Shown: one piece after another, positions 1 through 64,000 of the stretch
How the letters are laid out: every line of letters starts with the position of its first letter
Position numbering within the stretch: position 1 is the stretch's first letter
Origin: Clostridia bacterium
Lineage (GTDB): Bacteria; Bacillota; Clostridia; Christensenellales; UBA1242
DNA: 64,000 nucleotides
NCBI GenBank assembly: GCA_045597505.1
Contig: JAZLKE010000034.1
Coordinates: forward strand, 11,288 to 75,287
Direction of reading: 5' to 3'
Position numbers and translations under genes: made by a program
Notes under the pieces: model-generated
The model's database searches: none
Told to the model about the DNA's origin: nothing
What the model saw: the letters and a program-made list of their open reading frames with translations, nothing else

Positions 1-390
1 GATATTGTCTTTGCGGTGGTGTTGATGGTTGCACTGATTTTCCAAAATTGGTGGTGGACGTGTTTTGCAATTTTGATTTTATTGCAAATCAATTTCGACT
101 TCAAACAATCGGTTTATGTTGATAAATTTAATTACAGCGGTCGCCCCAAAACTGGACAATTCGTCCGATGCGCAGTCTTGTCCCATACAACTTTGTTTGG
201 TGCCTATCAAATGATTCACAAAAAACAGCCGACCGAATTTATCATAACCGACCGCAACAACTTTATCTTTTACGAATCAGACTTGGAACGCTGGCTTTTA
301 CAATTCCCTTTTAACACCAATTTAAGTCAGTGTGTAAAAATATCATTCGCAACCAACGCATCAAAGCTCAAAACCAAACTCGCGAAGTAA
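1..390 (+). CDS. C-terminal part of a hypothetical (membrane?) protein, open to the left window edge
   Basis: Frame 1 is open from nt 1 to TAA 388-390. It has a hydrophobic N-terminal stretch, is followed by a hairpin terminator, and belongs to no family I recognise. Confidence 0.4.
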   Translation, partial: DIVFAVVLMVALIFQNWWWTCFAILILLQINFDFKQSVYVDKFNYSGRPKTGQFVRCAVLSHTTLFGAYQMIHKKQPTEFIITDRNNFIFYESDLERWLLQFPFNTNLSQCVKISFATNASKLKTKLAK

Positions 391-395
391 GTAAA

Positions 396-430
396 CAAAA
401 AACTCAGGCGGATTGCCTGAGTTTTGTTTT
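396..430. terminator. Bidirectional rho-independent terminator
   Basis: Stem CTCAGGC (403-409) / GCCTGAG (415-421). It has an A-run upstream and a T-run (422-430) downstream, and sits between the converging CDS and tRNA. Confidence 0.7.
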
Positions 431-506
431 TGGTGGCGATGGCTGGAATCGAACCAGCGATACCCGGGGTATGAACTCGGTGCATTAGCCGCTGTGCTAC
501 ATCGCC
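431..506 (-). tRNA. tRNA with CAU anticodon (Met, or Ile2 if lysidinylated), CCA encoded
   Basis: The reverse complement reads GGCGATG TA GCAC..TGC..CCGAG TTCATAC CCCGG..GCTGG TTCGATT CCAGC CATCGCC A CCA. This gives a full cloverleaf with T-loop TTCGATT and anticodon loop TT-CAT-AC. Confidence 0.85.
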
Positions 507-554
507 GTATAGATACTATAACAAACTTCTGAAAATAAGGCAAGATATTTATGG

Positions 555-583
555 TTGCATTTTTTGACCGAATAGTGTATCAT
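555..583 (+). promoter_or_regulatory. Putative sigma70-type promoter of the rpsF-ssb-rpsR operon
   Basis: TTGCAT 555-560, 17-nt spacer, TATCAT 578-583. A leader of about 60 nt with small hairpins follows, ending in the AAAGGAGG Shine-Dalgarno. Confidence 0.4.
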
Positions 584-650
584 ATCAACGTATCTTTTTC
601 CTACGTTCACGACAGTGGCGTAGGCGTTAGACCATAAAAGGAGGTAAAAC

Positions 651-1028
651 ATGGAAAACAAGAAATCGTACGAATGTATGATTGTTGTGGACGCAAAAGT
701 CAATGAAGCGAAACGTGAAGAAATCATTGCCAAATTCAAAAAAATGGCTGGTGAACAAACTACCGTTGAAAAATTGGGTCAAAAGAAATATGGTTTCTAC
801 TATTTGTTAAACTTTGCCGCTGCTCCTGAAGTTCCGGCTAAGATGACCGCTTTGATGAACATTACCGAAGGTATTAATCGTCACTTGTTCGTGGCAAAGA
901 CCGACGTTATGTTGGCTCAAGACGTAATCCGCAAACAAAATCGTGCCAAAGCGCGTGAAGAATACTTGGCTAAGAAAGAAGCGCAAATGCGTGAAAAAGA
1001 AGCCAAAGAAGTAAAAGAAGGAGAATAA
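651..1028 (+). CDS. rpsF: 30S ribosomal protein S6 with a Lys/Glu-rich C-terminal tail
   Basis: Strong SD AAAGGAGG. It occupies the first position of the conserved rpsF-ssb-rpsR operon and has S6-like size and pattern. Confidence 0.85.
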   Translation: MENKKSYECMIVVDAKVNEAKREEIIAKFKKMAGEQTTVEKLGQKKYGFYYLLNFAAAPEVPAKMTALMNITEGINRHLFVAKTDVMLAQDVIRKQNRAKAREEYLAKKEAQMREKEAKEVKEGE

Positions 1029-1034
1029 TTTACC

Positions 1035-1430
1035 ATGAATAAAGTTTTTTTAATTGGTAATTTAACCCGTGATCCAGAATTGTCAACCGTTGGTTCATCT
1101 AATGCCAGCGTTTGCCGTTTTGCGATCGCTGTCAACCGTCGTGCTAATGGAAATCAAGAAACCGATTTCTACAACGTAACAGTATGGCGTGCTTTAGGTG
1201 AAAATTGCGCTAAGTTTTTGAAAAAAGGCAGCAAAGTCGCCATTAGTGGTGAAATCCAAATCCGCAACTACGAAGACAAAGAAGGCAATAAACGTGTCTC
1301 GGTTGATGTTGTTGCTGATGCTGTCGAATTCTTGGATCGCAGCAATCGTAGCGAAGGTGCTGGTCGTACCTATGACCAAACCAATAATGTTGAAATGAAG
1401 CCAATCGCTGATGATTCGTTGCCATTCTAA
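1035..1430 (+). CDS. ssb: Single-stranded DNA-binding protein (chromosomal)
   Basis: OB-fold N-terminus MNKVFLIGNLTRDPEL, and a C-terminal acidic tip ending in DDSLPF. Confidence 0.95.
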   Translation: MNKVFLIGNLTRDPELSTVGSSNASVCRFAIAVNRRANGNQETDFYNVTVWRALGENCAKFLKKGSKVAISGEIQIRNYEDKEGNKRVSVDVVADAVEFLDRSNRSEGAGRTYDQTNNVEMKPIADDSLPF

Positions 1431-1445
1431 TTAAAAGGAGAGATT

Positions 1446-1766
1446 ATGGGAGAAAATTTATCGACTCGCGAAGTTATTGAAGAATTAAGTCGTCAAGAAA
1501 ATAAAGCCAAAAAGAATGCTGGCGAAAACACCGAAGAACGCAAAGAAAAACGCGTTCCACGTCAAAAACGTCGTATTTGCCCGTTCTGTATGGAAAAAGA
1601 CGAAGCGAAACGCCCGTTGTATATTGATTACAAAGATCCACGCTTGAAGAAATACATTTCCGAAGGTGGCAAGATCTTCCCACGCCGTCAAACTGGTTTG
1701 TGTGCTGCTCACCAACGTGAATTGGCACGCGCTGTTAAAGTGGCAAAAAGCATGGGCTTGTTGTAA
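1446..1766 (+). CDS. rpsR: 30S ribosomal protein S18 with an N-terminal charged extension of about 40 aa
   Basis: Core [43 protein letters not shown] matches the S18 signature. Confidence 0.95.
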
Positions 1767-1800
1767 TTACAACCTGACAATTCAATAACAGTCTAAAAAA

Positions 1801-1834
1801 ATAACGCATATATAAAACGGTGCGTTATTTTTTT
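1801..1834 (+). terminator. rpsR terminator hairpin that overlaps the murC start codon
   Basis: ATAACGCA 1801-1808 pairs with TGCGTTAT 1821-1828, with a 12-nt loop and T-run 1828-1834. The GTG at 1820 lies at the base of the 3' arm. Confidence 0.6.
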
Positions 1835-3157
1835 ATTGGAATTGGCGGTGTTTCTATGTCCGCACTTGCCAAGTTATTACATACGCAAGGGAAAAAGGTC
1901 GCTGGCAGCGATGCGGTCGCGTCCGCCAATACGCGGGAATTGTCCGCCTTGGGAATCCCAGTTTATCTTGGACATTCGGCGGAAAATTTGCAACACGAAC
2001 CCATAGATTATCTTGTAATTAACGGTGCCATTGCGGACGATAATCCAGAACTACTTTACGCCAAGCAACAAGGCATTAAAATTATTTATCGTGAAAACCT
2101 GTTAGCACAAATTGCGCGACATTATGAACGCGTGATTGCCATTGCAGGTTGTCACGGAAAAAGTTCGACTACCGCGATGATTGGTTCGATTTTTCAGGCG
2201 GGTGGTCGACAACCGACTGTGCATAACGGGGCGCAAGATAATTTGCATCTTGGTGGTAAGCAATGGTTTATTACCGAAGCTTGCGAATTCCGAAAAAGTT
2301 TTCTGAAATTAAAACCGCAAATTGCCGTCATTACTAATGTTGATGCTGACCACTTGGATTGCTATCGGGACTTGGACGAAATTAAACAGTGTTTCGCGCA
2401 ATTTGCCGCCCAAAGTGAAATTGTCATCAAAAACGCCGCCGACCCGAATAGTGTGCTTTTGTTCGGCAAACGGCAGACTGTAACTTTTGGCGTTCATTAT
2501 GGTGATGTTCATGCTAAAAACCTACAAACATTGCCATGTGGTGGACATAGTTTTGACATCGTGGTCAATCCGCGATTTTTTGGTGCAACTTACCAGTTAC
2601 CGCGCTTTACGGTTGCTGTACCAGGCTTGCATAACGTCGCAAACGCTTTAGCCGCGATTACCTGCGCTTTGGTGTGCCAAATTAACATTTTGTCGACACG
2701 TCAGGCTATTGCCCAATACAAAGGTATTGCACGGCGTTTTCAACACTTTTGTCGCATTGGACAAACACCAGTAATTTTGGATTATGCACATCACCCGCGC
2801 GAGATTGCAACCACAATTCAAACCGCACGAAATTTGTATCGTAAATATTTAATTGTTTTTCAACCGCATACTTACACACGCACAATTTCGCTGTGGAATG
2901 ATTTTATTAAGGTTTTGGGAAGTGTGTCCAATTTGGTAATTTATAAAACTTTTGCTGCCCGTGGTAAAACAATTGTGGGTGGTCGTGGTTTGGATTTAAG
3001 TCGCCACTTGAAAGTAAAATATCTGGCTACAACGGAAAAGTTGGGCGCGTACCTGTCTGAATATGCCAAAGAATATGACGCCATCATTTTGTGTGGGGCG
3101 GGTGACGTGGTCAGCGGTGAGTTTTTACGCCAAAGCAGTTTTGCGACATTTGATTGA
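1820..3157 (+). CDS. murC: UDP-N-acetylmuramate--L-alanine ligase (Mur ligase family)
   Basis: N-terminal [10 protein letters not shown] Rossmann motif, P-loop GCHGKSSTT, and MurC-like length of 445 aa. The GTG start is needed to retain the GxGxxG motif. Confidence 0.85.
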
Positions 3158-3182
3158 CAAGATTTAATTGTCATGGTAATAT
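3154..3182 (+). promoter_or_regulatory. Promoter of rpmE, apparently leaderless
   Basis: TTGACA 3154-3159, 17-nt spacer ending in TGg, TAATAT 3177-3182. The ATG lies only 7 nt downstream and there is no SD. Confidence 0.5.
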
Positions 3183-3189
3183 AGTCGTT

Positions 3190-3399
3190 ATGAAAGAAAA
3201 TATTCATCCTAATTATCACGAAGCCGAATTCGAATGTGCTTGCGGTAACAAATTCACCTGTGGAACTACTAAAGAAGGTGACGTCGTAAAAATTGATATT
3301 TGCTCCAAATGTCATCCATTTTATACTGGCAAACAAAAGATTGTTGATACTGCTGGTCGTGTTGACAAATTTAACAAACGCTACGCAAAATCAAAATGA
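3190..3399 (+). CDS. rpmE: 50S ribosomal protein L31 (Cys-containing type A)
   Basis: [29 protein letters not shown] signature. The ORF-track start at 3154 is an upstream in-frame extension. Confidence 0.9.
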
Positions 3400-4238
3400 A
3401 ATTAGCGCAACTAATTGCACAGACTGGGGAACACGAAGCGACTATTCAGGTTTTGTGTCATTTGTTAGAGGCTAAACGCACCAATGTTTTTTTAATCAAA
3501 GACATCAGTGAACCAATTGCGAAACAAGCGATAGAAATTGTGGAACAATACAAAAAAGGTACTCCTTTGGCGTATTTGCTGGGGAGTACCTATTTTTATA
3601 ATCGCAAATTTTTGGTTACGCCTAGTGTGTTGGTACCGCGTCATGATACCGAAGTTTTGGTTGAATTAGCCGAAAAGAAAATTATTGCAGATTCAATTAT
3701 TGGTTTTGAAAACAATTCGTACCATGTTTTGGATTTGTGTTGTGGCTCGGGAATTATTGGCATTTCTTTGGGTTATTTATGTGACTGGTTACATCAAAGT
3801 CATCACGATTTACGTTTTGAAATTACCGCCGCGGATTATAGCAACGATGCATTGGCAGTGGCAGTACAAAATGCTGGCTTACACCATGCGGATATCAATT
3901 TTGTCCATAGCGACTTGTTCGAAGATATTCATGGTAAATATGACTTGATTGTTTGTAATCCGCCGTATGTTCGTACCAGTGATATTGGCGTCGAAGACCC
4001 TTGGGTTTTGAAAGAACCGCACATGGCGTTGGATGGTGGCACCGATGGTTTGTATTTTTACCGTCGTATTTTAGCAGAAGCCAAAAAGTTTTTACGTCCA
4101 CATGGTATGATAATGTTTGAAATCGGCTACGACCAAGCCGCAGCGTTGGAACAAATTGCTTTGGAAAATCACTATCGCGCGGTAAAGGTTTATAAAGATT
4201 TGGCAAATCGTGACCGAGTGGTTACAATAAGGGTATAA
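3396..4238 (+). CDS. prmC: Release-factor glutamine N5-methyltransferase
   Basis: NPPY motif (CNPPYV) and SAM-binding motif [10 protein letters not shown]. It is adjacent to, and translationally coupled with, prfA. Confidence 0.85.
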
Positions 4239-5281
4239 TGTTTGAAGAAATAAGTGCTTTGGAAGAAAAATATGCGCAAATGCTGGAGCAATTAACTTTG
4301 CCCGAAGTTTTTAATGACTTCGCGCGCTATTCCCAAATTTCTAAAGAAGCTGCCAAATTGGCACCCGTAATTGAAGCTTATCGCAAATATCAAAAAATCA
4401 ATGCGGATATTTTGTCCGCTCAAAAAATTGATGACCCAGAACTGGCGGAACTGGCCAAAACCGAAATTGCCGAAAACCAAGTTTTATTGGCACAAACCGA
4501 ACAAGAACTGCGCTTGCTGTTGACACCAAAAGATGAACGCGACGAAGCTAACGTTATTATCGAAATTCGTCCAGCAGCTGGTGGCGACGAAGCCTGCTTG
4601 TTTGCAGCGGTGCTGTTACGTATGTACACTTTATATGCGAACGCCAACGATTTCACTGTGGAAATTACCGATATTGAAGAAAACGGTATCGGCGGTGTGA
4701 AAAATGTAACCTTTATGGTCAAGGGTGAGGGCGCGTATTCCAAGTTCAAATACGAAAGCGGTGTTCATCGTGTGCAACGTGTACCTGAAACTGAGTCCCA
4801 AGGTAGAATTCATACTTCAACTGCGACCGTAGCCGTTTTGCCCGAAGCCACAACAGTGGATTTCCAAATTGACGAAAAAGACTTACGCATTGACGTTTAT
4901 CGTGCTTCTGGCGCAGGTGGACAACACATTAACAAAACCGAAAGCGCGATTCGTATTACCCACATTCCGACCAATATGGTGGTTACGTGCCAAGACGGTC
5001 GCAGTCAGTTAGCCAACCGCGAAAAAGCCATGACGGTTTTGGTGTCTAAATTGGCGCATTATTACCAAAGTTTGGAAGATGAAAAATACGCGTCCGAACG
5101 CCACTCTCAAATTGGTACTGGGGACCGCAGCGAACGTATCCGTACTTATAACTACCCGCAAGGTCGCGTAACCGACCACCGCATTAACCGCACAGAATAC
5201 AACTTGACCAAATTTGTTGACGGCGAAATCGCCGACATGGTCGAGGCTTTGCGTCTCGCCGAATTAAAACAGCAGGCGTAA
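4238..5281 (+). CDS. prfA: Peptide chain release factor 1
   Basis: RVQRVPETESQGRIHTS (RF1-type tripeptide region) and the GGQ motif SGAGGQHINKTESAIRITHIPT. Confidence 0.95.
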   Translation: MFEEISALEEKYAQMLEQLTLPEVFNDFARYSQISKEAAKLAPVIEAYRKYQKINADILSAQKIDDPELAELAKTEIAENQVLLAQTEQELRLLLTPKDERDEANVIIEIRPAAGGDEACLFAAVLLRMYTLYANANDFTVEITDIEENGIGGVKNVTFMVKGEGAYSKFKYESGVHRVQRVPETESQGRIHTSTATVAVLPEATTVDFQIDEKDLRIDVYRASGAGGQHINKTESAIRITHIPTNMVVTCQDGRSQLANREKAMTVLVSKLAHYYQSLEDEKYASERHSQIGTGDRSERIRTYNYPQGRVTDHRINRTEYNLTKFVDGEIADMVEALRLAELKQQA

Positions 5282-5413
5282 TTTTACATTTGCAAAATAA
5301 TCGACTCTTTCAAAAATGGGTTGATTTTTTTTCAGTATGCTTGAATTAGATAGTTGCAAAAATTTTGTCCATAAAAGGATAAAAACCGAATGGAAATAAA
5401 TAAGAGAATAAAT

Positions 5414-5524
5414 ATGGTTATTCCAGAAATAACAAAAGAAAAACGCAAAATTAATATCGGCGAAATACCTCATGCTTCTTATGAAGCAACCCATGTTGGA
5501 TTAAAACGAACTCACGAAGGCTAA
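5414..5524 (+). CDS. Possible 36-aa small ORF (below the ORF-track cutoff)
   Basis: ATG 5414 to TAA 5522-5524, MVIPEITKEKRKINIGEIPHASYEATHVGLKRTHEG. There is no clear SD and no known family. Confidence 0.15.
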   Translation: MVIPEITKEKRKINIGEIPHASYEATHVGLKRTHEG

Positions 5525-5574
5525 AGAATTTTGTTACATGATTTGGATGGAAAACTTTTAACGCCAGTAAGGCT

Positions 5575-5712
5575 ATGGACCCAGATACTAAACAAGCTGT
5601 ATTAGCTGAAACTGAAAAACAAGGTGAAGACGATTTGTTAAATTCATTAAAATCGCAAGTTGAAAAAGAGGAACAACCAAAACAACAAGGCGACGATGGA
5701 ATGACCATGTAA
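5575..5712 (+). CDS. Possible 45-aa acidic small ORF
   Basis: ATG 5575 to TAA 5710-5712, MDPDTKQAVLAETEKQGEDDLLNSLKSQVEKEEQPKQQGDDGMTM. It ends immediately before a strong terminator. Confidence 0.25.
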   Translation: MDPDTKQAVLAETEKQGEDDLLNSLKSQVEKEEQPKQQGDDGMTM

Positions 5713-5713
5713 C

Positions 5714-5742
5714 AAAAAAGCCCAGAAGTCTGGGCTTTTTTA
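5714..5742. terminator. Bidirectional rho-independent terminator (small ORF region / nrdR)
   Basis: A-run, then GCCCAG AAGT CTGGGC (5720-5735), then T-run. Confidence 0.8.
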
Positions 5743-5760
5743 TTGTTCGTTTTAATTAAC

Positions 5761-6237
5761 TTAAATCTTCTTTGCCATTTCTTCTTCAAAGTTTTTGATA
5801 AAGTTGACAAAGGTGGAAACGTCTTTGAATTGGCGGTAGACGGCAGCAAAGCGGATGTATGCCACTTCGTCGACCTTTTTCAATTCTTCCATGACCATGT
5901 CGCCAATCACGCTGCTGGCGATTTCTTGTTGGTCGCCAATGGCGGTGTTAGCAATTTGCATTTCAATACTTTCCACAATGTTATCAATTTGTTTCATTGA
6001 AACAGGGCGTTTACCAGTTGCTGCAATAATGCTGTTTTTGATTTTTTGAGCGTCGAATGATTGGCGGCTGCCATCGCGCTTAATTACCAATAAAGATACG
6101 CGTTCGATGGTTTCGTAACTGGTAAAACGTTTACCGCATTTCAAACATTCACGACGACGGCGAATTGAATTGGAATTGTCGTTAGTACGACTGTCGACCA
6201 CTTTGTTATCGTGTGAACCGCAATTTGGACATCTCAT
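5761..6237 (-). CDS. nrdR: Transcriptional repressor NrdR
   Basis: MRCPNCGSHDNKVVDSR zinc ribbon plus ATP-cone; SD AAAGGAG upstream. Confidence 0.95.
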   Translation of the reverse strand: MRCPNCGSHDNKVVDSRTNDNSNSIRRRRECLKCGKRFTSYETIERVSLLVIKRDGSRQSFDAQKIKNSIIAATGKRPVSMKQIDNIVESIEMQIANTAIGDQQEIASSVIGDMVMEELKKVDEVAYIRFAAVYRQFKDVSTFVNFIKNFEEEMAKKI

Positions 6238-6276
6238 AATTTTAATACTCCTTTGTTCTTTGCTATCAACATTTTA

Positions 6277-6903
6277 TCATTTTTTCGTTTCGTATGACAA
6301 GCAACATTTTAAGCGTCCGCAAACACCGTTAATTTTTTCTGGCGTCAAAGAGATGTTTTGTTCTTTCGCCATCTTGATTGAAACTTCGGGGTAGTTGTGA
6401 CAAAAACGCTTACAGCAACATTCTTGTCCGCATGGTCCTAACGCGCCCAGCGCTTTAACTTCGTCGCGCGCGCCAACTTGGTGCAGTTCAATACGCGTAT
6501 GCAAAGCGCTGGCAAGGTTGCGTACCATTTCGCGGAAGTCCACGCGCTGTTCTGCCGAAAAGTCAATTACAACTTTGCTGGCATCAAAAGTGTAGTGCGC
6601 CGACATGATGCGCATATCCAACTTTAATTGTTCCGCCATAGCAATTGCTTTTTCTTTGGCGAATTCCGCCGACTTCAAAAGTAAGTTAATTTGGCTTTGG
6701 TCCTTAGATGTGGCACGGCGGAAAATTTGCGCATGGTTGGGTTCGTGTTTTTTCTTGTCCACACCTTCGTCCGCAACCACGCCCCATTCAGCGCCAGTTT
6801 CGGTTTCGACAATTACATATTCATTAGGTTTCAAGTCGGCAATTTCGCTGTCGAACTTGGTTGTTTGTGTTTGGTCAAAAACTCTTACATGATAAGTCTT
6901 CAT
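6277..6903 (-). CDS. PSP1 C-terminal domain protein (YaaT/RicT-like)
   Basis: Cys-rich C-terminus GPCGQECCCKRFC...CGRLKCCLSYE, typical of PSP1/YaaT. Confidence 0.8.
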   Translation of the reverse strand: MKTYHVRVFDQTQTTKFDSEIADLKPNEYVIVETETGAEWGVVADEGVDKKKHEPNHAQIFRRATSKDQSQINLLLKSAEFAKEKAIAMAEQLKLDMRIMSAHYTFDASKVVIDFSAEQRVDFREMVRNLASALHTRIELHQVGARDEVKALGALGPCGQECCCKRFCHNYPEVSIKMAKEQNISLTPEKINGVCGRLKCCLSYETKK

Positions 6904-6909
6904 GCACTA

Positions 6910-6918
6910 ATTATAACA
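6910..6918 (-). promoter_or_regulatory. Extended -10 (TGtTATAAT) 6 nt upstream of the PSP1-gene ATG
   Basis: The minus strand reads cagTGtTATAATtagtgcATG. The box overlaps the stop codon of the upstream gene, and there is no SD. Confidence 0.4.
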
Positions 6919-7582
6919 CTGCGCCGTAATCAATGCAAACGCAGTTTGGAAATAAAAACTCGATGCGTTCGACAACGTCAAGTTGCAAGGCGGGGTCGCT
7001 GTGGATAAAAATTTGGCGTGGCGCAACTTCAATTAAAGCGTTAATCAGGTCACTGTCATTTTGGGGCAGTGGTTGTAATTTTTTATCGCAAATCGTGGGT
7101 TGGCTGTCTATCACAATTACGTGGGCTTCCGCAATCCGATAATCCATGTTCAAAATTAAAAAACGCAACAATTCATTGAACATTACGCTTTGGGTCAACT
7201 GTACATAGTTTTCATTCACTAAGCCCACGACTTCGTCCCAACGGCATTTAAGCCGACCTAGCGTAAAATCGTAAATCGAATCTAACAAAATGATTGGTGA
7301 TAATTGAAACAGTGAACCCGCAATAACCGTATCCGATTTTTTGTCGTAATTGATTAAAACCTTAATTAAAGTTTGGTTCTTAATGCGAATTTTATTTTGC
7401 AAATAAAAGCCTTTCATCGTGGTGACAATTTGGTTGATGATGGTGTCAAACAATTGGTATTCATTCACGGTTGCGCCCAAAGTTAAGACATGGCGGTTTT
7501 CCACTTGTTTAATTTTACCGTGAAATTTTTGTGCCAAATGTTCCAGACACACAACGAAGCGTTCATCTGTAGAAATTTCCAT
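6911..7582 (-). CDS. Hypothetical protein (about 223 aa)
   Basis: Long ORF with a compositional look consistent with coding. On the minus strand, TAAACT (7594-7589) sits 6 nt before the second ATG (7582). No family recognised. Confidence 0.5.
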   Translation of the reverse strand: MEISTDERFVVCLEHLAQKFHGKIKQVENRHVLTLGATVNEYQLFDTIINQIVTTMKGFYLQNKIRIKNQTLIKVLINYDKKSDTVIAGSLFQLSPIILLDSIYDFTLGRLKCRWDEVVGLVNENYVQLTQSVMFNELLRFLILNMDYRIAEAHVIVIDSQPTICDKKLQPLPQNDSDLINALIEVAPRQIFIHSDPALQLDVVERIEFLFPNCVCIDYGAVL

Positions 7583-7627
7583 AACCATAGTTTATGTCAA
7601 AGGGTTGAATTTAATTATTTTTGCTAT

Positions 7628-7655
7628 TTGCATATTTTGTAATAAGTGATATACT
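7628..7655 (+). promoter_or_regulatory. Promoter of thrS, apparently leaderless; no room for a T-box
   Basis: TTGCAT 7628-7633, TGaTATACT 7647-7655, ATG at 7663 (7 nt downstream), no SD. Confidence 0.45.
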
Positions 7656-7662
7656 ATTTGCC

Positions 7663-9399
7663 ATGGATAAAATTTTAAATCATACGGCCGCACATGTCTT
7701 GGCGTATGCCGTAAAAAACATCTACCCAAATACTAAATTGGCGATTGGCCCAGCCACAGATTCGGGCTTCTATTATGACTTTGATTTCGCAACACCAATC
7801 AAAGATGAAGATTTGGTAAAAATTGAAGAAGAAATGGCGCGTATTATTAAGGAAGACTTTGCTGTCGTCCGTAAAGAAGTTACGCGCGCTGAAGCGTCAC
7901 GTATCATCAACAAAAACAAGGAAATTTACAAAGTTGAATTGTTGCATGATATTCCGCGTGGCGAAACGATTTCTATGTACACCATGGGTAATTTTACCGA
8001 CCTTTGTGCAGGTCCGCATGTTGACCATGTTGGCAAAATTAAAGCGTTCAAGTTGACCCAAATTACTGGTGCTTATTGGCGCGGTGACGAAAAGAACAAA
8101 ATGTTGACCCGTATCTACGGTGTGGCTTTTGCTAAAAAGAGCGAATTAGACGCTTACAATTTGTGGCAAGAAGAAGTTAAAAAACGCGACCACAACCGCA
8201 TTTGCCGTGAATTAGGTTATTACACTTCGTCCGAATTGGTAGGTCAAGGCTTGCCATTGTTTACCGCCGAAGGTGCAACCATTTTACGTATTATGCAACG
8301 TTTCGTGGAAGACGAAGAAATCCGCCGTGGTTATTTACACGTTAAAACTCCGTCTTTCGCAAAGAGTGATTTGTACAAAGTCAGTGGACATTGGCAACAT
8401 TATAAAGATTCAATGTTCTTAATCGGTGACGATGTGTTAAATGACAACGTGATGGCATTGCGCCCAATGACTTGCCCAATGCACATTTTGTTGTACCGTA
8501 GCGAATTGCGTTCTTATAAAGATTTGCCAATGCGTTTTGCCGAAACTGCTAAACAATTCCGTAACGAAAACAGCGGGGAAATGCACGGCTTAATTCGTTT
8601 GCGCGAATATACTTTGAGTGATGGTCACATTATCGTGCGTCCAGATCAAATCCAACAAGTCATCGACGAATGTATGGATTTGGTTAAATATATCCTTGGC
8701 GTGTTGAACATGGAAGACGACGTTTCCATTCGTTTGTCCAAATGGGATCCGAACAATAAAGAAAAATACATTGATTTGCCTGATGCTTGGGAATGGAGCC
8801 AAAACGAAATTCGCAACGCGTTAAAAAATCATAAATTGAAATTTACCGAAGCCGATGGTGAAGCCGCATTCTATGGACCCAAGATTGATATCCAAGCCAA
8901 GAACACTTATGGTAAAGAAGATACCTTGTTTACCATTCAGTTGGACTTCGCGTTGGCGGAACGTTTTGGTTTGACCTACATTGATGAAAACGGCAAAAAA
9001 GCTAAACCATATTTGATTCACCGTTCTTCAATTGGTTGCTATGAACGTACCTTGGCAATGTTGATTGAAAAGACTATGGGTGCTTTGCCAGTTTGGTTGT
9101 CACCAACCCAAGTTCGCGTTTTGAATATTACTAACGCGCAAGACGAATACTGCGAACAAATTAAACGCACTTTGATGGCGGCGGATATCCGTACAGCAAC
9201 TGATTTGCGTAACGAAAAAATTGGCTTGAAGATTCGCGAAGCCACCTTGAAAAAAATTCCGTACTGCTTAATCATCGGTGCGAAAGAACAAGAAGCGGGT
9301 AAGGTCGCGGTTCGTACGCGTGAAGGTCAAGACTTGGGACAAATGACCGTGGAAGAATTTATTGACATGGTTCAAAAACAAGTTAAGGAATTCAAATAA
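7663..9399 (+). CDS. thrS: Threonine--tRNA ligase lacking the N-terminal TGS domain
   Basis: It starts directly in the editing-domain motif HTAAHVLAYAV. It carries class II core motifs and a C-terminal anticodon-binding domain. The ORF-track TTG start at 7621 is unsupported. Confidence 0.93.
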   Translation: MDKILNHTAAHVLAYAVKNIYPNTKLAIGPATDSGFYYDFDFATPIKDEDLVKIEEEMARIIKEDFAVVRKEVTRAEASRIINKNKEIYKVELLHDIPRGETISMYTMGNFTDLCAGPHVDHVGKIKAFKLTQITGAYWRGDEKNKMLTRIYGVAFAKKSELDAYNLWQEEVKKRDHNRICRELGYYTSSELVGQGLPLFTAEGATILRIMQRFVEDEEIRRGYLHVKTPSFAKSDLYKVSGHWQHYKDSMFLIGDDVLNDNVMALRPMTCPMHILLYRSELRSYKDLPMRFAETAKQFRNENSGEMHGLIRLREYTLSDGHIIVRPDQIQQVIDECMDLVKYILGVLNMEDDVSIRLSKWDPNNKEKYIDLPDAWEWSQNEIRNALKNHKLKFTEADGEAAFYGPKIDIQAKNTYGKEDTLFTIQLDFALAERFGLTYIDENGKKAKPYLIHRSSIGCYERTLAMLIEKTMGALPVWLSPTQVRVLNITNAQDEYCEQIKRTLMAADIRTATDLRNEKIGLKIREATLKKIPYCLIIGAKEQEAGKVAVRTREGQDLGQMTVEEFIDMVQKQVKEFK

Positions 9400-9890
9400 T
9401 GCTGGTCGCCATTGGCACAGTTTTGAAACCACGGGGTCTGCAAGGCGAGTTAAAGATTGAGATTACTTACAATCGCCCCGCGGTTTTTAATGACTTAAAA
9501 TCGGTTTCTTTGAATGGTAAGACCTATGCGGTTACGCGTGGCAGTGTGCAAAACGGCTTCGCTTATTTGCGCTTGTCTGGTATTGATACCATTGAAAAAG
9601 CCGAACTTCTGCGCAACCAAATTGTTTCGGTGGAAGATTCTGCATTGCATTTGGCGGACAATGAAGTTCTGTCCAGTGACTTGATTGGCTTTGAAGTTGT
9701 GCATAACGGCAAAAAAATTGGCACGGTAGCCAGTATTGAAAACTACGGCGGAGGTGACTTTTTCGAAATTGCCGTCGATGGTCAAGGTTTTGTTTTGTTA
9801 CCTAACGAAGATGACTTTATAGCGGAAACTAATATGACAACACGCACTTTGGTTTTGACGCCGAATGCGTTGGAAGCGGAGTTGGTCTGA
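9399..9890 (+). CDS. rimM: 16S rRNA processing protein RimM
   Basis: GTVLKPRGLQGELKI N-terminus plus a PRC barrel; conserved rimM-trmD pairing. Confidence 0.85.
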   Translation: MLVAIGTVLKPRGLQGELKIEITYNRPAVFNDLKSVSLNGKTYAVTRGSVQNGFAYLRLSGIDTIEKAELLRNQIVSVEDSALHLADNEVLSSDLIGFEVVHNGKKIGTVASIENYGGGDFFEIAVDGQGFVLLPNEDDFIAETNMTTRTLVLTPNALEAELV

Positions 9891-10552
9891 TGCGTTGGAC
9901 GATTTTGACTTTGTTCCCTGAAATGTTTGTTCCGTTGCAAATCAGTATTCTGGGGCGCGCCTCTAAGGCTGGCAAACTGCAAATTGAAATGGTCAATTTC
10001 CGCGACTATACCTTGGATAAACACAAGAAAGTTGACGACCATTCTTATTCACCAGGCGCGGGTTTAGTTTTGGCTTGTCAGCCGATTGCGGACTGCCTGC
10101 AAGCCATTGATCCAGAACACAGAGCCCATCGCGTTTTTATGACCCCAGCCGCGCCAATTTTAACGCAAGAACGTGTAGTCGCGTTATCACAGTACGAACA
10201 CATTATTGTGTTGTGTGGTCATTATGAGGGCGTAGATCAGCGCGTGATCGATGCTTGCTTTGATGAAGTGATTTCCATTGGCGAGTTCGTCTTAACCGGT
10301 GGCGAAATTCCCGCCATGGTTTTGGTGGACGCGGTATCACGTTATGTAGACGGCGTAATCAACAAAGACAGCCTGATTTCCGAAAGTTATATTGACGGCA
10401 AATTGGAATATCCGCAATACACGCGTCCACGTGTTTGGAACGGAATGGCGGTTCCCGAAGTTTTATTTTCTGGCAATCACGCTGCCATTCAAAAATGGAA
10501 AGACGATGCCAGTGCGGCTGTCACCGCTAAATACCGCCCCAAGCAAAAATAA
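9890..10552 (+). CDS. trmD: tRNA (guanine37-N1)-methyltransferase
   Basis: ILTLFPEMF N-terminus, and a GHYEGVDQRV...ISIGEFVLTGGE SPOUT knot region. Confidence 0.95.
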   Translation: MRWTILTLFPEMFVPLQISILGRASKAGKLQIEMVNFRDYTLDKHKKVDDHSYSPGAGLVLACQPIADCLQAIDPEHRAHRVFMTPAAPILTQERVVALSQYEHIIVLCGHYEGVDQRVIDACFDEVISIGEFVLTGGEIPAMVLVDAVSRYVDGVINKDSLISESYIDGKLEYPQYTRPRVWNGMAVPEVLFSGNHAAIQKWKDDASAAVTAKYRPKQK

Positions 10553-10570
10553 CACGAAAAAGGAGTATCC

Positions 10571-11128
10571 ATGCACAACACCAAACAAATTGAAACGGCG
10601 CGCTTGATTTTGCGCGAATATAAAATTCAAGATGCGGAACAGGTTTTTAATAACTGGGCATCTGATCCTGCATGCTGTCAATTTTTAAGTTTTGAACCGC
10701 ACAAAGACCTTGCCGAAACTAAAAAGATTATACAAGGTTGGATTAACGATTACGCCAATGGCAGTTATGACTGGGTTATTGAAACCAAAGACGACCACGA
10801 AATTGTTGGTAGCATTTCGGTGACCAACGGTCATCATAAATTTGATTTGAAAAATGGCATTGCCGAAGTCGGCTACTGTTTTGGTTCTCAATATTGGGGA
10901 CATGGTTACGCGACCGAAGCTTTGCGCGCGGTTATTGAATACTTGTTGAAAGAAGCTGGCAAGTACTTGGTCGAAGCCCGTTATATCAGCGGCAATCCTG
11001 CCAGTGGTCGTGTCATGCAAAAAGTCGGCATGAAACAAGATGCCGTCTTGCGCGCCCGCCGTATCAACAAAGTCACCAAAGAACGTAACGACTTGATTGT
11101 TTATTCAATTACAAAAGATGAATTATAA
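10571..11128 (+). CDS. GNAT family N-acetyltransferase (RimJ/RimL-like)
   Basis: TARLILREY...WGHGYATEALRAVIEY acetyl-CoA binding pattern. Confidence 0.85.
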   Translation: MHNTKQIETARLILREYKIQDAEQVFNNWASDPACCQFLSFEPHKDLAETKKIIQGWINDYANGSYDWVIETKDDHEIVGSISVTNGHHKFDLKNGIAEVGYCFGSQYWGHGYATEALRAVIEYLLKEAGKYLVEARYISGNPASGRVMQKVGMKQDAVLRARRINKVTKERNDLIVYSITKDEL

Positions 11129-11226
11129 TCGCGCAGTATTTTCGGTTGCTTTTCTTTTGCCCGTAAAGATAAACTGTAATCGATGAAGATAAATGTGAAA
11201 TTTGAAGCAGTTATGAAGGTGTTGTA

Positions 11227-11442
11227 ATGGCAAAAGTGTTAAACAAATTTCTGATTACGCGACCCAGCCCTGAAAACAAAAATATTGGATTAGTGTTTGG
11301 TCAACAGCTCTTGAAATTTGCGCCGACGCAAAACCCGTTAGAAGAAACTATCCAATTGGACGAATTTATCGACGAAGCAACCAGCTGGGATTGCAAAGTG
11401 TCGTTTAGATGGTGGCGACTTTATGTTGCTAAAAGGATATGA
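11227..11442 (+). CDS. Hypothetical small protein (71 aa)
   Basis: ORF only; it overlaps the next ORF by 20 nt in another frame. Confidence 0.3.
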   Translation: MAKVLNKFLITRPSPENKNIGLVFGQQLLKFAPTQNPLEETIQLDEFIDEATSWDCKVSFRWWRLYVAKRI

Positions 11443-11710
11443 GGATTCTGCGTCGACATACCAAAACATAAATCAGCATTTGAAATTGATTGCGGCACGC
11501 GAAATTATACAAATGAACTTAGAAGATTATCTGGCAAGGCTTAGATATGAATTAGCCAATAATCAATTAAAAGAAAACGAACTAATTATCACTGGGCGCA
11601 AGTTAAGACAACCTTTGACTAAGGAAGAGATAGACACTGGTATCAAAATTGGGTTAAACTTGATCAAGCAAAGAGAAGCCGCAACTCAACAGACAGAAAG
11701 GAGTAAATAA
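11423..11710 (+). CDS. Hypothetical small protein (95 aa), predicted helical
   Basis: ORF ending 1 nt into the rbgA start (ATAATG overlap); no family recognised. Confidence 0.4.
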   Translation: MLLKGYEDSASTYQNINQHLKLIAAREIIQMNLEDYLARLRYELANNQLKENELIITGRKLRQPLTKEEIDTGIKIGLNLIKQREAATQQTERSK

Positions 11711-12546
11711 TGGACGCAAACAAAATTAACATTAACTGGTTCCCAGGACATATGGCGCAGACGTTAAAAATGATTGACGGCGAGTTGAAGATTTGTGACG
11801 CCATTGTGTATGTGGTAGATGCGCGTTGTCCACAGTCGTGTATCAATCCGCAGTTTGATGATTTTGTCGGACGTAAACCAGTGTTGTTTGTTTTGAATAA
11901 GATTGACTTGGCACCAAGCGGCGTGAAAGAGCAGTTTACGCAGTCGTTGCAATTGAAGACCCCGCATATGATAATTACGCGTAATTCGGTAAAAAGCGGC
12001 GGTACGGAAGCTGTGGTTAAAGCGTTGCAAAAATTATTGGCGGAACGAATTCAAGCCAAGATGGCGCACGGGATCGTGAAGACTTTGCGTGTGGCTGTGA
12101 TTGGCGTGACTAACTGTGGTAAGTCGACTTTCATTAACAACATGACCAACAAGGGCAAGACCCAAACTGGTAACCGTCCAGGTGTTACGCGCGTAAAACA
12201 GTGGGTGCCGATTACGGATAATTTGTGGCTGTTGGATACACCGGGTACTTTGTGGCCTGCATTCACTAATCAGCAAGTTGCGCGCAATTTGGCGTACGTC
12301 GGTTCAATTAAAGAAGATATTTTGGACACCGTTGCATTGAGTAAAGCGTTGTTGGAAGATTTGACCCGTTTGCAACCTGATGCGGTTAAAGCCCGTTTCG
12401 GTGTGACCAGTTTTGAAGAAATTGCCAAAAAGCGTGGTTGTATTTTGCGTGGTGGTGTGCTGGATACGGCGCGTGCCGCTAAAATGATTTTGTCTGAATT
12501 TCGCGAAGGTAAAATTGGCAAATTTAATTTGGATAATTTATTATGA
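11710..12546 (+). CDS. rbgA: Ribosome biogenesis GTPase A (YlqF)
   Basis: INWFPGHMAQT start and circularly permuted GTPase motifs (LNKIDL then GVTNCGKST). Confidence 0.9.
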   Translation: MDANKININWFPGHMAQTLKMIDGELKICDAIVYVVDARCPQSCINPQFDDFVGRKPVLFVLNKIDLAPSGVKEQFTQSLQLKTPHMIITRNSVKSGGTEAVVKALQKLLAERIQAKMAHGIVKTLRVAVIGVTNCGKSTFINNMTNKGKTQTGNRPGVTRVKQWVPITDNLWLLDTPGTLWPAFTNQQVARNLAYVGSIKEDILDTVALSKALLEDLTRLQPDAVKARFGVTSFEEIAKKRGCILRGGVLDTARAAKMILSEFREGKIGKFNLDNLL

Positions 12547-12899
12547 GTGATAATCAAACTTTGGCGCAGAAGTTCGGACAACATGGCGAAGACGTAGCCA
12601 CACGGTTTTGTCGGAAACAGCAATTGAAAATTATCAAGCGCAATTATCGTTGTCGTTTTGGCGAAATTGATATTATTGCCGAACGCGATGGTGTAGTGCA
12701 TTTTATCGAAGTCAAAAACCGCTCGCATGATTTAATTTTAGGGCGCTATGCGGTCAACGCCGCTAAACAACGTCACATTCGCAATTGTGCGCAAAACTAC
12801 TTGTTACAACATGGTATGTTGAATGACTGTATGGTTTCGTTTGATGTAATTGAAATTACCGATGGCAATCTTGAATTTTTGGAAAATTGTTTTTATTAA
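12543..12899 (+). CDS. yraN: YraN family (UPF0102) endonuclease-like protein
   Basis: GEIDIIA...HFIEVK motif pattern, about 118 aa. Confidence 0.8.
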   Translation: MSDNQTLAQKFGQHGEDVATRFCRKQQLKIIKRNYRCRFGEIDIIAERDGVVHFIEVKNRSHDLILGRYAVNAAKQRHIRNCAQNYLLQHGMLNDCMVSFDVIEITDGNLEFLENCFY

Positions 12900-13552
12900 A
12901 AGCGCGCTAATAATAACAAATCAAAAGTGTTGGTCGCGTTGCAATTTGCATCAATGTTGCGGGGAATTTTCGCCAAGGCTTGATAGATTGCCAATTTTTT
13001 GGTTGGTTCAAAATCCGCTGTTGCCAAGGCTTGGTTAAGTTCGTGCAACGCCAAAGTTAAGTTTTCGGGTTTGCTTAAAATTGGCAAGGTCGACATTGCG
13101 TTATCAATATTTTTCGCGGTCATAAAAGTTTGCGCGGCTTGTTTAATTGTAGAGTAGTCTGGATTACAATTTGCCAATTGTTGTAAAGTTTTATTCTCGG
13201 CGGTCTTGTGGTATTTGATAATGCAACGACTGCGTACGGTCGGTAAAATGCGTTCTAAGTTTTGGCACAAAAATAAAACCGTAGTGTTGGTCGCTTCTTC
13301 AATTGTTTTTAACAATTTGTTTTGCGCGTTGGTGTTCATCAATTCGGCTTGAAAGACAATAAACAATTTTTTGTCCGCAACCGCCGAAAGATTAAATTGG
13401 TTAATCATATCGTTGATAATATCTACGGTAATTTCTTTTTTGTCGGCGTGTTTTTTGACCCAAAAAACGTCGCTTGGGTTATAGGACTTGGCGTACTCTA
13501 AGGCTTCTTGTTCCGCACTGATTGGGTCGGTGGTTACGATTAAATAATTCAT
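12896..13552 (-). CDS. holB: DNA polymerase III delta-prime-like subunit, short form
   Basis: NKLLKTIEE and TVRSRC (SRC) motifs, immediately downstream of tmk as in Firmicutes. The N-terminal P-loop region is absent. Confidence 0.65.
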   Translation of the reverse strand: MNYLIVTTDPISAEQEALEYAKSYNPSDVFWVKKHADKKEITVDIINDMINQFNLSAVADKKLFIVFQAELMNTNAQNKLLKTIEEATNTTVLFLCQNLERILPTVRSRCIIKYHKTAENKTLQQLANCNPDYSTIKQAAQTFMTAKNIDNAMSTLPILSKPENLTLALHELNQALATADFEPTKKLAIYQALAKIPRNIDANCNATNTFDLLLLARF

Positions 13553-14217
13553 TACAACCCCAATTCGGCTTTGATTTTTTCGTGAATTTCGTCAGGAGTT
13601 AAAATCTCGCCGAAGTCATTAACACAGCAGACTTTGGACCAGCCAAATATTTCGCATGCTTCCAAGCCCGCATTGTAGGCGTTAGATAAGTGATTATAAT
13701 TGGCTTCGTGAATGTCCTTTGTAAATTCGTCGCCAATTTTCAATTGTTCGCGCTTGCCGATTAATTCCATGGCTTTATCTGTTGGCAAGTCCAAGAAAAT
13801 AACTTTGTCAGTGCGTGGTAATTTCAAAATGTTAAATTCAAAATCGTCGACCCAACGTACTAAATTTTCACGTTCTTTTTTACCTTGAATTTTTCCAGCT
13901 TGGTGTAACATGTTAGATTGCACATAGCGGTCAAACAGCACAATTGCATCTTCTTTTAAGGTCGGCAACAATTTGGTCATCTTACAAATACGATCCGCCG
14001 CAAATAACGTGCTGGCTTGGTATGCGTCCAAAACATTCGGGTCATCGCCAAATTCGCCAGATAAGTACATTTTTACTGGACCTGAACTTGGGCTGTCATA
14101 ATCAGGGAAGGATACGATATGTACATCTGCGCCTTTGGTTTTTAAGTAATCGTACAATTTTTTAATTTGAGTTTTTTTACCGGAACCGTCTGTTCCTTCA
14201 ATCGCATAAAATTTCAT
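13552..14217 (-). CDS. tmk: Thymidylate kinase
   Basis: FYAIEGTDGSGKKTQ P-loop and the DRY motif (FDRYVQS). Confidence 0.9.
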   Translation of the reverse strand: MKFYAIEGTDGSGKKTQIKKLYDYLKTKGADVHIVSFPDYDSPSSGPVKMYLSGEFGDDPNVLDAYQASTLFAADRICKMTKLLPTLKEDAIVLFDRYVQSNMLHQAGKIQGKKERENLVRWVDDFEFNILKLPRTDKVIFLDLPTDKAMELIGKREQLKIGDEFTKDIHEANYNHLSNAYNAGLEACEIFGWSKVCCVNDFGEILTPDEIHEKIKAELGL

Positions 14218-14249
14218 AACTCAAATATTATAAAGCATAATCATGGAAA

Positions 14250-14822
14250 ATGGCACTGATTTTTTTGGTGATGATGATTGCATCTTGTATCTGGTTGTTG
14301 TTCAGTCGACCCGCTGCAATTTTGGCAACTTCATTGAATGCCGTAAATGAATCATTGCTGTTGGCGGTAACCTTGGCGGGAATTTATATTTTTTGGATGG
14401 CAGTGGCGGAGATTGCTACGCGCTCTGGTTTGATTGATAAAATTGCGAAGTTCTTAAAAAAGCCCATCAAGTTCTTGTTTGGCAAACAGACTGAAGAAGT
14501 AAATAATTATGTGGCAACCAATATCGCCGCTAATATGATTGGCGCTTCGGGGGCTGCAACGCCAGCCGCTATTTCGGCAATCGAGCATATGGCACAACCT
14601 AAACAAACCAAAGCTTCGCCACCCATGATTATGTTGTTCATTTTAGCCGCCACGTCGTTACAGTTGATTCCGACTACGATTATTGGTATTTTACAGGCCA
14701 ACGGCAGTGCGGATCCTGCGCACATAATTTTACCTACTTTTATTGTGTCATTATGTTCAACCGTACTTGGCGTAATCTTGGTAAAAATCTTTTGTCGTGA
14801 ACGTAAACAGGACGGTCGCTGA
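14250..14822 (+). CDS. spmA: Nucleoside-recognition (Gate) domain membrane protein, SpmA-like
   Basis: Polytopic membrane protein of 190 aa, paired and translationally coupled with a SpmB-like gene. Confidence 0.6.
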   Translation: MALIFLVMMIASCIWLLFSRPAAILATSLNAVNESLLLAVTLAGIYIFWMAVAEIATRSGLIDKIAKFLKKPIKFLFGKQTEEVNNYVATNIAANMIGASGAATPAAISAIEHMAQPKQTKASPPMIMLFILAATSLQLIPTTIIGILQANGSADPAHIILPTFIVSLCSTVLGVILVKIFCRERKQDGR

Positions 14823-15328
14823 TGGCGTTATACATTGTTCCGTTGTTTATCATTTTTATTTTTGTGTACGCTGGCTTCAAAGGAACGGATACTTATGGTG
14901 CGTTTGTAAAAGGCGCAAAAGATGCCATCGCTTTGATTTGGGATATTTTGCCGTACATTGTGGCTATTTTGGTGGCGGTCAAATTATTCGAGGCTTCGGG
15001 CTTGTTAATGATTATTTGTAACTTCGTGGCACCCGTGTTTCAGTTCTTAGGCATTCCCAACGAACTAGCGCATTTCGTTTTCTTGAAGCCTTTCAGTGGG
15101 GCAGGTTCAATTGCGCTTTATAATGAGATTATCGCCATGTACGGACCCGATAGTTATATTTCACGCGTAGCCAGTATTATTGCCGGTAGCAGTGATACCG
15201 TCTTTTATATTGCGACAATTTACTTTTCTAAAACCAATGTTAAGAAGTTGGGCTTAGCTATTCCGATTGCGTTGTTTTGTACTTTCTTTTCCGCAGTTTT
15301 GGCATCGTGGGTTTGCCGAATCTTTTGA
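14822..15328 (+). CDS. spmB: Nucleoside-recognition domain membrane protein, SpmB-like
   Basis: 168-aa membrane protein; ATGA overlap with the preceding gene. Confidence 0.6.
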   Translation: MALYIVPLFIIFIFVYAGFKGTDTYGAFVKGAKDAIALIWDILPYIVAILVAVKLFEASGLLMIICNFVAPVFQFLGIPNELAHFVFLKPFSGAGSIALYNEIIAMYGPDSYISRVASIIAGSSDTVFYIATIYFSKTNVKKLGLAIPIALFCTFFSAVLASWVCRIF

Positions 15329-15383
15329 AATAAAAATTCTTATTTGCAATTTTTAATAGGCTGTGTTATGCTAATGAAGTTAA

Positions 15384-15459
15384 GCCTTCGTAGCTCAGTC
15401 GGTAGAGCAAGAGACTGAAAATCTCTGTGTCCGTGGTTCGATTCCGCGCGAAGGCACCA
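15384..15459 (+). tRNA. tRNA-Phe (GAA), CCA encoded
   Basis: GCCTTCG TA GCTCAGTCGGTAGAGC A AGAGA CTGAAAA TCTCT..GTGGTTCGATTCCGC..CGAAGGC A CCA. Confidence 0.95.
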
Positions 15460-15465
15460 GACGTA

Positions 15466-15500
15466 AACCTAGTGAAAAAAACACTAGGTTTTTTATTTTT
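15466..15500 (+). terminator. Rho-independent terminator after tRNA-Phe
   Basis: AACCTAGTG / CACTAGGTT stem with a 7-nt A loop, followed by a T-run. Confidence 0.8.
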
Positions 15501-15591
15501 ATACCAAAGAGATTGGCAGTGTTATGCGAAAAATTTTTCTTAAAAAATACAAATGGATTTGCCATTTTATATTGCGTTTTGGGTGGGGGTG

Positions 15592-15600
15592 TGATACTAT
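15592..15600 (+). promoter_or_regulatory. Extended -10 (TGaTACTAT) 6 nt upstream of the ATG of the 1213-aa gene
   Basis: gTGaTACTATtaaaacATG; no SD. Confidence 0.4.
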
Positions 15601-15606
15601 TAAAAC

Positions 15607-18600
15607 ATGGCAAAAGAAACATTGTTGCAAACATTATCAAAACATTTTACAGATAGTCCGGCACATATGTTGCGTTCGGTAAATTTCGGTAAACGTATTT
15701 ACCAGTATTTTACCCAAAGGTTTGAACCTGAGGCTTACAACGCCGACATTACCGATGACCCAGCAAAATTGTTAAATGTAACGCGTGAGTTGTTTGTGGC
15801 GCACGGTGAAATCACTGATGATATCTTGGTTGATTTCATGCTTGATACTGTGAACAATGACCACGAAATGTTTGACTATGCCATGGTTGCCGATATTGTC
15901 GAAAGTGATGCTTATAAAAACATCGCCCAAGGCAGCGAAACCTATAACAAAAAAGTTGCATTTGAAAAGTGGTTAATTGAAAATTCGACCTTGTCACAAA
16001 TCGACAAAATGAATGACTACGATGTTTTGATTAACCAAGAATCTATGACCCGTGTGATTAACGGTTTGTCAACGATTAACGCAGAAAGCGGAATTGGTAA
16101 AGCCTATCTTGACCAAATCAATCACAAAGTCACGCTTTTCCGTCAAAGTTATATTGAACATTCTTCGGAAAACATTTACGCCAAATTAAAAGAAATCGCA
16201 ACTAACGCCAGTCGTGATGATTTCCAAACACAATTGAAAAATATTTATCGCGTTTTATTTGAAAAAGACGAAATCATGGCGGAATATGTGATGCCGACTT
16301 TGATTGAAGGCAGTGCAAAAGCGTCGGGTACCAAAATGGCCAGCAATTTGATGACAACAGGTTGGGGCTTGGAAACTAATAAAGTTTTGTTTGCGGTCAG
16401 CAAATATTACGGTTGGACCGAAGAAATGTTTAACGACATTTATGCCAAGTTCCCAATTGAAAAACGTCGTGACGAATTTGAACAAAACGCTGGTGTCGGC
16501 TATGAAGGTGCAAATCATTATGATACACCAATGGCTATTGGTACAAGTGCACGTGAATTATCAGTAAACAATCCGCAAATGACGAAAACCACTGACGAAT
16601 TCAAGCCGACCGCGGAAGACTTCCGTAAATTCAATGGTAACCAAAATCAAGCGCCGTTCTTCCCGAGTTTTGCCGAAGCGCAAAAAAACGCTAACAATCT
16701 TAACGCTGAACAAAACGCCGAAGATGATTGGGATACTTTACCAGATTTAGAAAAGAACGATTACGCCCAAATGGGTCAAAGCCTCGGCAACAACGCTAAG
16801 GGTACAGGTGTCAATACTCAAAACCAAAATAATTATCCGACCCCGGTTGTTGGTTCCGATAAGGAGGCTGGCGACCCAACGCATAAATTAACTGATCAAG
16901 ATTTAATTGCAATTAACCGTCGTCAAGCAGAACGCGAAGCGCAGAAACTTACATCAGAACAAATTGCGAAACAAAAAGGCAAAGTTTATCCGTTCCGTGC
17001 TTATCCGCTATTTGATATTGCCAAAACTTACGCCAACGCTTTGACTGGTGTAACCATTGTTTCAACTATCAGTGCGATTCCTGGTATTGGACGCATTGCT
17101 GGTCCAGCAATTGGTATCGGCATGGTAATTGGTGGTGGTGTTGTTACCGCGAAAAAAGAAATTGCTTTGGCGCGTCAACAGAACGGTGGCAAAATCGATA
17201 AAGCAATGGGCATGAAGATTGCTTTGAAATCTGCTGCTGCCATGGTAACTAAATCAGCACCATATGTCATGGGTGCTTTGACTGGTTCGTTGTGGCGTGT
17301 GACTGGTGCATCTATTGTTGGTGCGCGTACCTTCTTTAACGATTTGGAAAAACGTGCTGGAATTCAACATGCTGAAATTGCCCAACAAGAAGAAATTAAA
17401 GAAAAAGGCATTAAAGGTTTCATCGCACGCCTTAAACGTTGTGTGGTTACAGATACGAAAGAAAAAGTTACCCGCCTGAAAGGTATTGCCAACGCATTCA
17501 AAGATAAACGTTTGACCAAGGCTGACTTTGCCAAGTCTGCTTTGTATGGCGCGGGTAAAGGTGCTGCGGTATTCTTTGGTGCGACACATGGTCGTGAAAT
17601 TGGTCAATCTGTTGGTTCGCATATCAATATTGATACCAACCAAATTAAACAAGATTTCCACAATAAATTGAATCAATTAACCGATGATTTCAAAAACATG
17701 CAAGGTAAATTGGTTGCTACTTCGGAAGAATTACAACACCGAGCTGAACAAGTCTATGGTAAAGCCAGTCACTTAATTGCTACGGCTGCGGCCGATGAAG
17801 CGTTGGAAAATACCAATACAAATTTATCCAGTGCGGCGTTTGTTAATGATTCGGGTTTAAGTGCGGACGGCTTGGCTCAATTGCAAAACATTGACGACTT
17901 TTATATGACCGAAAAAGCGATTGCTACCGCAGATTACGATAACAACAGTCAATATATTAATGGCGAAAAAGCCCATTGGTATACAAAATCTGAACAAGAA
18001 AATATTCTTAAAACTTTGGTTGGTCATGGTGTTGATAAAAATCTTGCAGTTAAATTATTGCGTATTGAGGGTAGTGCGGCACAATTTGAACGCAGTGGTG
18101 AAATTCCCAACCACGGTCACCAAATGACTTTGAATCACTTGGCAAACAATATTATTACCGATCAAGATGTTGCCAATTTAATGGAATCACGCGAGATTAT
18201 TGATTGCTATGGTGGTTTAAAAGAAATGGTGCAAACACATGCGCCAATAGCAAATACCCCAATAAATACTCATGTTGAAAATTTTGGTTCTCAAGAGGGA
18301 ATGGACGTAAGTCCATGGCGTAACGTAGACACATCTAGAGCTGCCGTAGATGAACTTCCTGAAATTAAAACACCTGTCAAAGAGGTTAATGTTTTTAATC
18401 AAGAACAATCAGTAAATACTGATGTTCAATATTCAGACGATTTGTTTGATCAACACGAAGGTTTTTTTGCCAGTCAAGATCGCAATGTCGAAGCAGTTAA
18501 TGGAAAATTAAAATCGATGTTTGATGATGAGACACAAACTTCCGCCGACCAAGAAAATGTTGACGAAAATTTAATCAACAATGACGAAAATTTTGATTTT

Positions 18601-19248
18601 GGCGCTGAAGCTAACGAAACTGAAATTAACGAAACCGAAAACGACGAAATCAACGAAACTGGAAATGTGCAAAGGAAAAACCCAATTGTAGATTTTTTCG
18701 AAGGTCGCGGTGGTAAAGTAGAAAATATAGAAAACCCTAATGGTAATAGTGATTTTACCAAGGCGTCGGATTATATCTCTAAAAACTACACCGATAACGG
18801 AATTGATCCGATGACTGGTAATCGTATATACAGTGGTGAAGGAGTCGAGTATGAAGTTAATCCGGTCACAGAAGAAATCAGAGTGAGTCAAATCGGGAAT
18901 AATGGGGTTGAATCTAAAATAATTGAACCATCTCAAATTCTTTCTGATTTGGAAGCAACAGAAACAGATACGGCGACAGTAGAGACTGAAACTAATAAAA
19001 CTTTTGCGCAAATGGGATATCAACAGCAAGGAAATGGCGATTGGGTGTTTACGAAAAATGAAGCTACATGGATGCTGACGGATAAAAATAATAATGGAGT
19101 TTTTGATGCGGAAGATACTTTTGTAAAATATGCTCCCGATAAGACTACATCTGGTACGTTTAGCGAATATGGAAGGGCTTTTGATTTAGAAGGTGATAGT
19201 GCTGCTCTAGTTGTGTCAGAAACGCCTGTTACAGAGTCTGAATTGTAA
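15607..19248 (+). CDS. Giant orphan protein (1213 aa) with a central glycine-rich membrane hairpin region and an acidic C-terminal half
   Basis: Uninterrupted ORF. Central segments VTIVSTISAIPGIGRIAGPAIGIGMVIGGGVVTA, SAPYVMGALTGSLWRVTGASIVGA and ALYGAGKGAAVFFGATHG. There is a D/E/N-rich tail (ETEINETENDEINETG). No signal peptide and no recognisable catalytic motif. Confidence 0.8.
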   Translation: MAKETLLQTLSKHFTDSPAHMLRSVNFGKRIYQYFTQRFEPEAYNADITDDPAKLLNVTRELFVAHGEITDDILVDFMLDTVNNDHEMFDYAMVADIVESDAYKNIAQGSETYNKKVAFEKWLIENSTLSQIDKMNDYDVLINQESMTRVINGLSTINAESGIGKAYLDQINHKVTLFRQSYIEHSSENIYAKLKEIATNASRDDFQTQLKNIYRVLFEKDEIMAEYVMPTLIEGSAKASGTKMASNLMTTGWGLETNKVLFAVSKYYGWTEEMFNDIYAKFPIEKRRDEFEQNAGVGYEGANHYDTPMAIGTSARELSVNNPQMTKTTDEFKPTAEDFRKFNGNQNQAPFFPSFAEAQKNANNLNAEQNAEDDWDTLPDLEKNDYAQMGQSLGNNAKGTGVNTQNQNNYPTPVVGSDKEAGDPTHKLTDQDLIAINRRQAEREAQKLTSEQIAKQKGKVYPFRAYPLFDIAKTYANALTGVTIVSTISAIPGIGRIAGPAIGIGMVIGGGVVTAKKEIALARQQNGGKIDKAMGMKIALKSAAAMVTKSAPYVMGALTGSLWRVTGASIVGARTFFNDLEKRAGIQHAEIAQQEEIKEKGIKGFIARLKRCVVTDTKEKVTRLKGIANAFKDKRLTKADFAKSALYGAGKGAAVFFGATHGREIGQSVGSHINIDTNQIKQDFHNKLNQLTDDFKNMQGKLVATSEELQHRAEQVYGKASHLIATAAADEALENTNTNLSSAAFVNDSGLSADGLAQLQNIDDFYMTEKAIATADYDNNSQYINGEKAHWYTKSEQENILKTLVGHGVDKNLAVKLLRIEGSAAQFERSGEIPNHGHQMTLNHLANNIITDQDVANLMESREIIDCYGGLKEMVQTHAPIANTPINTHVENFGSQEGMDVSPWRNVDTSRAAVDELPEIKTPVKEVNVFNQEQSVNTDVQYSDDLFDQHEGFFASQDRNVEAVNGKLKSMFDDETQTSADQENVDENLINNDENFDFGAEANETEINETENDEINETGNVQRKNPIVDFFEGRGGKVENIENPNGNSDFTKASDYISKNYTDNGIDPMTGNRIYSGEGVEYEVNPVTEEIRVSQIGNNGVESKIIEPSQILSDLEATETDTATVETETNKTFAQMGYQQQGNGDWVFTKNEATWMLTDKNNNGVFDAEDTFVKYAPDKTTSGTFSEYGRAFDLEGDSAALVVSETPVTESEL

Positions 19249-19296
19249 CCATTAAGAAAAGGTTAGAGTTCAAAAATAACCAAGTAAAATTTTGAA

Positions 19297-19326
19297 ACCG
19301 TCCTGCGATAAGGGCGTTTTTTTTGT
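19297..19326 (+). terminator. Rho-independent terminator after the 1213-aa gene
   Basis: CGTCCT / AGGGCG stem (one G-U pair) with a 6-nt loop, followed by T-run 19317-19325. Confidence 0.6.
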
Positions 19327-19348
19327 TGGCTGAATTTTGAAAAAGTGT

Positions 19349-19377
19349 TTGACATGGTAATAAAAATATGGTATTTT
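19349..19377 (+). promoter_or_regulatory. Putative rpoBC promoter
   Basis: TTGACA 19349-19354, 17-nt spacer ending in TGg, TATTTT 19372-19377. It is followed by a leader of about 70 nt with a hairpin and the AAGGAAGG SD. Confidence 0.5.
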
Positions 19378-19450
19378 TTTTCATTGTGTAATTTTGACTG
19401 GGCGGATTGAAATAAAGCCCGGCAAAAAATATATTATAAGGAAGGTAAAA

Positions 19451-22400
19451 ATGGCTGTTAATCTTAAAAAGACGGGACTTTTTAAGGACACCTATGGCAA
19501 AACGGAGCGTATGACGTTCCGTAAGGTTCCAGAGTTGTTACCAGTCCCATATCTTTTGGATATCCAAAAGGAGAGCTTTAAGCGTTTCGTCAACCAAGGG
19601 ATTCGCGAAGTGTTGGATGAATTTAATCCAATCACCGATTATTCGGGCAAATGCGAAGTCTATTTCTTGGACTACTACATTGGGGAAGATGCAAAGTATA
19701 GCGAAAGCGAATGTTTGCGTCGTGGTCAAATGTACGTTAAACCATTGCGCGTAAAAGTGCGTGTGGTTTTCAAAGAAGACGCAGAAGGACACAAAACTAA
19801 CGAAGTTATCGAACAAGATGTTTTCTTGGGCGATGTTCCGCAAATGACCGACAGTGGTTATTTTATTGTTAATGGTGTTGCACGTGTTATCGTCAACCAA
19901 ATTATTAAGAGTCCAAGCGTTTATTTTAATCGCTCTAAGGACCACAAAACTGGTAAAGAAATTATCGAATGTACTATGAGTCCAACGCATGGTGCTTATA
20001 TCGAAATGACCAAAGATGTTAACAATGTGATTTCGGTTAGCCCGAACAAAGCGAACAAAGTCAACTTGGTCACTTTCTTGCGTGCTTTGGATTTTGGTAA
20101 TGACCAACAATTGTTGGAAACATTTGCGCATCATCCAGTTTTGAAAGCAACTATTGATAAATTGAATGATGGTGGCGAACAAGTATCTAAGGAAAAAGCA
20201 TTGTTGGAATTGTCCCGTAAAATGCGTCCGTCTGAATTGCCAAATGCCGAAGTCATGGAATCCAGTTTGAACAATATGTTCTTTACCTTCCCGAATTATG
20301 ATTTGGCTGTTGTTGGTCGTTATAAATTTAACAAAAAACTTTGCATCAGCAGTCGTATTTTGAAACACATTGCCGCCGAAGATATTAAAATCAACGGTAA
20401 AGTAGTGGTACCGCATGATACCGAAATCGACAAACAAATGGCCGATAAAATTCAAAATGCTGGTATCAATATTGTTACCATTAAAAATGAACTTGGCGAT
20501 GCTGTTCAGATTATTGGTAACAACCGCGTCAATGTTAATGCCTACTTGGATTGCACCGAACATGATACTGGTATTAAAGAATTGGTTCACTATCCAACTT
20601 TGTTGAAAGTCTTGGAAGGCAAAAACACCAAAGCCGAAAAAATTCAAGCCGTTAAAGAAAACGCCAAAGAATTGGTAATGCGTCACTTACACCGTGATGA
20701 TATTATCGCTTCGGTTTCTTACTTATTGAACATGTGCGATGGTGTTGGTTACGAAGATAATATCGACCACTTGGGTAACCGTCGTTTGAATACTGTTGGC
20801 GACTTAATGGCTCGTCACTTCAAAGATGGTATGTTGAAATTGCGTAACAGCATGCGCGAAACTATGCAAACCATGGAAATTAACAGTAAATCAATTAACC
20901 CATTGAACATTATTAACGCGAAAGCGATTACTCGTGCTTTGCGTGATTTCTGTGCGGTATCGCAATTGTCCCACGTGATGGATACCAACAACCCGTTAAC
21001 CGAAATTACTCAAAAACGTAAAATCACCGCCGTTGGTCCAGGTGGTATCGTCAAGGAACGCGCGACCAGTGAAGTCCGCGACTTGCACTATACACACAAC
21101 GGTCGTCTCTGCGCGGTTGAAACTCCTGAAGGTCAATCCATCGGTTTGGTTAACAGTTTGGCAATGTACGCTCAAATCAACGAATACGGCTTTGTTACTG
21201 CTCCGTTACGTCGTATCGATAAGACTACGGGTAAAGTTACTGACATCGTTGACTATTTAACCTCAGATGAAGAAGATGCGTTCTATGTTGCTCAGGCAAC
21301 TGAACCGTTGGACGAAGAAGGTCGTTTATTGCACGAATTCGTTACTTGCCGTCATCGTGATATTATTTTGGATATGCCACGCGAAAGCGTTGACTATATC
21401 GATGCCAGCCCACGCCAATTCGTATCTTTGGCAACCGCTTTGATTCCTTTCTTGAACAATGATGATACGGGTCGTGCGTTGTTGGGTTCTAACATGCAAC
21501 GTCAAGCAGTATCTTTGATTAAAACCGAAGTTCCATTGGTTGCAACTGGTTTGGAACACCGTGCTGCTTTGGATAGTAATGTTATGTTGACTGCTAAGGC
21601 TGCTGGTACTGTTATTTCGGTAACTGGTGACCAAATCGTAATTGAACGTGATGACAATCATGAACATGATTTCTATAAATTGACTAAATTTACTCGTTAT
21701 AATGAAGAAGCTTGCATTAACCAAAAACCAATTGTCCGCAAAGGCGATAAGGTTAAGGCTGGCGAAATTATTACTGATGGCTATGCAACCTGTAACGGGG
21801 AATTGGCAATCGGTAAAAACATGTGCGTCGCTTACATGAACTGGGAGGGTTACAACTTTGAGGATGCGATTTTGATTTCTGAACGCGTTGTCAAAGAAGA
21901 TAAATTTACTTCAATTGCTTTGCATTTGAAAGAATGTAAAGTTCGTACCACCAAATTGGGTGATGAAGAAATTACTCGTGATATTCCAAATTTAAGTGAA
22001 GATGCTTTGGCAAACTTGGACGAACGTGGTATTGTTCGTGTTGGTTCGTTTGTTCGTACTGGTGATATCTTGGTTGGTAAGGTTACACCAAAGGGTGAAT
22101 CTGAATTAACGCCAGAAGAACGTTTGTTGCGTGCTATCTTCGGTGAAAAATCGCGTGAAGTTCGTGACTCGTCTTTGCGTGTTGAAAATGGTAAAGATGG
22201 TGTCGTTGTTGCTGTTGAATGTTTCAGCCGCAAAAATCACGACGAAATGGATGTTGGTGTTAACGAAATCATTAAAGTTACGATTGCGCAAAAACGTAAC
22301 ATCAAAGTCGGCGATAAGATGACAGGTCGTCATGGTAATAAAGGTATTGTTTCTAAGATTTTGCCAGTTGAAGATATGCCATACATGGCCGATGGTACTC

Positions 22401-23173
22401 CTGTTGATATCGTATTGAACCCATTGGGCGTTCCTTCCCGTTTGAACATTGGTCAGTTGTTGGAAGTTTCGTTGGGCTTGGTTGCTAAGACTTTGGGTTG
22501 GAAAGTTGCGACTCCTGTCTTCAACGGTGCTAACGAAAATGACATTCAAGAATTGTTGCGTAAAAACGGCTTGCCAGAAGATGGCAAAATGCAATTGTAT
22601 GATGGACGTACTGGTGAACCATTCCAAAACCGTACCACTGTTGGTTACATGTACATGTTGAAATTGCATCACATGGTTGATACTAAGATTCACGCTCGTT
22701 CAACTGGTGCTTACAGCTTGGTAACACAACAACCATTGGGTGGTAAAGCTCAATTCGGTGGTCAACGTATGGGTGAAATGGAGGTCTGGGCTTTGGAAGC
22801 GTATGGCGCCGCCCACATCTTGCAAGAGATGTTGACTGTTAAATCCGATGATGTTCAAGGTCGTACCAAAACTTATGTTTCAATTGTTAATGGTACTAAA
22901 TTGCCTGATCCAGGTATCCCAGAAGCAAGTAAAGTTATGATTCGTGAATTGCATGGTCTTGGCTTTGATGTTGGTATTTATACTGCTGATAAGAAAGAAG
23001 TTGAGTTGGAAAAGATTGATGCCTTGGTTGATGATGCCGAAATGATGGCAAATGTTGAATCTGACGAAAAACAAGAAACCGAAGCCGAAATTGAATTTAA
23101 TCAAGAACAAGTCGAAGAACCCGCTGCCGATGACTTAGAAATGTTCGATATTGAACAATTGTTTGAGGAATAA
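19451..23173 (+). CDS. rpoB: DNA-directed RNA polymerase subunit beta
   Basis: Unmistakable beta-subunit motifs ([40 protein letters not shown]). The ATG at 19451 follows the SD; the track start at 19394 is an in-frame upstream extension. Confidence 0.97.
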
Positions 23174-23187
23174 GAAGGAGAAGGAAA

Positions 23188-26100
23188 ATGTTTGAATTAA
23201 ATAATTTTGAAAGTTTGAAAATCAGTATCGCCAGCCCAGATAAAATCCGTGAATGGAGCCATGGCGAAGTAACCAAACCAGAAACGATTAACTATCGTAC
23301 TCAAAAACCAGAAAAAGACGGTTTGTTCTGCGAACGCATTTTTGGTCCTAAAAAAGACTGGCAATGTTCCTGCGGTAAATATAAATTAATCCGCTATAAA
23401 GGAACGGTTTGCGATAAGTGCGGTGTTGAAGTTACCCGTTCAATTGTTCGTCGTGAACGTATGGGTCACATTGAATTGGCGGCTCCAGTTGTTCATATTT
23501 GGTATTTCAAAGGTGTACCGTCCAAAATTGGTACTTTGTTGAACATGACCATCAAGAACTTGGAGCAAGTTATCTATTTCGTCTCTTTTGTTGTTATTGA
23601 TCCATGCAAAACCACTTTGTCTTATGGTCAAATTTTATCAGACCGTGAATTGCACGAAGCTTTGGAGAAATTTGGTCCAAATTCTTTCAAATATGGTATG
23701 GGTGCCGAAGCCATTAAAGCGATGTTGGCAGCACTTGATTTGGATAAAGAAATTAAAGAATGTAACGAAATCATTGCAACTGGTAAAGGTGCAAAACGTG
23801 AAAAAGCTATTAAACGTTTGGATTTGTTAGAATCATTCAAACACAGTGGTAATCGTCCAGAATGGATGGTTATGGATGTTTTACCAGTAACTCCGCCAGA
23901 ATTGCGTCCAATGGTACAAATTGATGGTGGTCGTTTCGCAACTACCGATGTCAACGATTTATATCGTCGTGTGATTAACCGTAACAACCGTTTGAAAAAA
24001 TTGATTTCTTTGGGTGCGCCTGAAGTTATTATCCGTAACGAAAAACGTATGTTGCAAGAAGCTGTCGACGCTTTGATTGATAATGGTCGTCGCGGTAAAG
24101 CAGTGCAAGGTGCCAAAGGTCGTCCGTTAAAATCCTTGGCTGAAGGTTTACGCGGTAAACAAGGTCGCTTCCGTAATAACTTGTTGGGTAAACGTGTTGA
24201 CTATTCAGGTCGTACCGTTATCGTTGTCGGTCCAGAATTGAAACACTACCAAGTTGGTTTGCCCAAAGAAATGGCTTTGGAATTGTTCAAGCCATTCGTT
24301 ATGAAAAAATTGGTTGACATGGGCTTAGCTCATCACAGCCGTAGCGCGAAACGTTTGATTGAACGTGAAAAACCACAAGTTTGGGATATTTTGGAAGAAG
24401 TCGTTCGCGACCATCCGGTATTGTTGAACCGTCAACCCACGTTGCATAAATTGTCAATTCAAGCGTTTGAACCTGTTTTGATTGATGGTCGTGCGATTCG
24501 TTTGCACCCGTTAGTTTGTACCGCGTTCAACGCCGACTTCGATGGTGACCAAATGACTGTTCACGTTCCGTTGTCTCCTGAAGCGCAAGCCGAAGCCCGT
24601 ATCTTGATGTTAGCTTCAAATAACATTTTGAAACCAAGTGACTCCAAATCTGTTGTCACTCCAACGCAGGATATTATTTTGGGTTGCTACTATATGACTT
24701 TGCAAATTGATGGTGCCAAAGGTGAGGGCAACGTTTATAAAGACGAAAACGAAGCTATTTACGCTTATAACGTTGGCGAATTGGATTTGCATGCTAAGAT
24801 TCAAGTTCGTCGTTCTAACTTTGAAATTGAAGGCAATATGGACGAAGTTGAAGAATTTGGCCGTGTAGAAACTACTGTTGGTCGTATTTTGTTTAACCAA
24901 TGCTTTCCACAAGATATTGGTATCGTTGACCGCAGTAAACCAGAAAATAAATTTGCTTACGAATACAACAAAGAAGTTGTTAAGAAAGATATCAATAACT
25001 TGATTGTTAAAATTTTTGAAGTTCATGGTGCTACTGTAACCAGTGAATCAATTGATAAAATCAAGACCGTTGGTTTCAAATATTCAACCTTGGGTTCAAT
25101 TTCATTGTCGGTTTTCGATGCTACCATTCCTGCTAACCGTGAACAAATTATTAAAGATACTGAAGCCAAAGTTAAAAAGATTGAACAAGCCTATGCTGAA
25201 GGTGAGTTGAGCTTGGATGAAAAATTGGATCGTAACATTGCGTTATGGAAAGAAGCTACCGACCTCATTCAAGACGACGTCATCAGCGTTTTGGGTAAAA
25301 CTAACCCAATTAAGATGATGGCTATCTCTGGTGCACGTGGTTCTAACAAACAGATTATGCAGTTGTCTGGTATGCGTGGTATTATTGCGAACGTTTCCGG
25401 ACAAAAAGAGGACGTCCCGACCAAGGGCTGCTACCGTTTAGGTTTGTCTCCATTGGAATACTTCTTGTCATCTCGTGGTGGTCGTAAAGGTTTGGCTGAT
25501 ACCGCGTTGAAGACCTCTGATGCTGGTTACTTGACCCGTCGTTTGGTTGATGTTGCGCAAGACGTTATCGTTACCGAAGAAGATTGTTTCGCAACCTTGG
25601 GTGAAAAACCGAAGGGTATGGTAATGACCGAATTACGTATGGACGGTTATGTTAAACGCTTGGCAAGTCGTATTAAAGGTCGTTTCTCAGTACGTGATGT
25701 TGTTGACCCGAAGACAAAAGAAGTTTTAGTTCATGCCGATACTATGATTACCGACGAAGTTGCTGAACGCATCGAAGCCGCTGGTATTAAAGAAGTTGAA
25801 ATTCGCAGCGTATTGACCTGTAAATGCAAACATGGTGTTTGTGCAAAATGCTATGGTCGTGATATGAGTGGTCATGAATTGGTCAGTGTAGGTGAACCAG
25901 TTGGTATTATTGCTGCACAATCCATCGGTGAACCAGGTACTCAGTTAACCATGCGTACCAAACACAGTGGTGGTATTGCGGTTTCGAACATTACCGAAGG
26001 TTTGCCACGTGTTGAAGAAATCTTGGAAGCGCGCGTTCCCAAGGGTGTGGCTTTGGTTAGCGACGTCGGTGGTACTGTTGTGGCTGTCAATCCAGTTGAA

Positions 26101-26715
26101 AAACGTGTTGAAGTTGTAATTAAGACTAACGAAGGTAAAGAAGTTCCATACTTGATTCCTGCCAGCATGAAAGTTATTGTCAAGAAAGGTGATGTTGTCG
26201 AACCAGGTTCAGCTTTAACCGAAGGTGTCTTTAATCCGCATGATATTTTACGTAACAAAGGTATTAAAGCCGTACAAGACTACTTGATTACCGAAATTAT
26301 TAAAGTTTATAAAACGCAAGATATTTCGATTAATAACAAACATTTGGAAATAATTGTAAGACAAATGTTGAAAAAAGTTAAAATCGAAGATGCTGGCGAT
26401 ACCGACTTCCAAATCGGTTCTGTGGTTGATGTAATTGAGTTTGAACACAAAAACATCTTGGCCATTAACGACGGTAAAAAACCTGCGCGTGCAACCCGTG
26501 TCTTGTTACCAATTACAAAGGCTGCGTTGCGTACGGATAGTTTCCTGTCAGCTGCGTCATTCCAAGAAACCAGTTCGGTTTTGGTCGATGCTGCGGTTAA
26601 AAATAAAGTCGACCATTTGCAAGGTCTCAAAGAAAATGTTATCTTTGGTAAGTTGATTCCAGCTGGTACAGGTATGAAATTCTATCAAAATGTAGGGTAC
26701 AAAAATGTCAAATAA
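23188..26715 (+). CDS. rpoC: DNA-directed RNA polymerase subunit beta-prime
   Basis: Zinc motif [15 protein letters not shown] and the catalytic NADFDGDQM motif. Confidence 0.97.
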
Positions 26716-27040
26716 CATTTTTAATTTATTATTGGTTGCAACGGAACGTCCGAAGTGGGTTTCGGACAGTTTCCCGATTATTCAAGGAATTATCATTGGT
26801 TTAATCAGTTTAATCAGCATTATTATGATTATCGCAATTTTGGTATCTCCACCCGATAATGGTGTAGGTACCAATGCAATTACTGGTGCCAGTGAAAGTT
26901 ACTATACCAAAAACCGTAACAAAAGCAATTTAGGTCGCATTCGTAATTTAATTATTATTTGTGCCTGTACAATTGCTGTATTGACGATTATCTTCTTTAT
27001 TATGTTTGGTATTTTCAATATGAGCGGTGCAGCCGCCTGA
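26705..27040 (+). CDS. Possible SecG-like small membrane protein with an N-terminal extension
   Basis: Two TM helices flank the Gly-rich loop [21 protein letters not shown]. The layout resembles SecG, but this is similarity judged by eye only. Confidence 0.4.
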
Positions 27041-27182
27041 ATACAATAAAATTCCTGTTCATGATGACAATAAAGAATTTAAGGGAAGTTGGAAATTAGT
27101 TTTTGATGTCAATGGAGAAGAAAAAGAATTTATCAGTAATCAAACCAGTGAATATATTTTTGAAATACAAAAGAAGTACTCG

Positions 27183-27208
27183 AATCCGCCAATTGTAATT
27201 GGCGGATT
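27183..27208. repeat. 26-nt near-perfect palindrome AATCCGCCAATT-GT-AATTGGCGGATT
   Basis: The 12-bp arms were verified base by base. There is no U-tail, and it lies in a region with no convincing gene. Confidence 0.8.
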
Positions 27209-27291
27209 AAATTCCAACCGCAAGACGAACGCTACAAACCGCTTTATATTCAAGCAAACATTACAATCAATCAATTATAAAAGGTGCTATT

Positions 27292-27529
27292 TTGTTATCA
27301 GTTAGAAATTTGACCAAAATTTACAAAATTAAAGGCAAGGACGCAAAACAGGTTATTGCCTTGAACAATGTCAGTATTGACTTTCCAGAAACTGGCATGG
27401 TGTTCTTGCTGGGTAAAACATATTGCCTTGTTGATTGCGGTTAGTGTGGGTGTCGCGTTTATTTCGACATTATTACCTGTTTATAAAATCGCCCGCAAAA
27501 ACCCGATCGACAGCATCAACAACCGCTAA
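27292..27529 (+). pseudogene. Deletion remnant of an ABC transporter: the first 42 codons of the ATPase fused out of frame to the last 36 codons of an FtsX-type permease
   Basis: TTG-LSVRNLTKIYKIKGKDAKQVIALNNVSIDFPETGMVFLLGK stops just before the expected Walker A residues (junction about 27418). The +1 frame then reads HIALLIAVSVGVAFISTLLPVYKIARKNPIDSINNR*, a typical FtsX C-terminus. Confidence 0.65.
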
Positions 27530-27530
27530 C

Positions 27531-27562
27531 AAAAAAGGCTTACTATGATAAGCCTTTTTTCG
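27531..27562. terminator. Bidirectional terminator (ABC remnant / rnr)
   Basis: AAGGCTTA ctatga TAAGCCTT flanked by A-run and T-run. Confidence 0.8.
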
Positions 27563-27569
27563 TTGAAAA

Positions 27570-29270
27570 TTAAAATTTTGCTGTGAACTCAATTTTTGAT
27601 TTGTGCAAATTAACGCCAATTACTTTAACTTTCATTGGATCGCCCATGCGAATTTTAGATTTCTTGCCAACCATTTGCATCGTACCATCATGGTACAAGT
27701 AATGGTCATCTGGTAAATTTTCCATGCGAACTAAACCTTCCGCAGTATTGGTTGGAATGTAAACGAACACACCAAAATCTGTAATACCATTAACAACGCC
27801 ATCAAAAGTTTCGCCGATGTGGGCTTGCATGTATTCGGCACATTTCAAGTCGTCAACTTCGCGTTCGGCGGCCACCGCGTCTAATTCGGTTTGTGAAGCT
27901 TGTTGGCTGGCAGCGGTAACAAAAGCGTTGAGGCGGGCAAGTTGTTGACTGCTTAATTGGTTATCTAAATACATTTTGATAATACGGTGGATACACAAAT
28001 CTGGGTAACGGCGAATTGGAGATGTAAAGTGGCAATAGTACGTTGAACCCAACGCATAGTGACCAACACAGTGTGGGTCGTATTTGGCTTTTTGCATCGA
28101 ACGCAACGCCAAACTGGACACGACAATCTTCACATTTTCGTCTTTGATATTGTTTAACATATCTTGATATTGGAAGCCAGTAGGATTTTCAAAATCAATA
28201 TGGTGTTGCACCTCAAATGGCGTTAAAGCGCTTAAAAAGCGAATTACTTTCAAAGAATCTGGTTTTTCGTGGATGCGATACACGAATGGTAAGTGTAATT
28301 TGAAACAATGTTCAGCCACAACTTCATTCGTCAAAACCATGAAAGTTTCAATGATACGGTGGCTTAAAGTATGCGGTTGCGAATAAACTGTTGCGATTTG
28401 CCCTTTATCATCCAAAACGATTTTTGGTTCGGGAACATTGAAAGTGATCTCACCACGGGCTTGACGATCGCGCTCAAATTTCTGTGCAATTTCGGCCATA
28501 CGCATGATCATGGCTTTGTGCTGGTGTTCGGTTTTGCCGTCCAAAATATCTTGTACTTCATCGTAGGAAAAACGGGTTACCGATTGAATTAAAGATTTTT
28601 TAATTTGATAATTAACCAAATTATATTTTTTATCTAAGGTCATTAAAACTGATAATGCCAAGCGTGGTTCATTCGGGTTTAATGAGCAAACGCCATTTGA
28701 TAATTGGGTCGGCAACATCGGCAACACACGGTCGGGAAAGTACACACTGGTGCCACGACGGTAAGCCTCTTTGTCCAAACAACTATCTGCGGTTACATAT
28801 TCTGAAACGTCGGCAATATGTACGCCCAAGGTTACGGTTCCGTCTGTGTTTTCTACTAAGCTGATGGCATCGTCCAAATCGCGAGCATCGGCAGGGTCAA
28901 TTGTGATGATTGGCAAACCGCGCAAATCAACACGATTGAACATACAGTCAGTAATCTTTTTCTTGCTGACTTTTTCAGCTTCGTTCAAAACTTCGGTTGG
29001 GAAAGTCGGTTGTAGCCTGTATTTTTTCATAATGGCTTCAATCGTAGCAGGTTGCGTGTTATGACTGATGACGCGCACAACTTCCGCATCGGGTTGGTTA
29101 TTATGTTTTTTCTTCATGTAGCGAATTTCCACGATGTCACCATCTACGGCACCATGTAAATTATCCTTGGCAATAAAGATATCTTCGTCCTGATTTGGTA
29201 ACTCGACGAATCCGTAACCTTTTAATGTTACCGTTAATTCGCCAGTCATTCGATTTTCTATTTTGCGCAC
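27570..29270 (-). CDS. rnr: Ribonuclease R / RNase II family exoribonuclease (short, 566 aa)
   Basis: RNB domain motifs (ITIDPADARDLDDA; HFTSPIRRYPD) plus a C-terminal S1 domain. Apparent GTG start at 29270. Confidence 0.9.
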   Translation of the reverse strand: MRKIENRMTGELTVTLKGYGFVELPNQDEDIFIAKDNLHGAVDGDIVEIRYMKKKHNNQPDAEVVRVISHNTQPATIEAIMKKYRLQPTFPTEVLNEAEKVSKKKITDCMFNRVDLRGLPIITIDPADARDLDDAISLVENTDGTVTLGVHIADVSEYVTADSCLDKEAYRRGTSVYFPDRVLPMLPTQLSNGVCSLNPNEPRLALSVLMTLDKKYNLVNYQIKKSLIQSVTRFSYDEVQDILDGKTEHQHKAMIMRMAEIAQKFERDRQARGEITFNVPEPKIVLDDKGQIATVYSQPHTLSHRIIETFMVLTNEVVAEHCFKLHLPFVYRIHEKPDSLKVIRFLSALTPFEVQHHIDFENPTGFQYQDMLNNIKDENVKIVVSSLALRSMQKAKYDPHCVGHYALGSTYYCHFTSPIRRYPDLCIHRIIKMYLDNQLSSQQLARLNAFVTAASQQASQTELDAVAAEREVDDLKCAEYMQAHIGETFDGVVNGITDFGVFVYIPTNTAEGLVRMENLPDDHYLYHDGTMQMVGKKSKIRMGDPMKVKVIGVNLHKSKIEFTAKF

Positions 29271-29291
29271 AGCAAATTATAAGTATATAAT
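29263..29291 (+). promoter_or_regulatory. Leaderless-type promoter of the Rx4H/CBS gene
   Basis: TTGCGC 29263-29268, 17-nt spacer, TATAAT 29286-29291, then 6 nt, then ATG 29298; no SD. Confidence 0.5.
29276..29281 (-). promoter_or_regulatory. Divergent -10 box (TATAAT on the minus strand) 5 nt upstream of the rnr GTG
   Basis: The minus strand reads cTTATAATttgctGTGcgc. It lies back to back with the plus-strand promoter inside a 27-bp intergenic gap. Confidence 0.4.
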
Positions 29292-29297
29292 ACCAAT

Positions 29298-30035
29298 ATG
29301 TCAAACATGTTGAATTCTACCAATAAGACTTTGGGTGTCCGTTTCTTGGACGCTTACAACGCAATCGATAAGGCTTTACGGGCCCAATACAATTACAAAA
29401 CTACAATTTCGTTTTCTGATTTAATTCGTCGTTGCGCAGATTTGAATTCTGTAATTCGTGGTCACGAAAACGAGTTGATTAACTTCGCGCGCTTACGTAA
29501 TGCTATCGTTCACAGCAGTGATAATAACAAAGTTATTGCCGAGCCACATTTGGACGTGGTTGAACTGATGGAAAAAATTGCCACCTTAATTACCACGCCA
29601 CCTTTGGTTGTGGACGTATTGCATCAACGCACAGTAACAATTATTGATGCTAATCGCAGTTTGTACGATTTAATTAAAGAAACGGGAATTACTGGTCATG
29701 GTATGATACCAGCCTATAAGGGTAGTCATTTGGTGGGTATTGTGCGTTGGCGTAAATTGATTGAAGACTTAGCCAAAATTTTGGATACCAACGATATTGA
29801 TGATTTTATTCGTCAAACTTCAATTGAAAGTTATTTACGCATGTATCCGCAATCTGGACATTTTGACATCGCACCACAAAACATTACGATTGAACAAGCT
29901 CTGACTATCTTTAATAATAATCGTAAAATTGCTGCCATTTTGATTACTGAAAAAGGCAGTGCGATGGAACGACCAATTGGTTTCTTAACCAATGCCGATA
30001 TCATTGATTTAGTGAAAATTATTGAAAGTTATTAA
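29298..30035 (+). CDS. Two-domain protein: N-terminal helical domain with an Rx4H (HEPN-like) motif plus a C-terminal CBS pair
   Basis: N-terminus ...ELINFARLRNAIVHSS (R-N-A-I-V-H). The C-terminus has two CBS-like repeats (TVTIIDANRSLYD...LVGIVRWRKLIEDL; ITIEQALTIFNNNRKIAAILITE...IGFLTNADIIDLV). Confidence 0.75.
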   Translation: MSNMLNSTNKTLGVRFLDAYNAIDKALRAQYNYKTTISFSDLIRRCADLNSVIRGHENELINFARLRNAIVHSSDNNKVIAEPHLDVVELMEKIATLITTPPLVVDVLHQRTVTIIDANRSLYDLIKETGITGHGMIPAYKGSHLVGIVRWRKLIEDLAKILDTNDIDDFIRQTSIESYLRMYPQSGHFDIAPQNITIEQALTIFNNNRKIAAILITEKGSAMERPIGFLTNADIIDLVKIIESY

Positions 30036-30077
30036 AAATCATGTTAATTTATAAGCGTTAAATAAAAGGAAAAGAGA

Positions 30078-33000
30078 ATGAAAAAAGAAACTTCTGTATT
30101 TGATTTTGGTCATAATTATGAACCTGCTGATATCTTGGCACAAGTTAAAGCCAAAAATAAAGGCAAACCAAAGTTTAATTTTTTGGACGGTCCTGTAACG
30201 GCGAACGCACCATTGTGTTTGCACCATGGTTGGGGTCGTACTTTGAAAGACGCCTACAATCGCTATAATTCTTTAATCGGTAAGGAAGTCGATTACGTTT
30301 GGGGTTTTGATGCACAAGGTATGTGGGTTGAGGTTGAAGTTGAAAAGCTTTTGGGTTTGAATAATAAAAAAGAAATCACTCAATATGGTATGGATAAATT
30401 TACCGAAAAATGTATTGAACGTGTTAATTTTTTCAAAAATCATCAAACTGAACAAAGTAAACTGTTTGAACAATTGGGTGACTGGGAACATAGTTACATT
30501 ACTAATTCAGATCAAAATATAACTTCAATTTGGCATTTCTTGAAAGTTTGTAACGACAAAAAGATGTTGAAACAAAGTTACAAAACCATGCCATGGTGTC
30601 CGCGTTGTGGTACCAGTTTAAGTGAACACGAAATGAGTGGTAGCTACAAAGAACGCACGCACAAAGCTGTCTTTGTAAAAGCTAAATTGGTTGACCGTGA
30701 CGAACGTATTTTGGTTTGGACGACCACACCTTGGACTTTGGCTGCCAATATGGCGATTGCGGTTAATCCAGAATTTACCTATTGTAAATGCCAAGTCAAG
30801 AGCGATAAAAACTTGTTAATTGTCTGCGAAAAACAACTTAAAGTTTTGCGTTCTGATTTAGTCAAGGTTGTTGAAAAAGTCAAAGGGTCGGACTTAGTTG
30901 GCTTGGTTTATGAACCGTTCTTACAATTAAAGAAACAAGACTTTGAACATAAAATTGTGGCTTGGGATCAAGTTGACGAAATCGACGGTTCAGGTGCTGT
31001 TCATATTGCACCGGGTTGTGGTGCGGAAGACTTTGCCTTGGGTACCAAATTAAATATGGCACCGTTTATTATCCCAGTAGCAGAAAACGGTACATTCTAT
31101 GAAGACTTTGAATGGTTGGCTGGTTTGTCCACTGTCGAATGTGAGCAAACTGTTTTTGACCATTTAAGCCAAAATCAAACCTTATATTATCATCATGATT
31201 ATACACACAATTATCCGTTCTGTTGGCGTTGTAAAACTGACGTAATTTTCCGTTTGGTTGAAGGTTACGATATTGCGACCGATGGTATTCGTAAAGATTT
31301 GTTGAAGGCGGCCGACACAGTTAATTGGACACCTGATTTTATGGGTAAATCTATGCGTCAATGGTTGACCGATATGGGCGATTGGAATATCAGCCGTCGC
31401 CGTTTCTATGGTTTGCCTTTGCCGTTCTATCCGTGTAAAAAATGTGGTCATTTGAATGTAATTGATAGCAAAGAAGAACTTCGCGCGCGTGCGATTGACC
31501 CCGCCAAAGTTGATGCTTTGCCACATTTGCACCGTCCGTACATCGACGAAATCCAAATTACTTGTGAAAAATGTCATGAACCAGTTTCTCGTGTTACGGA
31601 TGTCGGTGACTGTTGGCTTGATGCTGGTATCGCGCCGTTCTCAACTAAACCAAAAGGACAATTCAAAGCCGACATGGTTTTGGAAATGAAAGAGCAAATT
31701 CGTTTGTGGTTCTATTCGCAGTTGTTTATGTCCGTCGTCTTGACAGGGGAAGCACCATACAAAAATGTTGTTGGTCATTCAACAATCGTGGACGAAGATG
31801 GTAAAAAATTCTCCAAGACTGGTCCACGTAAAATCTATATTGAAGATGTGGCTAAACAGTACGGTACTGATGTTTTGCGTTACGCTTTTGCTAGCGCGAA
31901 TCCGACCTTGGATATGCGTTTTGGCGATAGTATTGCCGAAGATGCTAAACGCCGTTTGTTAGCATTATGGAACGCTTATGTGTTCTATACGACTTATGCT
32001 ATGGTGGACAAACCTGACGTGAAGAATTACAAACCAGAAAACTTAGCACCGATTGATTTGTGGTTAGTCCAATTAACCAATCAATATATCCAAGCTACCC
32101 GCGAAGCCTACGATTCATTCAAAATTCATCAAGTTGTTAAATTAACTGATGACTTTGTGGAAGATATTTCCAATTTCTATATTCGCGTCAACCGTCGTCG
32201 TTATTGGAAAAATGGTGAAGACCAAGATAAAATGAACGCGTATTGGTGTTTGTTCCAAGCCTTGCGCAGTGTAACTATCGTTTTAACTCCATTGGTACCC
32301 AGTTATTCCCAATACCTGTGGCAAAATTGCTTTGGCGAAGGTGAGGCACCTGTTATGTTGGCAAATTATCCAACGCCGTTGAAAATCAAGAGCAAGATTA
32401 ACTTGTTAGATACTGTGGCTTTTGTTAAGCAAGTCATTAGTTTAGGCTTGTCATTGCGTGCTGAAAATCAAATTGCCATTAAACAACCATTAGCCAAACT
32501 TTATGTTAAAACTAATCGCATTGACGACATTACAATGTTTGCGGCAATTATTCAAGATCAATTAAATGTTAAACAAATTGAATTGGTTACCGATGACGAA
32601 AAATTTAATGTAGCTTATTTGGCTGTTAATTTCAAAAAAGCTGGTGCAATTTTGAAAAATCGTGTCCAAGAATTAAAAAACGCTTTGCAAAATACCAAAC
32701 AAATGGCGGATTATGTGGCGGCCTATGATGCTGGCGAAAATATTAACATTGCTGGTTTTGATAACTTAACTCCTGATTTGTTTGAACGTAAATTGGCACC
32801 ACGTTCAGGATTCGTCATTACTACCGAAAACGATGTAACAGTAGTTTTGGATACGCAAATTACTGATGATTTAATGTTGGAAGGTATTGCGCGTGAATTG
32901 ATTCGCGGCATTCAATTGGAACGTATGAACCAAAAAATGGAAATTACCGACCGTATCATAATTGACTTCAAGGCTGGCGACGCAAAAACTTACGCGGCAG

Positions 33001-33101
33001 CCTGTGCGCATCAACCACGTATTATGCGGGAAGTCTTAGCAACCGAAATGCACATTACGGAAGGAAAGGGCAAAAATGAAATACACATCCGCTTGGCGTG
33101 A
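30078..33101 (+). CDS. ileS: Isoleucine--tRNA ligase, type 2
   Basis: 1007 aa, with Zn motifs CPRCGTSL and CWRCKT, WNISRRRFYGLPLP, KFSKTG in place of KMSKS, and a C-terminus EGIARELIRGIQLERMNQKMEITDRI typical of type-2 IleRS. The HIGH region is degenerate (LHHGWG). Confidence 0.88.
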   Translation: MKKETSVFDFGHNYEPADILAQVKAKNKGKPKFNFLDGPVTANAPLCLHHGWGRTLKDAYNRYNSLIGKEVDYVWGFDAQGMWVEVEVEKLLGLNNKKEITQYGMDKFTEKCIERVNFFKNHQTEQSKLFEQLGDWEHSYITNSDQNITSIWHFLKVCNDKKMLKQSYKTMPWCPRCGTSLSEHEMSGSYKERTHKAVFVKAKLVDRDERILVWTTTPWTLAANMAIAVNPEFTYCKCQVKSDKNLLIVCEKQLKVLRSDLVKVVEKVKGSDLVGLVYEPFLQLKKQDFEHKIVAWDQVDEIDGSGAVHIAPGCGAEDFALGTKLNMAPFIIPVAENGTFYEDFEWLAGLSTVECEQTVFDHLSQNQTLYYHHDYTHNYPFCWRCKTDVIFRLVEGYDIATDGIRKDLLKAADTVNWTPDFMGKSMRQWLTDMGDWNISRRRFYGLPLPFYPCKKCGHLNVIDSKEELRARAIDPAKVDALPHLHRPYIDEIQITCEKCHEPVSRVTDVGDCWLDAGIAPFSTKPKGQFKADMVLEMKEQIRLWFYSQLFMSVVLTGEAPYKNVVGHSTIVDEDGKKFSKTGPRKIYIEDVAKQYGTDVLRYAFASANPTLDMRFGDSIAEDAKRRLLALWNAYVFYTTYAMVDKPDVKNYKPENLAPIDLWLVQLTNQYIQATREAYDSFKIHQVVKLTDDFVEDISNFYIRVNRRRYWKNGEDQDKMNAYWCLFQALRSVTIVLTPLVPSYSQYLWQNCFGEGEAPVMLANYPTPLKIKSKINLLDTVAFVKQVISLGLSLRAENQIAIKQPLAKLYVKTNRIDDITMFAAIIQDQLNVKQIELVTDDEKFNVAYLAVNFKKAGAILKNRVQELKNALQNTKQMADYVAAYDAGENINIAGFDNLTPDLFERKLAPRSGFVITTENDVTVVLDTQITDDLMLEGIARELIRGIQLERMNQKMEITDRIIIDFKAGDAKTYAAACAHQPRIMREVLATEMHITEGKGKNEIHIRLA

Positions 33102-33933
33102 TTTTGAAATTATTGCTACTGGCGACGGTAAAAAATTGGAACGCTGGGGAAAATATGTTTTATTGCGCCCAGATCCGCAAGCAATCTGGAAAAAATCACT
33201 TGATTACAGCCAATATCCCAATATTTCGGGACATTATCATCGTTCAGCAACGGGCGGTGGTGCTTGGGAATGGTTGAAACCAACCCCAGATGAATGGACA
33301 ATTAAATATAAAAATTTATCCTTTATTATCAGCCCGATGAATTTCAAACATACTGGGTTGTTTCCAGAACAGGCTGTCAATTGGGATATGGTCATGGATG
33401 TTTTGGGTAAACACTCTGGTGCCAAGGTTTTGAATTTGTTCGCCTACACTGGCGGAGCAACTGTGGCTTGTGCTAAGGCTGGTGCTAATGTAACTCATGT
33501 TGATGCCAGTCGTGGCATGACTGACGTTGCTAAACGCAATGTGAATTTGAACAATATCCAATTCGAAAGTGTGCGCTATATTGTGGACGATTGCCAAAAG
33601 TTTGTCGCCCGTGAAATTCGCCGTGGTCGTAAATATGATGCTATTATTATGGATCCGCCGAATTTTGGTCGTGGTGCTAATGGCGAGGTTTGGAAACTGA
33701 CCGAGAACTTAGATAATTTAATTGCCAACTGTGTCCAACTTTTGTCGGATAAACCGTTGTTTATTTTGGTTAATAACTATACGGCTTCGGTACAACCTGC
33801 CGTCATCGAAAATGTTTTGAGAAAAAACCTGAATGGGTTACACTACGAAATCCAAACTTATGAAATTGGATTGCCAACTAAAGAAAAGTTGGTTTTGCCG
33901 TGTGGGGGGGCATCATATGTGTCTTTTTTGTGA
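33076..33933 (+). CDS. Class I SAM-dependent methyltransferase (RlmI/PF10672-like, no PUA domain)
   Basis: VLNLFAYTGGATVA SAM motif and the DPPNFG motif (IIMDPPNFGRG). Confidence 0.8.
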   Translation: MKYTSAWRDFEIIATGDGKKLERWGKYVLLRPDPQAIWKKSLDYSQYPNISGHYHRSATGGGAWEWLKPTPDEWTIKYKNLSFIISPMNFKHTGLFPEQAVNWDMVMDVLGKHSGAKVLNLFAYTGGATVACAKAGANVTHVDASRGMTDVAKRNVNLNNIQFESVRYIVDDCQKFVAREIRRGRKYDAIIMDPPNFGRGANGEVWKLTENLDNLIANCVQLLSDKPLFILVNNYTASVQPAVIENVLRKNLNGLHYEIQTYEIGLPTKEKLVLPCGGASYVSFL

Positions 33934-34216
33934 TTTAGCTAAAAATTGCGTTAAGGAAAATGAACTATGTTACATGTTGTTCGATAAATTTCCTGCAGCA
34001 CCTGGTCACAGTTTGATTATTCCTAAACGCCATGTCACCACGGTCTTTGAAATGACTGCGGAAGAATGGGCGGCGGCTGGCGAGTTAATCAATATTGCCA
34101 AAGCCGAAATTGAAAAGACGCATCAACCAGTTGGCTATAATTTGAAAGTCAACTGCGGAAAAGCTGCTGGCCAAGAAATTATGCACGCCCACATTCATTT
34201 AATCCCTAAATATTAA
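33917..34216 (+). CDS. HIT family hydrolase
   Basis: CLFCD...PGHSLIIPKRHV and the histidine triad HAHIHLIP. The ATG at 33917 was chosen over the track start at 33833, which overlaps the previous gene extensively. Confidence 0.85.
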   Translation: MCLFCDLAKNCVKENELCYMLFDKFPAAPGHSLIIPKRHVTTVFEMTAEEWAAAGELINIAKAEIEKTHQPVGYNLKVNCGKAAGQEIMHAHIHLIPKY

Positions 34217-34232
34217 AAAGGTAGGATTACGA

Positions 34233-34595
34233 ATGATGAGGACAAATTGCGGAAAAGTTAAAACAGGTATTAGTGAGTTTTTAATCGCGTACGAATGTCC
34301 GTCCGATTATGTTGGCTTTCCAATTTTATGTGACTTGTTAAAAGCTGCACTAGAAAATTACACGGAGTTGGCGTCAAATTTGAAATCAATTTATTTGACC
34401 GTAGCGCATAAACGTAAAATTACCAGACTATGTGTCGAACGTAATTTACATACGTTGGTTGAAAAATGGTTAGTACAACCTAAGTTCAAATTACTTTTTG
34501 ATAAAGAACCGACGAACGCAGAATTGCTACACATTTTGGCAAAACGATTGCGTTATTTGAATTGCAGTGTTTATGACACGTTATTAATGCCGTAA
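34233..34595 (+). CDS. Stand-alone Spo0A C-terminal-domain-like DNA-binding protein
   Basis: KITRLCVERNLHTLVEKWL...LFDKEPTNAELLHILAKRL resembles the Spo0A_C pattern (..RVERAIRHAIEVAW...KPTNSEFIA.LADKL). There is no receiver domain. Confidence 0.5.
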   Translation: MMRTNCGKVKTGISEFLIAYECPSDYVGFPILCDLLKAALENYTELASNLKSIYLTVAHKRKITRLCVERNLHTLVEKWLVQPKFKLLFDKEPTNAELLHILAKRLRYLNCSVYDTLLMP

Positions 34596-34613
34596 TTTGA
34601 AAAAAGCATTTAC

Positions 34614-34643
34614 TTGACAAAAAAGTGAAAATCAGCATACTAT
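34614..34643 (+). promoter_or_regulatory. Putative greA promoter
   Basis: TTGACA 34614-34619, 18-nt spacer, TACTAT 34638-34643, then a leader with the AGAGGAG SD. Confidence 0.45.
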
Positions 34644-34678
34644 AATAAAACCATAATCATGGTAAAGAGGAGAAAAAG

Positions 34679-35152
34679 ATGACTACAAGATATGTAACTG
34701 TGGTTGGTAAAAAGAAACTTGAAGACGAATTGGAAGTTTTGAGAGCCAAACGTGAAGACATTGCGGGACAAATTCGTGAAGCGCGTGAATTTGGCGATTT
34801 GAAAGAAAACGCCGAATATGCTGCTGCGCGTGAAGCCCAAAACAACTTGGAAATCCGTGTAAAGGAAGTTGAAGCAACTTTGCAAAACTTAACTGTTTTT
34901 TCATATAAAACTGCCAAAACAGATGCAGTTAATGTTGGTACTGCGGTAACTGTTGAAAATATGCGTACCAAAAAACAAGAAACCTACGTGGTAACTGGTT
35001 TCATAGAATTTGATATTGAAAAGAACTATATTTCCAATGAAAGTCCTAAGGGTAAAGCCTTGCTTGGTAAAAAAGTTGGCGAAATTGCCATCATCAAAAC
35101 ACCAGTCAACCAAATCGAATTAAAAATCTTAAAAATCGCGCATGCGGAGTAA
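34679..35152 (+). CDS. greA: Transcription elongation factor GreA
   Basis: LEDELEVLRAKREDIAGQIREAREFGDLKENAEYAAAREAQ coiled-coil signature plus a C-terminal FKBP-like domain. Confidence 0.95.
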   Translation: MTTRYVTVVGKKKLEDELEVLRAKREDIAGQIREAREFGDLKENAEYAAAREAQNNLEIRVKEVEATLQNLTVFSYKTAKTDAVNVGTAVTVENMRTKKQETYVVTGFIEFDIEKNYISNESPKGKALLGKKVGEIAIIKTPVNQIELKILKIAHAE

Positions 35153-35154
35153 TT

Positions 35155-35928
35155 GTGTTTGATTCTCATTTTCATACGACAGATCCACGCTTAAATAATT
35201 TGCCGGACGTCGTGGCGGGAAAAAATCATGGTGTAGAAATCGGGGCGGACTTTGAAAGTCTGCCCGCTGTTTTTGAATACGCCCGTGAACACGAACACAT
35301 TTATTGTACTGCGGGGGTACATCCTGAATATGCCGACACGTATTCGGCCAATGATTTTGAACATTTTGTTGTGGAACATTTGTCCGAACCAAAATTTGTA
35401 GCGATTGGCGAATGTGGTATTGATTACCACCGTGAAGATTTACCATTACGCGCTCAACAAATTGCGGTTTTTGAGCACCAAATTTTCATGGCGGAGCGTT
35501 ACAAAAAACCTTTGGTCGTTCACAGTCGTGATGCTTGGGAAGATACCGCCAATGTTTTGATTGCCAATCGTAATAAATTAAAAAATGGTGTTTTAATTCA
35601 CTGCATGAGTTATACTGCGGAACAAGCCCAATATTTAATGCAACAATTGAAAGGTATTCCGGTTTACTTTGCTTTTGGTGGACACATTACTTACAAAAAC
35701 AAAGCCTACTTGCATGATACCTTGCGGGCAATTCCATTAAATCGAATTTTGATTGAAACCGATGCGCCATATTTAGCACCTGTACCAAAGCGCGGGGAAA
35801 TCAATCAACCTAAATTTATTCAATATACTGCCGAAACTATGGCGCGAGTATTGGGGAAGACCCCCGCAGAAATTGAAACTTTAACTGCGGAAAATGCCTA
35901 CCGTTTCTACCGCATAAAAGTTGATTAA
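35155..35928 (+). CDS. tatD: TatD family metal-dependent DNase/hydrolase
   Basis: FDSHFH start, GECGIDYH, VVHSRDA, ETDAPYLAP motifs. Confidence 0.9.
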   Translation: MFDSHFHTTDPRLNNLPDVVAGKNHGVEIGADFESLPAVFEYAREHEHIYCTAGVHPEYADTYSANDFEHFVVEHLSEPKFVAIGECGIDYHREDLPLRAQQIAVFEHQIFMAERYKKPLVVHSRDAWEDTANVLIANRNKLKNGVLIHCMSYTAEQAQYLMQQLKGIPVYFAFGGHITYKNKAYLHDTLRAIPLNRILIETDAPYLAPVPKRGEINQPKFIQYTAETMARVLGKTPAEIETLTAENAYRFYRIKVD

Positions 35929-35941
35929 AAACCGCTACATC

Positions 35942-35969
35942 TTGACACCGCTACTTGTTGTGTTATACT
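35942..35969 (+). promoter_or_regulatory. Putative promoter of the LRR surface protein gene
   Basis: TTGACA 35942-35947, 16-nt spacer ending in TGt, TATACT 35964-35969, then the AAAGGGG SD. Confidence 0.5.
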
Positions 35970-35996
35970 TAACATAACAAAAGGGGAAAATGTCAA

Positions 35997-37088
35997 ATGA
36001 AGAAATCTGTTAAATTGGTAATTGTATCTGTCGTTGCTGTGATTGCAGCAACGCTGGCGATTTTAATTCCCATCCGTTTGTCGGCAAGTGCGACCACTCC
36101 GGATGAAACAAAGGAACAACCAGTAGCCGGTGACTATGTGGTTTCTTTTGACTTGGGTTATAATGTTGAACATCGAGTTACAACCCAAACGGTTGCCGAT
36201 GGTGCCTATGCTGAGAGTTCTCAACCCAAACGCGATAACTATGAATTTGTTGATTGGTATCATCGCGGTCAATTATTTGATTTTACAACACCAATTAAAG
36301 AAAATATGACACTGTTAGCAAAATGGAACCAAGTTAGTTACACGGTCGAATTTGATACTTGCGGTGGCGATGAAATGGCGACTATGCAAGTTCCTGTTAA
36401 CCAACAGTTGGACAAAAACAGTTTAATCCCAACTTGGACTAACCACAGTTTCCGCGGTTGGTTCACAGACGCCGGTTACACGCAAATCTTTGATTTCAGC
36501 GCCGATGTTAATAACAGTAACTTGAAACTGTATGCATTGTGGGACTGGAAAGTTGAGTATCAATTTTTATTAAACAAAGATAAAACTGCGTATTCGTTAG
36601 TTTCAATCCATGAAGACAGTCAAAATGGCACTGGTATTGCAGTTATTACTTTACCGAGTGAATATCAAGGTTTGCCGGTAACCGCGGTATCCGATTCTGC
36701 ATTTGAAAATTGCACAACTTTGCAATCCGTGGTTATTCCCGACAGTTATCAATCAATTGGTAAATCGGCTTTCGCTGGTTGTAGTAGTTTGGAAAAAGTT
36801 GTCATTGCTGATTCAGTTACCACAATTGACGCATTCGCTTTTAACCAATGCTTAAGCTTGAACCAAGTTGAATTATCAAAAAATTTACAAAGCATTGGCC
36901 GTTGCGCTTTTCGTAAATGTGAAAGTTTGGTTACAATTGTCATTCCGGCAAGCGTAACCCAAACCGGCGACCATTTATTTACTGGCGCTAATCAATTAAC
37001 TATCATCACTTGTGAAGGCGTTATCGGTGAAGGCTGGAATCCAAATTGGAACGGTAGCACCGCAAATGTCATTGAAGCAAATAATTAA
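35997..37088 (+). CDS. Membrane-anchored surface protein with Listeria-Bacteroides (InlB B-type) repeats and BspA-type leucine-rich repeats
   Basis: N-terminal TM/signal anchor. Two Y.V.F....F.GWF.D....FDF......L.L.A.W repeats. Then three to four repeats of the form AFxxCxSLxxVxIPxSVTxIGxxAF. Confidence 0.8.
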   Translation: MKKSVKLVIVSVVAVIAATLAILIPIRLSASATTPDETKEQPVAGDYVVSFDLGYNVEHRVTTQTVADGAYAESSQPKRDNYEFVDWYHRGQLFDFTTPIKENMTLLAKWNQVSYTVEFDTCGGDEMATMQVPVNQQLDKNSLIPTWTNHSFRGWFTDAGYTQIFDFSADVNNSNLKLYALWDWKVEYQFLLNKDKTAYSLVSIHEDSQNGTGIAVITLPSEYQGLPVTAVSDSAFENCTTLQSVVIPDSYQSIGKSAFAGCSSLEKVVIADSVTTIDAFAFNQCLSLNQVELSKNLQSIGRCAFRKCESLVTIVIPASVTQTGDHLFTGANQLTIITCEGVIGEGWNPNWNGSTANVIEANN

Positions 37089-37092
37089 AATC

Positions 37093-37130
37093 AAAAAGCA
37101 GTCCGGAAAGCGGGCTGCTTTTGTTTTTCT
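37093..37130 (+). terminator. Rho-independent terminator
   Basis: GCAGTCCG gaaag CGGGCTGC stem followed by a T-run. Confidence 0.8.
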
Positions 37131-37199
37131 TTTGTTGAAAGTGTTTCTTTGGTTTGAGTTTATCTTGTGCAAAATAAACTATCTTATACTAATATAGTG

Positions 37200-37208
37200 T
37201 GCTAAACT
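37200..37208 (+). promoter_or_regulatory. Extended -10 (TGcTAAACT) 6 nt upstream of the rsmA GTG
   Basis: gTGcTAAACTgttcaaGTG; no SD. Confidence 0.4.
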
Positions 37209-37214
37209 GTTCAA

Positions 37215-37988
37215 GTGGAATTTGAGTACAAAAAATCTCTTGGACAAAACTTTATTTATGATCTTGGCTTTTTGCGTGGTTTAGTTAAAAAACTTAACGT
37301 CCAAGCCACGGATACCGTAGTGGAGGTCGGTGCTGGTGCTGGAACTTTGACGCAAACTTTGGCAGAAACGGGGTGCCATTTATACAGTGTGGAAATCGAT
37401 AAACGGTTGCAACCGATTTTGACCCAACGTTTACAAGCATATTCAAATGTTGAATTAACCTTTGCCGATGCTATGCAATATGATTTTTCGGCGTTGCCAC
37501 CATTCCGTTTGATTGCAAATGTGCCTTATTACATTACGACACCGTTAATTATGCAATTTTTGGCTTTACCAAATTGTCGCGAATTAAATGTTTTGGTGGC
37601 GGAAGAAGTTGCAGAACGCATTGTTTCGCCACACGGAACCGCGCTTTATGGTGCCTTATCGGTCAGTTGTCAACTGTTGGCGGATTGTCGAATCTTAACC
37701 AAAGTTCCGCGCACCATGTTTACACCAGTCCCGAAAATTGATAGTGCGTTTGTCTGCTTAAAAAAGAACGGACAGCAAATGGATAAAAACATGGAACACC
37801 TATTAAAAGGTGTTTTTGCCGCTCGTCGCAAAACCATGCTGAATGCTTTGTCAAGTGCGTTATCCTTAGATAAAGAAAAGACAGCCGAAATTCTAAACCA
37901 AGCTGGAGTAGCGGTAACGTTGCGACCGGAGCAAGTCACTCCGACACAATTCGCCACAATTTGCGCAATTTCTCAGAAATATTGTTAA
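37215..37988 (+). CDS. rsmA: 16S rRNA (adenine1518/1519-N6)-dimethyltransferase
   Basis: SLGQNFI start, VVEVGAGAGTLT SAM motif, NVPYYITTP motif. Confidence 0.9.
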   Translation: MEFEYKKSLGQNFIYDLGFLRGLVKKLNVQATDTVVEVGAGAGTLTQTLAETGCHLYSVEIDKRLQPILTQRLQAYSNVELTFADAMQYDFSALPPFRLIANVPYYITTPLIMQFLALPNCRELNVLVAEEVAERIVSPHGTALYGALSVSCQLLADCRILTKVPRTMFTPVPKIDSAFVCLKKNGQQMDKNMEHLLKGVFAARRKTMLNALSSALSLDKEKTAEILNQAGVAVTLRPEQVTPTQFATICAISQKYC

Positions 37989-37995
37989 ATTGTTT

Positions 37996-38004
37996 TGTTA
38001 TATT
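37996..38004 (+). promoter_or_regulatory. Extended -10 (TGtTATATT) 6 nt upstream of ATG 38011
   Basis: tTGtTATATTgtcgtaATG; no SD. Confidence 0.35.
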
Positions 38005-38010
38005 GTCGTA

Positions 38011-38442
38011 ATGGCAGTTTTAATAAAAAACATTATTCTTTACGACCGCACAGGCGCAGTGGCGGGCTATTTGGAAATTCGACCTATGGAACAAGGCACG
38101 CATTTGCGATTAAAACATTCTTTGACCGCCAAAGGCTTAATGTTGTCCATGGTCATTGATGGTGTTAATAAAGTCTTAAAAGTTACGGGCAATTTAACCG
38201 AATACGACTTGCAAACATCAATTGATTTAGAATACGAAATCTTTGTTTGTCTTGTTCAACAAAAAGAGCAAGAAATGATTTCGTTGGCCAGTGGTGCAAT
38301 TAACCTCAATCATTTGAAAGGTCAACAAGCCGTAGCTGAAATCGACCACGCAATAAAAAAGATTTGCAGTGTTGATGCCGACGGACACGGTGAATGTGAA
38401 AAGTGTCCATATCGCGAATACTTTTTCAAACAAGCAGAGTAG
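38011..38442 (+). CDS. Hypothetical protein (143 aa) with a C-terminal Cys/His cluster
   Basis: ORF in the track frame. The ATG at 38011 is preferred over the TTG at 37990. It ends in CSVDADGHGECEKCPYREYF. No family recognised. Confidence 0.5.
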   Translation: MAVLIKNIILYDRTGAVAGYLEIRPMEQGTHLRLKHSLTAKGLMLSMVIDGVNKVLKVTGNLTEYDLQTSIDLEYEIFVCLVQQKEQEMISLASGAINLNHLKGQQAVAEIDHAIKKICSVDADGHGECEKCPYREYFFKQAE

Positions 38443-39067
38443 TATTGTGTCCGCCACCTTTTTTAGCGCGAAAGATTGCCAAGTAGATACCTTTGTTATT
38501 GGCTACTAATTTAATTGTCTTAATGCGAAAATTATTATTTTCAAAAATAGTTACGGCTTTAGCTAATTGGTTGGCGGGGTAACAGAAATAAACAGTGCCA
38601 CCATATTTTAGGTTGCGGGTACATAACAAAGCCAAATCTTCCAACGTTAAACTGTCGTCATGACGGGCTTGGCTGACGTTAGTGTTTTGTGCTTTTTTAC
38701 CGGTCGTAAAGTACGGTGGATTGCAAACAATCACGTCCGCGGTATTTGCATTGATAATTGTATGTAATGCGCGTGCATCTGCATGTAAAGCCGTAAAATG
38801 TGTTGCACTAAGTTTGTCTTGGTTAATTGTTAAATTCTTTTCCATTTGTTTGACAGCTTCGGCATTGATATCGACACTAATCATTTCGCGCGGTTGATGG
38901 TCATAAGCAATCAATAAAGTCAGTACGCCCGTACCACAGCCAACATCAATCACGCGGTCGTCTTTTTTACATGTAACGAACTTGGCCAATGCAACCGCAT
39001 CGCTGGAAAGTTTATAAAGGTTGTCGGGTTGTTCAATCAGCAAACCTTCGTCGTTCAAATATTCCAT
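38426..39067 (-). CDS. N6-adenine-type SAM methyltransferase (TrmN6/YfiC-like)
   Basis: VIDVGCGTGVLTL SAM motif and the CNPPYF catalytic motif. Confidence 0.8.
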   Translation of the reverse strand: MEYLNDEGLLIEQPDNLYKLSSDAVALAKFVTCKKDDRVIDVGCGTGVLTLLIAYDHQPREMISVDINAEAVKQMEKNLTINQDKLSATHFTALHADARALHTIINANTADVIVCNPPYFTTGKKAQNTNVSQARHDDSLTLEDLALLCTRNLKYGGTVYFCYPANQLAKAVTIFENNNFRIKTIKLVANNKGIYLAIFRAKKGGGHNTTLLV

Positions 39068-39070
39068 CGC

Positions 39071-41338
39071 TTAAAAATACCACGGAACACGTTTGTTTTC
39101 AACCGCTTTCCTCGGTTTAGCGGTTTGCGTATTTTTATTTGGCAAGCGTAGTTCAACTGCATTGCTTTCACGCGGGTTGTCGCCGTTGATACTGGCAGTT
39201 ACTGTGTAGTTGTTGACCGCTTGTGGTACTTTGTCGGTGTAAGTGTAAATACCACTTTGGTTGCGAATAACTGATTGTAATGTGGAGTTTTTGTAAATTT
39301 CGTAAGTTTGGTGTGGTTGAACTGGGAACCAAAGTACGGCTTCGTTTTTATCATTTAAACGACCGTCTAATGTGGTCGGCGCTGTAATTAAATAATTTTC
39401 CGAAACGGTGTTTGGTTGATAGCGTGTTGAAAACAAAGCCTTGGTGGTTTCGTATTCTGGGGTAGCCAAATTAGCTAATTTAATTTGACCTTGTTTGTAA
39501 TCTAAACTGTCTAAGCCAATTGTTTTTACGCTGGCAGGTTGTGAAAAATGTAGGTCTGGATTACTGATAACGCTGTGAATTTGTTTTGCGGCATTGGCTA
39601 GGCGACCGCCTCCGTTGTCGCCATGTGGTAAGTCGTCTTCGGGTTTCATGCTGGCGTTACCGTGCCAAACTAATAAAACATTTTCTGGCGTATAAGAAAC
39701 CAAAGTTGCGTCCGTATTTGTTTCGGCGTTTTCGCGTTCAGTAGTTCCAGTCTTGGCAGCAATTTCCATGTTCAATGTTGCTAATTTGCGCGCCGTACCT
39801 TTGCGAGCAGTATCTACCAACATGTCTGTTAATAAATAAGCGGTATCTGGCGCTACGGCTTGTGGGGCATAGTTATATTTGTTGGTCAAATCAAAATACA
39901 CTGTTTGACCTTTGCGGTCGCGAATTTCACGCACGAAACGAGCAGGTGCGGTCTTGCCTTGATTGGCAATAGTTTGATAACCACTTGCTAATTCTAAAAA
40001 TGTTGTACCCGTGTTGGTGTTACCCAGTGCCATGGATAAATTTTCATCTTGCAAATTAAAGCCCATTTTGTTGGCAATGTTGGTTGCGTTATTAATTGTA
40101 GTAGCTTGTAAAACTTTGACCGCGGGAATGTTATAACTGTGCATGATTGCGTCGCGTACCGAAACCATACCATGGTATTTACCGTCTGAATTTTTAGGAT
40201 TGAATTCAGCATCAATCAATGGACTGTCATCGATCAAAGTTGCGGGTTGCACAATGCCTAATTCTAACGCTGGAGCATAAACCAGTAACGGCTTCATTGC
40301 ACTGCCAAAATTGCGGCGTGCATTAAGCAGTGTTGGGATCGAAGTCCATAATGCTTTGACTTGACCGTTGGGTGCCGAAAGCAAGGCAAATTTTTCGCCA
40401 GTTAAATTGTATTCTGGATTATTCATTGCATCATACAAAAGTTGTTGTTTGTCAGGTTCGTAATATGTATCAATTTGGTAACCATAATTGATAATATCGT
40501 TTTCGCTTAAATTCAAAATTTTTGATGCTTCTTTTAATGCCATGTTTTGGTAATTAGTGCCTAACCAGAGATTATCTGGCGTTTGAATTGTTAATGCTTC
40601 ATGCAGTCCAGCTTGTAAATCTTCGTCCGAAATTAAACCTTGATTATGCATTAAATGTAAAATTAAATGTGCACGTCGTTTGAAATTATCGTGGTGCATA
40701 ATTGGGTCATATCTACTAGGATTTTTAATAATTCCCGCCAAGCCCGCGCCTTCCGCTAATGATAATTCAGCAGGTGTTTTGTGAAAGTATAATTCACTGG
40801 CATTTGCAATTCCGTAAGCGTTATTGCCGAAATAAATTGCATTTAAGTATAATTCAATAATTTGGTCTTTATTGAAATTTTGTTCGACCTTTAAGGCTAA
40901 AACTGCTTCACGTAATTTTCGTTGTAAAGTCTTTTCATTGGTCAGATAGGTATTTTTAACCAACTGTTGCGTAATTGTACTGGCGCCTTCCTTGGAGTAA
41001 CCTGCAACAATGTTATTGGCTAAGGCTTTACCAATTCGCGGTAATGATAAGCCGTGATGCTGATAAAATGTCCGATCTTCTACGGCAACAAAAGCCTTCA
41101 CGGTATTGGGGTTGATTTGTTCTAAGGAACAGTACTGAATATTGTTATGTGCGTTAATAACTTGTTGTGTACTGTCGTAAAAGGTTGCAGTTTGTGCCAT
41201 GGTAGTTAGACGGTTAGTATCTAATGTTTCACTGTGCCAAATTAAAGCAAAAGCCACGCTGCCTGCTGTAACCAGCAATAAAGCGATTACAATAATTGTT
41301 AAAAAAAATTTACGCACAAATTTTATTGGTTTGGACAC
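39071..41338 (-). CDS. Bifunctional class A penicillin-binding protein (glycosyltransferase plus transpeptidase)
   Basis: GT51 motifs (EDRTFYQHHG, GASTITQQ). Transpeptidase SAMKP (SxxK), SYN (SxN) and KTGT motifs. N-terminal TM anchor and a GTG start. Confidence 0.9.
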   Translation of the reverse strand: MSKPIKFVRKFFLTIIVIALLLVTAGSVAFALIWHSETLDTNRLTTMAQTATFYDSTQQVINAHNNIQYCSLEQINPNTVKAFVAVEDRTFYQHHGLSLPRIGKALANNIVAGYSKEGASTITQQLVKNTYLTNEKTLQRKLREAVLALKVEQNFNKDQIIELYLNAIYFGNNAYGIANASELYFHKTPAELSLAEGAGLAGIIKNPSRYDPIMHHDNFKRRAHLILHLMHNQGLISDEDLQAGLHEALTIQTPDNLWLGTNYQNMALKEASKILNLSENDIINYGYQIDTYYEPDKQQLLYDAMNNPEYNLTGEKFALLSAPNGQVKALWTSIPTLLNARRNFGSAMKPLLVYAPALELGIVQPATLIDDSPLIDAEFNPKNSDGKYHGMVSVRDAIMHSYNIPAVKVLQATTINNATNIANKMGFNLQDENLSMALGNTNTGTTFLELASGYQTIANQGKTAPARFVREIRDRKGQTVYFDLTNKYNYAPQAVAPDTAYLLTDMLVDTARKGTARKLATLNMEIAAKTGTTERENAETNTDATLVSYTPENVLLVWHGNASMKPEDDLPHGDNGGGRLANAAKQIHSVISNPDLHFSQPASVKTIGLDSLDYKQGQIKLANLATPEYETTKALFSTRYQPNTVSENYLITAPTTLDGRLNDKNEAVLWFPVQPHQTYEIYKNSTLQSVIRNQSGIYTYTDKVPQAVNNYTVTASINGDNPRESNAVELRLPNKNTQTAKPRKAVENKRVPWYF

Positions 41339-41349
41339 AGATTATTTTG

Positions 41350-41358
41350 TGTTAAACT
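41350..41358 (+). promoter_or_regulatory. Extended -10 (TGtTAAACT) 10 nt upstream of ATG 41369
   Basis: tTGtgTTAAACTatcttattctATG; no SD. Confidence 0.35.
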
Positions 41359-41368
41359 ATCTTATTCT

Positions 41369-42376
41369 ATGAAATTTGTACTAAAGAATTATGGGTGCCA
41401 AATGAATGTAAATACTGCGCATAAAATTACGCAGCAACTTTTGGCGGCAGGGCATACGATTGCCGAAACGGACGAAGAAGCCGATGTCATTATTTTTAAC
41501 ACCTGTTGCGTACGTAACACGGCGGAGCAAAAAATTTTGTCACATATTGCCTTGGCAAAACAATTGAAGCAATTCAATCCAGATTTGAAAATTGCCGTGA
41601 TTGGTTGTTTGTCAGCGAAACGTAAAATTCAAGGCGTGGATATTTTACTCGGTACAGATAATGCTTTGGACGTGGTGGAAAAGTTGGGCGTTGCTATGCA
41701 AACTTTGCCTGCTGAACAAGGCGCGACCGCCTATATCGATATCACGTACGGCTGCGAAAATTATTGCAGTTATTGTATTGTACCGTTTGTGCGTGGTAAG
41801 TTGCGCATTCGTCCACGTGAAGAAATTGTTGCCGAATTTGACCAAGTTAAAGACAGCGCCAAGGATATTTTCTTGCTTGGACAAAATGTTAATGCATATC
41901 CAGATTTCCCAGGACTGCTCAGTGAGTTGGCGCAAAAAGACGGTAATTTTACTTTGCATTTTTTGTCGGCACATCCGAAAGATTTTGATGTCGAAACAAT
42001 TAAAGTGATGGCAAAATATCCCAAAATAGCCCACGATGTTCATTTGCCAATGCAATGCGGTTGTGATAAAATCTTAAAGTTAATGAACCGCAAATACACA
42101 ATGGCGGACTATCTGGAAAAGATTCGTCTGTTACGGGAGTATATGCCGGATATCCATATTACGACTGATATCATTTGTGGCTTCCCAGGTGAAACCGAAG
42201 AAGATTTCGCGGAAACCGTACAAGCGGTAAAAAACATCAAGTTTAGCGCGGCTTACATTTTCCCGTACAGTAATCGTACTGGAACCGCGGCCGATAAAAT
42301 GCCTAACCAAATCCCGTTCCGTACGCGTAAAGCACGTGCCACGAAGTTGGTTGAAATCATGCGAAAAATGTCGTAA
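41369..42376 (+). CDS. MiaB/RimO-family radical SAM methylthiotransferase lacking the C-terminal TRAM domain
   Basis: UPF0004 N-domain (NYGCQMN..FNTCCVR) and a radical SAM CENYCSYC cluster. The protein ends at 335 aa, right after the radical SAM core. Confidence 0.75.
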   Translation: MKFVLKNYGCQMNVNTAHKITQQLLAAGHTIAETDEEADVIIFNTCCVRNTAEQKILSHIALAKQLKQFNPDLKIAVIGCLSAKRKIQGVDILLGTDNALDVVEKLGVAMQTLPAEQGATAYIDITYGCENYCSYCIVPFVRGKLRIRPREEIVAEFDQVKDSAKDIFLLGQNVNAYPDFPGLLSELAQKDGNFTLHFLSAHPKDFDVETIKVMAKYPKIAHDVHLPMQCGCDKILKLMNRKYTMADYLEKIRLLREYMPDIHITTDIICGFPGETEEDFAETVQAVKNIKFSAAYIFPYSNRTGTAADKMPNQIPFRTRKARATKLVEIMRKMS

Positions 42377-42403
42377 AATGCAAAAGTTAAAGGAGTGTAA
42401 ATT

Positions 42404-44755
42404 ATGGCTCTATCGCCAGCTATGAAGAAATACCTAGAATTGAAAGCACAATATCCTGATTGTATTGTGTTTTATCGTCTAGGTGATTTTTATGAAATAT
42501 TTTTTGATGATGCGAAAAATGTTTCGTCAGCAATTGGTTTAACATTGACTGGTCGTTCTTGTGGCTTAGAAGAAAAAGCACCAATGTGTGGTGTGCCGTA
42601 TCATGCCGCAAATTTGTACATAAAAAAATTGGTTGAGTTGGGGTACAAAATTGCGATTGCCGAACAGTTGGAAGAACCCAATGGTAAAACATTGATTAAC
42701 CGTGATGTTATTCGCGTAATTACCAGTGGTACTGTTATTGACGATGCCATGTTAAACGCTGACAGTAATAACTTTATCGCCAGTATTTATGAACAGGAAA
42801 ATCAAACCGAAGTTTATGTTGCTTGGGCGGATATTATGACAGGTGAGTTCTATGTAGCTAAATTCGACAGTTATGATAATGCAACTTCGCGTATTCGTCC
42901 CAAGGAAGTCATTACCAAAAAACATTTTGGCTATGCTTTCGTGTATAAACAAGCCAGCCAAACGGTAAAAAAATATTTCAATATAAATACTACGCAGGTT
43001 TTTGATATTCCCGAAGATTCGCCGTTGGTAAATGCAGCTGGCGCTTTGTTGGAATACCTTTTAATGACCGCCAAAAATAAATTATCTAACATTACCAAAA
43101 TCACTTTAATGCGCGATGATAATTATATGGTCTTGGATAAGATTGCGCGCGATACTTTGGAAATTGTTTCGTCATATCGCAACAATACCAAAGCTGGCAG
43201 TTTGCTGTCCGTAATGGATAAAACAAAAACTCCGATGGGTGCACGTATGTTGGCGGAATGGGTAACTGCGCCGTTGAAAAAATCTGATTTAATTCTTGAA
43301 CGTCAAGATGCGGTGCAAGAATTACTTGATAATTCTAACGCATGCCAAAACTTACGTGAAATTTTATCCAAGTTTGGCGATTTGGGGCGTTTCTGTGGTA
43401 AGATTGCCAATGGTAATGTTAACCCCAAAGATATGTTGGCGTTCGCCGATGGTTTGGCTTTGGTAGGACAAGTCAAAACTTTTTTAACAGAAAATTGTCA
43501 TACGGCATTGTTAAATAAATTCAGTGAACAATTGAACCCGTTAGACGATTTACGTAATTTATTATTGCGCGCAATTAAACCTGAACCTAATACAATTCTT
43601 AGTGAAGGTAATTACATCAAAGAAGGCTTTAATGAGAAGTTGGACGAATTGCGCAATGCGGGCTCTTTGAGTAAAAACTGGTTATTGACTTTGGAGGCAA
43701 AAGAGCGTCGAGAAACTGGTGTGGAAAAATTAAAAGTCGCATACAATCGCGTGGCAGGTTATTATTTTGAAATGCCGTTAAATGCGATGAAGCAAGTTCC
43801 ATACCGTTTCATCCGCAAGGGTAGTACGTTAAATACGGAACGTTTTACAACCGATGAATTACGCGAAATTGAAAGTAAAATTCTTAGCGCGGCTAGTGAT
43901 GTGATTCGTTTGGAACAATCAATTTTTGCTGAGGTTGTTGCAACTGTCCAACAACAAATTACCGCAATTCAACAAGACGCGACCGCAATTGCTAACATTG
44001 ATGTTTTAGCAGATTTAAGTTACTTGGCTTTGAAAAATCAATGGGTACGTCCAGAAATTAATACCAATGGTGTTTTGCATTTAGAGAATGCTCGTCATCC
44101 TGTTTTGGAAAGTGTTTTACCTATCAACGAATTTGTGGCGAACGACTGTGTGTTGGACAATGAAAATAACACTATGTTAATTACAGGACCAAACATGGCG
44201 GGTAAGTCAACCTTTATGAAAACCGTGGCTTTGAATGTGATCATGGCACATTGCGGTTCGTTTGTGCCGTGTTATCGTGCCAAAGTTTCATTAACTGACC
44301 GTGTCTTTACGCGTGTTGGTGCCAGCGATGACATGATGACGGGTAAATCAACCTTTATGGTAGAAATGAACGAAGTTTCTAATATCGTTCATAATGCTAC
44401 TAAGAACAGCCTGTTGTTATTGGACGAAATTGGACGCGGTACAGGTACGAACGATGGTTACGCGTTGGCTAAGGCAATTTTACAATATATTATTGAAAAG
44501 ATTGGCAGTAAAACTTTGTGCGCAACCCATTTCCATGAGTTGATTGAGTTAGGTCGTACTTATCCACAAGTGCAAAATTACAAAGTTCTGACATCTAATC
44601 TCAATGGTCAAATCATTTTCCTGCACAAAGTTGTTAAAGGCGAAGAACAAAACAGTTTTGGTGCCGAAGTTGCACAGCTGTCAGGTTTGCCAGATGAGAT
44701 TATTCAGAACGCAAAAAAGATTATGAAAGAAAGGGAAGCAAATGAAAATCATTAA
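42404..44755 (+). CDS. mutS: DNA mismatch repair protein MutS
   Basis: PAMKKYLELKAQYPD..FYRLGDFYE N-terminus, Walker A GPNMAGKSTFM, DEIGRGT motif. Confidence 0.95.
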   Translation: MALSPAMKKYLELKAQYPDCIVFYRLGDFYEIFFDDAKNVSSAIGLTLTGRSCGLEEKAPMCGVPYHAANLYIKKLVELGYKIAIAEQLEEPNGKTLINRDVIRVITSGTVIDDAMLNADSNNFIASIYEQENQTEVYVAWADIMTGEFYVAKFDSYDNATSRIRPKEVITKKHFGYAFVYKQASQTVKKYFNINTTQVFDIPEDSPLVNAAGALLEYLLMTAKNKLSNITKITLMRDDNYMVLDKIARDTLEIVSSYRNNTKAGSLLSVMDKTKTPMGARMLAEWVTAPLKKSDLILERQDAVQELLDNSNACQNLREILSKFGDLGRFCGKIANGNVNPKDMLAFADGLALVGQVKTFLTENCHTALLNKFSEQLNPLDDLRNLLLRAIKPEPNTILSEGNYIKEGFNEKLDELRNAGSLSKNWLLTLEAKERRETGVEKLKVAYNRVAGYYFEMPLNAMKQVPYRFIRKGSTLNTERFTTDELREIESKILSAASDVIRLEQSIFAEVVATVQQQITAIQQDATAIANIDVLADLSYLALKNQWVRPEINTNGVLHLENARHPVLESVLPINEFVANDCVLDNENNTMLITGPNMAGKSTFMKTVALNVIMAHCGSFVPCYRAKVSLTDRVFTRVGASDDMMTGKSTFMVEMNEVSNIVHNATKNSLLLLDEIGRGTGTNDGYALAKAILQYIIEKIGSKTLCATHFHELIELGRTYPQVQNYKVLTSNLNGQIIFLHKVVKGEEQNSFGAEVAQLSGLPDEIIQNAKKIMKEREANENH

Positions 44756-46634
44756 CATATTACCACCTGTTATTTATAACCGCTTGGCGGCTGGCGAAGT
44801 TGTTGAAAATCCAGCTTCGATTGTGAAGGAGTTGTTGGAAAATTCGTTAGACGCGAACGCAAAGCAAATTACTGTTCAAATTGTGAATGGTGGCATTGAT
44901 GAAATTATTGTCGCCGACGACGGGGAAGGTGTGGCTGAAAGTGAATTGCCCAAAGTTTTTATGCCACACGCGACCAGTAAAATTGCCAAAGCCGAAGATA
45001 TAGATAATATTACCTCACTGGGTTTTCGTGGGGAAGCGTTGGCTTCAATTTCTGCGGTAGCTAAGGTGACTTTTACATCTAAAACCGAAAGCCAAGAATA
45101 CGCGGTTGCAATTAACCAAGACAACGAAACGCAATATACTGGTGGCAATCGTGGTACCACGGTGCGTGTATCTAATTTATTTTATAACACACCAGCGCGT
45201 AAAAAATTTTTGCGTAGTGCTAACGTCGAAAAAAATCATGTCACGCAAATTATTCATGAAATTATTTTTGCGCATCCAGATTTGCAGTTGCGTTATTATG
45301 TCGATAATCGTTTGATTTTGGACTATCGTGCACAAGGTTTAAGTGCGGCTATGCAAATGATTTACAACATTGATGCATCGCATTTAGTGGCGGTTAATGA
45401 TAAAACTGAAAATCTAGCTGTGAACGGTTATGTATCTGATTTGAGTTTGTCCAAAATTAACAAAGACCGTCAAGTTGTTATTATCAATGGACGTGTGGTT
45501 AATGGCGGAATTATTTCGTCCACGATTAACGAAGCCATAAGTCACTATTTGCCAATGAAAGAATATCCGATTTTTGTACTTAATTTTAACGTAGCGACCG
45601 ACCGTGTAGATGTCAATGTTCATCCACAAAAACGTGAAGTGCGTTTTGAAGATCGTGATTTAATTATTGGCTTTGTGCGTAGGGTGATTCATACCACAAT
45701 GGAACAATTTTTCTTGAAACAGGTTTCTAAGTTGACACAACCTGCATCTGTCGTACAATCTACAACACCAACTGCGCCACAGCTACAACCAAATGTAAAT
45801 ACTCAGCCCGCGGTGACTAATACACCGTATGTCGCGCCAGTAGATGTCAATAATTCGGTTAATCCAATGTCTGTAAATTCACAACCGTTGCCATTTAGTG
45901 GTCATTCATTTAATCCGAATCAAACCGAAGCTGCGACTGTTATGATTAAATCTTTAGATGTGTTGGGGGGTAAAAACAATTTGATTGAATCAGCACCGAA
46001 CATTTTAAACCATATGGTTTTTAATCAACCATTAAGCGGTACCCAAACCAACGCTTTGTCGCAAAATGCGTTTGTAATTATGGGACAAATTTTTGATACT
46101 TATTTATTAGTGAGTACCAGTGATTCACTTTTGGTTATCGACCAACACGCGATGGCAGAACGTATCAACTATGATAAATTCCGTGCCGAAGTCGACAGTC
46201 ATTCAATTCAATCACAAATGCTTTTGACACCGTTAGTTATTAACGTAACACCTAAAGAGATGGAGCGCTTTTTGGAATTAAAATCTTTGTTGTTGAACTT
46301 TGGTTTTGATTGTGATGAATTTGGTTCTGATGCAATTCGTGTTTCCGCTGTGCCTGCTATGATGATACATGCTTCGTTGAAAGATTTTATTACGGTATTG
46401 TTAAACGAAAAAGCAGTGGTCAACGAAAATTTGAGTGAACTGATTCAGCATCGTGTTGCGACCGCAGCATGCAAAGCCAGTATTAAAGCTGGGCTTACTT
46501 TATCGCATGAACAAATTGATATGCTTTTGAAGAATTATTTTACGACCAAAAATGTACCATTATGCCCGCATGGACGTCCAATTATGTTGGTGTTTTCACA
46601 AAGTAAATTGGAAAGTCTGTTTGCTAGAAAGTAA
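44742..46634 (+). CDS. mutL: DNA mismatch repair protein MutL
   Basis: IAAGEVVENPASIVKELLENSLDA GHKL ATPase N-terminus; C-terminal dimerisation/endonuclease region (DQHA.ERI). Confidence 0.95.
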   Translation: MKIINILPPVIYNRLAAGEVVENPASIVKELLENSLDANAKQITVQIVNGGIDEIIVADDGEGVAESELPKVFMPHATSKIAKAEDIDNITSLGFRGEALASISAVAKVTFTSKTESQEYAVAINQDNETQYTGGNRGTTVRVSNLFYNTPARKKFLRSANVEKNHVTQIIHEIIFAHPDLQLRYYVDNRLILDYRAQGLSAAMQMIYNIDASHLVAVNDKTENLAVNGYVSDLSLSKINKDRQVVIINGRVVNGGIISSTINEAISHYLPMKEYPIFVLNFNVATDRVDVNVHPQKREVRFEDRDLIIGFVRRVIHTTMEQFFLKQVSKLTQPASVVQSTTPTAPQLQPNVNTQPAVTNTPYVAPVDVNNSVNPMSVNSQPLPFSGHSFNPNQTEAATVMIKSLDVLGGKNNLIESAPNILNHMVFNQPLSGTQTNALSQNAFVIMGQIFDTYLLVSTSDSLLVIDQHAMAERINYDKFRAEVDSHSIQSQMLLTPLVINVTPKEMERFLELKSLLLNFGFDCDEFGSDAIRVSAVPAMMIHASLKDFITVLLNEKAVVNENLSELIQHRVATAACKASIKAGLTLSHEQIDMLLKNYFTTKNVPLCPHGRPIMLVFSQSKLESLFARK

Positions 46635-46640
46635 CAAACA

Positions 46641-46649
46641 TGATAAACT
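46641..46649 (+). promoter_or_regulatory. Extended -10 (TGaTAAACT) 9 nt upstream of ATG 46659
   Basis: aTGaTAAACTattctttatATG; no SD. Confidence 0.35.
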
Positions 46650-46658
46650 ATTCTTTAT

Positions 46659-49247
46659 ATGGAAGAATTGGGAACTGTTGTGCCTACACCCGAAACCGTC
46701 TTTACTAATCAAAGTCGGGTGACTGTTAATGCTTATAAACGTAAATTTACCAAGACATGGAAAAAGAATCCGCCAACCAGTCCAGAACGTTATAAACCGA
46801 ATTTGAAAACGGGCTTGACGGCAACGCAAGTTAAAAGCCGTATTGATGAATGTTTGGTAAACTATACTAAACGCGGTACAACCAAATCTGTCAGTGCAAT
46901 TTTATTGACCAATATTTTTACTTTTTATAACCTTTTAGCTTTGATTATTGGTGCCATTTTGATTTATACCATGTTGGTTTTGCAACCAAAAATTCCAGCT
47001 GAATATTTTGCTAAAAACGAAGATGGAACCAGATTAATTAACCCCATTCAGCCGACCAGCTTATTATTCCTTGTAATCTTTGGAGTTAATATGATTATTG
47101 GTATTGTCCAAGAATTGCGCGCTAAGTTTACCATTGAAAAATTAACCTTGGTTGCATCATCCAAAGTTACGGCTTGGCGTGAAGGTCAGAAACAGGTTAT
47201 TGTTCCGTCTGATTTGGTTTTGGACGATATCGTTTTGTTGTCGGCAGGGGGACAAATCCAAGCCGATGGTGTTTTATTAGAAGGTATTGTAGAAGTAAAC
47301 GAAAGTTTATTGACAGGCGAATCAGTACCTGTACAAAAAAAGCCCGGCGACAGATTGTTGGCTGGTTCTTTTGTGGTTAGCGGTACTGGTAAATATCACG
47401 TTGATAAAATTGGTAAAGATAACTATATTCAAAGTATTGCTAATACAGCAGGTCGTTATGTTGCGCCACGTTCTGAATTGTTCAAATCGTTAAAATCAAT
47501 TATCAAAATCATTGGTGTGTTTATCGCTTTTTTGACCATGGCTTTAATTACTATGCAAATTATCGTCACCGAAGATTTGGCTCCGCATAATATTTTGCAA
47601 ATTATTTCACAAACCAGTGGTGCCATCTTGGGAATGATTCCAGCAGGTATGTTCTTGCTGTCGTCCATGGCTTTAATGGTTGGTGTCATTAACTTGGGCA
47701 AAGAAAATACTTGGGTTCGCGAATTGTACTGTATCGAAATGTTGGCACGTGTCAATACATTGTGCTTGGATAAAACAGGTACAATTACCGACGGTACCAT
47801 GAAAGTTATTGATGTTGTCGCGATTAAAAACGAAGGTAAAAAAATGGATTTCAATCGTGTGATGTCGTCAATGTTGTTTGCTTTGGAAGATAACAACCAA
47901 ACCTCTTTGGCGTTAAAAGATTATTTTGGACAAGAATGTGCTTATAAAGTTCGTAAAATTTTGCCATTCTCTTCGGCGCGTAAAATGTCGGCAGTAACTT
48001 TTGGTGCCGGATTGGGAACTTTTGTGATGGGCGCGCCAGAATTCATTTTTAATGATATGAGCGCAAAATTAAATACTGTCATTAATAAATTAACCAGCCA
48101 AGGTTATCGTGTTCTAGGAGTAGGGCGTTGCTCTGGCGAAATTAAAGACGATACTTTACCAGGCACTGTATCGCCTGTGGCTTTAATTACTTTACAAGAC
48201 AATATTCGCCGTGAAGCGCCACAAACAATTAAATGGTTTGCTGATAACGGTGTTGATATTCGAATTATTTCTGGTGATAACCCAATTACAGTTAGTGAAG
48301 TTGCGCGTCGTGCTGGTGTGGTTGGTTCGGAAAAATATATATCTTTACACGGCTTATCTAATAATGAAGTCCGTACTGCGGCTAAGAAATATACAATTTT
48401 CGGCCGTGTTACGCCAGAACAAAAATTGCTATTGATTAAAGAATTCAAAAACAATGGTCGCATGGTTGCAATGACTGGTGACGGTGTTAACGATATTTTG
48501 GCTTTGCGTGAAGCTGATTGTTCAATTGCAATGGCGTCTGGCAGTGAGGCAGCCCGTAATGTTTCGCAATTGGTTTTGTTGGATAGTAATTTTTCCAGCA
48601 TGCCGAAAGTTGTATTGGAAGGTCGACGCGTCGTTAATAACGTGCAAAAATCTTCTTCGTTGTTTTTGTTTAAAACTTTGTTGACTATTATGTTGACATT
48701 TGTTTGTATTTTCTTTAATAAAGGCTTGTATTTCTTCGATACTACCAATTTGTTAATTTTGGAAAGTATGGTTATTGGTATTCCAGGTTTTATGTTAGCA
48801 TTAGAGCGGAATAGTCAACAGATAAAAGGAAAGTTTATGTTTAATATTTTGAAAACTTCACTTTCCGCCGCAATTGTTGCTGTATTGTTTGTTGTTACAT
48901 TAATGATTTTCCGTTTCTTTGGTATTTTTGGTTTGCAATTTGAAGAAGATCCGCATGGAGCAATTTTCCGCACGATGACGATTTATGCCGTATTGACAAC
49001 TGGTTTTGCAATGTTGTACCGCATGATTCGTCCAGTTAACGTTTTCCGCGGAATTATGTATGTCGTTGTCGTGGTTTTGTCGTTATTCTTAATTGGTTAT
49101 TTCCCCGATTTGTTTGGTATGGTCCAATTGACCAATGAAGTTCATTATTTAATGGTCATGTTGATGGTCTTCATGGGTTATGCCTTGACCGCGTTGTTTG
49201 ATGGTTTGTTATCGCAAATTAAATTAACAACTGGTAAAAATTCGTAA
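46659..49247 (+). CDS. Cation-translocating P-type ATPase
   Basis: TGES motif, phosphorylation site CLDKTGTIT, hinge MTGDGVNDILAL, and multiple TM helices. Confidence 0.9.
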   Translation: MEELGTVVPTPETVFTNQSRVTVNAYKRKFTKTWKKNPPTSPERYKPNLKTGLTATQVKSRIDECLVNYTKRGTTKSVSAILLTNIFTFYNLLALIIGAILIYTMLVLQPKIPAEYFAKNEDGTRLINPIQPTSLLFLVIFGVNMIIGIVQELRAKFTIEKLTLVASSKVTAWREGQKQVIVPSDLVLDDIVLLSAGGQIQADGVLLEGIVEVNESLLTGESVPVQKKPGDRLLAGSFVVSGTGKYHVDKIGKDNYIQSIANTAGRYVAPRSELFKSLKSIIKIIGVFIAFLTMALITMQIIVTEDLAPHNILQIISQTSGAILGMIPAGMFLLSSMALMVGVINLGKENTWVRELYCIEMLARVNTLCLDKTGTITDGTMKVIDVVAIKNEGKKMDFNRVMSSMLFALEDNNQTSLALKDYFGQECAYKVRKILPFSSARKMSAVTFGAGLGTFVMGAPEFIFNDMSAKLNTVINKLTSQGYRVLGVGRCSGEIKDDTLPGTVSPVALITLQDNIRREAPQTIKWFADNGVDIRIISGDNPITVSEVARRAGVVGSEKYISLHGLSNNEVRTAAKKYTIFGRVTPEQKLLLIKEFKNNGRMVAMTGDGVNDILALREADCSIAMASGSEAARNVSQLVLLDSNFSSMPKVVLEGRRVVNNVQKSSSLFLFKTLLTIMLTFVCIFFNKGLYFFDTTNLLILESMVIGIPGFMLALERNSQQIKGKFMFNILKTSLSAAIVAVLFVVTLMIFRFFGIFGLQFEEDPHGAIFRTMTIYAVLTTGFAMLYRMIRPVNVFRGIMYVVVVVLSLFLIGYFPDLFGMVQLTNEVHYLMVMLMVFMGYALTALFDGLLSQIKLTTGKNS

Positions 49248-49253
49248 AAATGT

Positions 49254-49282
49254 TTTACAAAACTGTAAAAAATTATTAAACT
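49254..49282 (+). promoter_or_regulatory. Leaderless-type promoter of ftsZ
   Basis: TTTACA 49254-49259, 17-nt spacer, TAAACT 49277-49282, 6 nt, ATG 49289; no SD. Confidence 0.5.
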
Positions 49283-49288
49283 GTCTAT

Positions 49289-50434
49289 ATGAGTTACGAA
49301 TTAGAAACTGCTGTTGAATTAAAGACAACTAAACAAGTGGAAGATGTCTTCGGTGACCCGCCGGTAGTAAACATTAAGGTCGTCGGTGTCGGTGGGGGCG
49401 GATGTAACAGCGTTAACCGTATGTTGGAAGCTGGTGTTAATTTGCCAGGTGTAGAATTTATTGCGATTAATACCGATAAGAACGCTTTGTCGGTCAACTT
49501 GGCTCCGCAAAAGTTGTGCATTGGTCAAAAGACTACTCATGGTTTTGGCGCGGGTACCCGTCCTGAGGTTGGTCAAAAAGCCGCCGAAGAAAGTGCGGAC
49601 GAAATTCGTGCAGCTATTGAAGGTGCTGATTTATTATTTATTACCGCAGGTATGGGCGGTGGAACTGGTACTGGTGCAGCTCCAGTTGTTGCAATGTTGG
49701 CTAAGGAAATGGGTATTTTGACCGTAGCCGTTGTAACTAAACCGTTTAATTTTGAAGGTAACCACCGTATGTTGAACGCGGAAATTGGTATTGAAAACTT
49801 GTCCAAATTCGTTGATGCGTATGTTGTCGTTCCAAACCAAAAATTGATTGAACATTCTTCAATTAAAACCACATTTTTAGATGCCTTCAAAATGGCTGAT
49901 GAAGCTTTGCGCCAAGCGGTTATTGGCTTGTCCGAAGGTATCGTTAATCCAATTTTGGTCAATGTCGACTTTGCCGATGTTAAAGTTGTTTTGGGTGATG
50001 CTGGTATGGCTCATATGGGTGTTGGTCGCGCACAAGGTCAAAATCGCGTTTTGGAAGCAATTAAACAAGCAGTTGCCAGTCCATTAATCGAAACCAGTAT
50101 CAGTGGTGCAACTCGTTTGATTATGTGTATTAAGGGCGATAAATCTTTACCGCTGTCCGAAGTTTCCAGTTATGTTACCATGGTCCACAACTTGGTTCAT
50201 GAAAATTGCAACATTAAATGGAGTGTGGATTTGAACGACAAATATGGTGACATGGTTGAAGTCTTAATCATCGCTTCTGGTTTCTCACCGAATCAAAACA
50301 CTAACCATAAAGGTGTTGACGATTTGGAAAAACCACAAATGCCAACCGAACAACCAGTAGCCGAAACTCCATCATCTGAAAAAACTAAGGGCAAACCGCC
50401 GTTTTTGGGCTTTTTCAAAAACTTTAAAAAGTAA
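49289..50434 (+). CDS. ftsZ: Cell division protein FtsZ
   Basis: VVGVGGGGCNSVNRM and the tubulin signature GMGGGTGTGAAPV. Confidence 0.95.
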   Translation: MSYELETAVELKTTKQVEDVFGDPPVVNIKVVGVGGGGCNSVNRMLEAGVNLPGVEFIAINTDKNALSVNLAPQKLCIGQKTTHGFGAGTRPEVGQKAAEESADEIRAAIEGADLLFITAGMGGGTGTGAAPVVAMLAKEMGILTVAVVTKPFNFEGNHRMLNAEIGIENLSKFVDAYVVVPNQKLIEHSSIKTTFLDAFKMADEALRQAVIGLSEGIVNPILVNVDFADVKVVLGDAGMAHMGVGRAQGQNRVLEAIKQAVASPLIETSISGATRLIMCIKGDKSLPLSEVSSYVTMVHNLVHENCNIKWSVDLNDKYGDMVEVLIIASGFSPNQNTNHKGVDDLEKPQMPTEQPVAETPSSEKTKGKPPFLGFFKNFKK

Positions 50435-50437
50435 TTG

Positions 50438-50467
50438 TTGACTTGTATTGTCCAGTTTTGTTATAAT
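50438..50467 (+). promoter_or_regulatory. Putative rpsO promoter
   Basis: TTGACT 50438-50443, 17-18 nt spacer, TATAAT 50462-50467. Confidence 0.55.
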
Positions 50468-50529
50468 AAGCGCATTATTGCTGTGTTTGGATTGAAATAT
50501 TCTTACTCGGCTTTAATCATAAAAGGAGG

Positions 50530-50802
50530 ATGTCACAGAAAATGACACAAAACGAAATCGCAGAAATCGTTAAAAAATTTGGTAAAAAGGAAGGGGATAC
50601 TGGCAGTCCAGCGGTTCAAATCGCTTTGTTAAGCAAGCGTATTGAAGAATTGACCGAACATTTGAAGGTTCACAAACAAGATAAACACAGTCGTCGTGGT
50701 TTGACCTTAATGTTGGGTAAACGTAAACGCTTGTTGGACTACGTTGAAAAAACTGACCTTAACGCTTATCGCGAATTAAAGAAACAATTAGGTTTGCGTT
50801 AA
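50530..50802 (+). CDS. rpsO: 30S ribosomal protein S15
   Basis: [37 protein letters not shown] signature. The start may instead be the in-frame ATG at 50542 (MTQNEI...). Confidence 0.95.
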
Positions 50803-50804
50803 TT

Positions 50805-50836
50805 AAAAATGCCCCGTTGTTGCGGGGCTTTTTTAT
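50805..50836 (+). terminator. rpsO rho-independent terminator
   Basis: GCCCCG ttgttg CGGGGC followed by a T-run. Confidence 0.85.
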
Positions 50837-50841
50837 TGCAA

Positions 50842-50916
50842 TTTTACTGACAAAGGAATGGCAAATCTACAATAAAATTTCATTTGTGTTAGTTTGCAAT
50901 AGGTTTGTCAGTAAAA
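50842..50916. repeat. 13-bp inverted repeat TTTTACTGACAAA / TTTGTCAGTAAAA with a 49-nt spacer at the core/accessory junction
   Basis: Arms at 50842-50854 and 50904-50916, verified base by base. ATTGCAA (50835-50841) and TTGCAAT (50894-50900) lie next to them. Confidence 0.8.
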
Positions 50917-50944
50917 ATCCGATAAAAAATATGGTCCGTTAGTA

Positions 50945-50958
50945 AATCAAATTTGATT
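50945..50958. repeat. 14-bp perfect palindrome AATCAAATTTGATT upstream of the first element gene (operator-like)
   Basis: Verified base by base; about 50 nt upstream of ATG 51009. Confidence 0.8.
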
Positions 50959-51008
50959 GAAAGCGGACTTTTTTATGTGCCAATTTCAATCTTGAAAGGG
51001 GCAGCAGA

Positions 51009-51299
51009 ATGGCAAAAGGAAAAATATTGGGCGTATTTGACAAACCCAAGTTTGCAAATAAGGATAAGGTTTCCATACTAAGGAAACAAATATCCGATAA
51101 ACAAATTTTCATTGATGATTTACCCAAAGATGTATTGGAGAACCTGTTGCAATGCGCAATCGCAAGAATTGACCGAAATGAAAATGGTGGCGAAGGCGAT
51201 GAGCGCGATTTCAAAGATTTATGGTGCGACCAAGAATTCATTGTCGATGAATTATTTGAAGAACTTGAAAAAGAAGTAAAGGCAGGCTGTTATGAATAA
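51009..51299 (+). CDS. Hypothetical protein (96 aa) with an acidic C-terminus
   Basis: AAAGGGG SD and an ATGAATAA overlap with the next ORF; no family recognised. Confidence 0.55.
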   Translation: MAKGKILGVFDKPKFANKDKVSILRKQISDKQIFIDDLPKDVLENLLQCAIARIDRNENGGEGDERDFKDLWCDQEFIVDELFEELEKEVKAGCYE

Positions 51300-51471
51300 C
51301 AAAAAGGAATTGACTAAGCCAATAACATTTAGGCTTACGGAAACGATGTACGGAAATATTATTGCAGAAGTTGACCGATTAAACCTTCGCAAAATGAGTG
51401 ATGTGGTTCGTAAAGCGGTTGCCGAATATTTTGACAATCACAAAAAAGAAATCGAAGGAGACAAGAAATGA
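51292..51471 (+). CDS. Ribbon-helix-helix (CopG/MobC-like) protein, 59 aa, absent from the ORF track
   Basis: MNNKKELTKPITFRLTETMYGNIIAEVDRLNLRKMSDVVRKAVAEYF fits a beta-strand/helix/helix pattern. Both ends are translationally coupled to neighbours (ATGA overlaps). Confidence 0.6.
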   Translation: MNNKKELTKPITFRLTETMYGNIIAEVDRLNLRKMSDVVRKAVAEYFDNHKKEIEGDKK

Positions 51472-51665
51472 ATAAAGTCGAACACAAGGTCGAGTGCTGT
51501 GTAATTCCCAGTTACATCTTGCTGGATACTGAATTAACTTCCGGAGAAAAAGAGCAGTTGATACAAGCCGCTCTTGAAAATGGAACTGGAATGGTACACG
51601 AAAGTGATGTGTTAGCTATGAAGGCAGCAAAAAAAACAAAAGGGGTTAAATCATGGAAGAATTAA
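51468..51665 (+). CDS. Hypothetical 65-aa protein, a truncated paralog of the N-terminus of the next gene
   Basis: It shares the motif CVIPxxIxxDxxL(T/S)SxEK with the 117-aa protein downstream. Confidence 0.5.
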   Translation: MNKVEHKVECCVIPSYILLDTELTSGEKEQLIQAALENGTGMVHESDVLAMKAAKKTKGVKSWKN

Positions 51666-52006
51666 CTAACCAACTTGGCTATTACTGTGTAATCCCAGCG
51701 CCCATTATGAGAGACGGTGGTTTGTCGTCTGATGAAAAAATTCTTTATGGCACAGTTTCTGGTATGGCGCGCGAAAAAGGGTATTGTTGGGCAGGCAATG
51801 ATACTTTGGCCAAAATTTTTCCAGACAAGGAAGGTAAACCAAAAGATGAAAGGACGATTCGCCGTTGGTTAAACCATTTGGAAGAAGTTGGTTATATAAA
51901 ACGCACACTTATTTATTTTGAAAATACTAACCAAATCAAAGAACGCCGTATTTATTTAACCGGGAAATGTACACCAGTTCCCGAAGGAGATTTATACAAT
52001 GAGTAA
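51653..52006 (+). CDS. Winged-helix DNA-binding protein of the plasmid/phage replication-organiser type
   Basis: YYCVIPAPIMRDGGLSSDEKILYG...GYCWAGNDTLAKIF...ERTIRRWLNHLEEVGYIKR matches the common HTH_36/Rep-like pattern in Firmicutes mobile elements. Confidence 0.6.
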   Translation: MEELTNQLGYYCVIPAPIMRDGGLSSDEKILYGTVSGMAREKGYCWAGNDTLAKIFPDKEGKPKDERTIRRWLNHLEEVGYIKRTLIYFENTNQIKERRIYLTGKCTPVPEGDLYNE

Positions 52007-52022
52007 TTATTGTTTTAATTTT

Positions 52023-52098
52023 GTCCGTACCCCTGGGGGCACCAGTGTCCCCACCCCTACGGACATTTCCGCCCGTACCCCTGGGGGCATGAATGTCC
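52023..52098 (+). repeat. Two 28-nt GC-rich direct repeats (24/28 identical) 48 nt apart, with embedded inverted repeats
   Basis: GTCCGTACCCCTGGGGGCACCAGTGTCC at 52023-52050 and GCCCGTACCCCTGGGGGCATGAATGTCC at 52071-52098. GTCCGTA (52023-29) pairs with TACGGAC (52058-64). A degenerate third copy GTCCGTCCAGGGCA lies at 52293-52306. Confidence 0.85.
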
Positions 52099-52109
52099 TA
52101 GATATAATA

Positions 52110-52125
52110 ATAACGCGTGCGTTAT
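52110..52125. repeat. Palindrome ATAACGC-GT-GCGTTAT followed by a very AT-rich stretch
   Basis: The 7-bp arms were verified. The AT-rich run spans 52124-52155. Confidence 0.75.
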
Positions 52126-52330
52126 ATGTATTGAATTTATATTTATTATTACACAAGAGAAACAATAGGGGAGTTTTTGAAGAACTAGCCATAGCCAGAA
52201 AATTCCGACACGGCGAATTTGAGAAAAAGGCGGTGGCCGCCATGTAAAATTTTTTTTCTTGTGTTCTCTAAAAGCAGCCCGAAGAAAACGAAGTCCGTCC
52301 AGGGCAGACGGCAAAAAGGAAACAAAAACA

Positions 52331-52663
52331 ATGAACAGATTTGATTTTATTGGAAATTTGACAAAAGACGTTGAGCTGGGTAAGGCCGGTGAAGTGTCGT
52401 TGGCGCGCTTTATGCTGGCGGTAAACCGACCATACAAAAACAAAGAAGGCAAGTACGATGCCGACTTTATCCAACTGAAAGCCTGGCGTGAAGCTGGCGA
52501 AACTATTGCGAAGCACGTAAAGAAAGGCGACAAGCTACGCGTTGAAGGTCGTGTTGAAACTTCGACCTATGAAAAAGACGGTGAAAAACAATACAGCACA
52601 GAATTTATTGTTACCGGCTTTGAATTTTTGAGCAGCAAAAAAGCTGAACCGGAGTCGAAATGA
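52331..52663 (+). CDS. ssb: Element-encoded single-stranded DNA-binding protein lacking the acidic C-terminal tip
   Basis: MNRFDFIGNLTKDVEL OB-fold start. It ends ...SSKKAEPESK rather than D-D-x-P-F. The ATG at 52331 follows AAAGGAAAC; the track start at 52259 is an upstream extension. Confidence 0.85.
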   Translation: MNRFDFIGNLTKDVELGKAGEVSLARFMLAVNRPYKNKEGKYDADFIQLKAWREAGETIAKHVKKGDKLRVEGRVETSTYEKDGEKQYSTEFIVTGFEFLSSKKAEPESK

Positions 52664-52833
52664 TTTCAAACATGGCGCCTATCGTCTTCCCCGACGAAAT
52701 CGAAGTAGCTGAAAGAATGGCAAAGAGAAAAGCACAAGAAGAAAAAATGGCCAATTATTTCGGCCAACCAAAAACTGAAACCGAAGATGATGCCGATGAA
52801 GTCATTGTAGTGGAGAATCCAGATGAACTATAA
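52660..52833 (+). CDS. 57-aa strongly acidic small protein, absent from the ORF track
   Basis: MISNMAPIVFPDEIEVAERMAKRKAQEEKMANYFGQPKTETEDDADEVIVVENPDEL. ATGA overlap with ssb and an 11-nt overlap with the ArdC-like gene. Confidence 0.5.
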   Translation: MISNMAPIVFPDEIEVAERMAKRKAQEEKMANYFGQPKTETEDDADEVIVVENPDEL

Positions 52834-55393
52834 AGAGAAAATCGAATTTGAACGCCAACAAATAGCCGACCGTATTTTGGAAGAAATCCAAAACAACACT
52901 TTGGAATGGAGTCGTGGTTGGCACGGATTGGATAACGGCGCAGCAGTTAATGCTAAAACCGGCAAAAGGTACAATGGCACCAACTTAATTGCTTTGTATA
53001 TCCAAGCCAAAAAACAAGGTTACAAAGACCGACGTTGGCTAACTTTTAACCAAGCAAAAGAACTTGGCGCACAAGTTAAAGCTGGTGAAAAATCCACAAG
53101 AATTTTTCATTGGAATGAATACGATGTAAAAACTAAATCTGAACCGAATTGGAAAGAAATCAATAAATTATCCAAAGATGACAAAGAACAGTATATTCTC
53201 GACAATATTCGATACAGCATTAGTTTACACAGTGTTTTCAATGCGGAACAGTGCAGTGGCTTGAAAGAATATGTGGCGCCAAAATTAAGCGCCAAAGAAA
53301 TGGCCGAGCAAAACGAAAAGATTGAACGTGTGATTGCCAACAGTGCAGCACCGGTACTGTATGACAGTGAGAACCGGGCGTATTATTCCACCAAGGAAGA
53401 CAAGATTCACCTACCGGCGATTGAAATTTTCAAAACCAAAGACGATTACTACGCAACAGCTTTGCACGAAATTGCACATTCGACCGGCCACGCAAGCCGA
53501 TTAAACCGTGATATGTCCGGTGAATTTGGCAGCGAAAAGTACGCCAAAGAAGAATTGCGCGCGGAGTTTGCGTCATTGTTTATACAAAACGAGTTGGATC
53601 TAAACATTGACGGCAAGCACTTTGAGAACCATTCGGCTTATATCCAAAATTGGACCGAAGCAATTCAAGAAGACAAAAATGTCCTTTTTAACGCAATTAA
53701 AGACGCCGGTGATATTGCGACGTATGTTCGCGAACATTACGCTGAGCAAGAAAACACAAAGAAAAATGAAGGAGAAGTTATGGCAGAAGAACAAACAAAA
53801 ACCGATGAAGAACGATTAGAGAAAATTCTAAAAGAACGAAACCTAAATGAAGATAAAAGTTTTGCAAAAGATACTGATTATTTTGGTTTTGGAAGTTTAG
53901 ATGCGCTTGAAAAAGAACATAAATCTGGCTACATTACTAATGTAATAAAAAGCTACAGTGATTGGGCCGATGAAAGTGGCCGCCGTGCTGCTAGTGATTT
54001 GAGCGATGAAGAATTTGAATTTGTCCAGAAACATTACCAATTTGGTGATATGCCAGATGATGTCATTAACAAAATCGTTAATGAAGACAATAACTACTTC
54101 AAAAACAAAAACATTGAAGCTTACAAGTTTACGGCATACCAAACTGTCCTTGCTAACTTAAAAGAAAAACAAGCGATGCCGGAACAAGCAGTGGTGGAAG
54201 AAAAGAAAACACAAGAAAAAAATAAAATTGAACCGCTGGAAATTCACCACGCAACTGAAAAAGCAGTCTTGGTTAAATTAGCGATTGCTGGTGAAGAAAA
54301 GCTAAAAGACACTTGGTGGCCAAAATCACGAGTTGATTTAGACAAAGACGAAAAGAACGTTGTGGCGATTGATAACTACTTGCAAAAGCAATATGGCAAT
54401 GTTTTATCCAAACAAGCCGAAATTACAGCAGCCGCAGTGGGGAAGAGTGTTGCCACTGAACAACCGAAGTTGTCCCCAATGGAATATGCGCAAAAGATGA
54501 ACAATATGCGCTTGGATAACTTGGCCAAAAATGTGCCGGCTGAAATGAAGGCATTGCCAAACTGGTGTGTTTTGAAAATTTACAAAGACAAAGCAACTGG
54601 TACTACCAAAAAATTCATTGTTAATGCAAACAATCCACAAGGTGGCTGGGCTAAACACAATGACCCAAGTAACTGGACAACTTTTGACAAAGCAATGGAA
54701 TATGCAAGAAAGAATAACGGTGCCGGACTTTCTTTTGCGATTAAAGGCAGTGGCTTTAACGCTTTCGATTTGGACCATTGCTATGACAAAGAAACAAAAA
54801 CCTACAATGAAACCGCTAAAAAGTTTTTGGCCGATTTGCCAAATTCCTATGCCGAACGGTCCGTATCTGGAACCGGCTTGCATATTTTCACCAAGGGTTC
54901 CGTTTGTGAAAATGGTAAATACAACGAAGCGCGCGGTGGAGCAGCAGTGGAAGTGTTCGAAACCTGGGGCTTCGTTTCGATGACGGGAAATGTTGTTGAT
55001 GAACAACACAAGAACCTGGTTGATTTACCTGACGAAGTCAAAAAATCAATCCAAACTGAAATTGGCGAAAAGAAAGTTTACCAAGCGCCAGCGCAAAATC
55101 GAAACCAATTCCACAACTATGCGCGAAGCGATAGCGAAGTGATTGATGTAATCCGCAAAAGCAAGAGATCGAACGAGTTCGAGTCATTGATGAACGGTGC
55201 GGATTTATGTGGCGACCACAGTCGCAGCGATTTACGCTTAATGGGCATCTTGGCATACTTCACAAATTCTAATACCAACCAAATGGAAACTATCTTCAAA
55301 CAGAGCAAGCTTTATCGTCCCGATAAAGGTGATTCTTATGTCGAAAGAACGGCCAAATTTGCAGCCAACAATGCAAGCCAACAGGCACGATAA
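52823..55393 (+). CDS. Fusion protein: ArdC-like ssDNA-binding N-domain plus HExxH metallopeptidase, a long linker, then a C-terminal AEP primase-polymerase-like domain with a PriCT-like tail
   Basis: YNGTNLIALY...RWLTFNQAKELGAQVKAGEKS (ArdC_N pattern). ALHEIAHSTGHASRLNR (HExxH). C-terminal FDLDHC...SVSGTGLHIF (D.D plus SxSGxGxH) and SRSDLRLMGILAYF. Confidence 0.7.
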   Translation: MNYKEKIEFERQQIADRILEEIQNNTLEWSRGWHGLDNGAAVNAKTGKRYNGTNLIALYIQAKKQGYKDRRWLTFNQAKELGAQVKAGEKSTRIFHWNEYDVKTKSEPNWKEINKLSKDDKEQYILDNIRYSISLHSVFNAEQCSGLKEYVAPKLSAKEMAEQNEKIERVIANSAAPVLYDSENRAYYSTKEDKIHLPAIEIFKTKDDYYATALHEIAHSTGHASRLNRDMSGEFGSEKYAKEELRAEFASLFIQNELDLNIDGKHFENHSAYIQNWTEAIQEDKNVLFNAIKDAGDIATYVREHYAEQENTKKNEGEVMAEEQTKTDEERLEKILKERNLNEDKSFAKDTDYFGFGSLDALEKEHKSGYITNVIKSYSDWADESGRRAASDLSDEEFEFVQKHYQFGDMPDDVINKIVNEDNNYFKNKNIEAYKFTAYQTVLANLKEKQAMPEQAVVEEKKTQEKNKIEPLEIHHATEKAVLVKLAIAGEEKLKDTWWPKSRVDLDKDEKNVVAIDNYLQKQYGNVLSKQAEITAAAVGKSVATEQPKLSPMEYAQKMNNMRLDNLAKNVPAEMKALPNWCVLKIYKDKATGTTKKFIVNANNPQGGWAKHNDPSNWTTFDKAMEYARKNNGAGLSFAIKGSGFNAFDLDHCYDKETKTYNETAKKFLADLPNSYAERSVSGTGLHIFTKGSVCENGKYNEARGGAAVEVFETWGFVSMTGNVVDEQHKNLVDLPDEVKKSIQTEIGEKKVYQAPAQNRNQFHNYARSDSEVIDVIRKSKRSNEFESLMNGADLCGDHSRSDLRLMGILAYFTNSNTNQMETIFKQSKLYRPDKGDSYVERTAKFAANNASQQAR

Positions 55394-55614
55394 AAAGGGG
55401 GCTTGATGATGACGAAATTTGGCCTAAAAAACACGAAAAATAAAGGAAGCGGGATAAGCGGTGACGCACTTTGCCACTTTTTGGCAACTCACCCCGTAGG
55501 GGTGGGGAGTGACGCACTTTGACAAGTCTATGCGTCACATTTGCGTCACCTTGTGATGCGACAATTTGGAAACCAAATTTCGTTGAGAAAAATTGAGAAA
55601 AAAGGGAGTTAAAA
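55394..55614. promoter_or_regulatory. Candidate origin of transfer (oriT): a dense array of direct and inverted repeats upstream of the relaxase operon
   Basis: GTGACGCACTTTG at 55461-73 and 55509-21. Inverted TGCGTCAC at 55531-38 and 55542-49. Hairpin CACCCC-GTA-GGGGTG at 55490-55504. Outer IR CGAAATTTGG 55413-22 / CCAAATTTCG 55573-82. Hairpin AATTTGG-AAA-CCAAATT at 55563-79. Confidence 0.6.
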
Positions 55615-56091
55615 ATGGCAACAAAAAACACAAAGAAAAATAAACTTACAGTCCGCTTGGCAGATGCCAAAACGCTGTCACTTTTTAATGAACTTTTAGC
55701 AACCAAGGCTTTCCAAAGTCAAAATGTTCTGGCCAACAAAATCATTGATTTTGCAATTAAAGATTTTGCTACAATTTACTTGCCGGGGTACAAGCAAACA
55801 AAACAACCAGCAGCTTCGGCGCAACTCGATGCCAAGGCGGAAAGAATGTTAAAACAAATTAAAGCTACCGTTGAAGATACTCATGTGATGTACATGGTGA
55901 TTGAGCGTATGGTGGCCACTCTTTACAACACCAAAGCAGCTGAACTGAATGGTGAAAAAGTTTCACCGGAAGAATTTGGTACGGGTATGATGACCGATTT
56001 ACCACCCGAATTCCAAGATATGGAACAGGGAGTTATCCAAGGACGCGTAAGACGTTCGGTGGAAGACGACAAGGGGGTGGACGATGAGTAA
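55615..56091 (+). CDS. Putative relaxosome accessory protein with an N-terminal RHH-like fold
   Basis: KLTVRLADAKTLSLFNELL...NVLANKIIDFAIKDF strand-helix-helix pattern. It is translationally coupled to the relaxase (8-nt overlap). Confidence 0.5.
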   Translation: MATKNTKKNKLTVRLADAKTLSLFNELLATKAFQSQNVLANKIIDFAIKDFATIYLPGYKQTKQPAASAQLDAKAERMLKQIKATVEDTHVMYMVIERMVATLYNTKAAELNGEKVSPEEFGTGMMTDLPPEFQDMEQGVIQGRVRRSVEDDKGVDDE

Positions 56092-57298
56092 CAATGTATT
56101 GTTTCAAATTAAGTATTCCGCCAAAAATCCACCGCGTAATTTACCGACTGCAAAAAAGCTTGAATACGCCCAAGAGCGACAATTCTTCGATTGGACCGCA
56201 CCGTACAACTACATTTCGTACACGTTGAACGAGAAAAAAGTGGAGAAGTACAAGGACTTCCAGAGTTATGCCAGCCGTCAAGGCAACCTTGGATTGTTTT
56301 GCGGTGACAAGGTTTACACCGAAGAAGATTTGGCCGAAATCAAGGAACAACTGAAAAACACTGGCAGCCATATCTGGCACGGCTTCATTAGTTTTGATGA
56401 AGAAACAAGCCCGAAGTTCCAGGTCCAAGAACAAGCAATGCACTTTTTGAAACAGCACTTTACTGATTTCATTAACCGTACACATCTTAACGCCGACAAT
56501 ATTTGTGTGGTGGCTTCGTTGCACCGGGATACATTGCACCGTCATATCCACTTTTCATTTTTTGAGAAGGAACCAACGCACGTGGACAAAAACGGTAAAG
56601 TTGGCTATACAACCAAGGGCAACTTCAAACAATCCGTGATTGATAACTGGCTTGTGTCGGCCAATATGGCAGTGGCCGGCAATGATAATTATTACAGCAG
56701 CCGTAATGCTGTGATTTCGAAACTAAAAGAAATGAAAGGGGATATTACGGACCAAGAGATGCAATTAAAATTGTTATCTTTGGCAAAGAAATTTCCCAAG
56801 GAAGGCCGTTGGTCATACAACAGTGAGAACATGGCCGAATTGCGTCCGGAGATTGACAAGCTGGCCACTTTTATCTTGTGTTCTCAACCAGAAGTAAAAA
56901 AACTACACCGAGATTTTTTGCGCGCACTTGCTGAACGTAACAAGAAAGTTGAAGGAATTAAGAACGACAATAAAATTCGTAGCCAGGTTGATTATGTGAA
57001 AAACTTACGCAAGGACTACAAAGCCCGTGTGGGTAATTTAGTAATTGACTTGGCCAAGGAAATGCGCAAGCAATACAAGCCAGCATATTACAAGGAAAGC
57101 AGCAAGCAAAAAAAATACGAAGCCAGGGATATGCGCCGACATGCGGCCAAGGTTTACCGACAAGCTACTGCCACAAGTGCTTTGTTAAAAATGCTGGGCA
57201 ACGTGCAGAAAGGTGTACAAGCTGAATTTACCGATACCGTTAAAGATGTTGAGTACATGATGATGCAAGAAATGATGATGCAGGGGGCTAGCGCATGA
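56084..57298 (+). CDS. Putative conjugative relaxase (MobL/MOBP-like) with a histidine-triad motif
   Basis: YISYTLNEKKVE...GNLGLFCGD N-terminal pattern and SLHRDTLHRHIHFSF (HxDxxxHxH). It sits between the accessory protein and the T4CP. Confidence 0.6.
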   Translation: MSNNVLFQIKYSAKNPPRNLPTAKKLEYAQERQFFDWTAPYNYISYTLNEKKVEKYKDFQSYASRQGNLGLFCGDKVYTEEDLAEIKEQLKNTGSHIWHGFISFDEETSPKFQVQEQAMHFLKQHFTDFINRTHLNADNICVVASLHRDTLHRHIHFSFFEKEPTHVDKNGKVGYTTKGNFKQSVIDNWLVSANMAVAGNDNYYSSRNAVISKLKEMKGDITDQEMQLKLLSLAKKFPKEGRWSYNSENMAELRPEIDKLATFILCSQPEVKKLHRDFLRALAERNKKVEGIKNDNKIRSQVDYVKNLRKDYKARVGNLVIDLAKEMRKQYKPAYYKESSKQKKYEARDMRRHAAKVYRQATATSALLKMLGNVQKGVQAEFTDTVKDVEYMMMQEMMMQGASA

Positions 57299-59496
57299 AA
57301 TCGAAGAAGCACATCATTTTAATCGTTAGTTTCTTGGCCGTAAGTGCCATTGTGCTTTTGCTCACAATGGTAGTAATCGCTTCGCTTGTTTCGAAACGCT
57401 TTGTCTTTAACGGCCAAATTGTTTTGGGCTGGTTCGCAATCATACTAGCAGGCGTTGGATTGTGGTGGGTGAACAAGAAGTCCAACATTGGCAAGCAAGC
57501 AATGAAGGAAAACAAGGATTTGGAAGACACACATTTCCTAACGCCACACGAAATTAAAAACAATGCCGGTTTAACGGTGACCAAGTTCACTAACTTGGGT
57601 GTAGTGGTGGACGGAGTACCGGTTGCGGCCAAAGTGAACAAACAAGAAACTGATGCCGAAGTCATTTTGGCCAAACCGATCCACACACTTGTAATTGGTA
57701 CAACCGGCTCTGGTAAAACGACCACTTTTGTTAGTCCTACGATTGAAATCTTATCCAGGACAAAAACCAAACCAAGTTTGGTCATTACAGACCCGAAAGG
57801 GGAGTTGTACACTTTGCACGCTGATACTTTGAAGAAACAGGGCTACAACGTGCAAGTGCTGAATTTGAGCGAAGTATATAATTCGGCCCGCTGGAATCCG
57901 TTTAGCGGTATTCTGGCTAAGCAAGCGAAAATTGATGCGGCCAGCTACGATGAAATAGTGAAAGAATTGAACAAGTACCATGTACTTGGCAAGGTTTTTG
58001 ACACAAGGGAAGCCGCAAAACATGAAGTGCGAAAGGTTCGTCAAACTTTGATTGATGAAATCTATGCTGATATGGCCGATATTATCTATACGATGTGTCC
58101 GGTGGAGAACCAGCACGACAGCACGTGGCAAAAGGGTGCTAGAGATTTAGTCTTTGCTGTTGCACTAGCTTTATGGGAAGACGTGCGTGACCACAAGATT
58201 AAACCGGAACAGTTAAGCTTGTTTAACATCTACAAAATTTTGACCGAACACGCAAACGACAATCCAACTGATTTGATTGAATACTTGGAAAACCGTGATA
58301 AATTTTCCAAGGTTTGGGGTCTGGCCAAAACTGTGTTGGTTACCACTGATAAAACATTGACCAGTTACCTAGGTGATGTTAGTCAATACATTTCGTTCCT
58401 GAATGACCGCGGAATACAGAGTTTAACGGCCGGCAACGATATTGACTTTACTCATTTCGATGAAGAACCGAATGTGTTGTTTATTAAAATACCTGATTCC
58501 AAAGACAACCGTCACAAGTTAGTGTCTTTGTTATTAGTGCAGATGTATAAGGGGCTTGTTGATAAAGCCGGGGATAACCAACGCAGCGGTCGTACTAAAA
58601 CCGAAGAGTTGTTGCGTACAACCTACTTCATCTTAGATGAGTTTGGTAACCTACCAAAGTTAAACAAGATTGACAGTATTATTACTGTGGGTCGCAGTCG
58701 TAAAATTTTTATGATACCGATTATCCAGAACTTCAAGCAGCTCGATAACAAGTATGGTAAAGATACGGCCGAAATCGTTAAATCGAACTGCAATATTAAA
58801 ATTTTCATCCAGGCTGGTGATGCTGCAACCACGGAAGAGTTTTCTAAACTTTGTGGCAAGCACAAAATTGTTAAGAAATCATTTAGTGAGAACAAGGACA
58901 CTAGCGTTTCGGCCAGTGTGGAAGAACGACCGTTGATTACACCGCACGAATTGCAAAACTTAAACGATGCAAGCGCTGGTCGTATGGGCAATGCCGTTGT
59001 CTTGGCGCTGGGTAAAAATCCGTTGAAAGCAGTTTTCACACCGTGCTTCAAGGCAAAAAGTTTGTATCCGCTAGTGGAATCTGCCTTGGCCGATGTGGAA
59101 CAAGAAGAGTTTAACGAGCGAGAGTTATATGTTGATATAACTAAAATCGAAGGTACGAAGCCGGAAGAAAAAACACAAGAAGAACAAGCAGCTGATAAAC
59201 CGGACGAATGGGCCGAACAGAAAGAAACCAAAGTAGATGATGAAAAGGACGAACTATATAAAAAGTTAGAAAAAAAGTTAGTTTCGTTGAAACTTGCATT
59301 GAAACCATTTTTGACTGCAAAAGAATTTGAGTCGTTGATGAACAGCGATATGATTGAAGTTTTTGATGTACTTGAAACTTTGATTGAAAAATTACAGAAG
59401 AAAGATGTTGTGGCCGCTGCAATGGCGATTGAACTGAAAAGTTTTGTCCAGCACAAGATGTTGACTTATGCCGATGTTGACCAGAACACAGCGTGA
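57295..59496 (+). CDS. Type IV secretion coupling protein (VirD4/TraG family)
   Basis: Two N-terminal TM helices, Walker A GTTGSGKTT, Walker B FILDEFGNL, and an acidic C-terminal tail. Confidence 0.88.
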   Translation: MKSKKHIILIVSFLAVSAIVLLLTMVVIASLVSKRFVFNGQIVLGWFAIILAGVGLWWVNKKSNIGKQAMKENKDLEDTHFLTPHEIKNNAGLTVTKFTNLGVVVDGVPVAAKVNKQETDAEVILAKPIHTLVIGTTGSGKTTTFVSPTIEILSRTKTKPSLVITDPKGELYTLHADTLKKQGYNVQVLNLSEVYNSARWNPFSGILAKQAKIDAASYDEIVKELNKYHVLGKVFDTREAAKHEVRKVRQTLIDEIYADMADIIYTMCPVENQHDSTWQKGARDLVFAVALALWEDVRDHKIKPEQLSLFNIYKILTEHANDNPTDLIEYLENRDKFSKVWGLAKTVLVTTDKTLTSYLGDVSQYISFLNDRGIQSLTAGNDIDFTHFDEEPNVLFIKIPDSKDNRHKLVSLLLVQMYKGLVDKAGDNQRSGRTKTEELLRTTYFILDEFGNLPKLNKIDSIITVGRSRKIFMIPIIQNFKQLDNKYGKDTAEIVKSNCNIKIFIQAGDAATTEEFSKLCGKHKIVKKSFSENKDTSVSASVEERPLITPHELQNLNDASAGRMGNAVVLALGKNPLKAVFTPCFKAKSLYPLVESALADVEQEEFNERELYVDITKIEGTKPEEKTQEEQAADKPDEWAEQKETKVDDEKDELYKKLEKKLVSLKLALKPFLTAKEFESLMNSDMIEVFDVLETLIEKLQKKDVVAAAMAIELKSFVQHKMLTYADVDQNTA

Positions 59497-59498
59497 GA

Positions 59499-59520
59499 TT
59501 TGTATAGACATCTATACAAA
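59499..59520. repeat. 22-bp palindrome TTTGTATAG-ACAT-CTATACAAA (copy 1 of the GTATAGACATCTATACA core)
   Basis: The 9-bp arms were verified. It is followed by an A-run rather than a T-run, so it is not a canonical terminator. Confidence 0.85.
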
Positions 59521-59542
59521 AAAACAAAAAAAAGGAGAAAAA

Positions 59543-59761
59543 ATGACATTAAAAAAAGAATTGTTAATTATTTGTGGAAGTTATTTGTTGATAAATATTG
59601 TATTTCTTGCCGTTTGTTTAGCTATAAAGGCTTACGTAGTGATTGAATATGCCTATTGGGGAACATTGATTGTTGGGATTGAAGCTTCAATTATTGGAAT
59701 TGTTTATTGCATTATCAAGGGGGTTGCGGAAGCAAAGAAAAACAAAGGAGAACAAAAATGA
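59543..59761 (+). CDS. Small two-TM membrane protein (72 aa)
   Basis: AAAGGAGAAAAA SD, MTLKKELLIICGSYLLINIVFLAVCL..., ATGA overlap with parA. Confidence 0.55.
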   Translation: MTLKKELLIICGSYLLINIVFLAVCLAIKAYVVIEYAYWGTLIVGIEASIIGIVYCIIKGVAEAKKNKGEQK

Positions 59762-60537
59762 AAGTTATAGCGATAGTAAATCAAAAAGGTGGAGTTGGAA
59801 AAACCACAACGGCAGTTAATTTGTCGTGCGGTCTGGCTAAAAAAGGATACCGAGTACTAGCTATTGACCTAGACCAACAAGGTCACTTGACAAAAAGCCT
59901 TGGTATTGATGTCAAGGAAATGGGTATTGTTAATACTGCATCTAAATGGTTGATGAATAGTTTGCCATTGGACGATGTTATTGTAACCGTGCATGGTATT
60001 GATGTTGTACCAGCTGATATTACTTTGGCCAGTTTGGAATTAAAACTGCAACAAGAGTTAATAGACAGGGAATATACACTTGGCAAAGAAATTTCAAAAG
60101 TTGCTGACCGTTATGATTATGTAATTGTCGACAGTTCGCCAAGTTTTAATATCATTACGATAAATATATTAACAGCGGCTGACCGTGTAATTCTTCCACT
60201 GTGTCCGGATTTTCTAAGTAAAGACGGTGGTTACAAACTTTTGGAATCTATTGAGCAAATCCAGAAACGCATAAATCCAAAGTTAAAACTTACCGGATTT
60301 TTACCAACATTGGTTGATAAGCGTTGTAACAATGCAGCATCGTTCGCAGAAGCTGAACAACTTACCAAACAGTATGGTGGAGTAGTGTTTGGTGAAGGTA
60401 TTCGTTTAGCTAGTGTTTTACGCAAGGCGCCCGAACATGGAATGAGTATCTTCGATTATGATCCAAATTCGGCCGCAGCTAAGGACTACCAAGCATTTGT
60501 TGATAAATTTGTGGAAATCGAAGGAGAAGAGAGATGA
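59758..60537 (+). CDS. parA: ParA/Soj-type partition ATPase
   Basis: MKVIAIVNQKGGVGKTTT deviant Walker A and the VIVDSSPS motif. Confidence 0.9.
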   Translation: MKVIAIVNQKGGVGKTTTAVNLSCGLAKKGYRVLAIDLDQQGHLTKSLGIDVKEMGIVNTASKWLMNSLPLDDVIVTVHGIDVVPADITLASLELKLQQELIDREYTLGKEISKVADRYDYVIVDSSPSFNIITINILTAADRVILPLCPDFLSKDGGYKLLESIEQIQKRINPKLKLTGFLPTLVDKRCNNAASFAEAEQLTKQYGGVVFGEGIRLASVLRKAPEHGMSIFDYDPNSAAAKDYQAFVDKFVEIEGEER

Positions 60538-60911
60538 CAACACAAGGAAAATTAGTTGGTTCAGTGTTAGATGATTTACTGGCGGTAAATAAACCGATTT
60601 TAGCCAAACAAGAAAAAACAATCTTGCTGAGTTTGCGTATGAGTACCGGGTTAAAAGCTGCTTTCAAAAAGTATTGTTTTTTGCACGACAAAGATATGAC
60701 TAAAATTCTTGTTGATTTTATCTTTGACCAACTGCAAGATTTTGAAAAACTCGAAAAGATTGAAAACAAATATGCCGGCAGCACCACGCCGTGGAATTTT
60801 CGTATTCCAGAGAAAATTCGTGATGATTTTCACCGCACGTGCAAAGAACACGGGACTGATGCTACTACGCAACTCACGCAATTTATTTTAAGGACGGTGG
60901 AAAATGCGTAA
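60534..60911 (+). CDS. Putative centromere-binding/regulatory protein with two tandem ribbon-helix-helix-like units
   Basis: TILLSLRMSTGLKAAFKKYCFLHDKDMTKILVDFIFDQL and WNFRIPEKIRDDFHRTCKEHGTDATTQLTQFILRTV. ATGA overlap with parA. Confidence 0.55.
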   Translation: MTTQGKLVGSVLDDLLAVNKPILAKQEKTILLSLRMSTGLKAAFKKYCFLHDKDMTKILVDFIFDQLQDFEKLEKIENKYAGSTTPWNFRIPEKIRDDFHRTCKEHGTDATTQLTQFILRTVENA

Positions 60912-63900
60912 GCGTATAGACATCTATACAGTTTTATTAGTTGCCGTGCTGGCTATTGTGTCCGGTCTATTTTCTCTTGTGTTTTCTAACCAAAATACAA
61001 CAAATAGTGCCGATGAAAATACAATGACCACAACACTGCAACCAGCAGCAATTAATGGTGGTGGAATTTATAATTTCGATAGTGGTAGTAGTAATAATCC
61101 TAATAGTATTTGGTTTATTCAAGTTCAAGGTACTGGTAGTGGTTGGCAAGAGTGTACAGTCACTAATGGTATAAATCTTTCTATATCACAAGCAACTATA
61201 CGTTTTTCGTGGGGTGCAAAACCATATAGCAATAGGGGTGACCGATTTTTACGTACAAAAAAAGGAACATGGGAAATTTCTTGTAATGGGCAAAAAGTCG
61301 CTAGTGGTACAGGTGTTCCAGGTGTGAGTGATACTGGAAAAGAAGGAAAACAGACAGGCGATTGGTATACTGGATATTTATCAGAAGGTAATTACACTGT
61401 TAAGGCCGATTTAATTATGAACAACTGGATTGGCCATGAATGGGGAGAAAGTACATCAATCAATTTCATTGTCGACCGAACTGCACGCAGAATTATCGTC
61501 ACCAAGGTGGAAAGTAATAATAGTAATAATACAGTGGCACGGAATGGGATTACAAACACAGCCGTGAAGGCTAGCAATAATGAATCTGGTACAATGCAAT
61601 ATAGTCGAACTAACTTGAATGGAAGTAAACCAACCAGTGCTACCACTAGCTATACTGCTGGACAAGAACTTTCGGCCGAAGGACATTATTGTTTTACGGC
61701 TACAGATAGTGCTGGAAATACCAGTGCAATTTATAGTTTGACGATTGATAAAACGAAACCACAAAACAATTTTGGATATACTGTAAACGCAGGTAAAGCA
61801 TATACCAACGATGATATTCATTACATGCCGACTGATAATTATTTGATGAAGGATGTGGCTGTTAAGTATAAAAATGGCCAGTGGGCGCATTCGGCTGCCG
61901 AAGCAGCCAGTTATGGCTATAACGTAATCTTTAATGATAAACAAATCACAGTGCCGAAAGAAAGTGGTAATGGTGAATGGTATTTCCAAGCCGAAGATAT
62001 GGCAGGAAACAAAAGTGATGAATATTGTGTTGTATTAAGTTATTTGGATACCTTTGGTAACCAAGAGCAAATCCGCAATAGTTACATAAGTAACTACTGG
62101 TACAATATCGCGTTGCCGGCCAATATTTATGGCGATGAAGCTGGAATCTATTCTGCTTCGAGTTACGAAACAGCTTTGGCTTTTGCTACACAAAAGGAAT
62201 GGGATTTTCGTATAACACCGACGCCAAACGGCTGGCGTTATGTCAATTCGAGTAATGGTAACTTGTCGCAGGAGTATACGGATAGGGCAGAACTTGATGC
62301 AGTAGTCGATAAATACGCCAAGTCGTATATTAAAGACCGAGTTGTGGCCAAGAATGGTACTAATAATTTTGATAAAATTATTAACGATGAACTTTATTTG
62401 GATAAGACGGCGTTAGTACGACAATGGATAGCGAAGCCAGATTTTCTGCCAGATGACGATTTGCCAATCTATATGATGCGTAAAGATTTCAAATTTGTTG
62501 ACCCCAAATTTCCTTCTCAAACCTATGTTAAGATGCAAATGATTGCCAACGACTTAGGTTTAGTATCCAGGGCAGAAGTAAATTTAGCGTATGATGTAAA
62601 AGTTGAAAACCAAGTTTTAACTACTGGTAATAATAGCCAAGGATATTATTTAGTTACTGAATGGGATAATGCTGGAAATAGTGAACAGTACTATGTTTAT
62701 ATTGATTTGTCGGCACCAACCTTAACGGTTGATGTAGTTTATGGTAATAACACAACAGAAAATATTACTTTTGATGAGAGTAAAATTGAAGAGTTGGCGG
62801 GTACGTTCCGTTATTTATCGCTGGATATGCAGCAGATTGCCGATAGTATTGATCGCTTTGTTACAATGAAGATTAACGGTCGCAAACTATCTGATGCAGT
62901 TTATATCCAGGGCGATGAATTGCCAATTCTTGATGGAGTGGAATACTATGGCAATTATACGATTGAACTCTATGACCGCAGTGGTAACACACTGACTTTT
63001 GTTATTACGATTGCTGGCGAAGCACCAAAGATGACACACAGTTCATTGAACAGTGATACCAGCTGTCGTTTAACTTTGGAAGTTCCAGATTATAACGACA
63101 CAATAGAAGAATTAAAATTGTTCTTCATTACTTACGAAGGCGTATATGTCGAACTAACCGAAGACCATAAGGAAGTTCTGGTTACGCCAGGCACGTTGCA
63201 ATATACTTTAACAACTGGCGGTAAATATACAATGTGGTACCGGGATTTATTTGGCCGCGAAACATATTGCACGCCAGTGTTCTATTTGAAAGGTTTACCA
63301 ACGGCCACATTGTCCGGCGTTACCGACGGTGGAATCACTAACCGAAATGTGTCGTTGAAATATAGTGAAGGTAATTCGTTAATCTTGTACCGCGTGGAAA
63401 ATGGCACTAAAACGGAAGTTCCACTTGACGGCACAATTTATACTCAAACCTACGATGAAACCAGCCATAGATACACGGCCATGCTTATGGCCAACGAAGA
63501 CACTACGGCTTCGTACGAGTTTTTCCTATACAAAGGGGACGACAGGAATTTATTCGTTGAATACACGTTTTCGATTGACTGCATTATTGCACCAATTTAC
63601 ATCTACGACAATAATGGTAATGCAATAGCCAAAAATGCTTTTTCCAATAAACCATTTCAAGTTTATTGGAATGAAACGGTAACCTTGCGCTATTATACCG
63701 ACAAAACACCGGGTGGAGAAACCGGTGCAGTGCGCTATACAATGGGAACATTGCTGTCGGCGGACGGTACCTATTACTTTACACTGAAAGATAGTGTTGG
63801 CAACCAAGAAAATTTTACAATTTTGCTTGATACGGTTGTTTCCTATGAACTAGGTGGAGAATATGTGAGACTTGGCGAACATGAATACATTGCCAAAGAT

Positions 63901-64000
63901 GATATACAGTTTTCAATAACGGAATCCACAAGTGTGTTAAGTTTTACCAGCATTCCAGATGTGGTGAATGGTGGCTATATCATTTTGGAAGGTGTGTATA
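60904..64000 (+). CDS. Large membrane-anchored surface protein with repeated Ig-like modules; 3' end beyond the window (>1032 codons)
   Basis: I translated every 60-nt line from 60904 to 64000 in this frame and found no stop. N-terminus MRKRIDIYTVLLVAVLAIVSGLFSLVF (TM anchor). Recurrent module ends include TATDSAGNTSAIYSLTIDKTKP, AEDMAGNKSDEY, EWDNAGNSEQYYVYIDLSAPT, LYDRSGNTLTFVITI and LKDSVGNQENFTILLDT. It is not in the ORF track, probably because it has no stop within the window. Confidence 0.85.
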   Translation, partial: MRKRIDIYTVLLVAVLAIVSGLFSLVFSNQNTTNSADENTMTTTLQPAAINGGGIYNFDSGSSNNPNSIWFIQVQGTGSGWQECTVTNGINLSISQATIRFSWGAKPYSNRGDRFLRTKKGTWEISCNGQKVASGTGVPGVSDTGKEGKQTGDWYTGYLSEGNYTVKADLIMNNWIGHEWGESTSINFIVDRTARRIIVTKVESNNSNNTVARNGITNTAVKASNNESGTMQYSRTNLNGSKPTSATTSYTAGQELSAEGHYCFTATDSAGNTSAIYSLTIDKTKPQNNFGYTVNAGKAYTNDDIHYMPTDNYLMKDVAVKYKNGQWAHSAAEAASYGYNVIFNDKQITVPKESGNGEWYFQAEDMAGNKSDEYCVVLSYLDTFGNQEQIRNSYISNYWYNIALPANIYGDEAGIYSASSYETALAFATQKEWDFRITPTPNGWRYVNSSNGNLSQEYTDRAELDAVVDKYAKSYIKDRVVAKNGTNNFDKIINDELYLDKTALVRQWIAKPDFLPDDDLPIYMMRKDFKFVDPKFPSQTYVKMQMIANDLGLVSRAEVNLAYDVKVENQVLTTGNNSQGYYLVTEWDNAGNSEQYYVYIDLSAPTLTVDVVYGNNTTENITFDESKIEELAGTFRYLSLDMQQIADSIDRFVTMKINGRKLSDAVYIQGDELPILDGVEYYGNYTIELYDRSGNTLTFVITIAGEAPKMTHSSLNSDTSCRLTLEVPDYNDTIEELKLFFITYEGVYVELTEDHKEVLVTPGTLQYTLTTGGKYTMWYRDLFGRETYCTPVFYLKGLPTATLSGVTDGGITNRNVSLKYSEGNSLILYRVENGTKTEVPLDGTIYTQTYDETSHRYTAMLMANEDTTASYEFFLYKGDDRNLFVEYTFSIDCIIAPIYIYDNNGNAIAKNAFSNKPFQVYWNETVTLRYYTDKTPGGETGAVRYTMGTLLSADGTYYFTLKDSVGNQENFTILLDTVVSYELGGEYVRLGEHEYIAKDDIQFSITESTSVLSFTSIPDVVNGGYIILEGVY
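60914..60929. repeat. 16-bp palindrome GTATAGACATCTATAC (copy 2), inside codons 4-9 of the large ORF
   Basis: The 17-nt core is identical to 59502-59518 (60914-60930). Confidence 0.85.

Follow-up and report, generated by a model that had tools for sequence, protein, structure and literature searches.

The window (the whole 64,000-nt stretch of Clostridia DNA analysed here) ends in 13 kb of mobile-element genes that follow directly on rpsO, and the question is what this DNA is, where it begins and how it came to lie there. The initial annotation had offered three readings: an ICE with its integrase at the far end, an integrated plasmid, or plasmid and chromosome wrongly joined in the assembly. 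Comparison with related genomes makes it highly probable that positions 50887-64000 are the left ~13 kb of a ~23-kb ICE, belonging to a family of uncultured ruminant-gut (rumen) Clostridia and mobilised, in the manner of a giant insertion sequence, by a DDE transposase. The window holds the first 13 kb of the element; what is said of its right boundary, transposase and direct repeat comes from the relatives E81, E86, L087 and L101. Around the left junction the window reads:

50542..50802, + strand: rpsO (ribosomal protein S15; Pfam Ribosomal_S15, 2e-33), the last host gene ahead of the element
50811..50836, + strand: rpsO intrinsic terminator (terminator-like hairpin 50811-50828, T-run to 50836)
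50844..50871, + strand: solo right-end repeat (IRR-like fossil) TTACTGACAAAGGAATGGCAAATCTACA, host-resident and outside the present element
50872..50886, + strand: 15-bp target ATAAAATTTCATTTG, left copy of the expected flanking direct repeat
50887..50914, + strand: left terminal inverted repeat (IRL) TGTTAGTTTGCAATAGGTTTGTCAGTAA, first 28 bp of the element
50930..50978, + strand: hairpin and T-run with invariant loop, just inside the IRL (RNAalifold)

The expectation that pnp should follow rpsO is wrong for this lineage. Relatives with enough sequence share the gene order P-type ATPase - ftsZ - rpsO - infC-rpmI-rplT, with a variable 0.27-5.4 kb between rpsO and infC; the infC-rpmI-rplT genes were seen downstream in L001, L003, L005, L010-L013, L015 and L088-L097, and the other contigs stop shortly after rpsO. 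The rpsO gene itself shows 87-97% identity in related MAGs. infC, the native downstream neighbour, is absent from the window, an infC-based look-up (P0205) returned element-free genomes only, and Rfam gave no family match, either for the window region or for the relatives' infC leaders. A comparison with genomes lacking the element, which the initial annotation had proposed, yielded empty sites and fixed the left boundary: homology to them stops at 50886, and the junction is exact at 50886|50887 (host ...CATTTG | TGTTAGTTTGC...). At least four independent assemblies (L004, L008, L081/L082 and L086) show the identical junction. The 15-mer ending at the junction is single-copy in empty sites and flanks both ends of the complete relatives E81 and E86.

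An inverted repeat had been noticed after the rpsO terminator and is indeed present (arms 50829-50865 and 50893-50929, 81% complementary, core TTACTGACAAA / TTTGTCAGTAA); it appears because a fossil right repeat (50844-50871) and the new IRL face each other. The fossil 28-mer, with variants, is the true right terminus adjoining the transposase in L087, L098, L100 and L101, and it also lies 19 nt upstream of the infC -35 element in the element-less relatives L005, L010 and L088-L097. Judged by these matches, the outer arm at 50844-50871 is a solo right-end remnant of an earlier insertion. Host arm and IRL were also considered as an attL for site-specific recombination (half-sites B and P'), a reading dropped since the "host arm" is the true right terminus beside the transposase. 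At their left junctions L008 and L081 carry an identical IRL 28-mer, and L004, L083 and L086 one with 1-4 mismatches; the window's 28-mer agrees with the reverse complement of the right terminal repeat (IRR) at 20-21 of 28 positions (20 by hand alignment; 7 substitutions by scan). No IRL is recognisable in L084, a more distant family member, and an exact-pattern scan of JGI metagenome contigs with a 25-nt IRL gave zero matches. One MAG (L004/L087) has its left junction 2 nt past the fossil repeat, with no matching 15-bp repeat. The hairpin at 50930-50978, 15 pairs of which 5 show compensatory changes (RNAalifold, 6 elements), may serve as an inward-facing terminator or as a subterminal binding site.

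What lies at the other end can be read from two contiguous metagenome contigs that hold complete relatives and run from rpsO through the element into infC:

E81 (L081+L098): 23,580 bp, complete element on a single contig
E86 (L086+L100): 22,611 bp, complete element on a single contig

Both carry an IRL and an IRR (28 bp, imperfect, TGT...ACA), with the 15-mer ACAAAATTTCATTTG on both sides. A direct repeat of the 50.83-50.92 kb region, which the initial annotation had suggested looking for, is present in E81 and E86 as the repeated 15-mer; for the window's own copy of the element, a second 15-mer would lie beyond view. The two elements are colinear with the window, with protein identities of 57-79% in the conserved core genes and 45-67% in three small ORFs; neither E81 nor E86 has a counterpart of orf96, orf65 or orf97. 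Between the window and E81 the IRL is identical at 28 of 28 positions. In its right half the relatives' element encodes a T4SS_pilin gene product, a 496-aa protein and an 890-aa P-loop_TraG/DUF87 ATPase. By analogy, the window's own copy would carry the same right half, with an IRR expected to be about CTGACAAA...TACA. Another family member, L083, has inserted elsewhere, 7 nt past the stop codon of frr, which argues against a single-site integrase.

The window's part of the element contains, from left to right:

51009..51299, + strand: orf96, the first element gene; homologue in the corresponding place of L083, 59% identical
51292..51471, + strand: 59-aa protein; homologues in L004, L083 and E86
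51653..52006, + strand: HTH_36 winged-helix protein (Rep-like or regulator); Pfam PF13730, 2.5e-9
52022..52098, no strand: GC-rich iteron-like repeats CCGTACCCCTGGGGGCA, three copies, one of them inverted
52331..52663, + strand: single-strand DNA-binding protein (SSB); Pfam SSB, 2.5e-20
52823..55393, + strand: ArdC-N, zincin metallopeptidase and primase-polymerase fusion; Pfam ArdcN, MPTase-PolyVal and NrS1-1 HBD
55461..55552, no strand: four GTGACGCA / TGCGTCAC repeats, two in each orientation, lying past the primase gene and ahead of orf158/relaxase
55615..56091, + strand: orf158, small protein overlapping the relaxase start; 46-64% conserved in all relatives
56084..57298, + strand: MobL-family relaxase; Pfam PF18555, 97.4 bits against a cut-off of 28.5
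57295..59496, + strand: type IV coupling protein, VirD4-like, CD1115 family; Pfam T4SS-DNA_transf and TraG-D_C
59758..60537, + strand: ParA-type partition ATPase; Pfam AAA_31 and CbiA, NCBIfam ParA models matching below cut-off
60534..60911, + strand: orf125, conserved ParA partner; homologues in the corresponding place of E81, E86 and L083 (57-72% identity), L084 homologue 42% identical across 59 aa
60904..64000, + strand: N-terminal ~1030 aa of a ~1500-aa protein, frame open to the window end

The gene list of the initial annotation is largely borne out by these matches: the winged-helix (HTH_36) protein, SSB, ArdC-primase fusion, relaxase, coupling protein and ParA. The HTH_36 protein is 57-60% conserved in L004, E81, E86 and L083, and is the Rep-like protein of the window's element, in which RepA_N gave no match. 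The repeats that follow it are a candidate binding site or origin for this protein. Conceptual translation of the equivalent stretch in L004 and E81 likewise gives a short peptide motif three times over, so the DNA there would also be repetitive, with a different sequence. The C-terminal 356 aa of the ArdC-primase fusion match NrS-1-type primases in PDB at 1e-18 to 1e-20. The relaxase scores above the PF18555 gathering score and reaches 79 bits with the NCBIfam MobP2 subfamily model, whose cut-off is 200; its 68 homologues all come from uncultured Clostridia or metagenomes. The coupling protein exceeds the cut-off of NCBIfam NF045973 (272 bits versus 250).

Other calls fared differently. An RHH regulator had been proposed for the 59-aa protein, which has no Pfam or NCBIfam match, and the assignment was not confirmed; "adhesin" for the frame from 60904 was a guess, with no match in Pfam or PDB. 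The latter protein is 1500-1516 aa long in E81, E86 and L083 and precedes the T4SS pilin-like gene in the relatives. An oriT-like region had also been claimed; the four-copy repeat at 55461-55552 is compatible with one but does not prove it, and the GTGACGCA repeats, ahead of orf158 and the relaxase, may serve as oriT or as an operator. There is no Pfam match for orf96, no Pfam or NCBIfam family match for orf158, a candidate relaxosome accessory protein, and no family match for orf125, a candidate centromere-binding adaptor. As had been stated before, neither an integrase, recombinase or transposase nor a duplicated target is found in the window. Throughout the 13 kb in view the ORFs are long, intact and in the same order as in the complete relatives.

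The called genes of the complete relatives include one recombinase only, an rve DDE transposase of IS481-like type encoded at the far right end; it is a single ~340-aa protein with HTH, rve and rve_3 domains. Its best NCBIfam model is IS481 (NF033577, 1e-47), at 161.8 bits against a curated cut-off of 224. No IS30 model is among its NCBIfam matches at E<=1e-3, PF06782 is absent from it, and no tyrosine or serine recombinase was found in the window or in the complete relatives. Two of the transposases, P0227 and P0228, share their contigs with the relaxases, and because no IRL-like copy occurs nearby, the gene is not a separate IS. The suggestion of an ICE with its integrase at the far end is therefore supported as to an ICE with a far-end recombinase, but the enzyme in the complete relatives is an rve DDE transposase and not an integrase.

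The IRR of the complete relatives ends 19 nt before the -35 element of the infC promoter, which matches the consensus at 12 of 12 positions and has an extended -10. A promoter-like site, defined as at least 10/12 consensus matches (background 4.3e-4 per position), lies 19-20 nt past the IRR at five of seven other independent junctions, formed by elements with 46-49% identical transposases (binomial P ~1e-14). At L180, a truncated relative, the nearest such site is at +28 or +14 and not at +19. On balance we favour, with some reserve, the view that an rve-fold IS481-like transposase lineage evolved TnGBS-style targeting (right end 19-20 nt upstream of a sigma-A -35, 15-bp duplication) independently of the Mutator-like TnGBS/ISLre2 enzymes, and that at least two kinds of large element took it up as their integration module: the ~23-kb ICE family and >10-kb elements with tail-fibre genes and a diversity-generating retroelement. 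The latter are probably transposable prophages.

The window's copy might be a defective or truncated remnant, with its right end lost or decayed or its transposase inactive, and so no longer a mobile ICE but a fossil. The rpsO-infC locus often carries solo right-end fossils and truncated copies (L005, L008, L010, L088-L097), the transposase of L087 is frameshifted, and the right half of the window's copy lies beyond view. We consider this unlikely, however, as the long intact ORFs extend colinearly over 13 kb and the IRL matches that of the complete E81 without a difference. Less probable still is an ICE integrated by a far-end tyrosine or serine site-specific recombinase at a 15-bp att core upstream of infC. 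The 15-bp repeat can be read as such a core and most family members occupy the same rpsO-infC site, but the complete relatives encode no such recombinase, and their ends are long inverted repeats with TGT/ACA termini beside an rve transposase. Moreover, the family member at frr occupies an unrelated site, and relatives of the transposase share the distance-to-promoter rule at unrelated sequences.

The genes for the Rep-like HTH protein, ParA, SSB and primase, together with the lack of a recombinase in view, could also point to an integrated conjugative plasmid or a chromosome-plasmid assembly join, and the initial annotation had judged the partition cassette and Rep-like gene more plasmid-like than ICE-like. 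An integrated plasmid is unsupported: both are conserved internal modules of a transposon-like element, as are the plasmid-like genes at large. A join is refuted by the recurrence of the junction in independent assemblies and by the two contigs that span rpsO, the element and infC. The 13 kb has no relative in PLSDB (no megablast match; relaxase and coupling protein only 26-31% identical to plasmid-borne ones), and we give this pair of explanations the least credence of all.

If the element is indeed a transposase-driven ICE, its life cycle might run as follows. Insertion would duplicate 15 bp of target and leave 19 nt between the right repeat and the -35 element of a strong sigma-A promoter downstream, in this case the infC-rpmI-rplT promoter; an earlier occupant would have left the solo right repeat (50844-50871) directly upstream of the present element. 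The transposase would excise the element or copy it as a circle, which could be kept in plasmid-like fashion by the HTH_36 protein and iteron-like repeats, SSB, the ArdC-primase, and ParA with orf125. The MobL relaxase would then nick oriT, probably at the GTGACGCA repeats, and the coupling protein would pass the nicked strand on to a type IV secretion system of compact Gram-positive type. This system would comprise the large surface protein and, beyond the window, the pilin-like protein, the 496-aa membrane protein and the VirB4-like ATPase. Circle formation, replication and transfer are all inferred.

To our knowledge, DDE-transposase-driven ICEs are known from few lineages only: TnGBS, the Mycoplasma ICEs and ICE6013. 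ICE6013 of Staphylococcus aureus, a compact Gram-positive ICE with an IS30-like rve-fold DDE transposase in place of an integrase, shares the use of an rve-fold DDE enzyme; the transposase of the present family has no IS30-family match, its best model being IS481, and the target rule, repeat lengths and conjugation genes differ. The streptococcal ICEs TnGBS1 and TnGBS2 (Brochet 2009; Guerillot 2013, 2014) have a DDE transposase at one end and dissymmetric inverted repeats, insert in fixed orientation 15-17 bp upstream of a sigma-A -35 with IR-right proximal, and carry a RepA_N replication protein and ParA beside the conjugation genes (PMC3942029, PMC4701971). Their transposase is the Mutator-like p-MULT, PF06782 (PMC4701971). 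The present family, as read from the complete relatives, resembles them in its end-encoded DDE transposase, dissymmetric inverted repeats, fixed orientation, fixed short promoter distance and plasmid-type maintenance genes. It differs in its rve-fold IS481-like transposase, an offset of 19-20 nt instead of 15-17, the 15-bp duplication, an HTH_36 Rep-like protein instead of RepA_N, the MobL relaxase and the rumen Clostridia host. Membership of TnGBS itself was rejected, the relatives' transposase being rve and not PF06782.

With IS481-family insertion sequences the element shares the best transposase model and the TGT...ACA termini, but it is a 23-kb unit of ~25 genes against ~1 kb, its transposase scores below the cut-off, and it targets by promoter distance with a 15-bp duplication. 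The pLS20-type MobL conjugative plasmids of Bacillota share with the element its MobL (PF18555) relaxase and VirD4-type coupling protein, as well as the Gram-positive type IV secretion system seen in its relatives; unlike them, it is integrated and bounded by inverted and direct repeats. It is set apart from Tn916/Tn1549-type conjugative transposons by the lack of a tyrosine or serine recombinase in the window and in the complete relatives, and from a free conjugative plasmid by being flanked by rpsO and, in the relatives, infC on single contigs.

If the proposed targeting is true, an rve-type enzyme that measures promoter distance would be a second, independent solution to "safe-harbour" insertion, and the promoter-sensing mechanism would be open to comparison, with RNA polymerase, the sigma factor or promoter DNA shape as possible contacts. 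The ICEscreen database uses 22 DDE signature proteins for finding ICEs in Bacillota (PMC9585547). Elements of the present kind may be overlooked or lack defined boundaries because ICE-finding tools use small DDE signature sets.

MAG contigs of the clade often break just after rpsO because the rpsO-infC spacer is recurrently used, with stacked fossil ends. As for rpsO, its start is likely the ATG at 50542 rather than position 50530; AGGAGG directly abuts the first ATG.

An FtsZ search retrieved uncultured Clostridia/Eubacteriales MAGs, mostly from ruminant gut, at 71-93% identity, in which the order P-type ATPase, ftsZ, rpsO is kept. The next conserved block after rpsO in these relatives is infC-rpmI-rplT-SpoU methylase-YebC-RuvC and never pnp, so the initial annotation's expectation of pnp at this place is inapplicable to this lineage. 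The rpsO-infC spacer of relatives measures 0.27 to 5.4 kb. There is no infC anywhere in the window, and therefore at least 13.1 kb has been inserted after rpsO, which ends at 50802 (Pfam S15). The longest rpsO ORF starts at ATG 50530, with AGGAGG directly abutting that codon; ATG 50542 has normal AGGAGG spacing and gives an 86-aa product, and the gene is called at 86 aa in some relatives (loci L086, L088-L094) and at 90 aa in others (L081, L082). Comparators are metagenome assemblies throughout. Contigs of many MAGs in the clade end within about 1 kb past rpsO (L002, L004, L007, L008, L009, L015), which fits assembly breaks at a recurrently occupied site. The infC leader (~150 nt; L001 11630-11780 and equivalents) is highly conserved across the clade, has a terminator-like hairpin at its end and matches no Rfam family at the gathering threshold.

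The inverted repeat reported after the rpsO terminator is indeed present, with arms at 50829-50865 and 50893-50929. The sequence features of the junction and the element in the window are:

50811-50828: terminator-like hairpin after rpsO, T-run to 50836
50844-50871: solo right terminal inverted repeat (IRR)
50887-50914: left terminal inverted repeat (IRL), TGTTAGTTTGCAATAGGTTTGTCAGTAA, replacing empty-site sequence
50930-50978: conserved hairpin with T-run, beginning 16 nt inside IRL
52022-52098: GC-rich iteron-like repeats directly after the HTH_36 gene
55461-55552: GTGACGCA repeat cluster, candidate MobL nick site

Homology with element-free spacers (empty sites) runs to ...AAATTTCATTTG, with 50886 as the last shared position of the alignment. 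Past its equivalent, empty sites read ACTA TTGACA-16-TGnTATAAT, the infC promoter (12/12 match, extended -10), followed by the infC leader. The IRL 28-mer stands at the junction in L008 and L081/L082 (0 mismatches), L004 (1), L086 (3) and L083 (4). Because it recurs there in independent assemblies, a chimeric join of chromosome and plasmid, one of the possibilities raised initially, is ruled out. IRL is identical to the reverse complement of the 28-nt IRR at 20-21 positions (17/26 against the right end of L087, in a hand comparison over 26 nt), and the element termini are TGT/ACA. The IRL-internal hairpin has 5 base pairs that covary across 6 elements and an invariant loop, TAGTAAATCAAATTTGATTGAA; it may act as a terminator facing inward or as a subterminal site for the transposase.

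The far end of such elements is visible in relatives. Through relaxase homologues, colinear elements were located at the same rpsO site (L081, L086), 7 nt past the frr stop codon (L083) and downstream of yajC (L084). L087, a contig of the same MAG as L004 reached by infC look-up, begins inside an element and carries, in order, a 341-aa ORF, an rve transposase and ...AGTACTGACAAAGGATTGGCAATTTTACA, with the infC promoter 15 nt further on. A frameshift near nt 2140 divides this transposase gene (1443-2460), pointing to a pseudogene or to faulty assembly. The reconstructed protein has HTH, rve and rve_3 domains and scores best with the IS481 model, whose curated cut-off of 224 bits it misses at 162 bits. 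Homologues (P0227, P0228) lie on the same contigs as L081 and L086, where joining overlapping loci yields two complete elements, E81 (L081 with L098; 23,580 bp) and E86 (L086 with L100; 22,611 bp). The 15-mer ACAAAATTTCATTTG is found on both flanks of E81 and E86 and in single copy in empty sites; this is what would be left by a 15-bp staggered cut by a transposase. Since no second recombinase is among the called genes of E81 or E86 and no IRL-like copy adjoins the transposase gene, the transposase is part of the 23-kb unit and not of a nested IS.

Gene order in the complete relatives E81 and E86
Genes 1-6: small ORFs, HTH_36, repeats, SSB, ArdC-primase, orf
Genes 7-11: MobL, VirD4-type coupling protein (T4CP), ParA, orf125, ~1500-aa protein
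Genes 12-15: T4SS_pilin, lipoprotein, 496-aa protein, 890-aa VirB4-like ATPase
Genes 16-19: small ORFs, 336-aa protein, ToxN-domain protein, transposase

Conserved core proteins of the window are 57-79% identical to those of E81/E86, and three small ORFs 45-67%; orf96, orf65 and orf97 have no counterpart in either. As initially noted, no recombinase is seen within the window. The window stops mid-element, so a transposase, an IRR and a second 15-mer are predicted for its own copy, and judging by the lengths of E81 and E86, its right end should fall at ~73.5-74.5 kb (window coordinates). In complete relatives, the gene for the ToxN-domain protein (type III toxin-antitoxin/abortive infection) comes just before the transposase gene (L098 8915-9775; L100 8926-9792; L101 8869-9465). 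At all visible right ends, an outward-facing promoter-like site, TTGAC(N17)TA(T/C)AAT, lies between the stop codon of the transposase gene and IRR (L087 2466-2497; L098 11035-11063; L100 ~11018-11046; L101 ~11013-11045). Such sites and the IRL hairpin may shield the element from host transcription and keep the downstream operon expressed.

A solo IRR makes up the outer arm of the window's inverted repeat. Its 28-mer also occurs in element-free relatives (L005, L010, L088-L097; for example L005 8104-8131, L010 12377-12404, L088 9718-9745), in each case 19 nt upstream of the infC -35; L001 and L015 have a degenerate form of it, and in L008 it is still attached to the 3' end of a transposase gene. 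Such fossils stand at this position in nearly all relatives, element present or not. The simplest reading is that one site has been occupied repeatedly. Each newcomer would duplicate the 15-mer that separates the promoter from the previous right end, and the resulting layout, [fossil IRR]-15-[IRL...IRR]-15-ACTA-[-35], matches the window (left half), L081 and L008. In one MAG (L004 11741-11797 with L087 2532-2580), IRL begins 2 nt past the fossil IRR, with no 15-bp direct repeat matching the right flank; a deletion, a mixture of strains or an arrangement resembling a circle junction could account for this. The variable cargo that lies between rpsO and the fossil repeat (GT2 glycosyltransferase, 674-aa protein, small ORFs) may be what remains of earlier occupants.

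The 13 kb after the inverted repeat have all genes on the same strand and differ in AT skew from the upstream chromosome. Family searches bear out most of the initial gene labels, namely HTH_36, SSB, ArdC-N fusion, relaxase (MobL), coupling protein (above the NCBI CD1115-family cut-off) and ParA. The 59-aa "RHH" protein has no family match and the large terminal "adhesin" ORF no family or PDB match, and both labels are guesses. The fusion combines ArdC-N, a zincin peptidase and an NrS-1-type helix bundle, its C-terminal third matching solved NrS-1-type primase-polymerases at 1e-18 to 1e-20. The iteron-like repeats comprise two direct 26-mers 48 nt apart with an inverted copy in between. The L004 and E81 counterpart also seems repeated, with a different sequence (in translation, a peptide motif three times). 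This pattern suggests co-evolving protein-DNA recognition at a putative origin or operator.

Boundaries, duplication, transposase linkage, promoter distance and the conjugation and maintenance gene families are read directly from these loci; the life cycle that we infer would run as follows. The transposase would excise the element to a circle, kept plasmid-like by HTH_36 and the iteron-like repeats, SSB, primase-polymerase, and ParA with orf125. MobL would nick at the GTGACGCA cluster, transfer would proceed via a compact Gram-positive T4SS, and the element would reinsert in the recipient upstream of a strong promoter.

The promoter-distance rule mirrors that of TnGBS/ISLre2/ISKra4, where it is 15-17 nt (PMC3942029). 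However, the element differs from TnGBS in transposase family, Rep type and offset (19 nt vs 15-17), and its transposase fold is unrelated, since TnGBS transposases carry PF06782 (PMC4701971). Nor is the element of the IS30/ICE6013 type. No plasmid is closely related in its conjugation backbone (at most 31% identity). Full-text searches of a limited literature set turned up no paper on an ICE carrying an IS481-type transposase, an absence that is not proof. We rate the element as working like TnGBS and as belonging among the DDE-transposase ICEs.

At infC, IRR ends 19 nt before the -35. A metagenome scan found 46-49% identical transposases ending in the related repeat TTACTGAAAAATGCTTGACAAACATCA, and a promoter-like site (>=10/12) starts exactly 19-20 nt after the repeat at 5/7 different flanks (L111, L112, L145, L146, L162), against a background in the same loci of 4.3e-4 per position (binomial P ~1e-14). 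A sixth, L136, has TTGACT at +19, where the contig ends; the L133 flank has no promoter, and L180 is an exception with promoter-like sites at +14 or +28. The transposases of L112, L133, L145, L146 and L162 lie at the right end of >10-kb elements that also carry, ~10 kb upstream of the transposase match, tail-fibre repeats, DUF6273 proteins and a reverse transcriptase. Together this cargo looks like a diversity-generating retroelement, and these elements may be transposable prophages under the same promoter-distance rule.

Follow-up and report, generated by a model that had tools for sequence, protein, structure and literature searches.

In the 64,000-nt window, the whole stretch of DNA analysed here, the region between the gene for a 117-aa winged-helix protein (51653-52006, plus strand) and ssb (52331-52663, plus strand; Pfam SSB, 1.4e-20) is likely, judging from sequence, to be the origin of a split phage-type initiator ('replisome organizer') gene carried by a ~22-kb integrative conjugative element with a DDE transposase. 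We computed the repeat anatomy, the conservation, the protein-DNA co-variation, the architecture shared with phage initiator genes and the properties of an open reading frame (ORF) that runs over the repeats, with twelve related elements as the comparative set. The first-pass annotation of this DNA had suggested that iterons plus an AT-rich element form a vegetative origin. This suggestion is now supported by homology to the N-domain of phage initiators, by co-variation of a recognition helix with the repeat arms and by the occurrence of the same layout in 8/8 phage or phage-like initiator genes.

The array starts 16 nt past the stop codon of the 117-aa gene and amounts to about 3.3 units. Its 24-bp period is exact: 20-bp dyad-symmetric units, each made of an 8-bp arm, CCCC and the inverted arm, begin at 52022, 52046 and 52070, and a half-site begins at 52094. 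Iteron 1 (52022-52041) reads TGTCCGTA-CCCC-TGGGGGCA, iteron 2 (52046-52065) reads TGTCCCCA-CCCC-TACGGACA and iteron 3 (52070-52089) reads CGCCCGTA-CCCC-TGGGGGCA; the fourth half-site (52094-52098), in the 24-bp register, comprises the left arm only (TGTCC). None of these features is assigned to a strand. In every relative the half-site varies in step with the full arms (TGCAAC, TGCGAC, TATACC, TTCAC). Two 28-nt direct repeats with a 48-nt period had been described before. Indeed, a 17-nt core, CCGTACCCCTGGGGGCA, is duplicated exactly (52025 and 52073, no other copies in the 64 kb, against a chance expectation of 0.04), but the true period is 24 bp, with three units and a half-site. Likewise, the inverted pair noted earlier is present (52022-52042 / 52045-52065), but its 'partner' is the middle repeat unit, and the description as a GC-rich island fits the first ~100 nt only (54%) and not the rest of the gap.

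The 24-bp layout occurs at a single site per element and is kept in 12/12 relatives. Conservation of the repeats across related elements holds for the layout but not for the arm sequences, which vary by element, and inside each element the repeats are homogenised. The 8-bp arms are 81% Watson-Crick complementary. Their non-Watson-Crick positions (G.T 15, A.C 19) show no strand bias, which matches the expectation for duplex palindromes.

The proposed repeat binder is the 117-aa protein. It matches Pfam HTH_36 (2.5e-9), replication-initiation families of PHROG (best 9e-16) and 87 phage records whose annotation is nearly always replication initiator; a staphylococcal phage-like initiator is 43% identical over 94 aa (pairwise E=1e-19). 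In phage replisome organizers / replication initiators, this homology covers only the origin-binding domain at the N terminus, and the protein ends at residue 117, without the C-terminal helicase/loader-recruiting domain of the phage initiators. Foldseek comparison with the PDB returned generic winged-helix matches only, among them a plasmid Rep-DNA complex and the N-domain of DnaD, so that initiator and regulator are not separable by fold; a sequence search of solved structures and NCBIfam gave nothing informative. The AF2 model places the recognition helix at residues 66-79 (H66-79) and the wing at 82-102. Seven residues, 65-71, co-vary with the repeat arms (permutation p=2e-4) and map onto this predicted recognition helix. 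Each arm class pairs exactly with a helix motif, KPK-xxx-T-x-xx-W, and this co-variation is independent of overall relatedness: elements L014 and L015, 53% identical outside the helix motif and 100% inside, have identical arms, and L001 and L013, 94% identical outside it, differ in the motif (DRA vs DKV) and have arms one base apart. The co-variation suggests that the 117-aa protein binds its repeats, and that iteron arms and recognition helix would have diversified jointly into at least six specificity classes.

A similar arrangement lies within phage genes. In 8/8 phage or phage-like initiator genes, a comparison set in which few of the origins have been mapped experimentally, the N-domain homology gives way directly to repeats of 22-24 bp that have a CCC(C)T core, and these are followed, in the same reading frame, by AT-rich boxes of the AATAATAC type. 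ACCCCTAGTGAA, which forms the core plus right arm in the L014/L015 unit, occurs twice in Enterococcus phage SEsuP-1, once within a full TTCACTACCCCTAGTGAA unit identical to that of L014, and the phage helix resembles the helix of that class (SKRTIISW vs TKRTVINW). The lambda ori has its iterons, TCCCTC-AAAAC-GAGGGA, inside gene O. In SPP1, the direct repeats and AT-rich unwinding element of oriL lie inside gene 38 and are bound by gp38 (PMC6316719). The N-domain-only homology and the repeat/AT-box layout in 8/8 initiator genes together suggest that the region is the counterpart of an SPP1-oriL-type origin. As in such initiator-internal origins, ~20-bp dyad repeats with a 22-24-bp period come right after an N-terminal winged-helix domain, an AT-rich unwinding region adjoins them, and the same frame runs on through the repeats, which encode a linker. 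In contrast, the gene is split here: the N-domain ORF stops 14 codons past the homology, and the linker is a separate, translationally coupled ORF. Furthermore, the C-terminal helicase/loader-recruiting domain is absent, with no adjoining helicase/loader gene (none was seen in the examined part of the element), the host is a conjugative element, and extra conserved blocks separate the AT-rich segment from ssb.

Beyond the half-site, a conserved GATAAT..AT-rich..ACGCG(Y)G box (52101-52121, no strand assigned) is the counterpart of the phage AATAATAC / GATAATATTACA boxes. The palindrome reported earlier, ATAACGCGTGCGTTAT, was confirmed at 52110-52125, as was the AT-rich run after it: a 33-nt segment (52118-52150, no strand assigned; 85% AT) that is a candidate DNA-unwinding element. 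In 12/12 relatives this segment measures 28-33 nt with 83-96% AT, its position and composition being kept. It is followed by a conserved block, ACACAAGAGAAACAAT (52151-52166, no strand assigned), whose complement is T-rich plus CTTGTGT on the minus strand and which is the inverted partner of 52250-52264. Its pairwise identity is ~0.83, against 0.51 at the third codon positions of the flanking genes, and 11-12 bp of complementarity between the two partners is found in 12/12 relatives. A variable, unstranded spacer (52167-52215) holds 0-2 hairpin modules of the form GCCGTGGTTCGATTTT...ACCACGG in relatives. Next comes the conserved block AAAGGCGGTGGCCGCCA (52226-52242, no strand assigned; identity 0.87), with the stop of the ORF right after it (52245-52247). 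Its four-fold degenerate sites are invariant in 9/12 relatives, which argues for constraint at the DNA level. The palindrome within it, GGCGGTGGCCGCC, was found at 52229-52241 with its T-run, T8, at 52250-52257, as the first-pass annotation had it. We rejected a plus-strand intrinsic terminator formed by the two, because their spacing ranges from 6 to 25 nt among relatives and the block with its palindrome is missing in L006; a minus-strand antisense RNA stopping at the hairpin was also rejected, since the promoter scan gave no minus-strand promoter.

The most conserved block (identity 0.89) is T8-CTTGTGT (52250-52264, plus strand), a candidate priming site. Primase-polymerases of the NrS-1 / pRN1 type recognise GTG and initiate on oligo(dT) 5' of the GTG (PMC8718748). 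By analogy, we hypothesize that this block may serve as a priming site for the element's own primase-polymerase, which is part of a fusion of ArdC-N, zincin and primase-polymerase with an NrS-1-type helix-bundle domain (52823-55393, plus strand). Just 5' of the ssb ribosome-binding site, the nearly invariant GAAGTCCGTCCAGGGCAGACGGCAA (52290-52314, plus strand; identity 0.85-0.88) contains a hairpin with a 5-bp stem, CCGTC-CAGGGCA-GACGG, present at 52297-52313 as previously noted. It is not the degenerate third repeat that it had also been taken for, being nearly invariant in relatives with quite different repeat arms. One of its stem pairs changes from C-G to T.G to T-A, a wobble viable on the plus strand only. 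Rfam searches of the gap at gathering and permissive thresholds gave no relevant match, and, as a point against an origin, no DnaA box was noticed by eye in the region.

From these observations we infer binding, melting and origin firing, as well as possible roles for the primase-polymerase and the ssb-proximal blocks. Dimers of the 117-aa protein would bind the three 20-bp iterons and the fourth half-site (52022-52098), and the bound complex would destabilise what adjoins it, the conserved box together with the AT-rich segment of 28-33 bp (52101-52150). The excised circle would then start replicating at the AT-rich region via host replication proteins, and the element's own SSB and primase-polymerase, encoded directly downstream, perhaps take part. 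Four contigs of 14-23 kb (L019, L020, L025 and L026) connect the transposase end of the element with the repeat-region end, indicating circular forms; these junctions are an indirect hint that the element may replicate autonomously. The gene neighbourhood also suits a replication module: upstream lies a ribbon-helix-helix-like gene with a weak plasmid copy-control match, downstream lie ssb and the primase-polymerase, and a ParA gene comes farther along. Against an origin, besides the missing C-terminal domain and helicase/loader gene, oriT alone could suffice for rolling-circle replication in conjugative elements of the MobL relaxase type, to which this one belongs.

Also against an origin, the array lies directly upstream of the ssb / 57-aa / ArdC-zincin-primase-polymerase block, of which ssb is the first gene, and could have an operator role. 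The winged-helix protein would then be a transcription factor, and the 3.5 sites would control the promoter of an 'establishment' block for transient expression after transfer. Plasmid p576, with Reg and its operators, is an example of such control. We regard this explanation as possible but unlikely. Besides the position of the array directly 5' of ssb and an ArdC-type gene, it is favoured by a -10-like hexamer after the last half-site (TATAAT, 52103-52108; GATAAT in most relatives) and by a ribbon-helix-helix-like gene upstream, which weakly matches a plasmid copy-control family. Moreover, the co-variation speaks for binding and is silent on the effect of binding. In the pLS20 family, plasmids with a relaxase of the MobL family regulate their establishment genes by repeat operators beside a promoter (PMC8708921). 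Their EGeRS1 has a locally high GC content, inverted repeats and no constitutive promoter, and EGeRS2 consists of direct-repeat operators (PMC8708921). Like the present region, both accompany a MobL relaxase and place a conserved repeat sequence 5' of an ardC / ssb-type block (PMC8708921). However, EGeRS1 is 420-750 bp long, folds very strongly and is present in several copies per plasmid, whereas the region here is unique in the element and folds weakly. In EGeRS2, a strong sigma-A promoter is paired with a ribbon-helix-helix repressor, whereas here a consensus scan found no promoter in the gap on either strand and no positionally conserved -35/-10 pair emerged from a hand search, since the variable arms occupy the -35 position. 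In four relatives a second -10-like hexamer, TTTAAT, lacks the critical A. At the other end of the element, an outward-facing promoter (TTGACG-17-TAGTAT/TATAAT) would read across the circle junction into the winged-helix/ssb operon. Finally, almost every homologue of the protein in phage records carries an annotation as replication initiator, and in the phage genes the layout of repeats and AT box lies mid-gene, where a promoter is unexpected.

A more elaborate form of the origin reading is speculative, and we consider it rather improbable: an origin independent of host primase in a Firmicute conjugative element. The N-domain, as a stand-alone origin binder, would open the AT-rich segment, and the inverted T-run + GTG motifs (52151-52166 and 52250-52264) would be where the primase-polymerase starts DNA synthesis, one for each strand. 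The ORF would be kept open only since ribosomes must cross the origin, which would couple operon expression driven across the circle junction to origin use or to ssb translation, and the six helix/iteron classes would be incompatibility groups that let relatives coexist. By analogy, this would be an RSF1010-like origin working in a leading-strand mode and made of phage parts. RSF1010 oriV has 3.5 iterons, a GC-rich then an AT-rich segment, and two inverted priming sites for the AEP-fold primase RepB'. The region resembles it in the 3.5 iterons, in an AT-rich segment preceded by a short GC box, in an inverted pair of conserved motifs and in a primase that is encoded by the element and combines an AEP fold with a helix-bundle domain. 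It differs in an unrelated initiator with a fold other than that of RepC, in the absence of a RepA-type helicase and in its inverted motifs, which are simple T-rich + GTG strings where RSF1010 has 40-nt hairpins.

The first-pass annotation had equally suggested a folded ssDNA promoter or priming site (Frpo/ssi-like). In such a reading the transferred strand would fold into an Frpo-like promoter or an ssi/sso priming signal for early ssb expression or complementary-strand synthesis in the recipient. As in Frpo / ssi of F and ColIb-P9, the region lies upstream of ssb and its genes face a probable oriT (55394-55614), an orientation that would make the minus strand both transferred strand and template, as in leading regions. 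In 12/12 relatives the two members of the conserved inverted pair, 52151-52166 and 52250-52264, can pair over 11-12 bp into a helix, and T-run + GTG fits the template preference of helix-bundle primase-polymerases (PMC8718748). Shuffles indeed fold somewhat less well than the whole gap (z -2.2 to -2.8), a difference that probably owes much to the repeat palindromes, but in the conserved half (52205-52335) neither strand outperforms its shuffles (z +1.2 to -0.5). In contrast to Frpo / ssi, the region lacks a long imperfect hairpin, and none of its stems carries a -35/-10; the sole conserved long-range stem, of 12 bp, is too short for a promoter. The repeat palindromes are without strand-specific wobble. 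Wobble pairs do occur in the ssb-proximal hairpin and in the 52151/52250 helix, but they speak for the plus strand rather than for the strand presumed to be transferred. In the helix, four pairs change on both sides, and so they do in 27/500 shuffles; support for the helix is weak, as the majority of its pairs are invariant. A folded single-strand promoter or priming site is thus very unlikely.

The gap had been called non-coding. This does not stand: an 82-codon ORF (51999-52247, plus strand) begins at an ATG that overlaps the upstream stop (ATGAGTAA), behind a Shine-Dalgarno sequence, GAAGGAG (51983-51989, plus strand), set within the C-terminal codons of the upstream gene. Most of the 12 relatives have GAAGGRG/AAGGAG 7-9 nt 5' of the ATG; in several the form is weaker, GAAGG/ACGGGG. 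The frame is open in 12/12 relatives, as against 0.1-0.6% of local-composition shuffles, and the 82-aa product has 24 variants in the protein database. Gene callers annotate the ORF. A programmed frameshift joining the 117-aa and 82-aa ORFs is unlikely, since in most relatives the second frame is closed 3-39 nt before the ATG and has its own Shine-Dalgarno sequence.

These features would also be expected of an ordinary protein gene whose repeats merely encode a TTPGxxxx peptide repeat, and yet a functional small protein seems to us most improbable. Substitutions in the ORF are flat by codon position (e.g. 28/15/28), whereas the flanking genes show 15/12/49. Its synonymous to non-synonymous ratio is ~1:5-1:8, against ~1:1 to 1:3 in the flanking genes (1.5:1 in the closest pairs), and the purifying-selection test found no excess of third-position or synonymous change. 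The frame in which one conserved DNA block is read differs between relatives (two frames), conservation runs on past the ORF stop into the 78-93 nt of untranslated sequence before ssb, and the four-fold sites of the conserved C-terminal codons are, as noted above, invariant in 9/12. No Pfam family matches the product and PHROG gave one non-significant match. Moreover, the variable repeat residues track the recognition helix of the neighbouring protein, a relationship at the DNA level. On whether a protein is translated across the region, a point raised by the first-pass annotation against its own proposal, the answer is therefore divided: the ORF is conserved and apparently translated, but it is unlike an ordinary protein gene. 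The annotation was right that the peptides are driven by the repeats, their amino-acid sequence being dictated by the DNA. The ORF is probably translated with its amino-acid sequence unconstrained. Its frame equals that of the phage linkers (ACC CCT = TP, GAT AAT = DN), and we propose that it may be the counterpart or descendant of the iteron-encoded linker of an ancestral initiator gene.

That the region is a decaying remnant of a captured phage initiator gene, without present function, would suit an initiator cut to its N-domain with the remainder frame-shifted, but has very little to recommend it, because blocks 0.82-0.89 identical (against 0.51 at neutral third positions), repeats homogenised per element that co-vary with the protein, and a 24-bp register and open frame kept in all relatives require ongoing selection.

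The related elements come from the assemblies searched, several of them apparently gut samples. Scanning a genome collection with the primase-polymerase yielded one related element only, and a metagenome scan with DNA motifs yielded one new element, three chance GC-rich matches being discarded. A DNA-level plasmid search gave a match limited to the ArdC segment, and viral contigs scanned with two DNA motifs and a protein profile gave nothing. TnGBS, a precedent for replication of the excised circle, are DDE-transposase conjugative elements that replicate plasmid-like as circles (PMC3942029). The present elements share with them conjugation, a DDE transposase, circular forms, ParA (the gene lies farther along the element) and insertion beside diverse housekeeping genes (PMC3942029). 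They differ in the relaxase, here MobL, and in the transposase, which is Mutator-like with a weak rve match in TnGBS and has a strong Pfam rve / rve_3 match here.

The internal-origin layout is known from phage initiator genes, and the variant seen here would be a split gene on a conjugative element. All together, our results point to where an uncharacterised family of DDE-transposase conjugative elements probably has its vegetative origin, and to the protein that would bind there, and they lend further support to replication of such elements in circular form. A reading frame that is held open and apparently translated, without selection at the amino-acid level, calls for caution both with gene callers and with 'non-coding' calls. 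At least six matched helix/site pairs, one of them apart by one base and two residues, form a natural series that may be used to study how the winged-helix family reads DNA and to derive orthogonal origin/operator pairs.

The gap at 52007-52330 lies in a conjugative element that starts at about 50846, directly after the rpsO terminator. Gene order runs from small genes, one of them ribbon-helix-helix-like, through a 117-aa winged-helix (helix-turn-helix) gene (51653-52006), the gap, ssb (52331-52663) and a 57-aa gene to an ArdC-zincin-primase-polymerase fusion, a probable oriT, an accessory gene, a MobL relaxase, a coupling protein and ParA. Relatives, found via the winged-helix protein, the primase-polymerase, a DNA motif and an 82-codon ORF spanning the repeats, keep this order behind different housekeeping genes (rpsO, frr, smc, cysS, jag). 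The family is inserted in different hosts (50846-64000 here; related loci L006, L009, L013-L015, L021): it lies downstream of rpsO, frr, smc or jag, sharing the orientation of that gene, and at cysS it adjoins the 5' end of a gene that points the other way. For the ribbon-helix-helix-like protein (51292-51471, 59 aa), the ORF56 plasmid copy-control family gives a weak match below threshold (E=0.0025), and every relative has equivalent small genes ahead of the winged-helix gene.

The features that the first-pass annotation listed for the gap are present in the sequence; its 17-nt core occurs in two exact copies and nowhere else in the window (0.04 expected by chance). The repeats are real but simpler than described: three 20-bp units, each with CCCC between an 8-bp arm and its inverted copy, start at 52022, 52046 and 52070, spaced by exactly 24 bp, and a half-site (left arm only) follows in the same spacing at 52094. 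The supposed inverted partner is the middle unit, and the island is GC-rich only over the first ~100 nt. On the 3' side of the repeats come a conserved GATAAT...ACGCG box, a 33-nt segment of 85% AT, block ACACAAGAGAAACAAT, a variable spacer, palindrome GGCGGTGGCCGCC, T8-CTTGTGT, the hairpin-containing block GAAGTCCGTCCAGGGCAGACGGCAA and the ssb ribosome-binding site. In the variable spacer (52167-52215, with equivalents in L015, L019 and L025), a hairpin module (GCCGTGGTTCGATTTT...ACCACGG) occurs zero to two times, and indels there always leave the ORF open.

We gathered 14 distinct DNA versions of the region, 12 of which differ substantially. All versions keep the CCCC core and the 24-bp register, and the copy number stays at three and a half apart from one relative that has four full units; the arms are element-specific, homogenised inside each element, and belong to the classes TGTCC, TGCGAC, TGCAAC, TATACC, TTCAC and GTTAG. 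Arm positions are Watson-Crick complementary in 240/296 cases and the rest show no strand bias (G.T 15, A.C 19), a pattern that fits dimers reading duplex palindromes and not hairpins on a single strand. The arm classes match exactly the KPK-xxx-T-x-xx-W motif of the winged-helix protein, independently of overall relatedness: L014 and L015, 53% identical outside the motif, are identical within it and both carry TTCAC arms, whereas L001 and L013, 94% identical outside it, differ at two motif residues and at one arm base. The association is significant (p=2e-4, label permutation), and the co-varying residues map to the N-terminal half of the recognition helix in an AlphaFold model (mean pLDDT about 80 across residues 21-100). 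Judged from sequence, the repeats are very probably binding sites of the upstream 117-aa protein.

In phage replication-initiation families (PHROG, best 9e-16), this protein has its match in the N-terminal part alone. The 87 phage records that it matched are nearly all annotated as replication initiators, and its distant plasmid matches lie in phage-like replication modules adjoining helicase or loader genes. In all eight initiator genes compared (six of phages, two of phage-like plasmids), direct repeats of 22-24 bp that have a CCC(C)T core start where homology to the 117-aa protein stops, and AT-rich AATAATAC-type boxes follow them. The phage linkers and the 82-codon ORF have a common reading frame (ACC CCT, Thr-Pro; GAT AAT, Asp-Asn). 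In Enterococcus phage SEsuP-1, ACCCCTAGTGAA, which makes up core plus right arm in the L014/L015 unit, occurs twice, once within a full TTCACTACCCCTAGTGAA unit identical to that of L014, and the phage protein has a similar helix as well (SKRTIISW versus TKRTVINW). In SPP1, an origin shown experimentally inside the initiator gene consists of direct repeats, which the initiator binds, and an AT-rich unwinding element (PMC6316719); in TnGBS DDE-transposase elements the circular form is reported to replicate plasmid-like, as proposed generally for such elements (PMC3942029). From the shared layout and these precedents, we read 52022-52150 as the putative core of the origin used by the circular form of the element, and the 117-aa protein as the predicted origin-binding protein. 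The vegetative origin proposed by the first-pass annotation is supported by the phage-initiator layout and by the helix/arm co-variation; we infer binding and firing, and consider it reasonably likely that the region works in this way. The origin would be of a known kind, initiator-internal and iteron-based, here carried by a DDE-transposase conjugative element; unlike in the phages, the initiator is cut down to its DNA-binding domain and the linker persists as a separate, apparently translated frame. The strongest competitor, an operator array for the upstream protein, is still credible, as co-variation proves recognition and not function; however, it comes without a conserved promoter and leaves the architecture shared with phage initiator genes unexplained.

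Four blocks of the ssb-proximal half (ACACAAGAGAAAC, AAAGGCGGTGGCCGCCA, T-run-CTTGTGT and GAAGTCCGTC..GGGCAGACGGCAA) are 0.82-0.89 identical between elements, compared with 0.51 at third and 0.72-0.78 at first and second codon positions of the flanking genes; the phage initiator genes contain nothing equivalent. The ACACAAGAGAAAC and T-run-CTTGTGT blocks are inverted copies that could pair over 11-12 bp in 12/12 relatives. Four pairs change on both sides, as also happens in 27/500 shuffles; most pairs never vary, so that a conserved helix is only weakly suggested. An Frpo-like single-strand promoter, the other function suggested at first, fails its defining tests: no promoter was found in the gap, and on neither strand does the ssb-proximal half fold better than its shuffles. 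As a candidate terminator, the palindrome and T-run are not a fixed unit. The ssb-adjacent hairpin had been counted as a repeat copy but is none: it stays unchanged whatever the arm class, and its sole variable pair (C-G, T.G, T-A) forms a series workable on the plus strand only. Its arms (52292-52313, GTCCGTC / GACGG) resemble the window's iteron arm (GTCCGTA) and staphylococcal phage-like initiator iterons (TATCCGTC...GACGGA; locus L028, 4282-4350), which could reflect a relic iteron or coincidence. For helix-bundle primase-polymerases of the NrS-1 / pRN1 type, 5'-GTG-3' is the recognised sequence, and they initiate on the bases 5' of it, such as an oligo(dT) (PMC8718748). A T-rich run followed by GTG is present on each strand of the ssb-proximal half; that these motifs might be start sites for the neighbouring primase-polymerase is no more than a hypothesis, given how short GTG is and how common the motif is in the element. 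With up to one mismatch, TTTTCTTGTGT (noted for 52151-60982) occurs 12 times in the window as a whole against 4.5 expected, 8 of them in the element's 13 kb; the excess may simply reflect A-rich coding-strand composition.

Nor is the gap simply non-coding, as it had been labelled. The 82-codon ORF (51999-52247) opens with an ATG overlapping the upstream stop (ATGnnTAA), behind a Shine-Dalgarno GAAGGRG that most relatives show clearly enough to be recognised and several in a weaker form. It is open in 12/12 relatives, against 0.1-0.6% of local-composition shuffles, leaves an untranslated gap of only 78-93 nt before ssb, and has 24 variants in the protein database. A real protein across the region would have spoken against the first interpretation; the frame is indeed open, but it does not evolve as a plain protein gene and fails the selection test for one. 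Differences are spread evenly across codon positions with few synonymous changes, whereas in both flanking genes they are, as usual, in excess at third positions. The conserved DNA ACACAArrAAACAATAGGG falls in two different reading frames among relatives, four-fold degenerate sites in the conserved C-terminal codons are invariant in 9/12, and conservation runs beyond the stop. Our best reading is that the ORF is a translated frame derived from the iteron-encoded linker of an ancestral initiator gene, selected to remain open, its sequence apparently set by DNA-level constraints; perhaps it keeps ribosomes on the long operon transcript. A programmed frameshift joining it to the winged-helix gene is unlikely. 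Both the conservation and the co-variation contradict the idea of a decaying remnant.

Most elements, this one included (52823-55393), carry the primase-polymerase as a fusion with ArdC-N and a zincin peptidase (754-856 aa); in a Eubacteriales MAG element (L006, 6019-7230) it stands alone at 403 aa. The probable oriT (55394-55614), upstream of the accessory gene and the relaxase, shows 80% mean column identity over 8 elements and contains four copies of an element-specific 9-mer (two direct, two inverted; GTGACGCAC or GTGGTTCAC by element), the hairpin CTCACCCC-GTAG-GGGTGGGGAG and the invariant palindromic stretch GCGACAATTTGGAAACCAAATTTCG. After the ParA-like genes, an open reading frame of >1,030 codons (60904-64000) that looks like a surface protein with repeated domains runs off the window.

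Between-element similarity begins at ACTGACAAAGG, and the left end is thus about 1.18 kb from the iterons. An inverted repeat at this end (TTTACTGACAAA / TTTGTCAGTAAA, 50843-50854 and 50904-50915), conserved in relatives, is possibly a transposase-binding end; L019 and L025 show the integration enzyme to be a DDE transposase of the rve family rather than an integrase. Four contigs (L019, L020, L025, L026; 14-23 kb) have the element's other end on the upstream side of the module, carrying a VirB4-type gene, a toxin or HTH genes and the transposase, and this joining of the two ends points to a form, circular or junction, that measures about 22 kb. Just before ACTGACAAAGG, the junction contigs (L019, L025, around 4240-4480) have a strong outward-facing TTGACG-17-TAGTAT/TATAAT promoter, from which the rep-ssb-primase-relaxase operon would be transcribed in the circular form alone.
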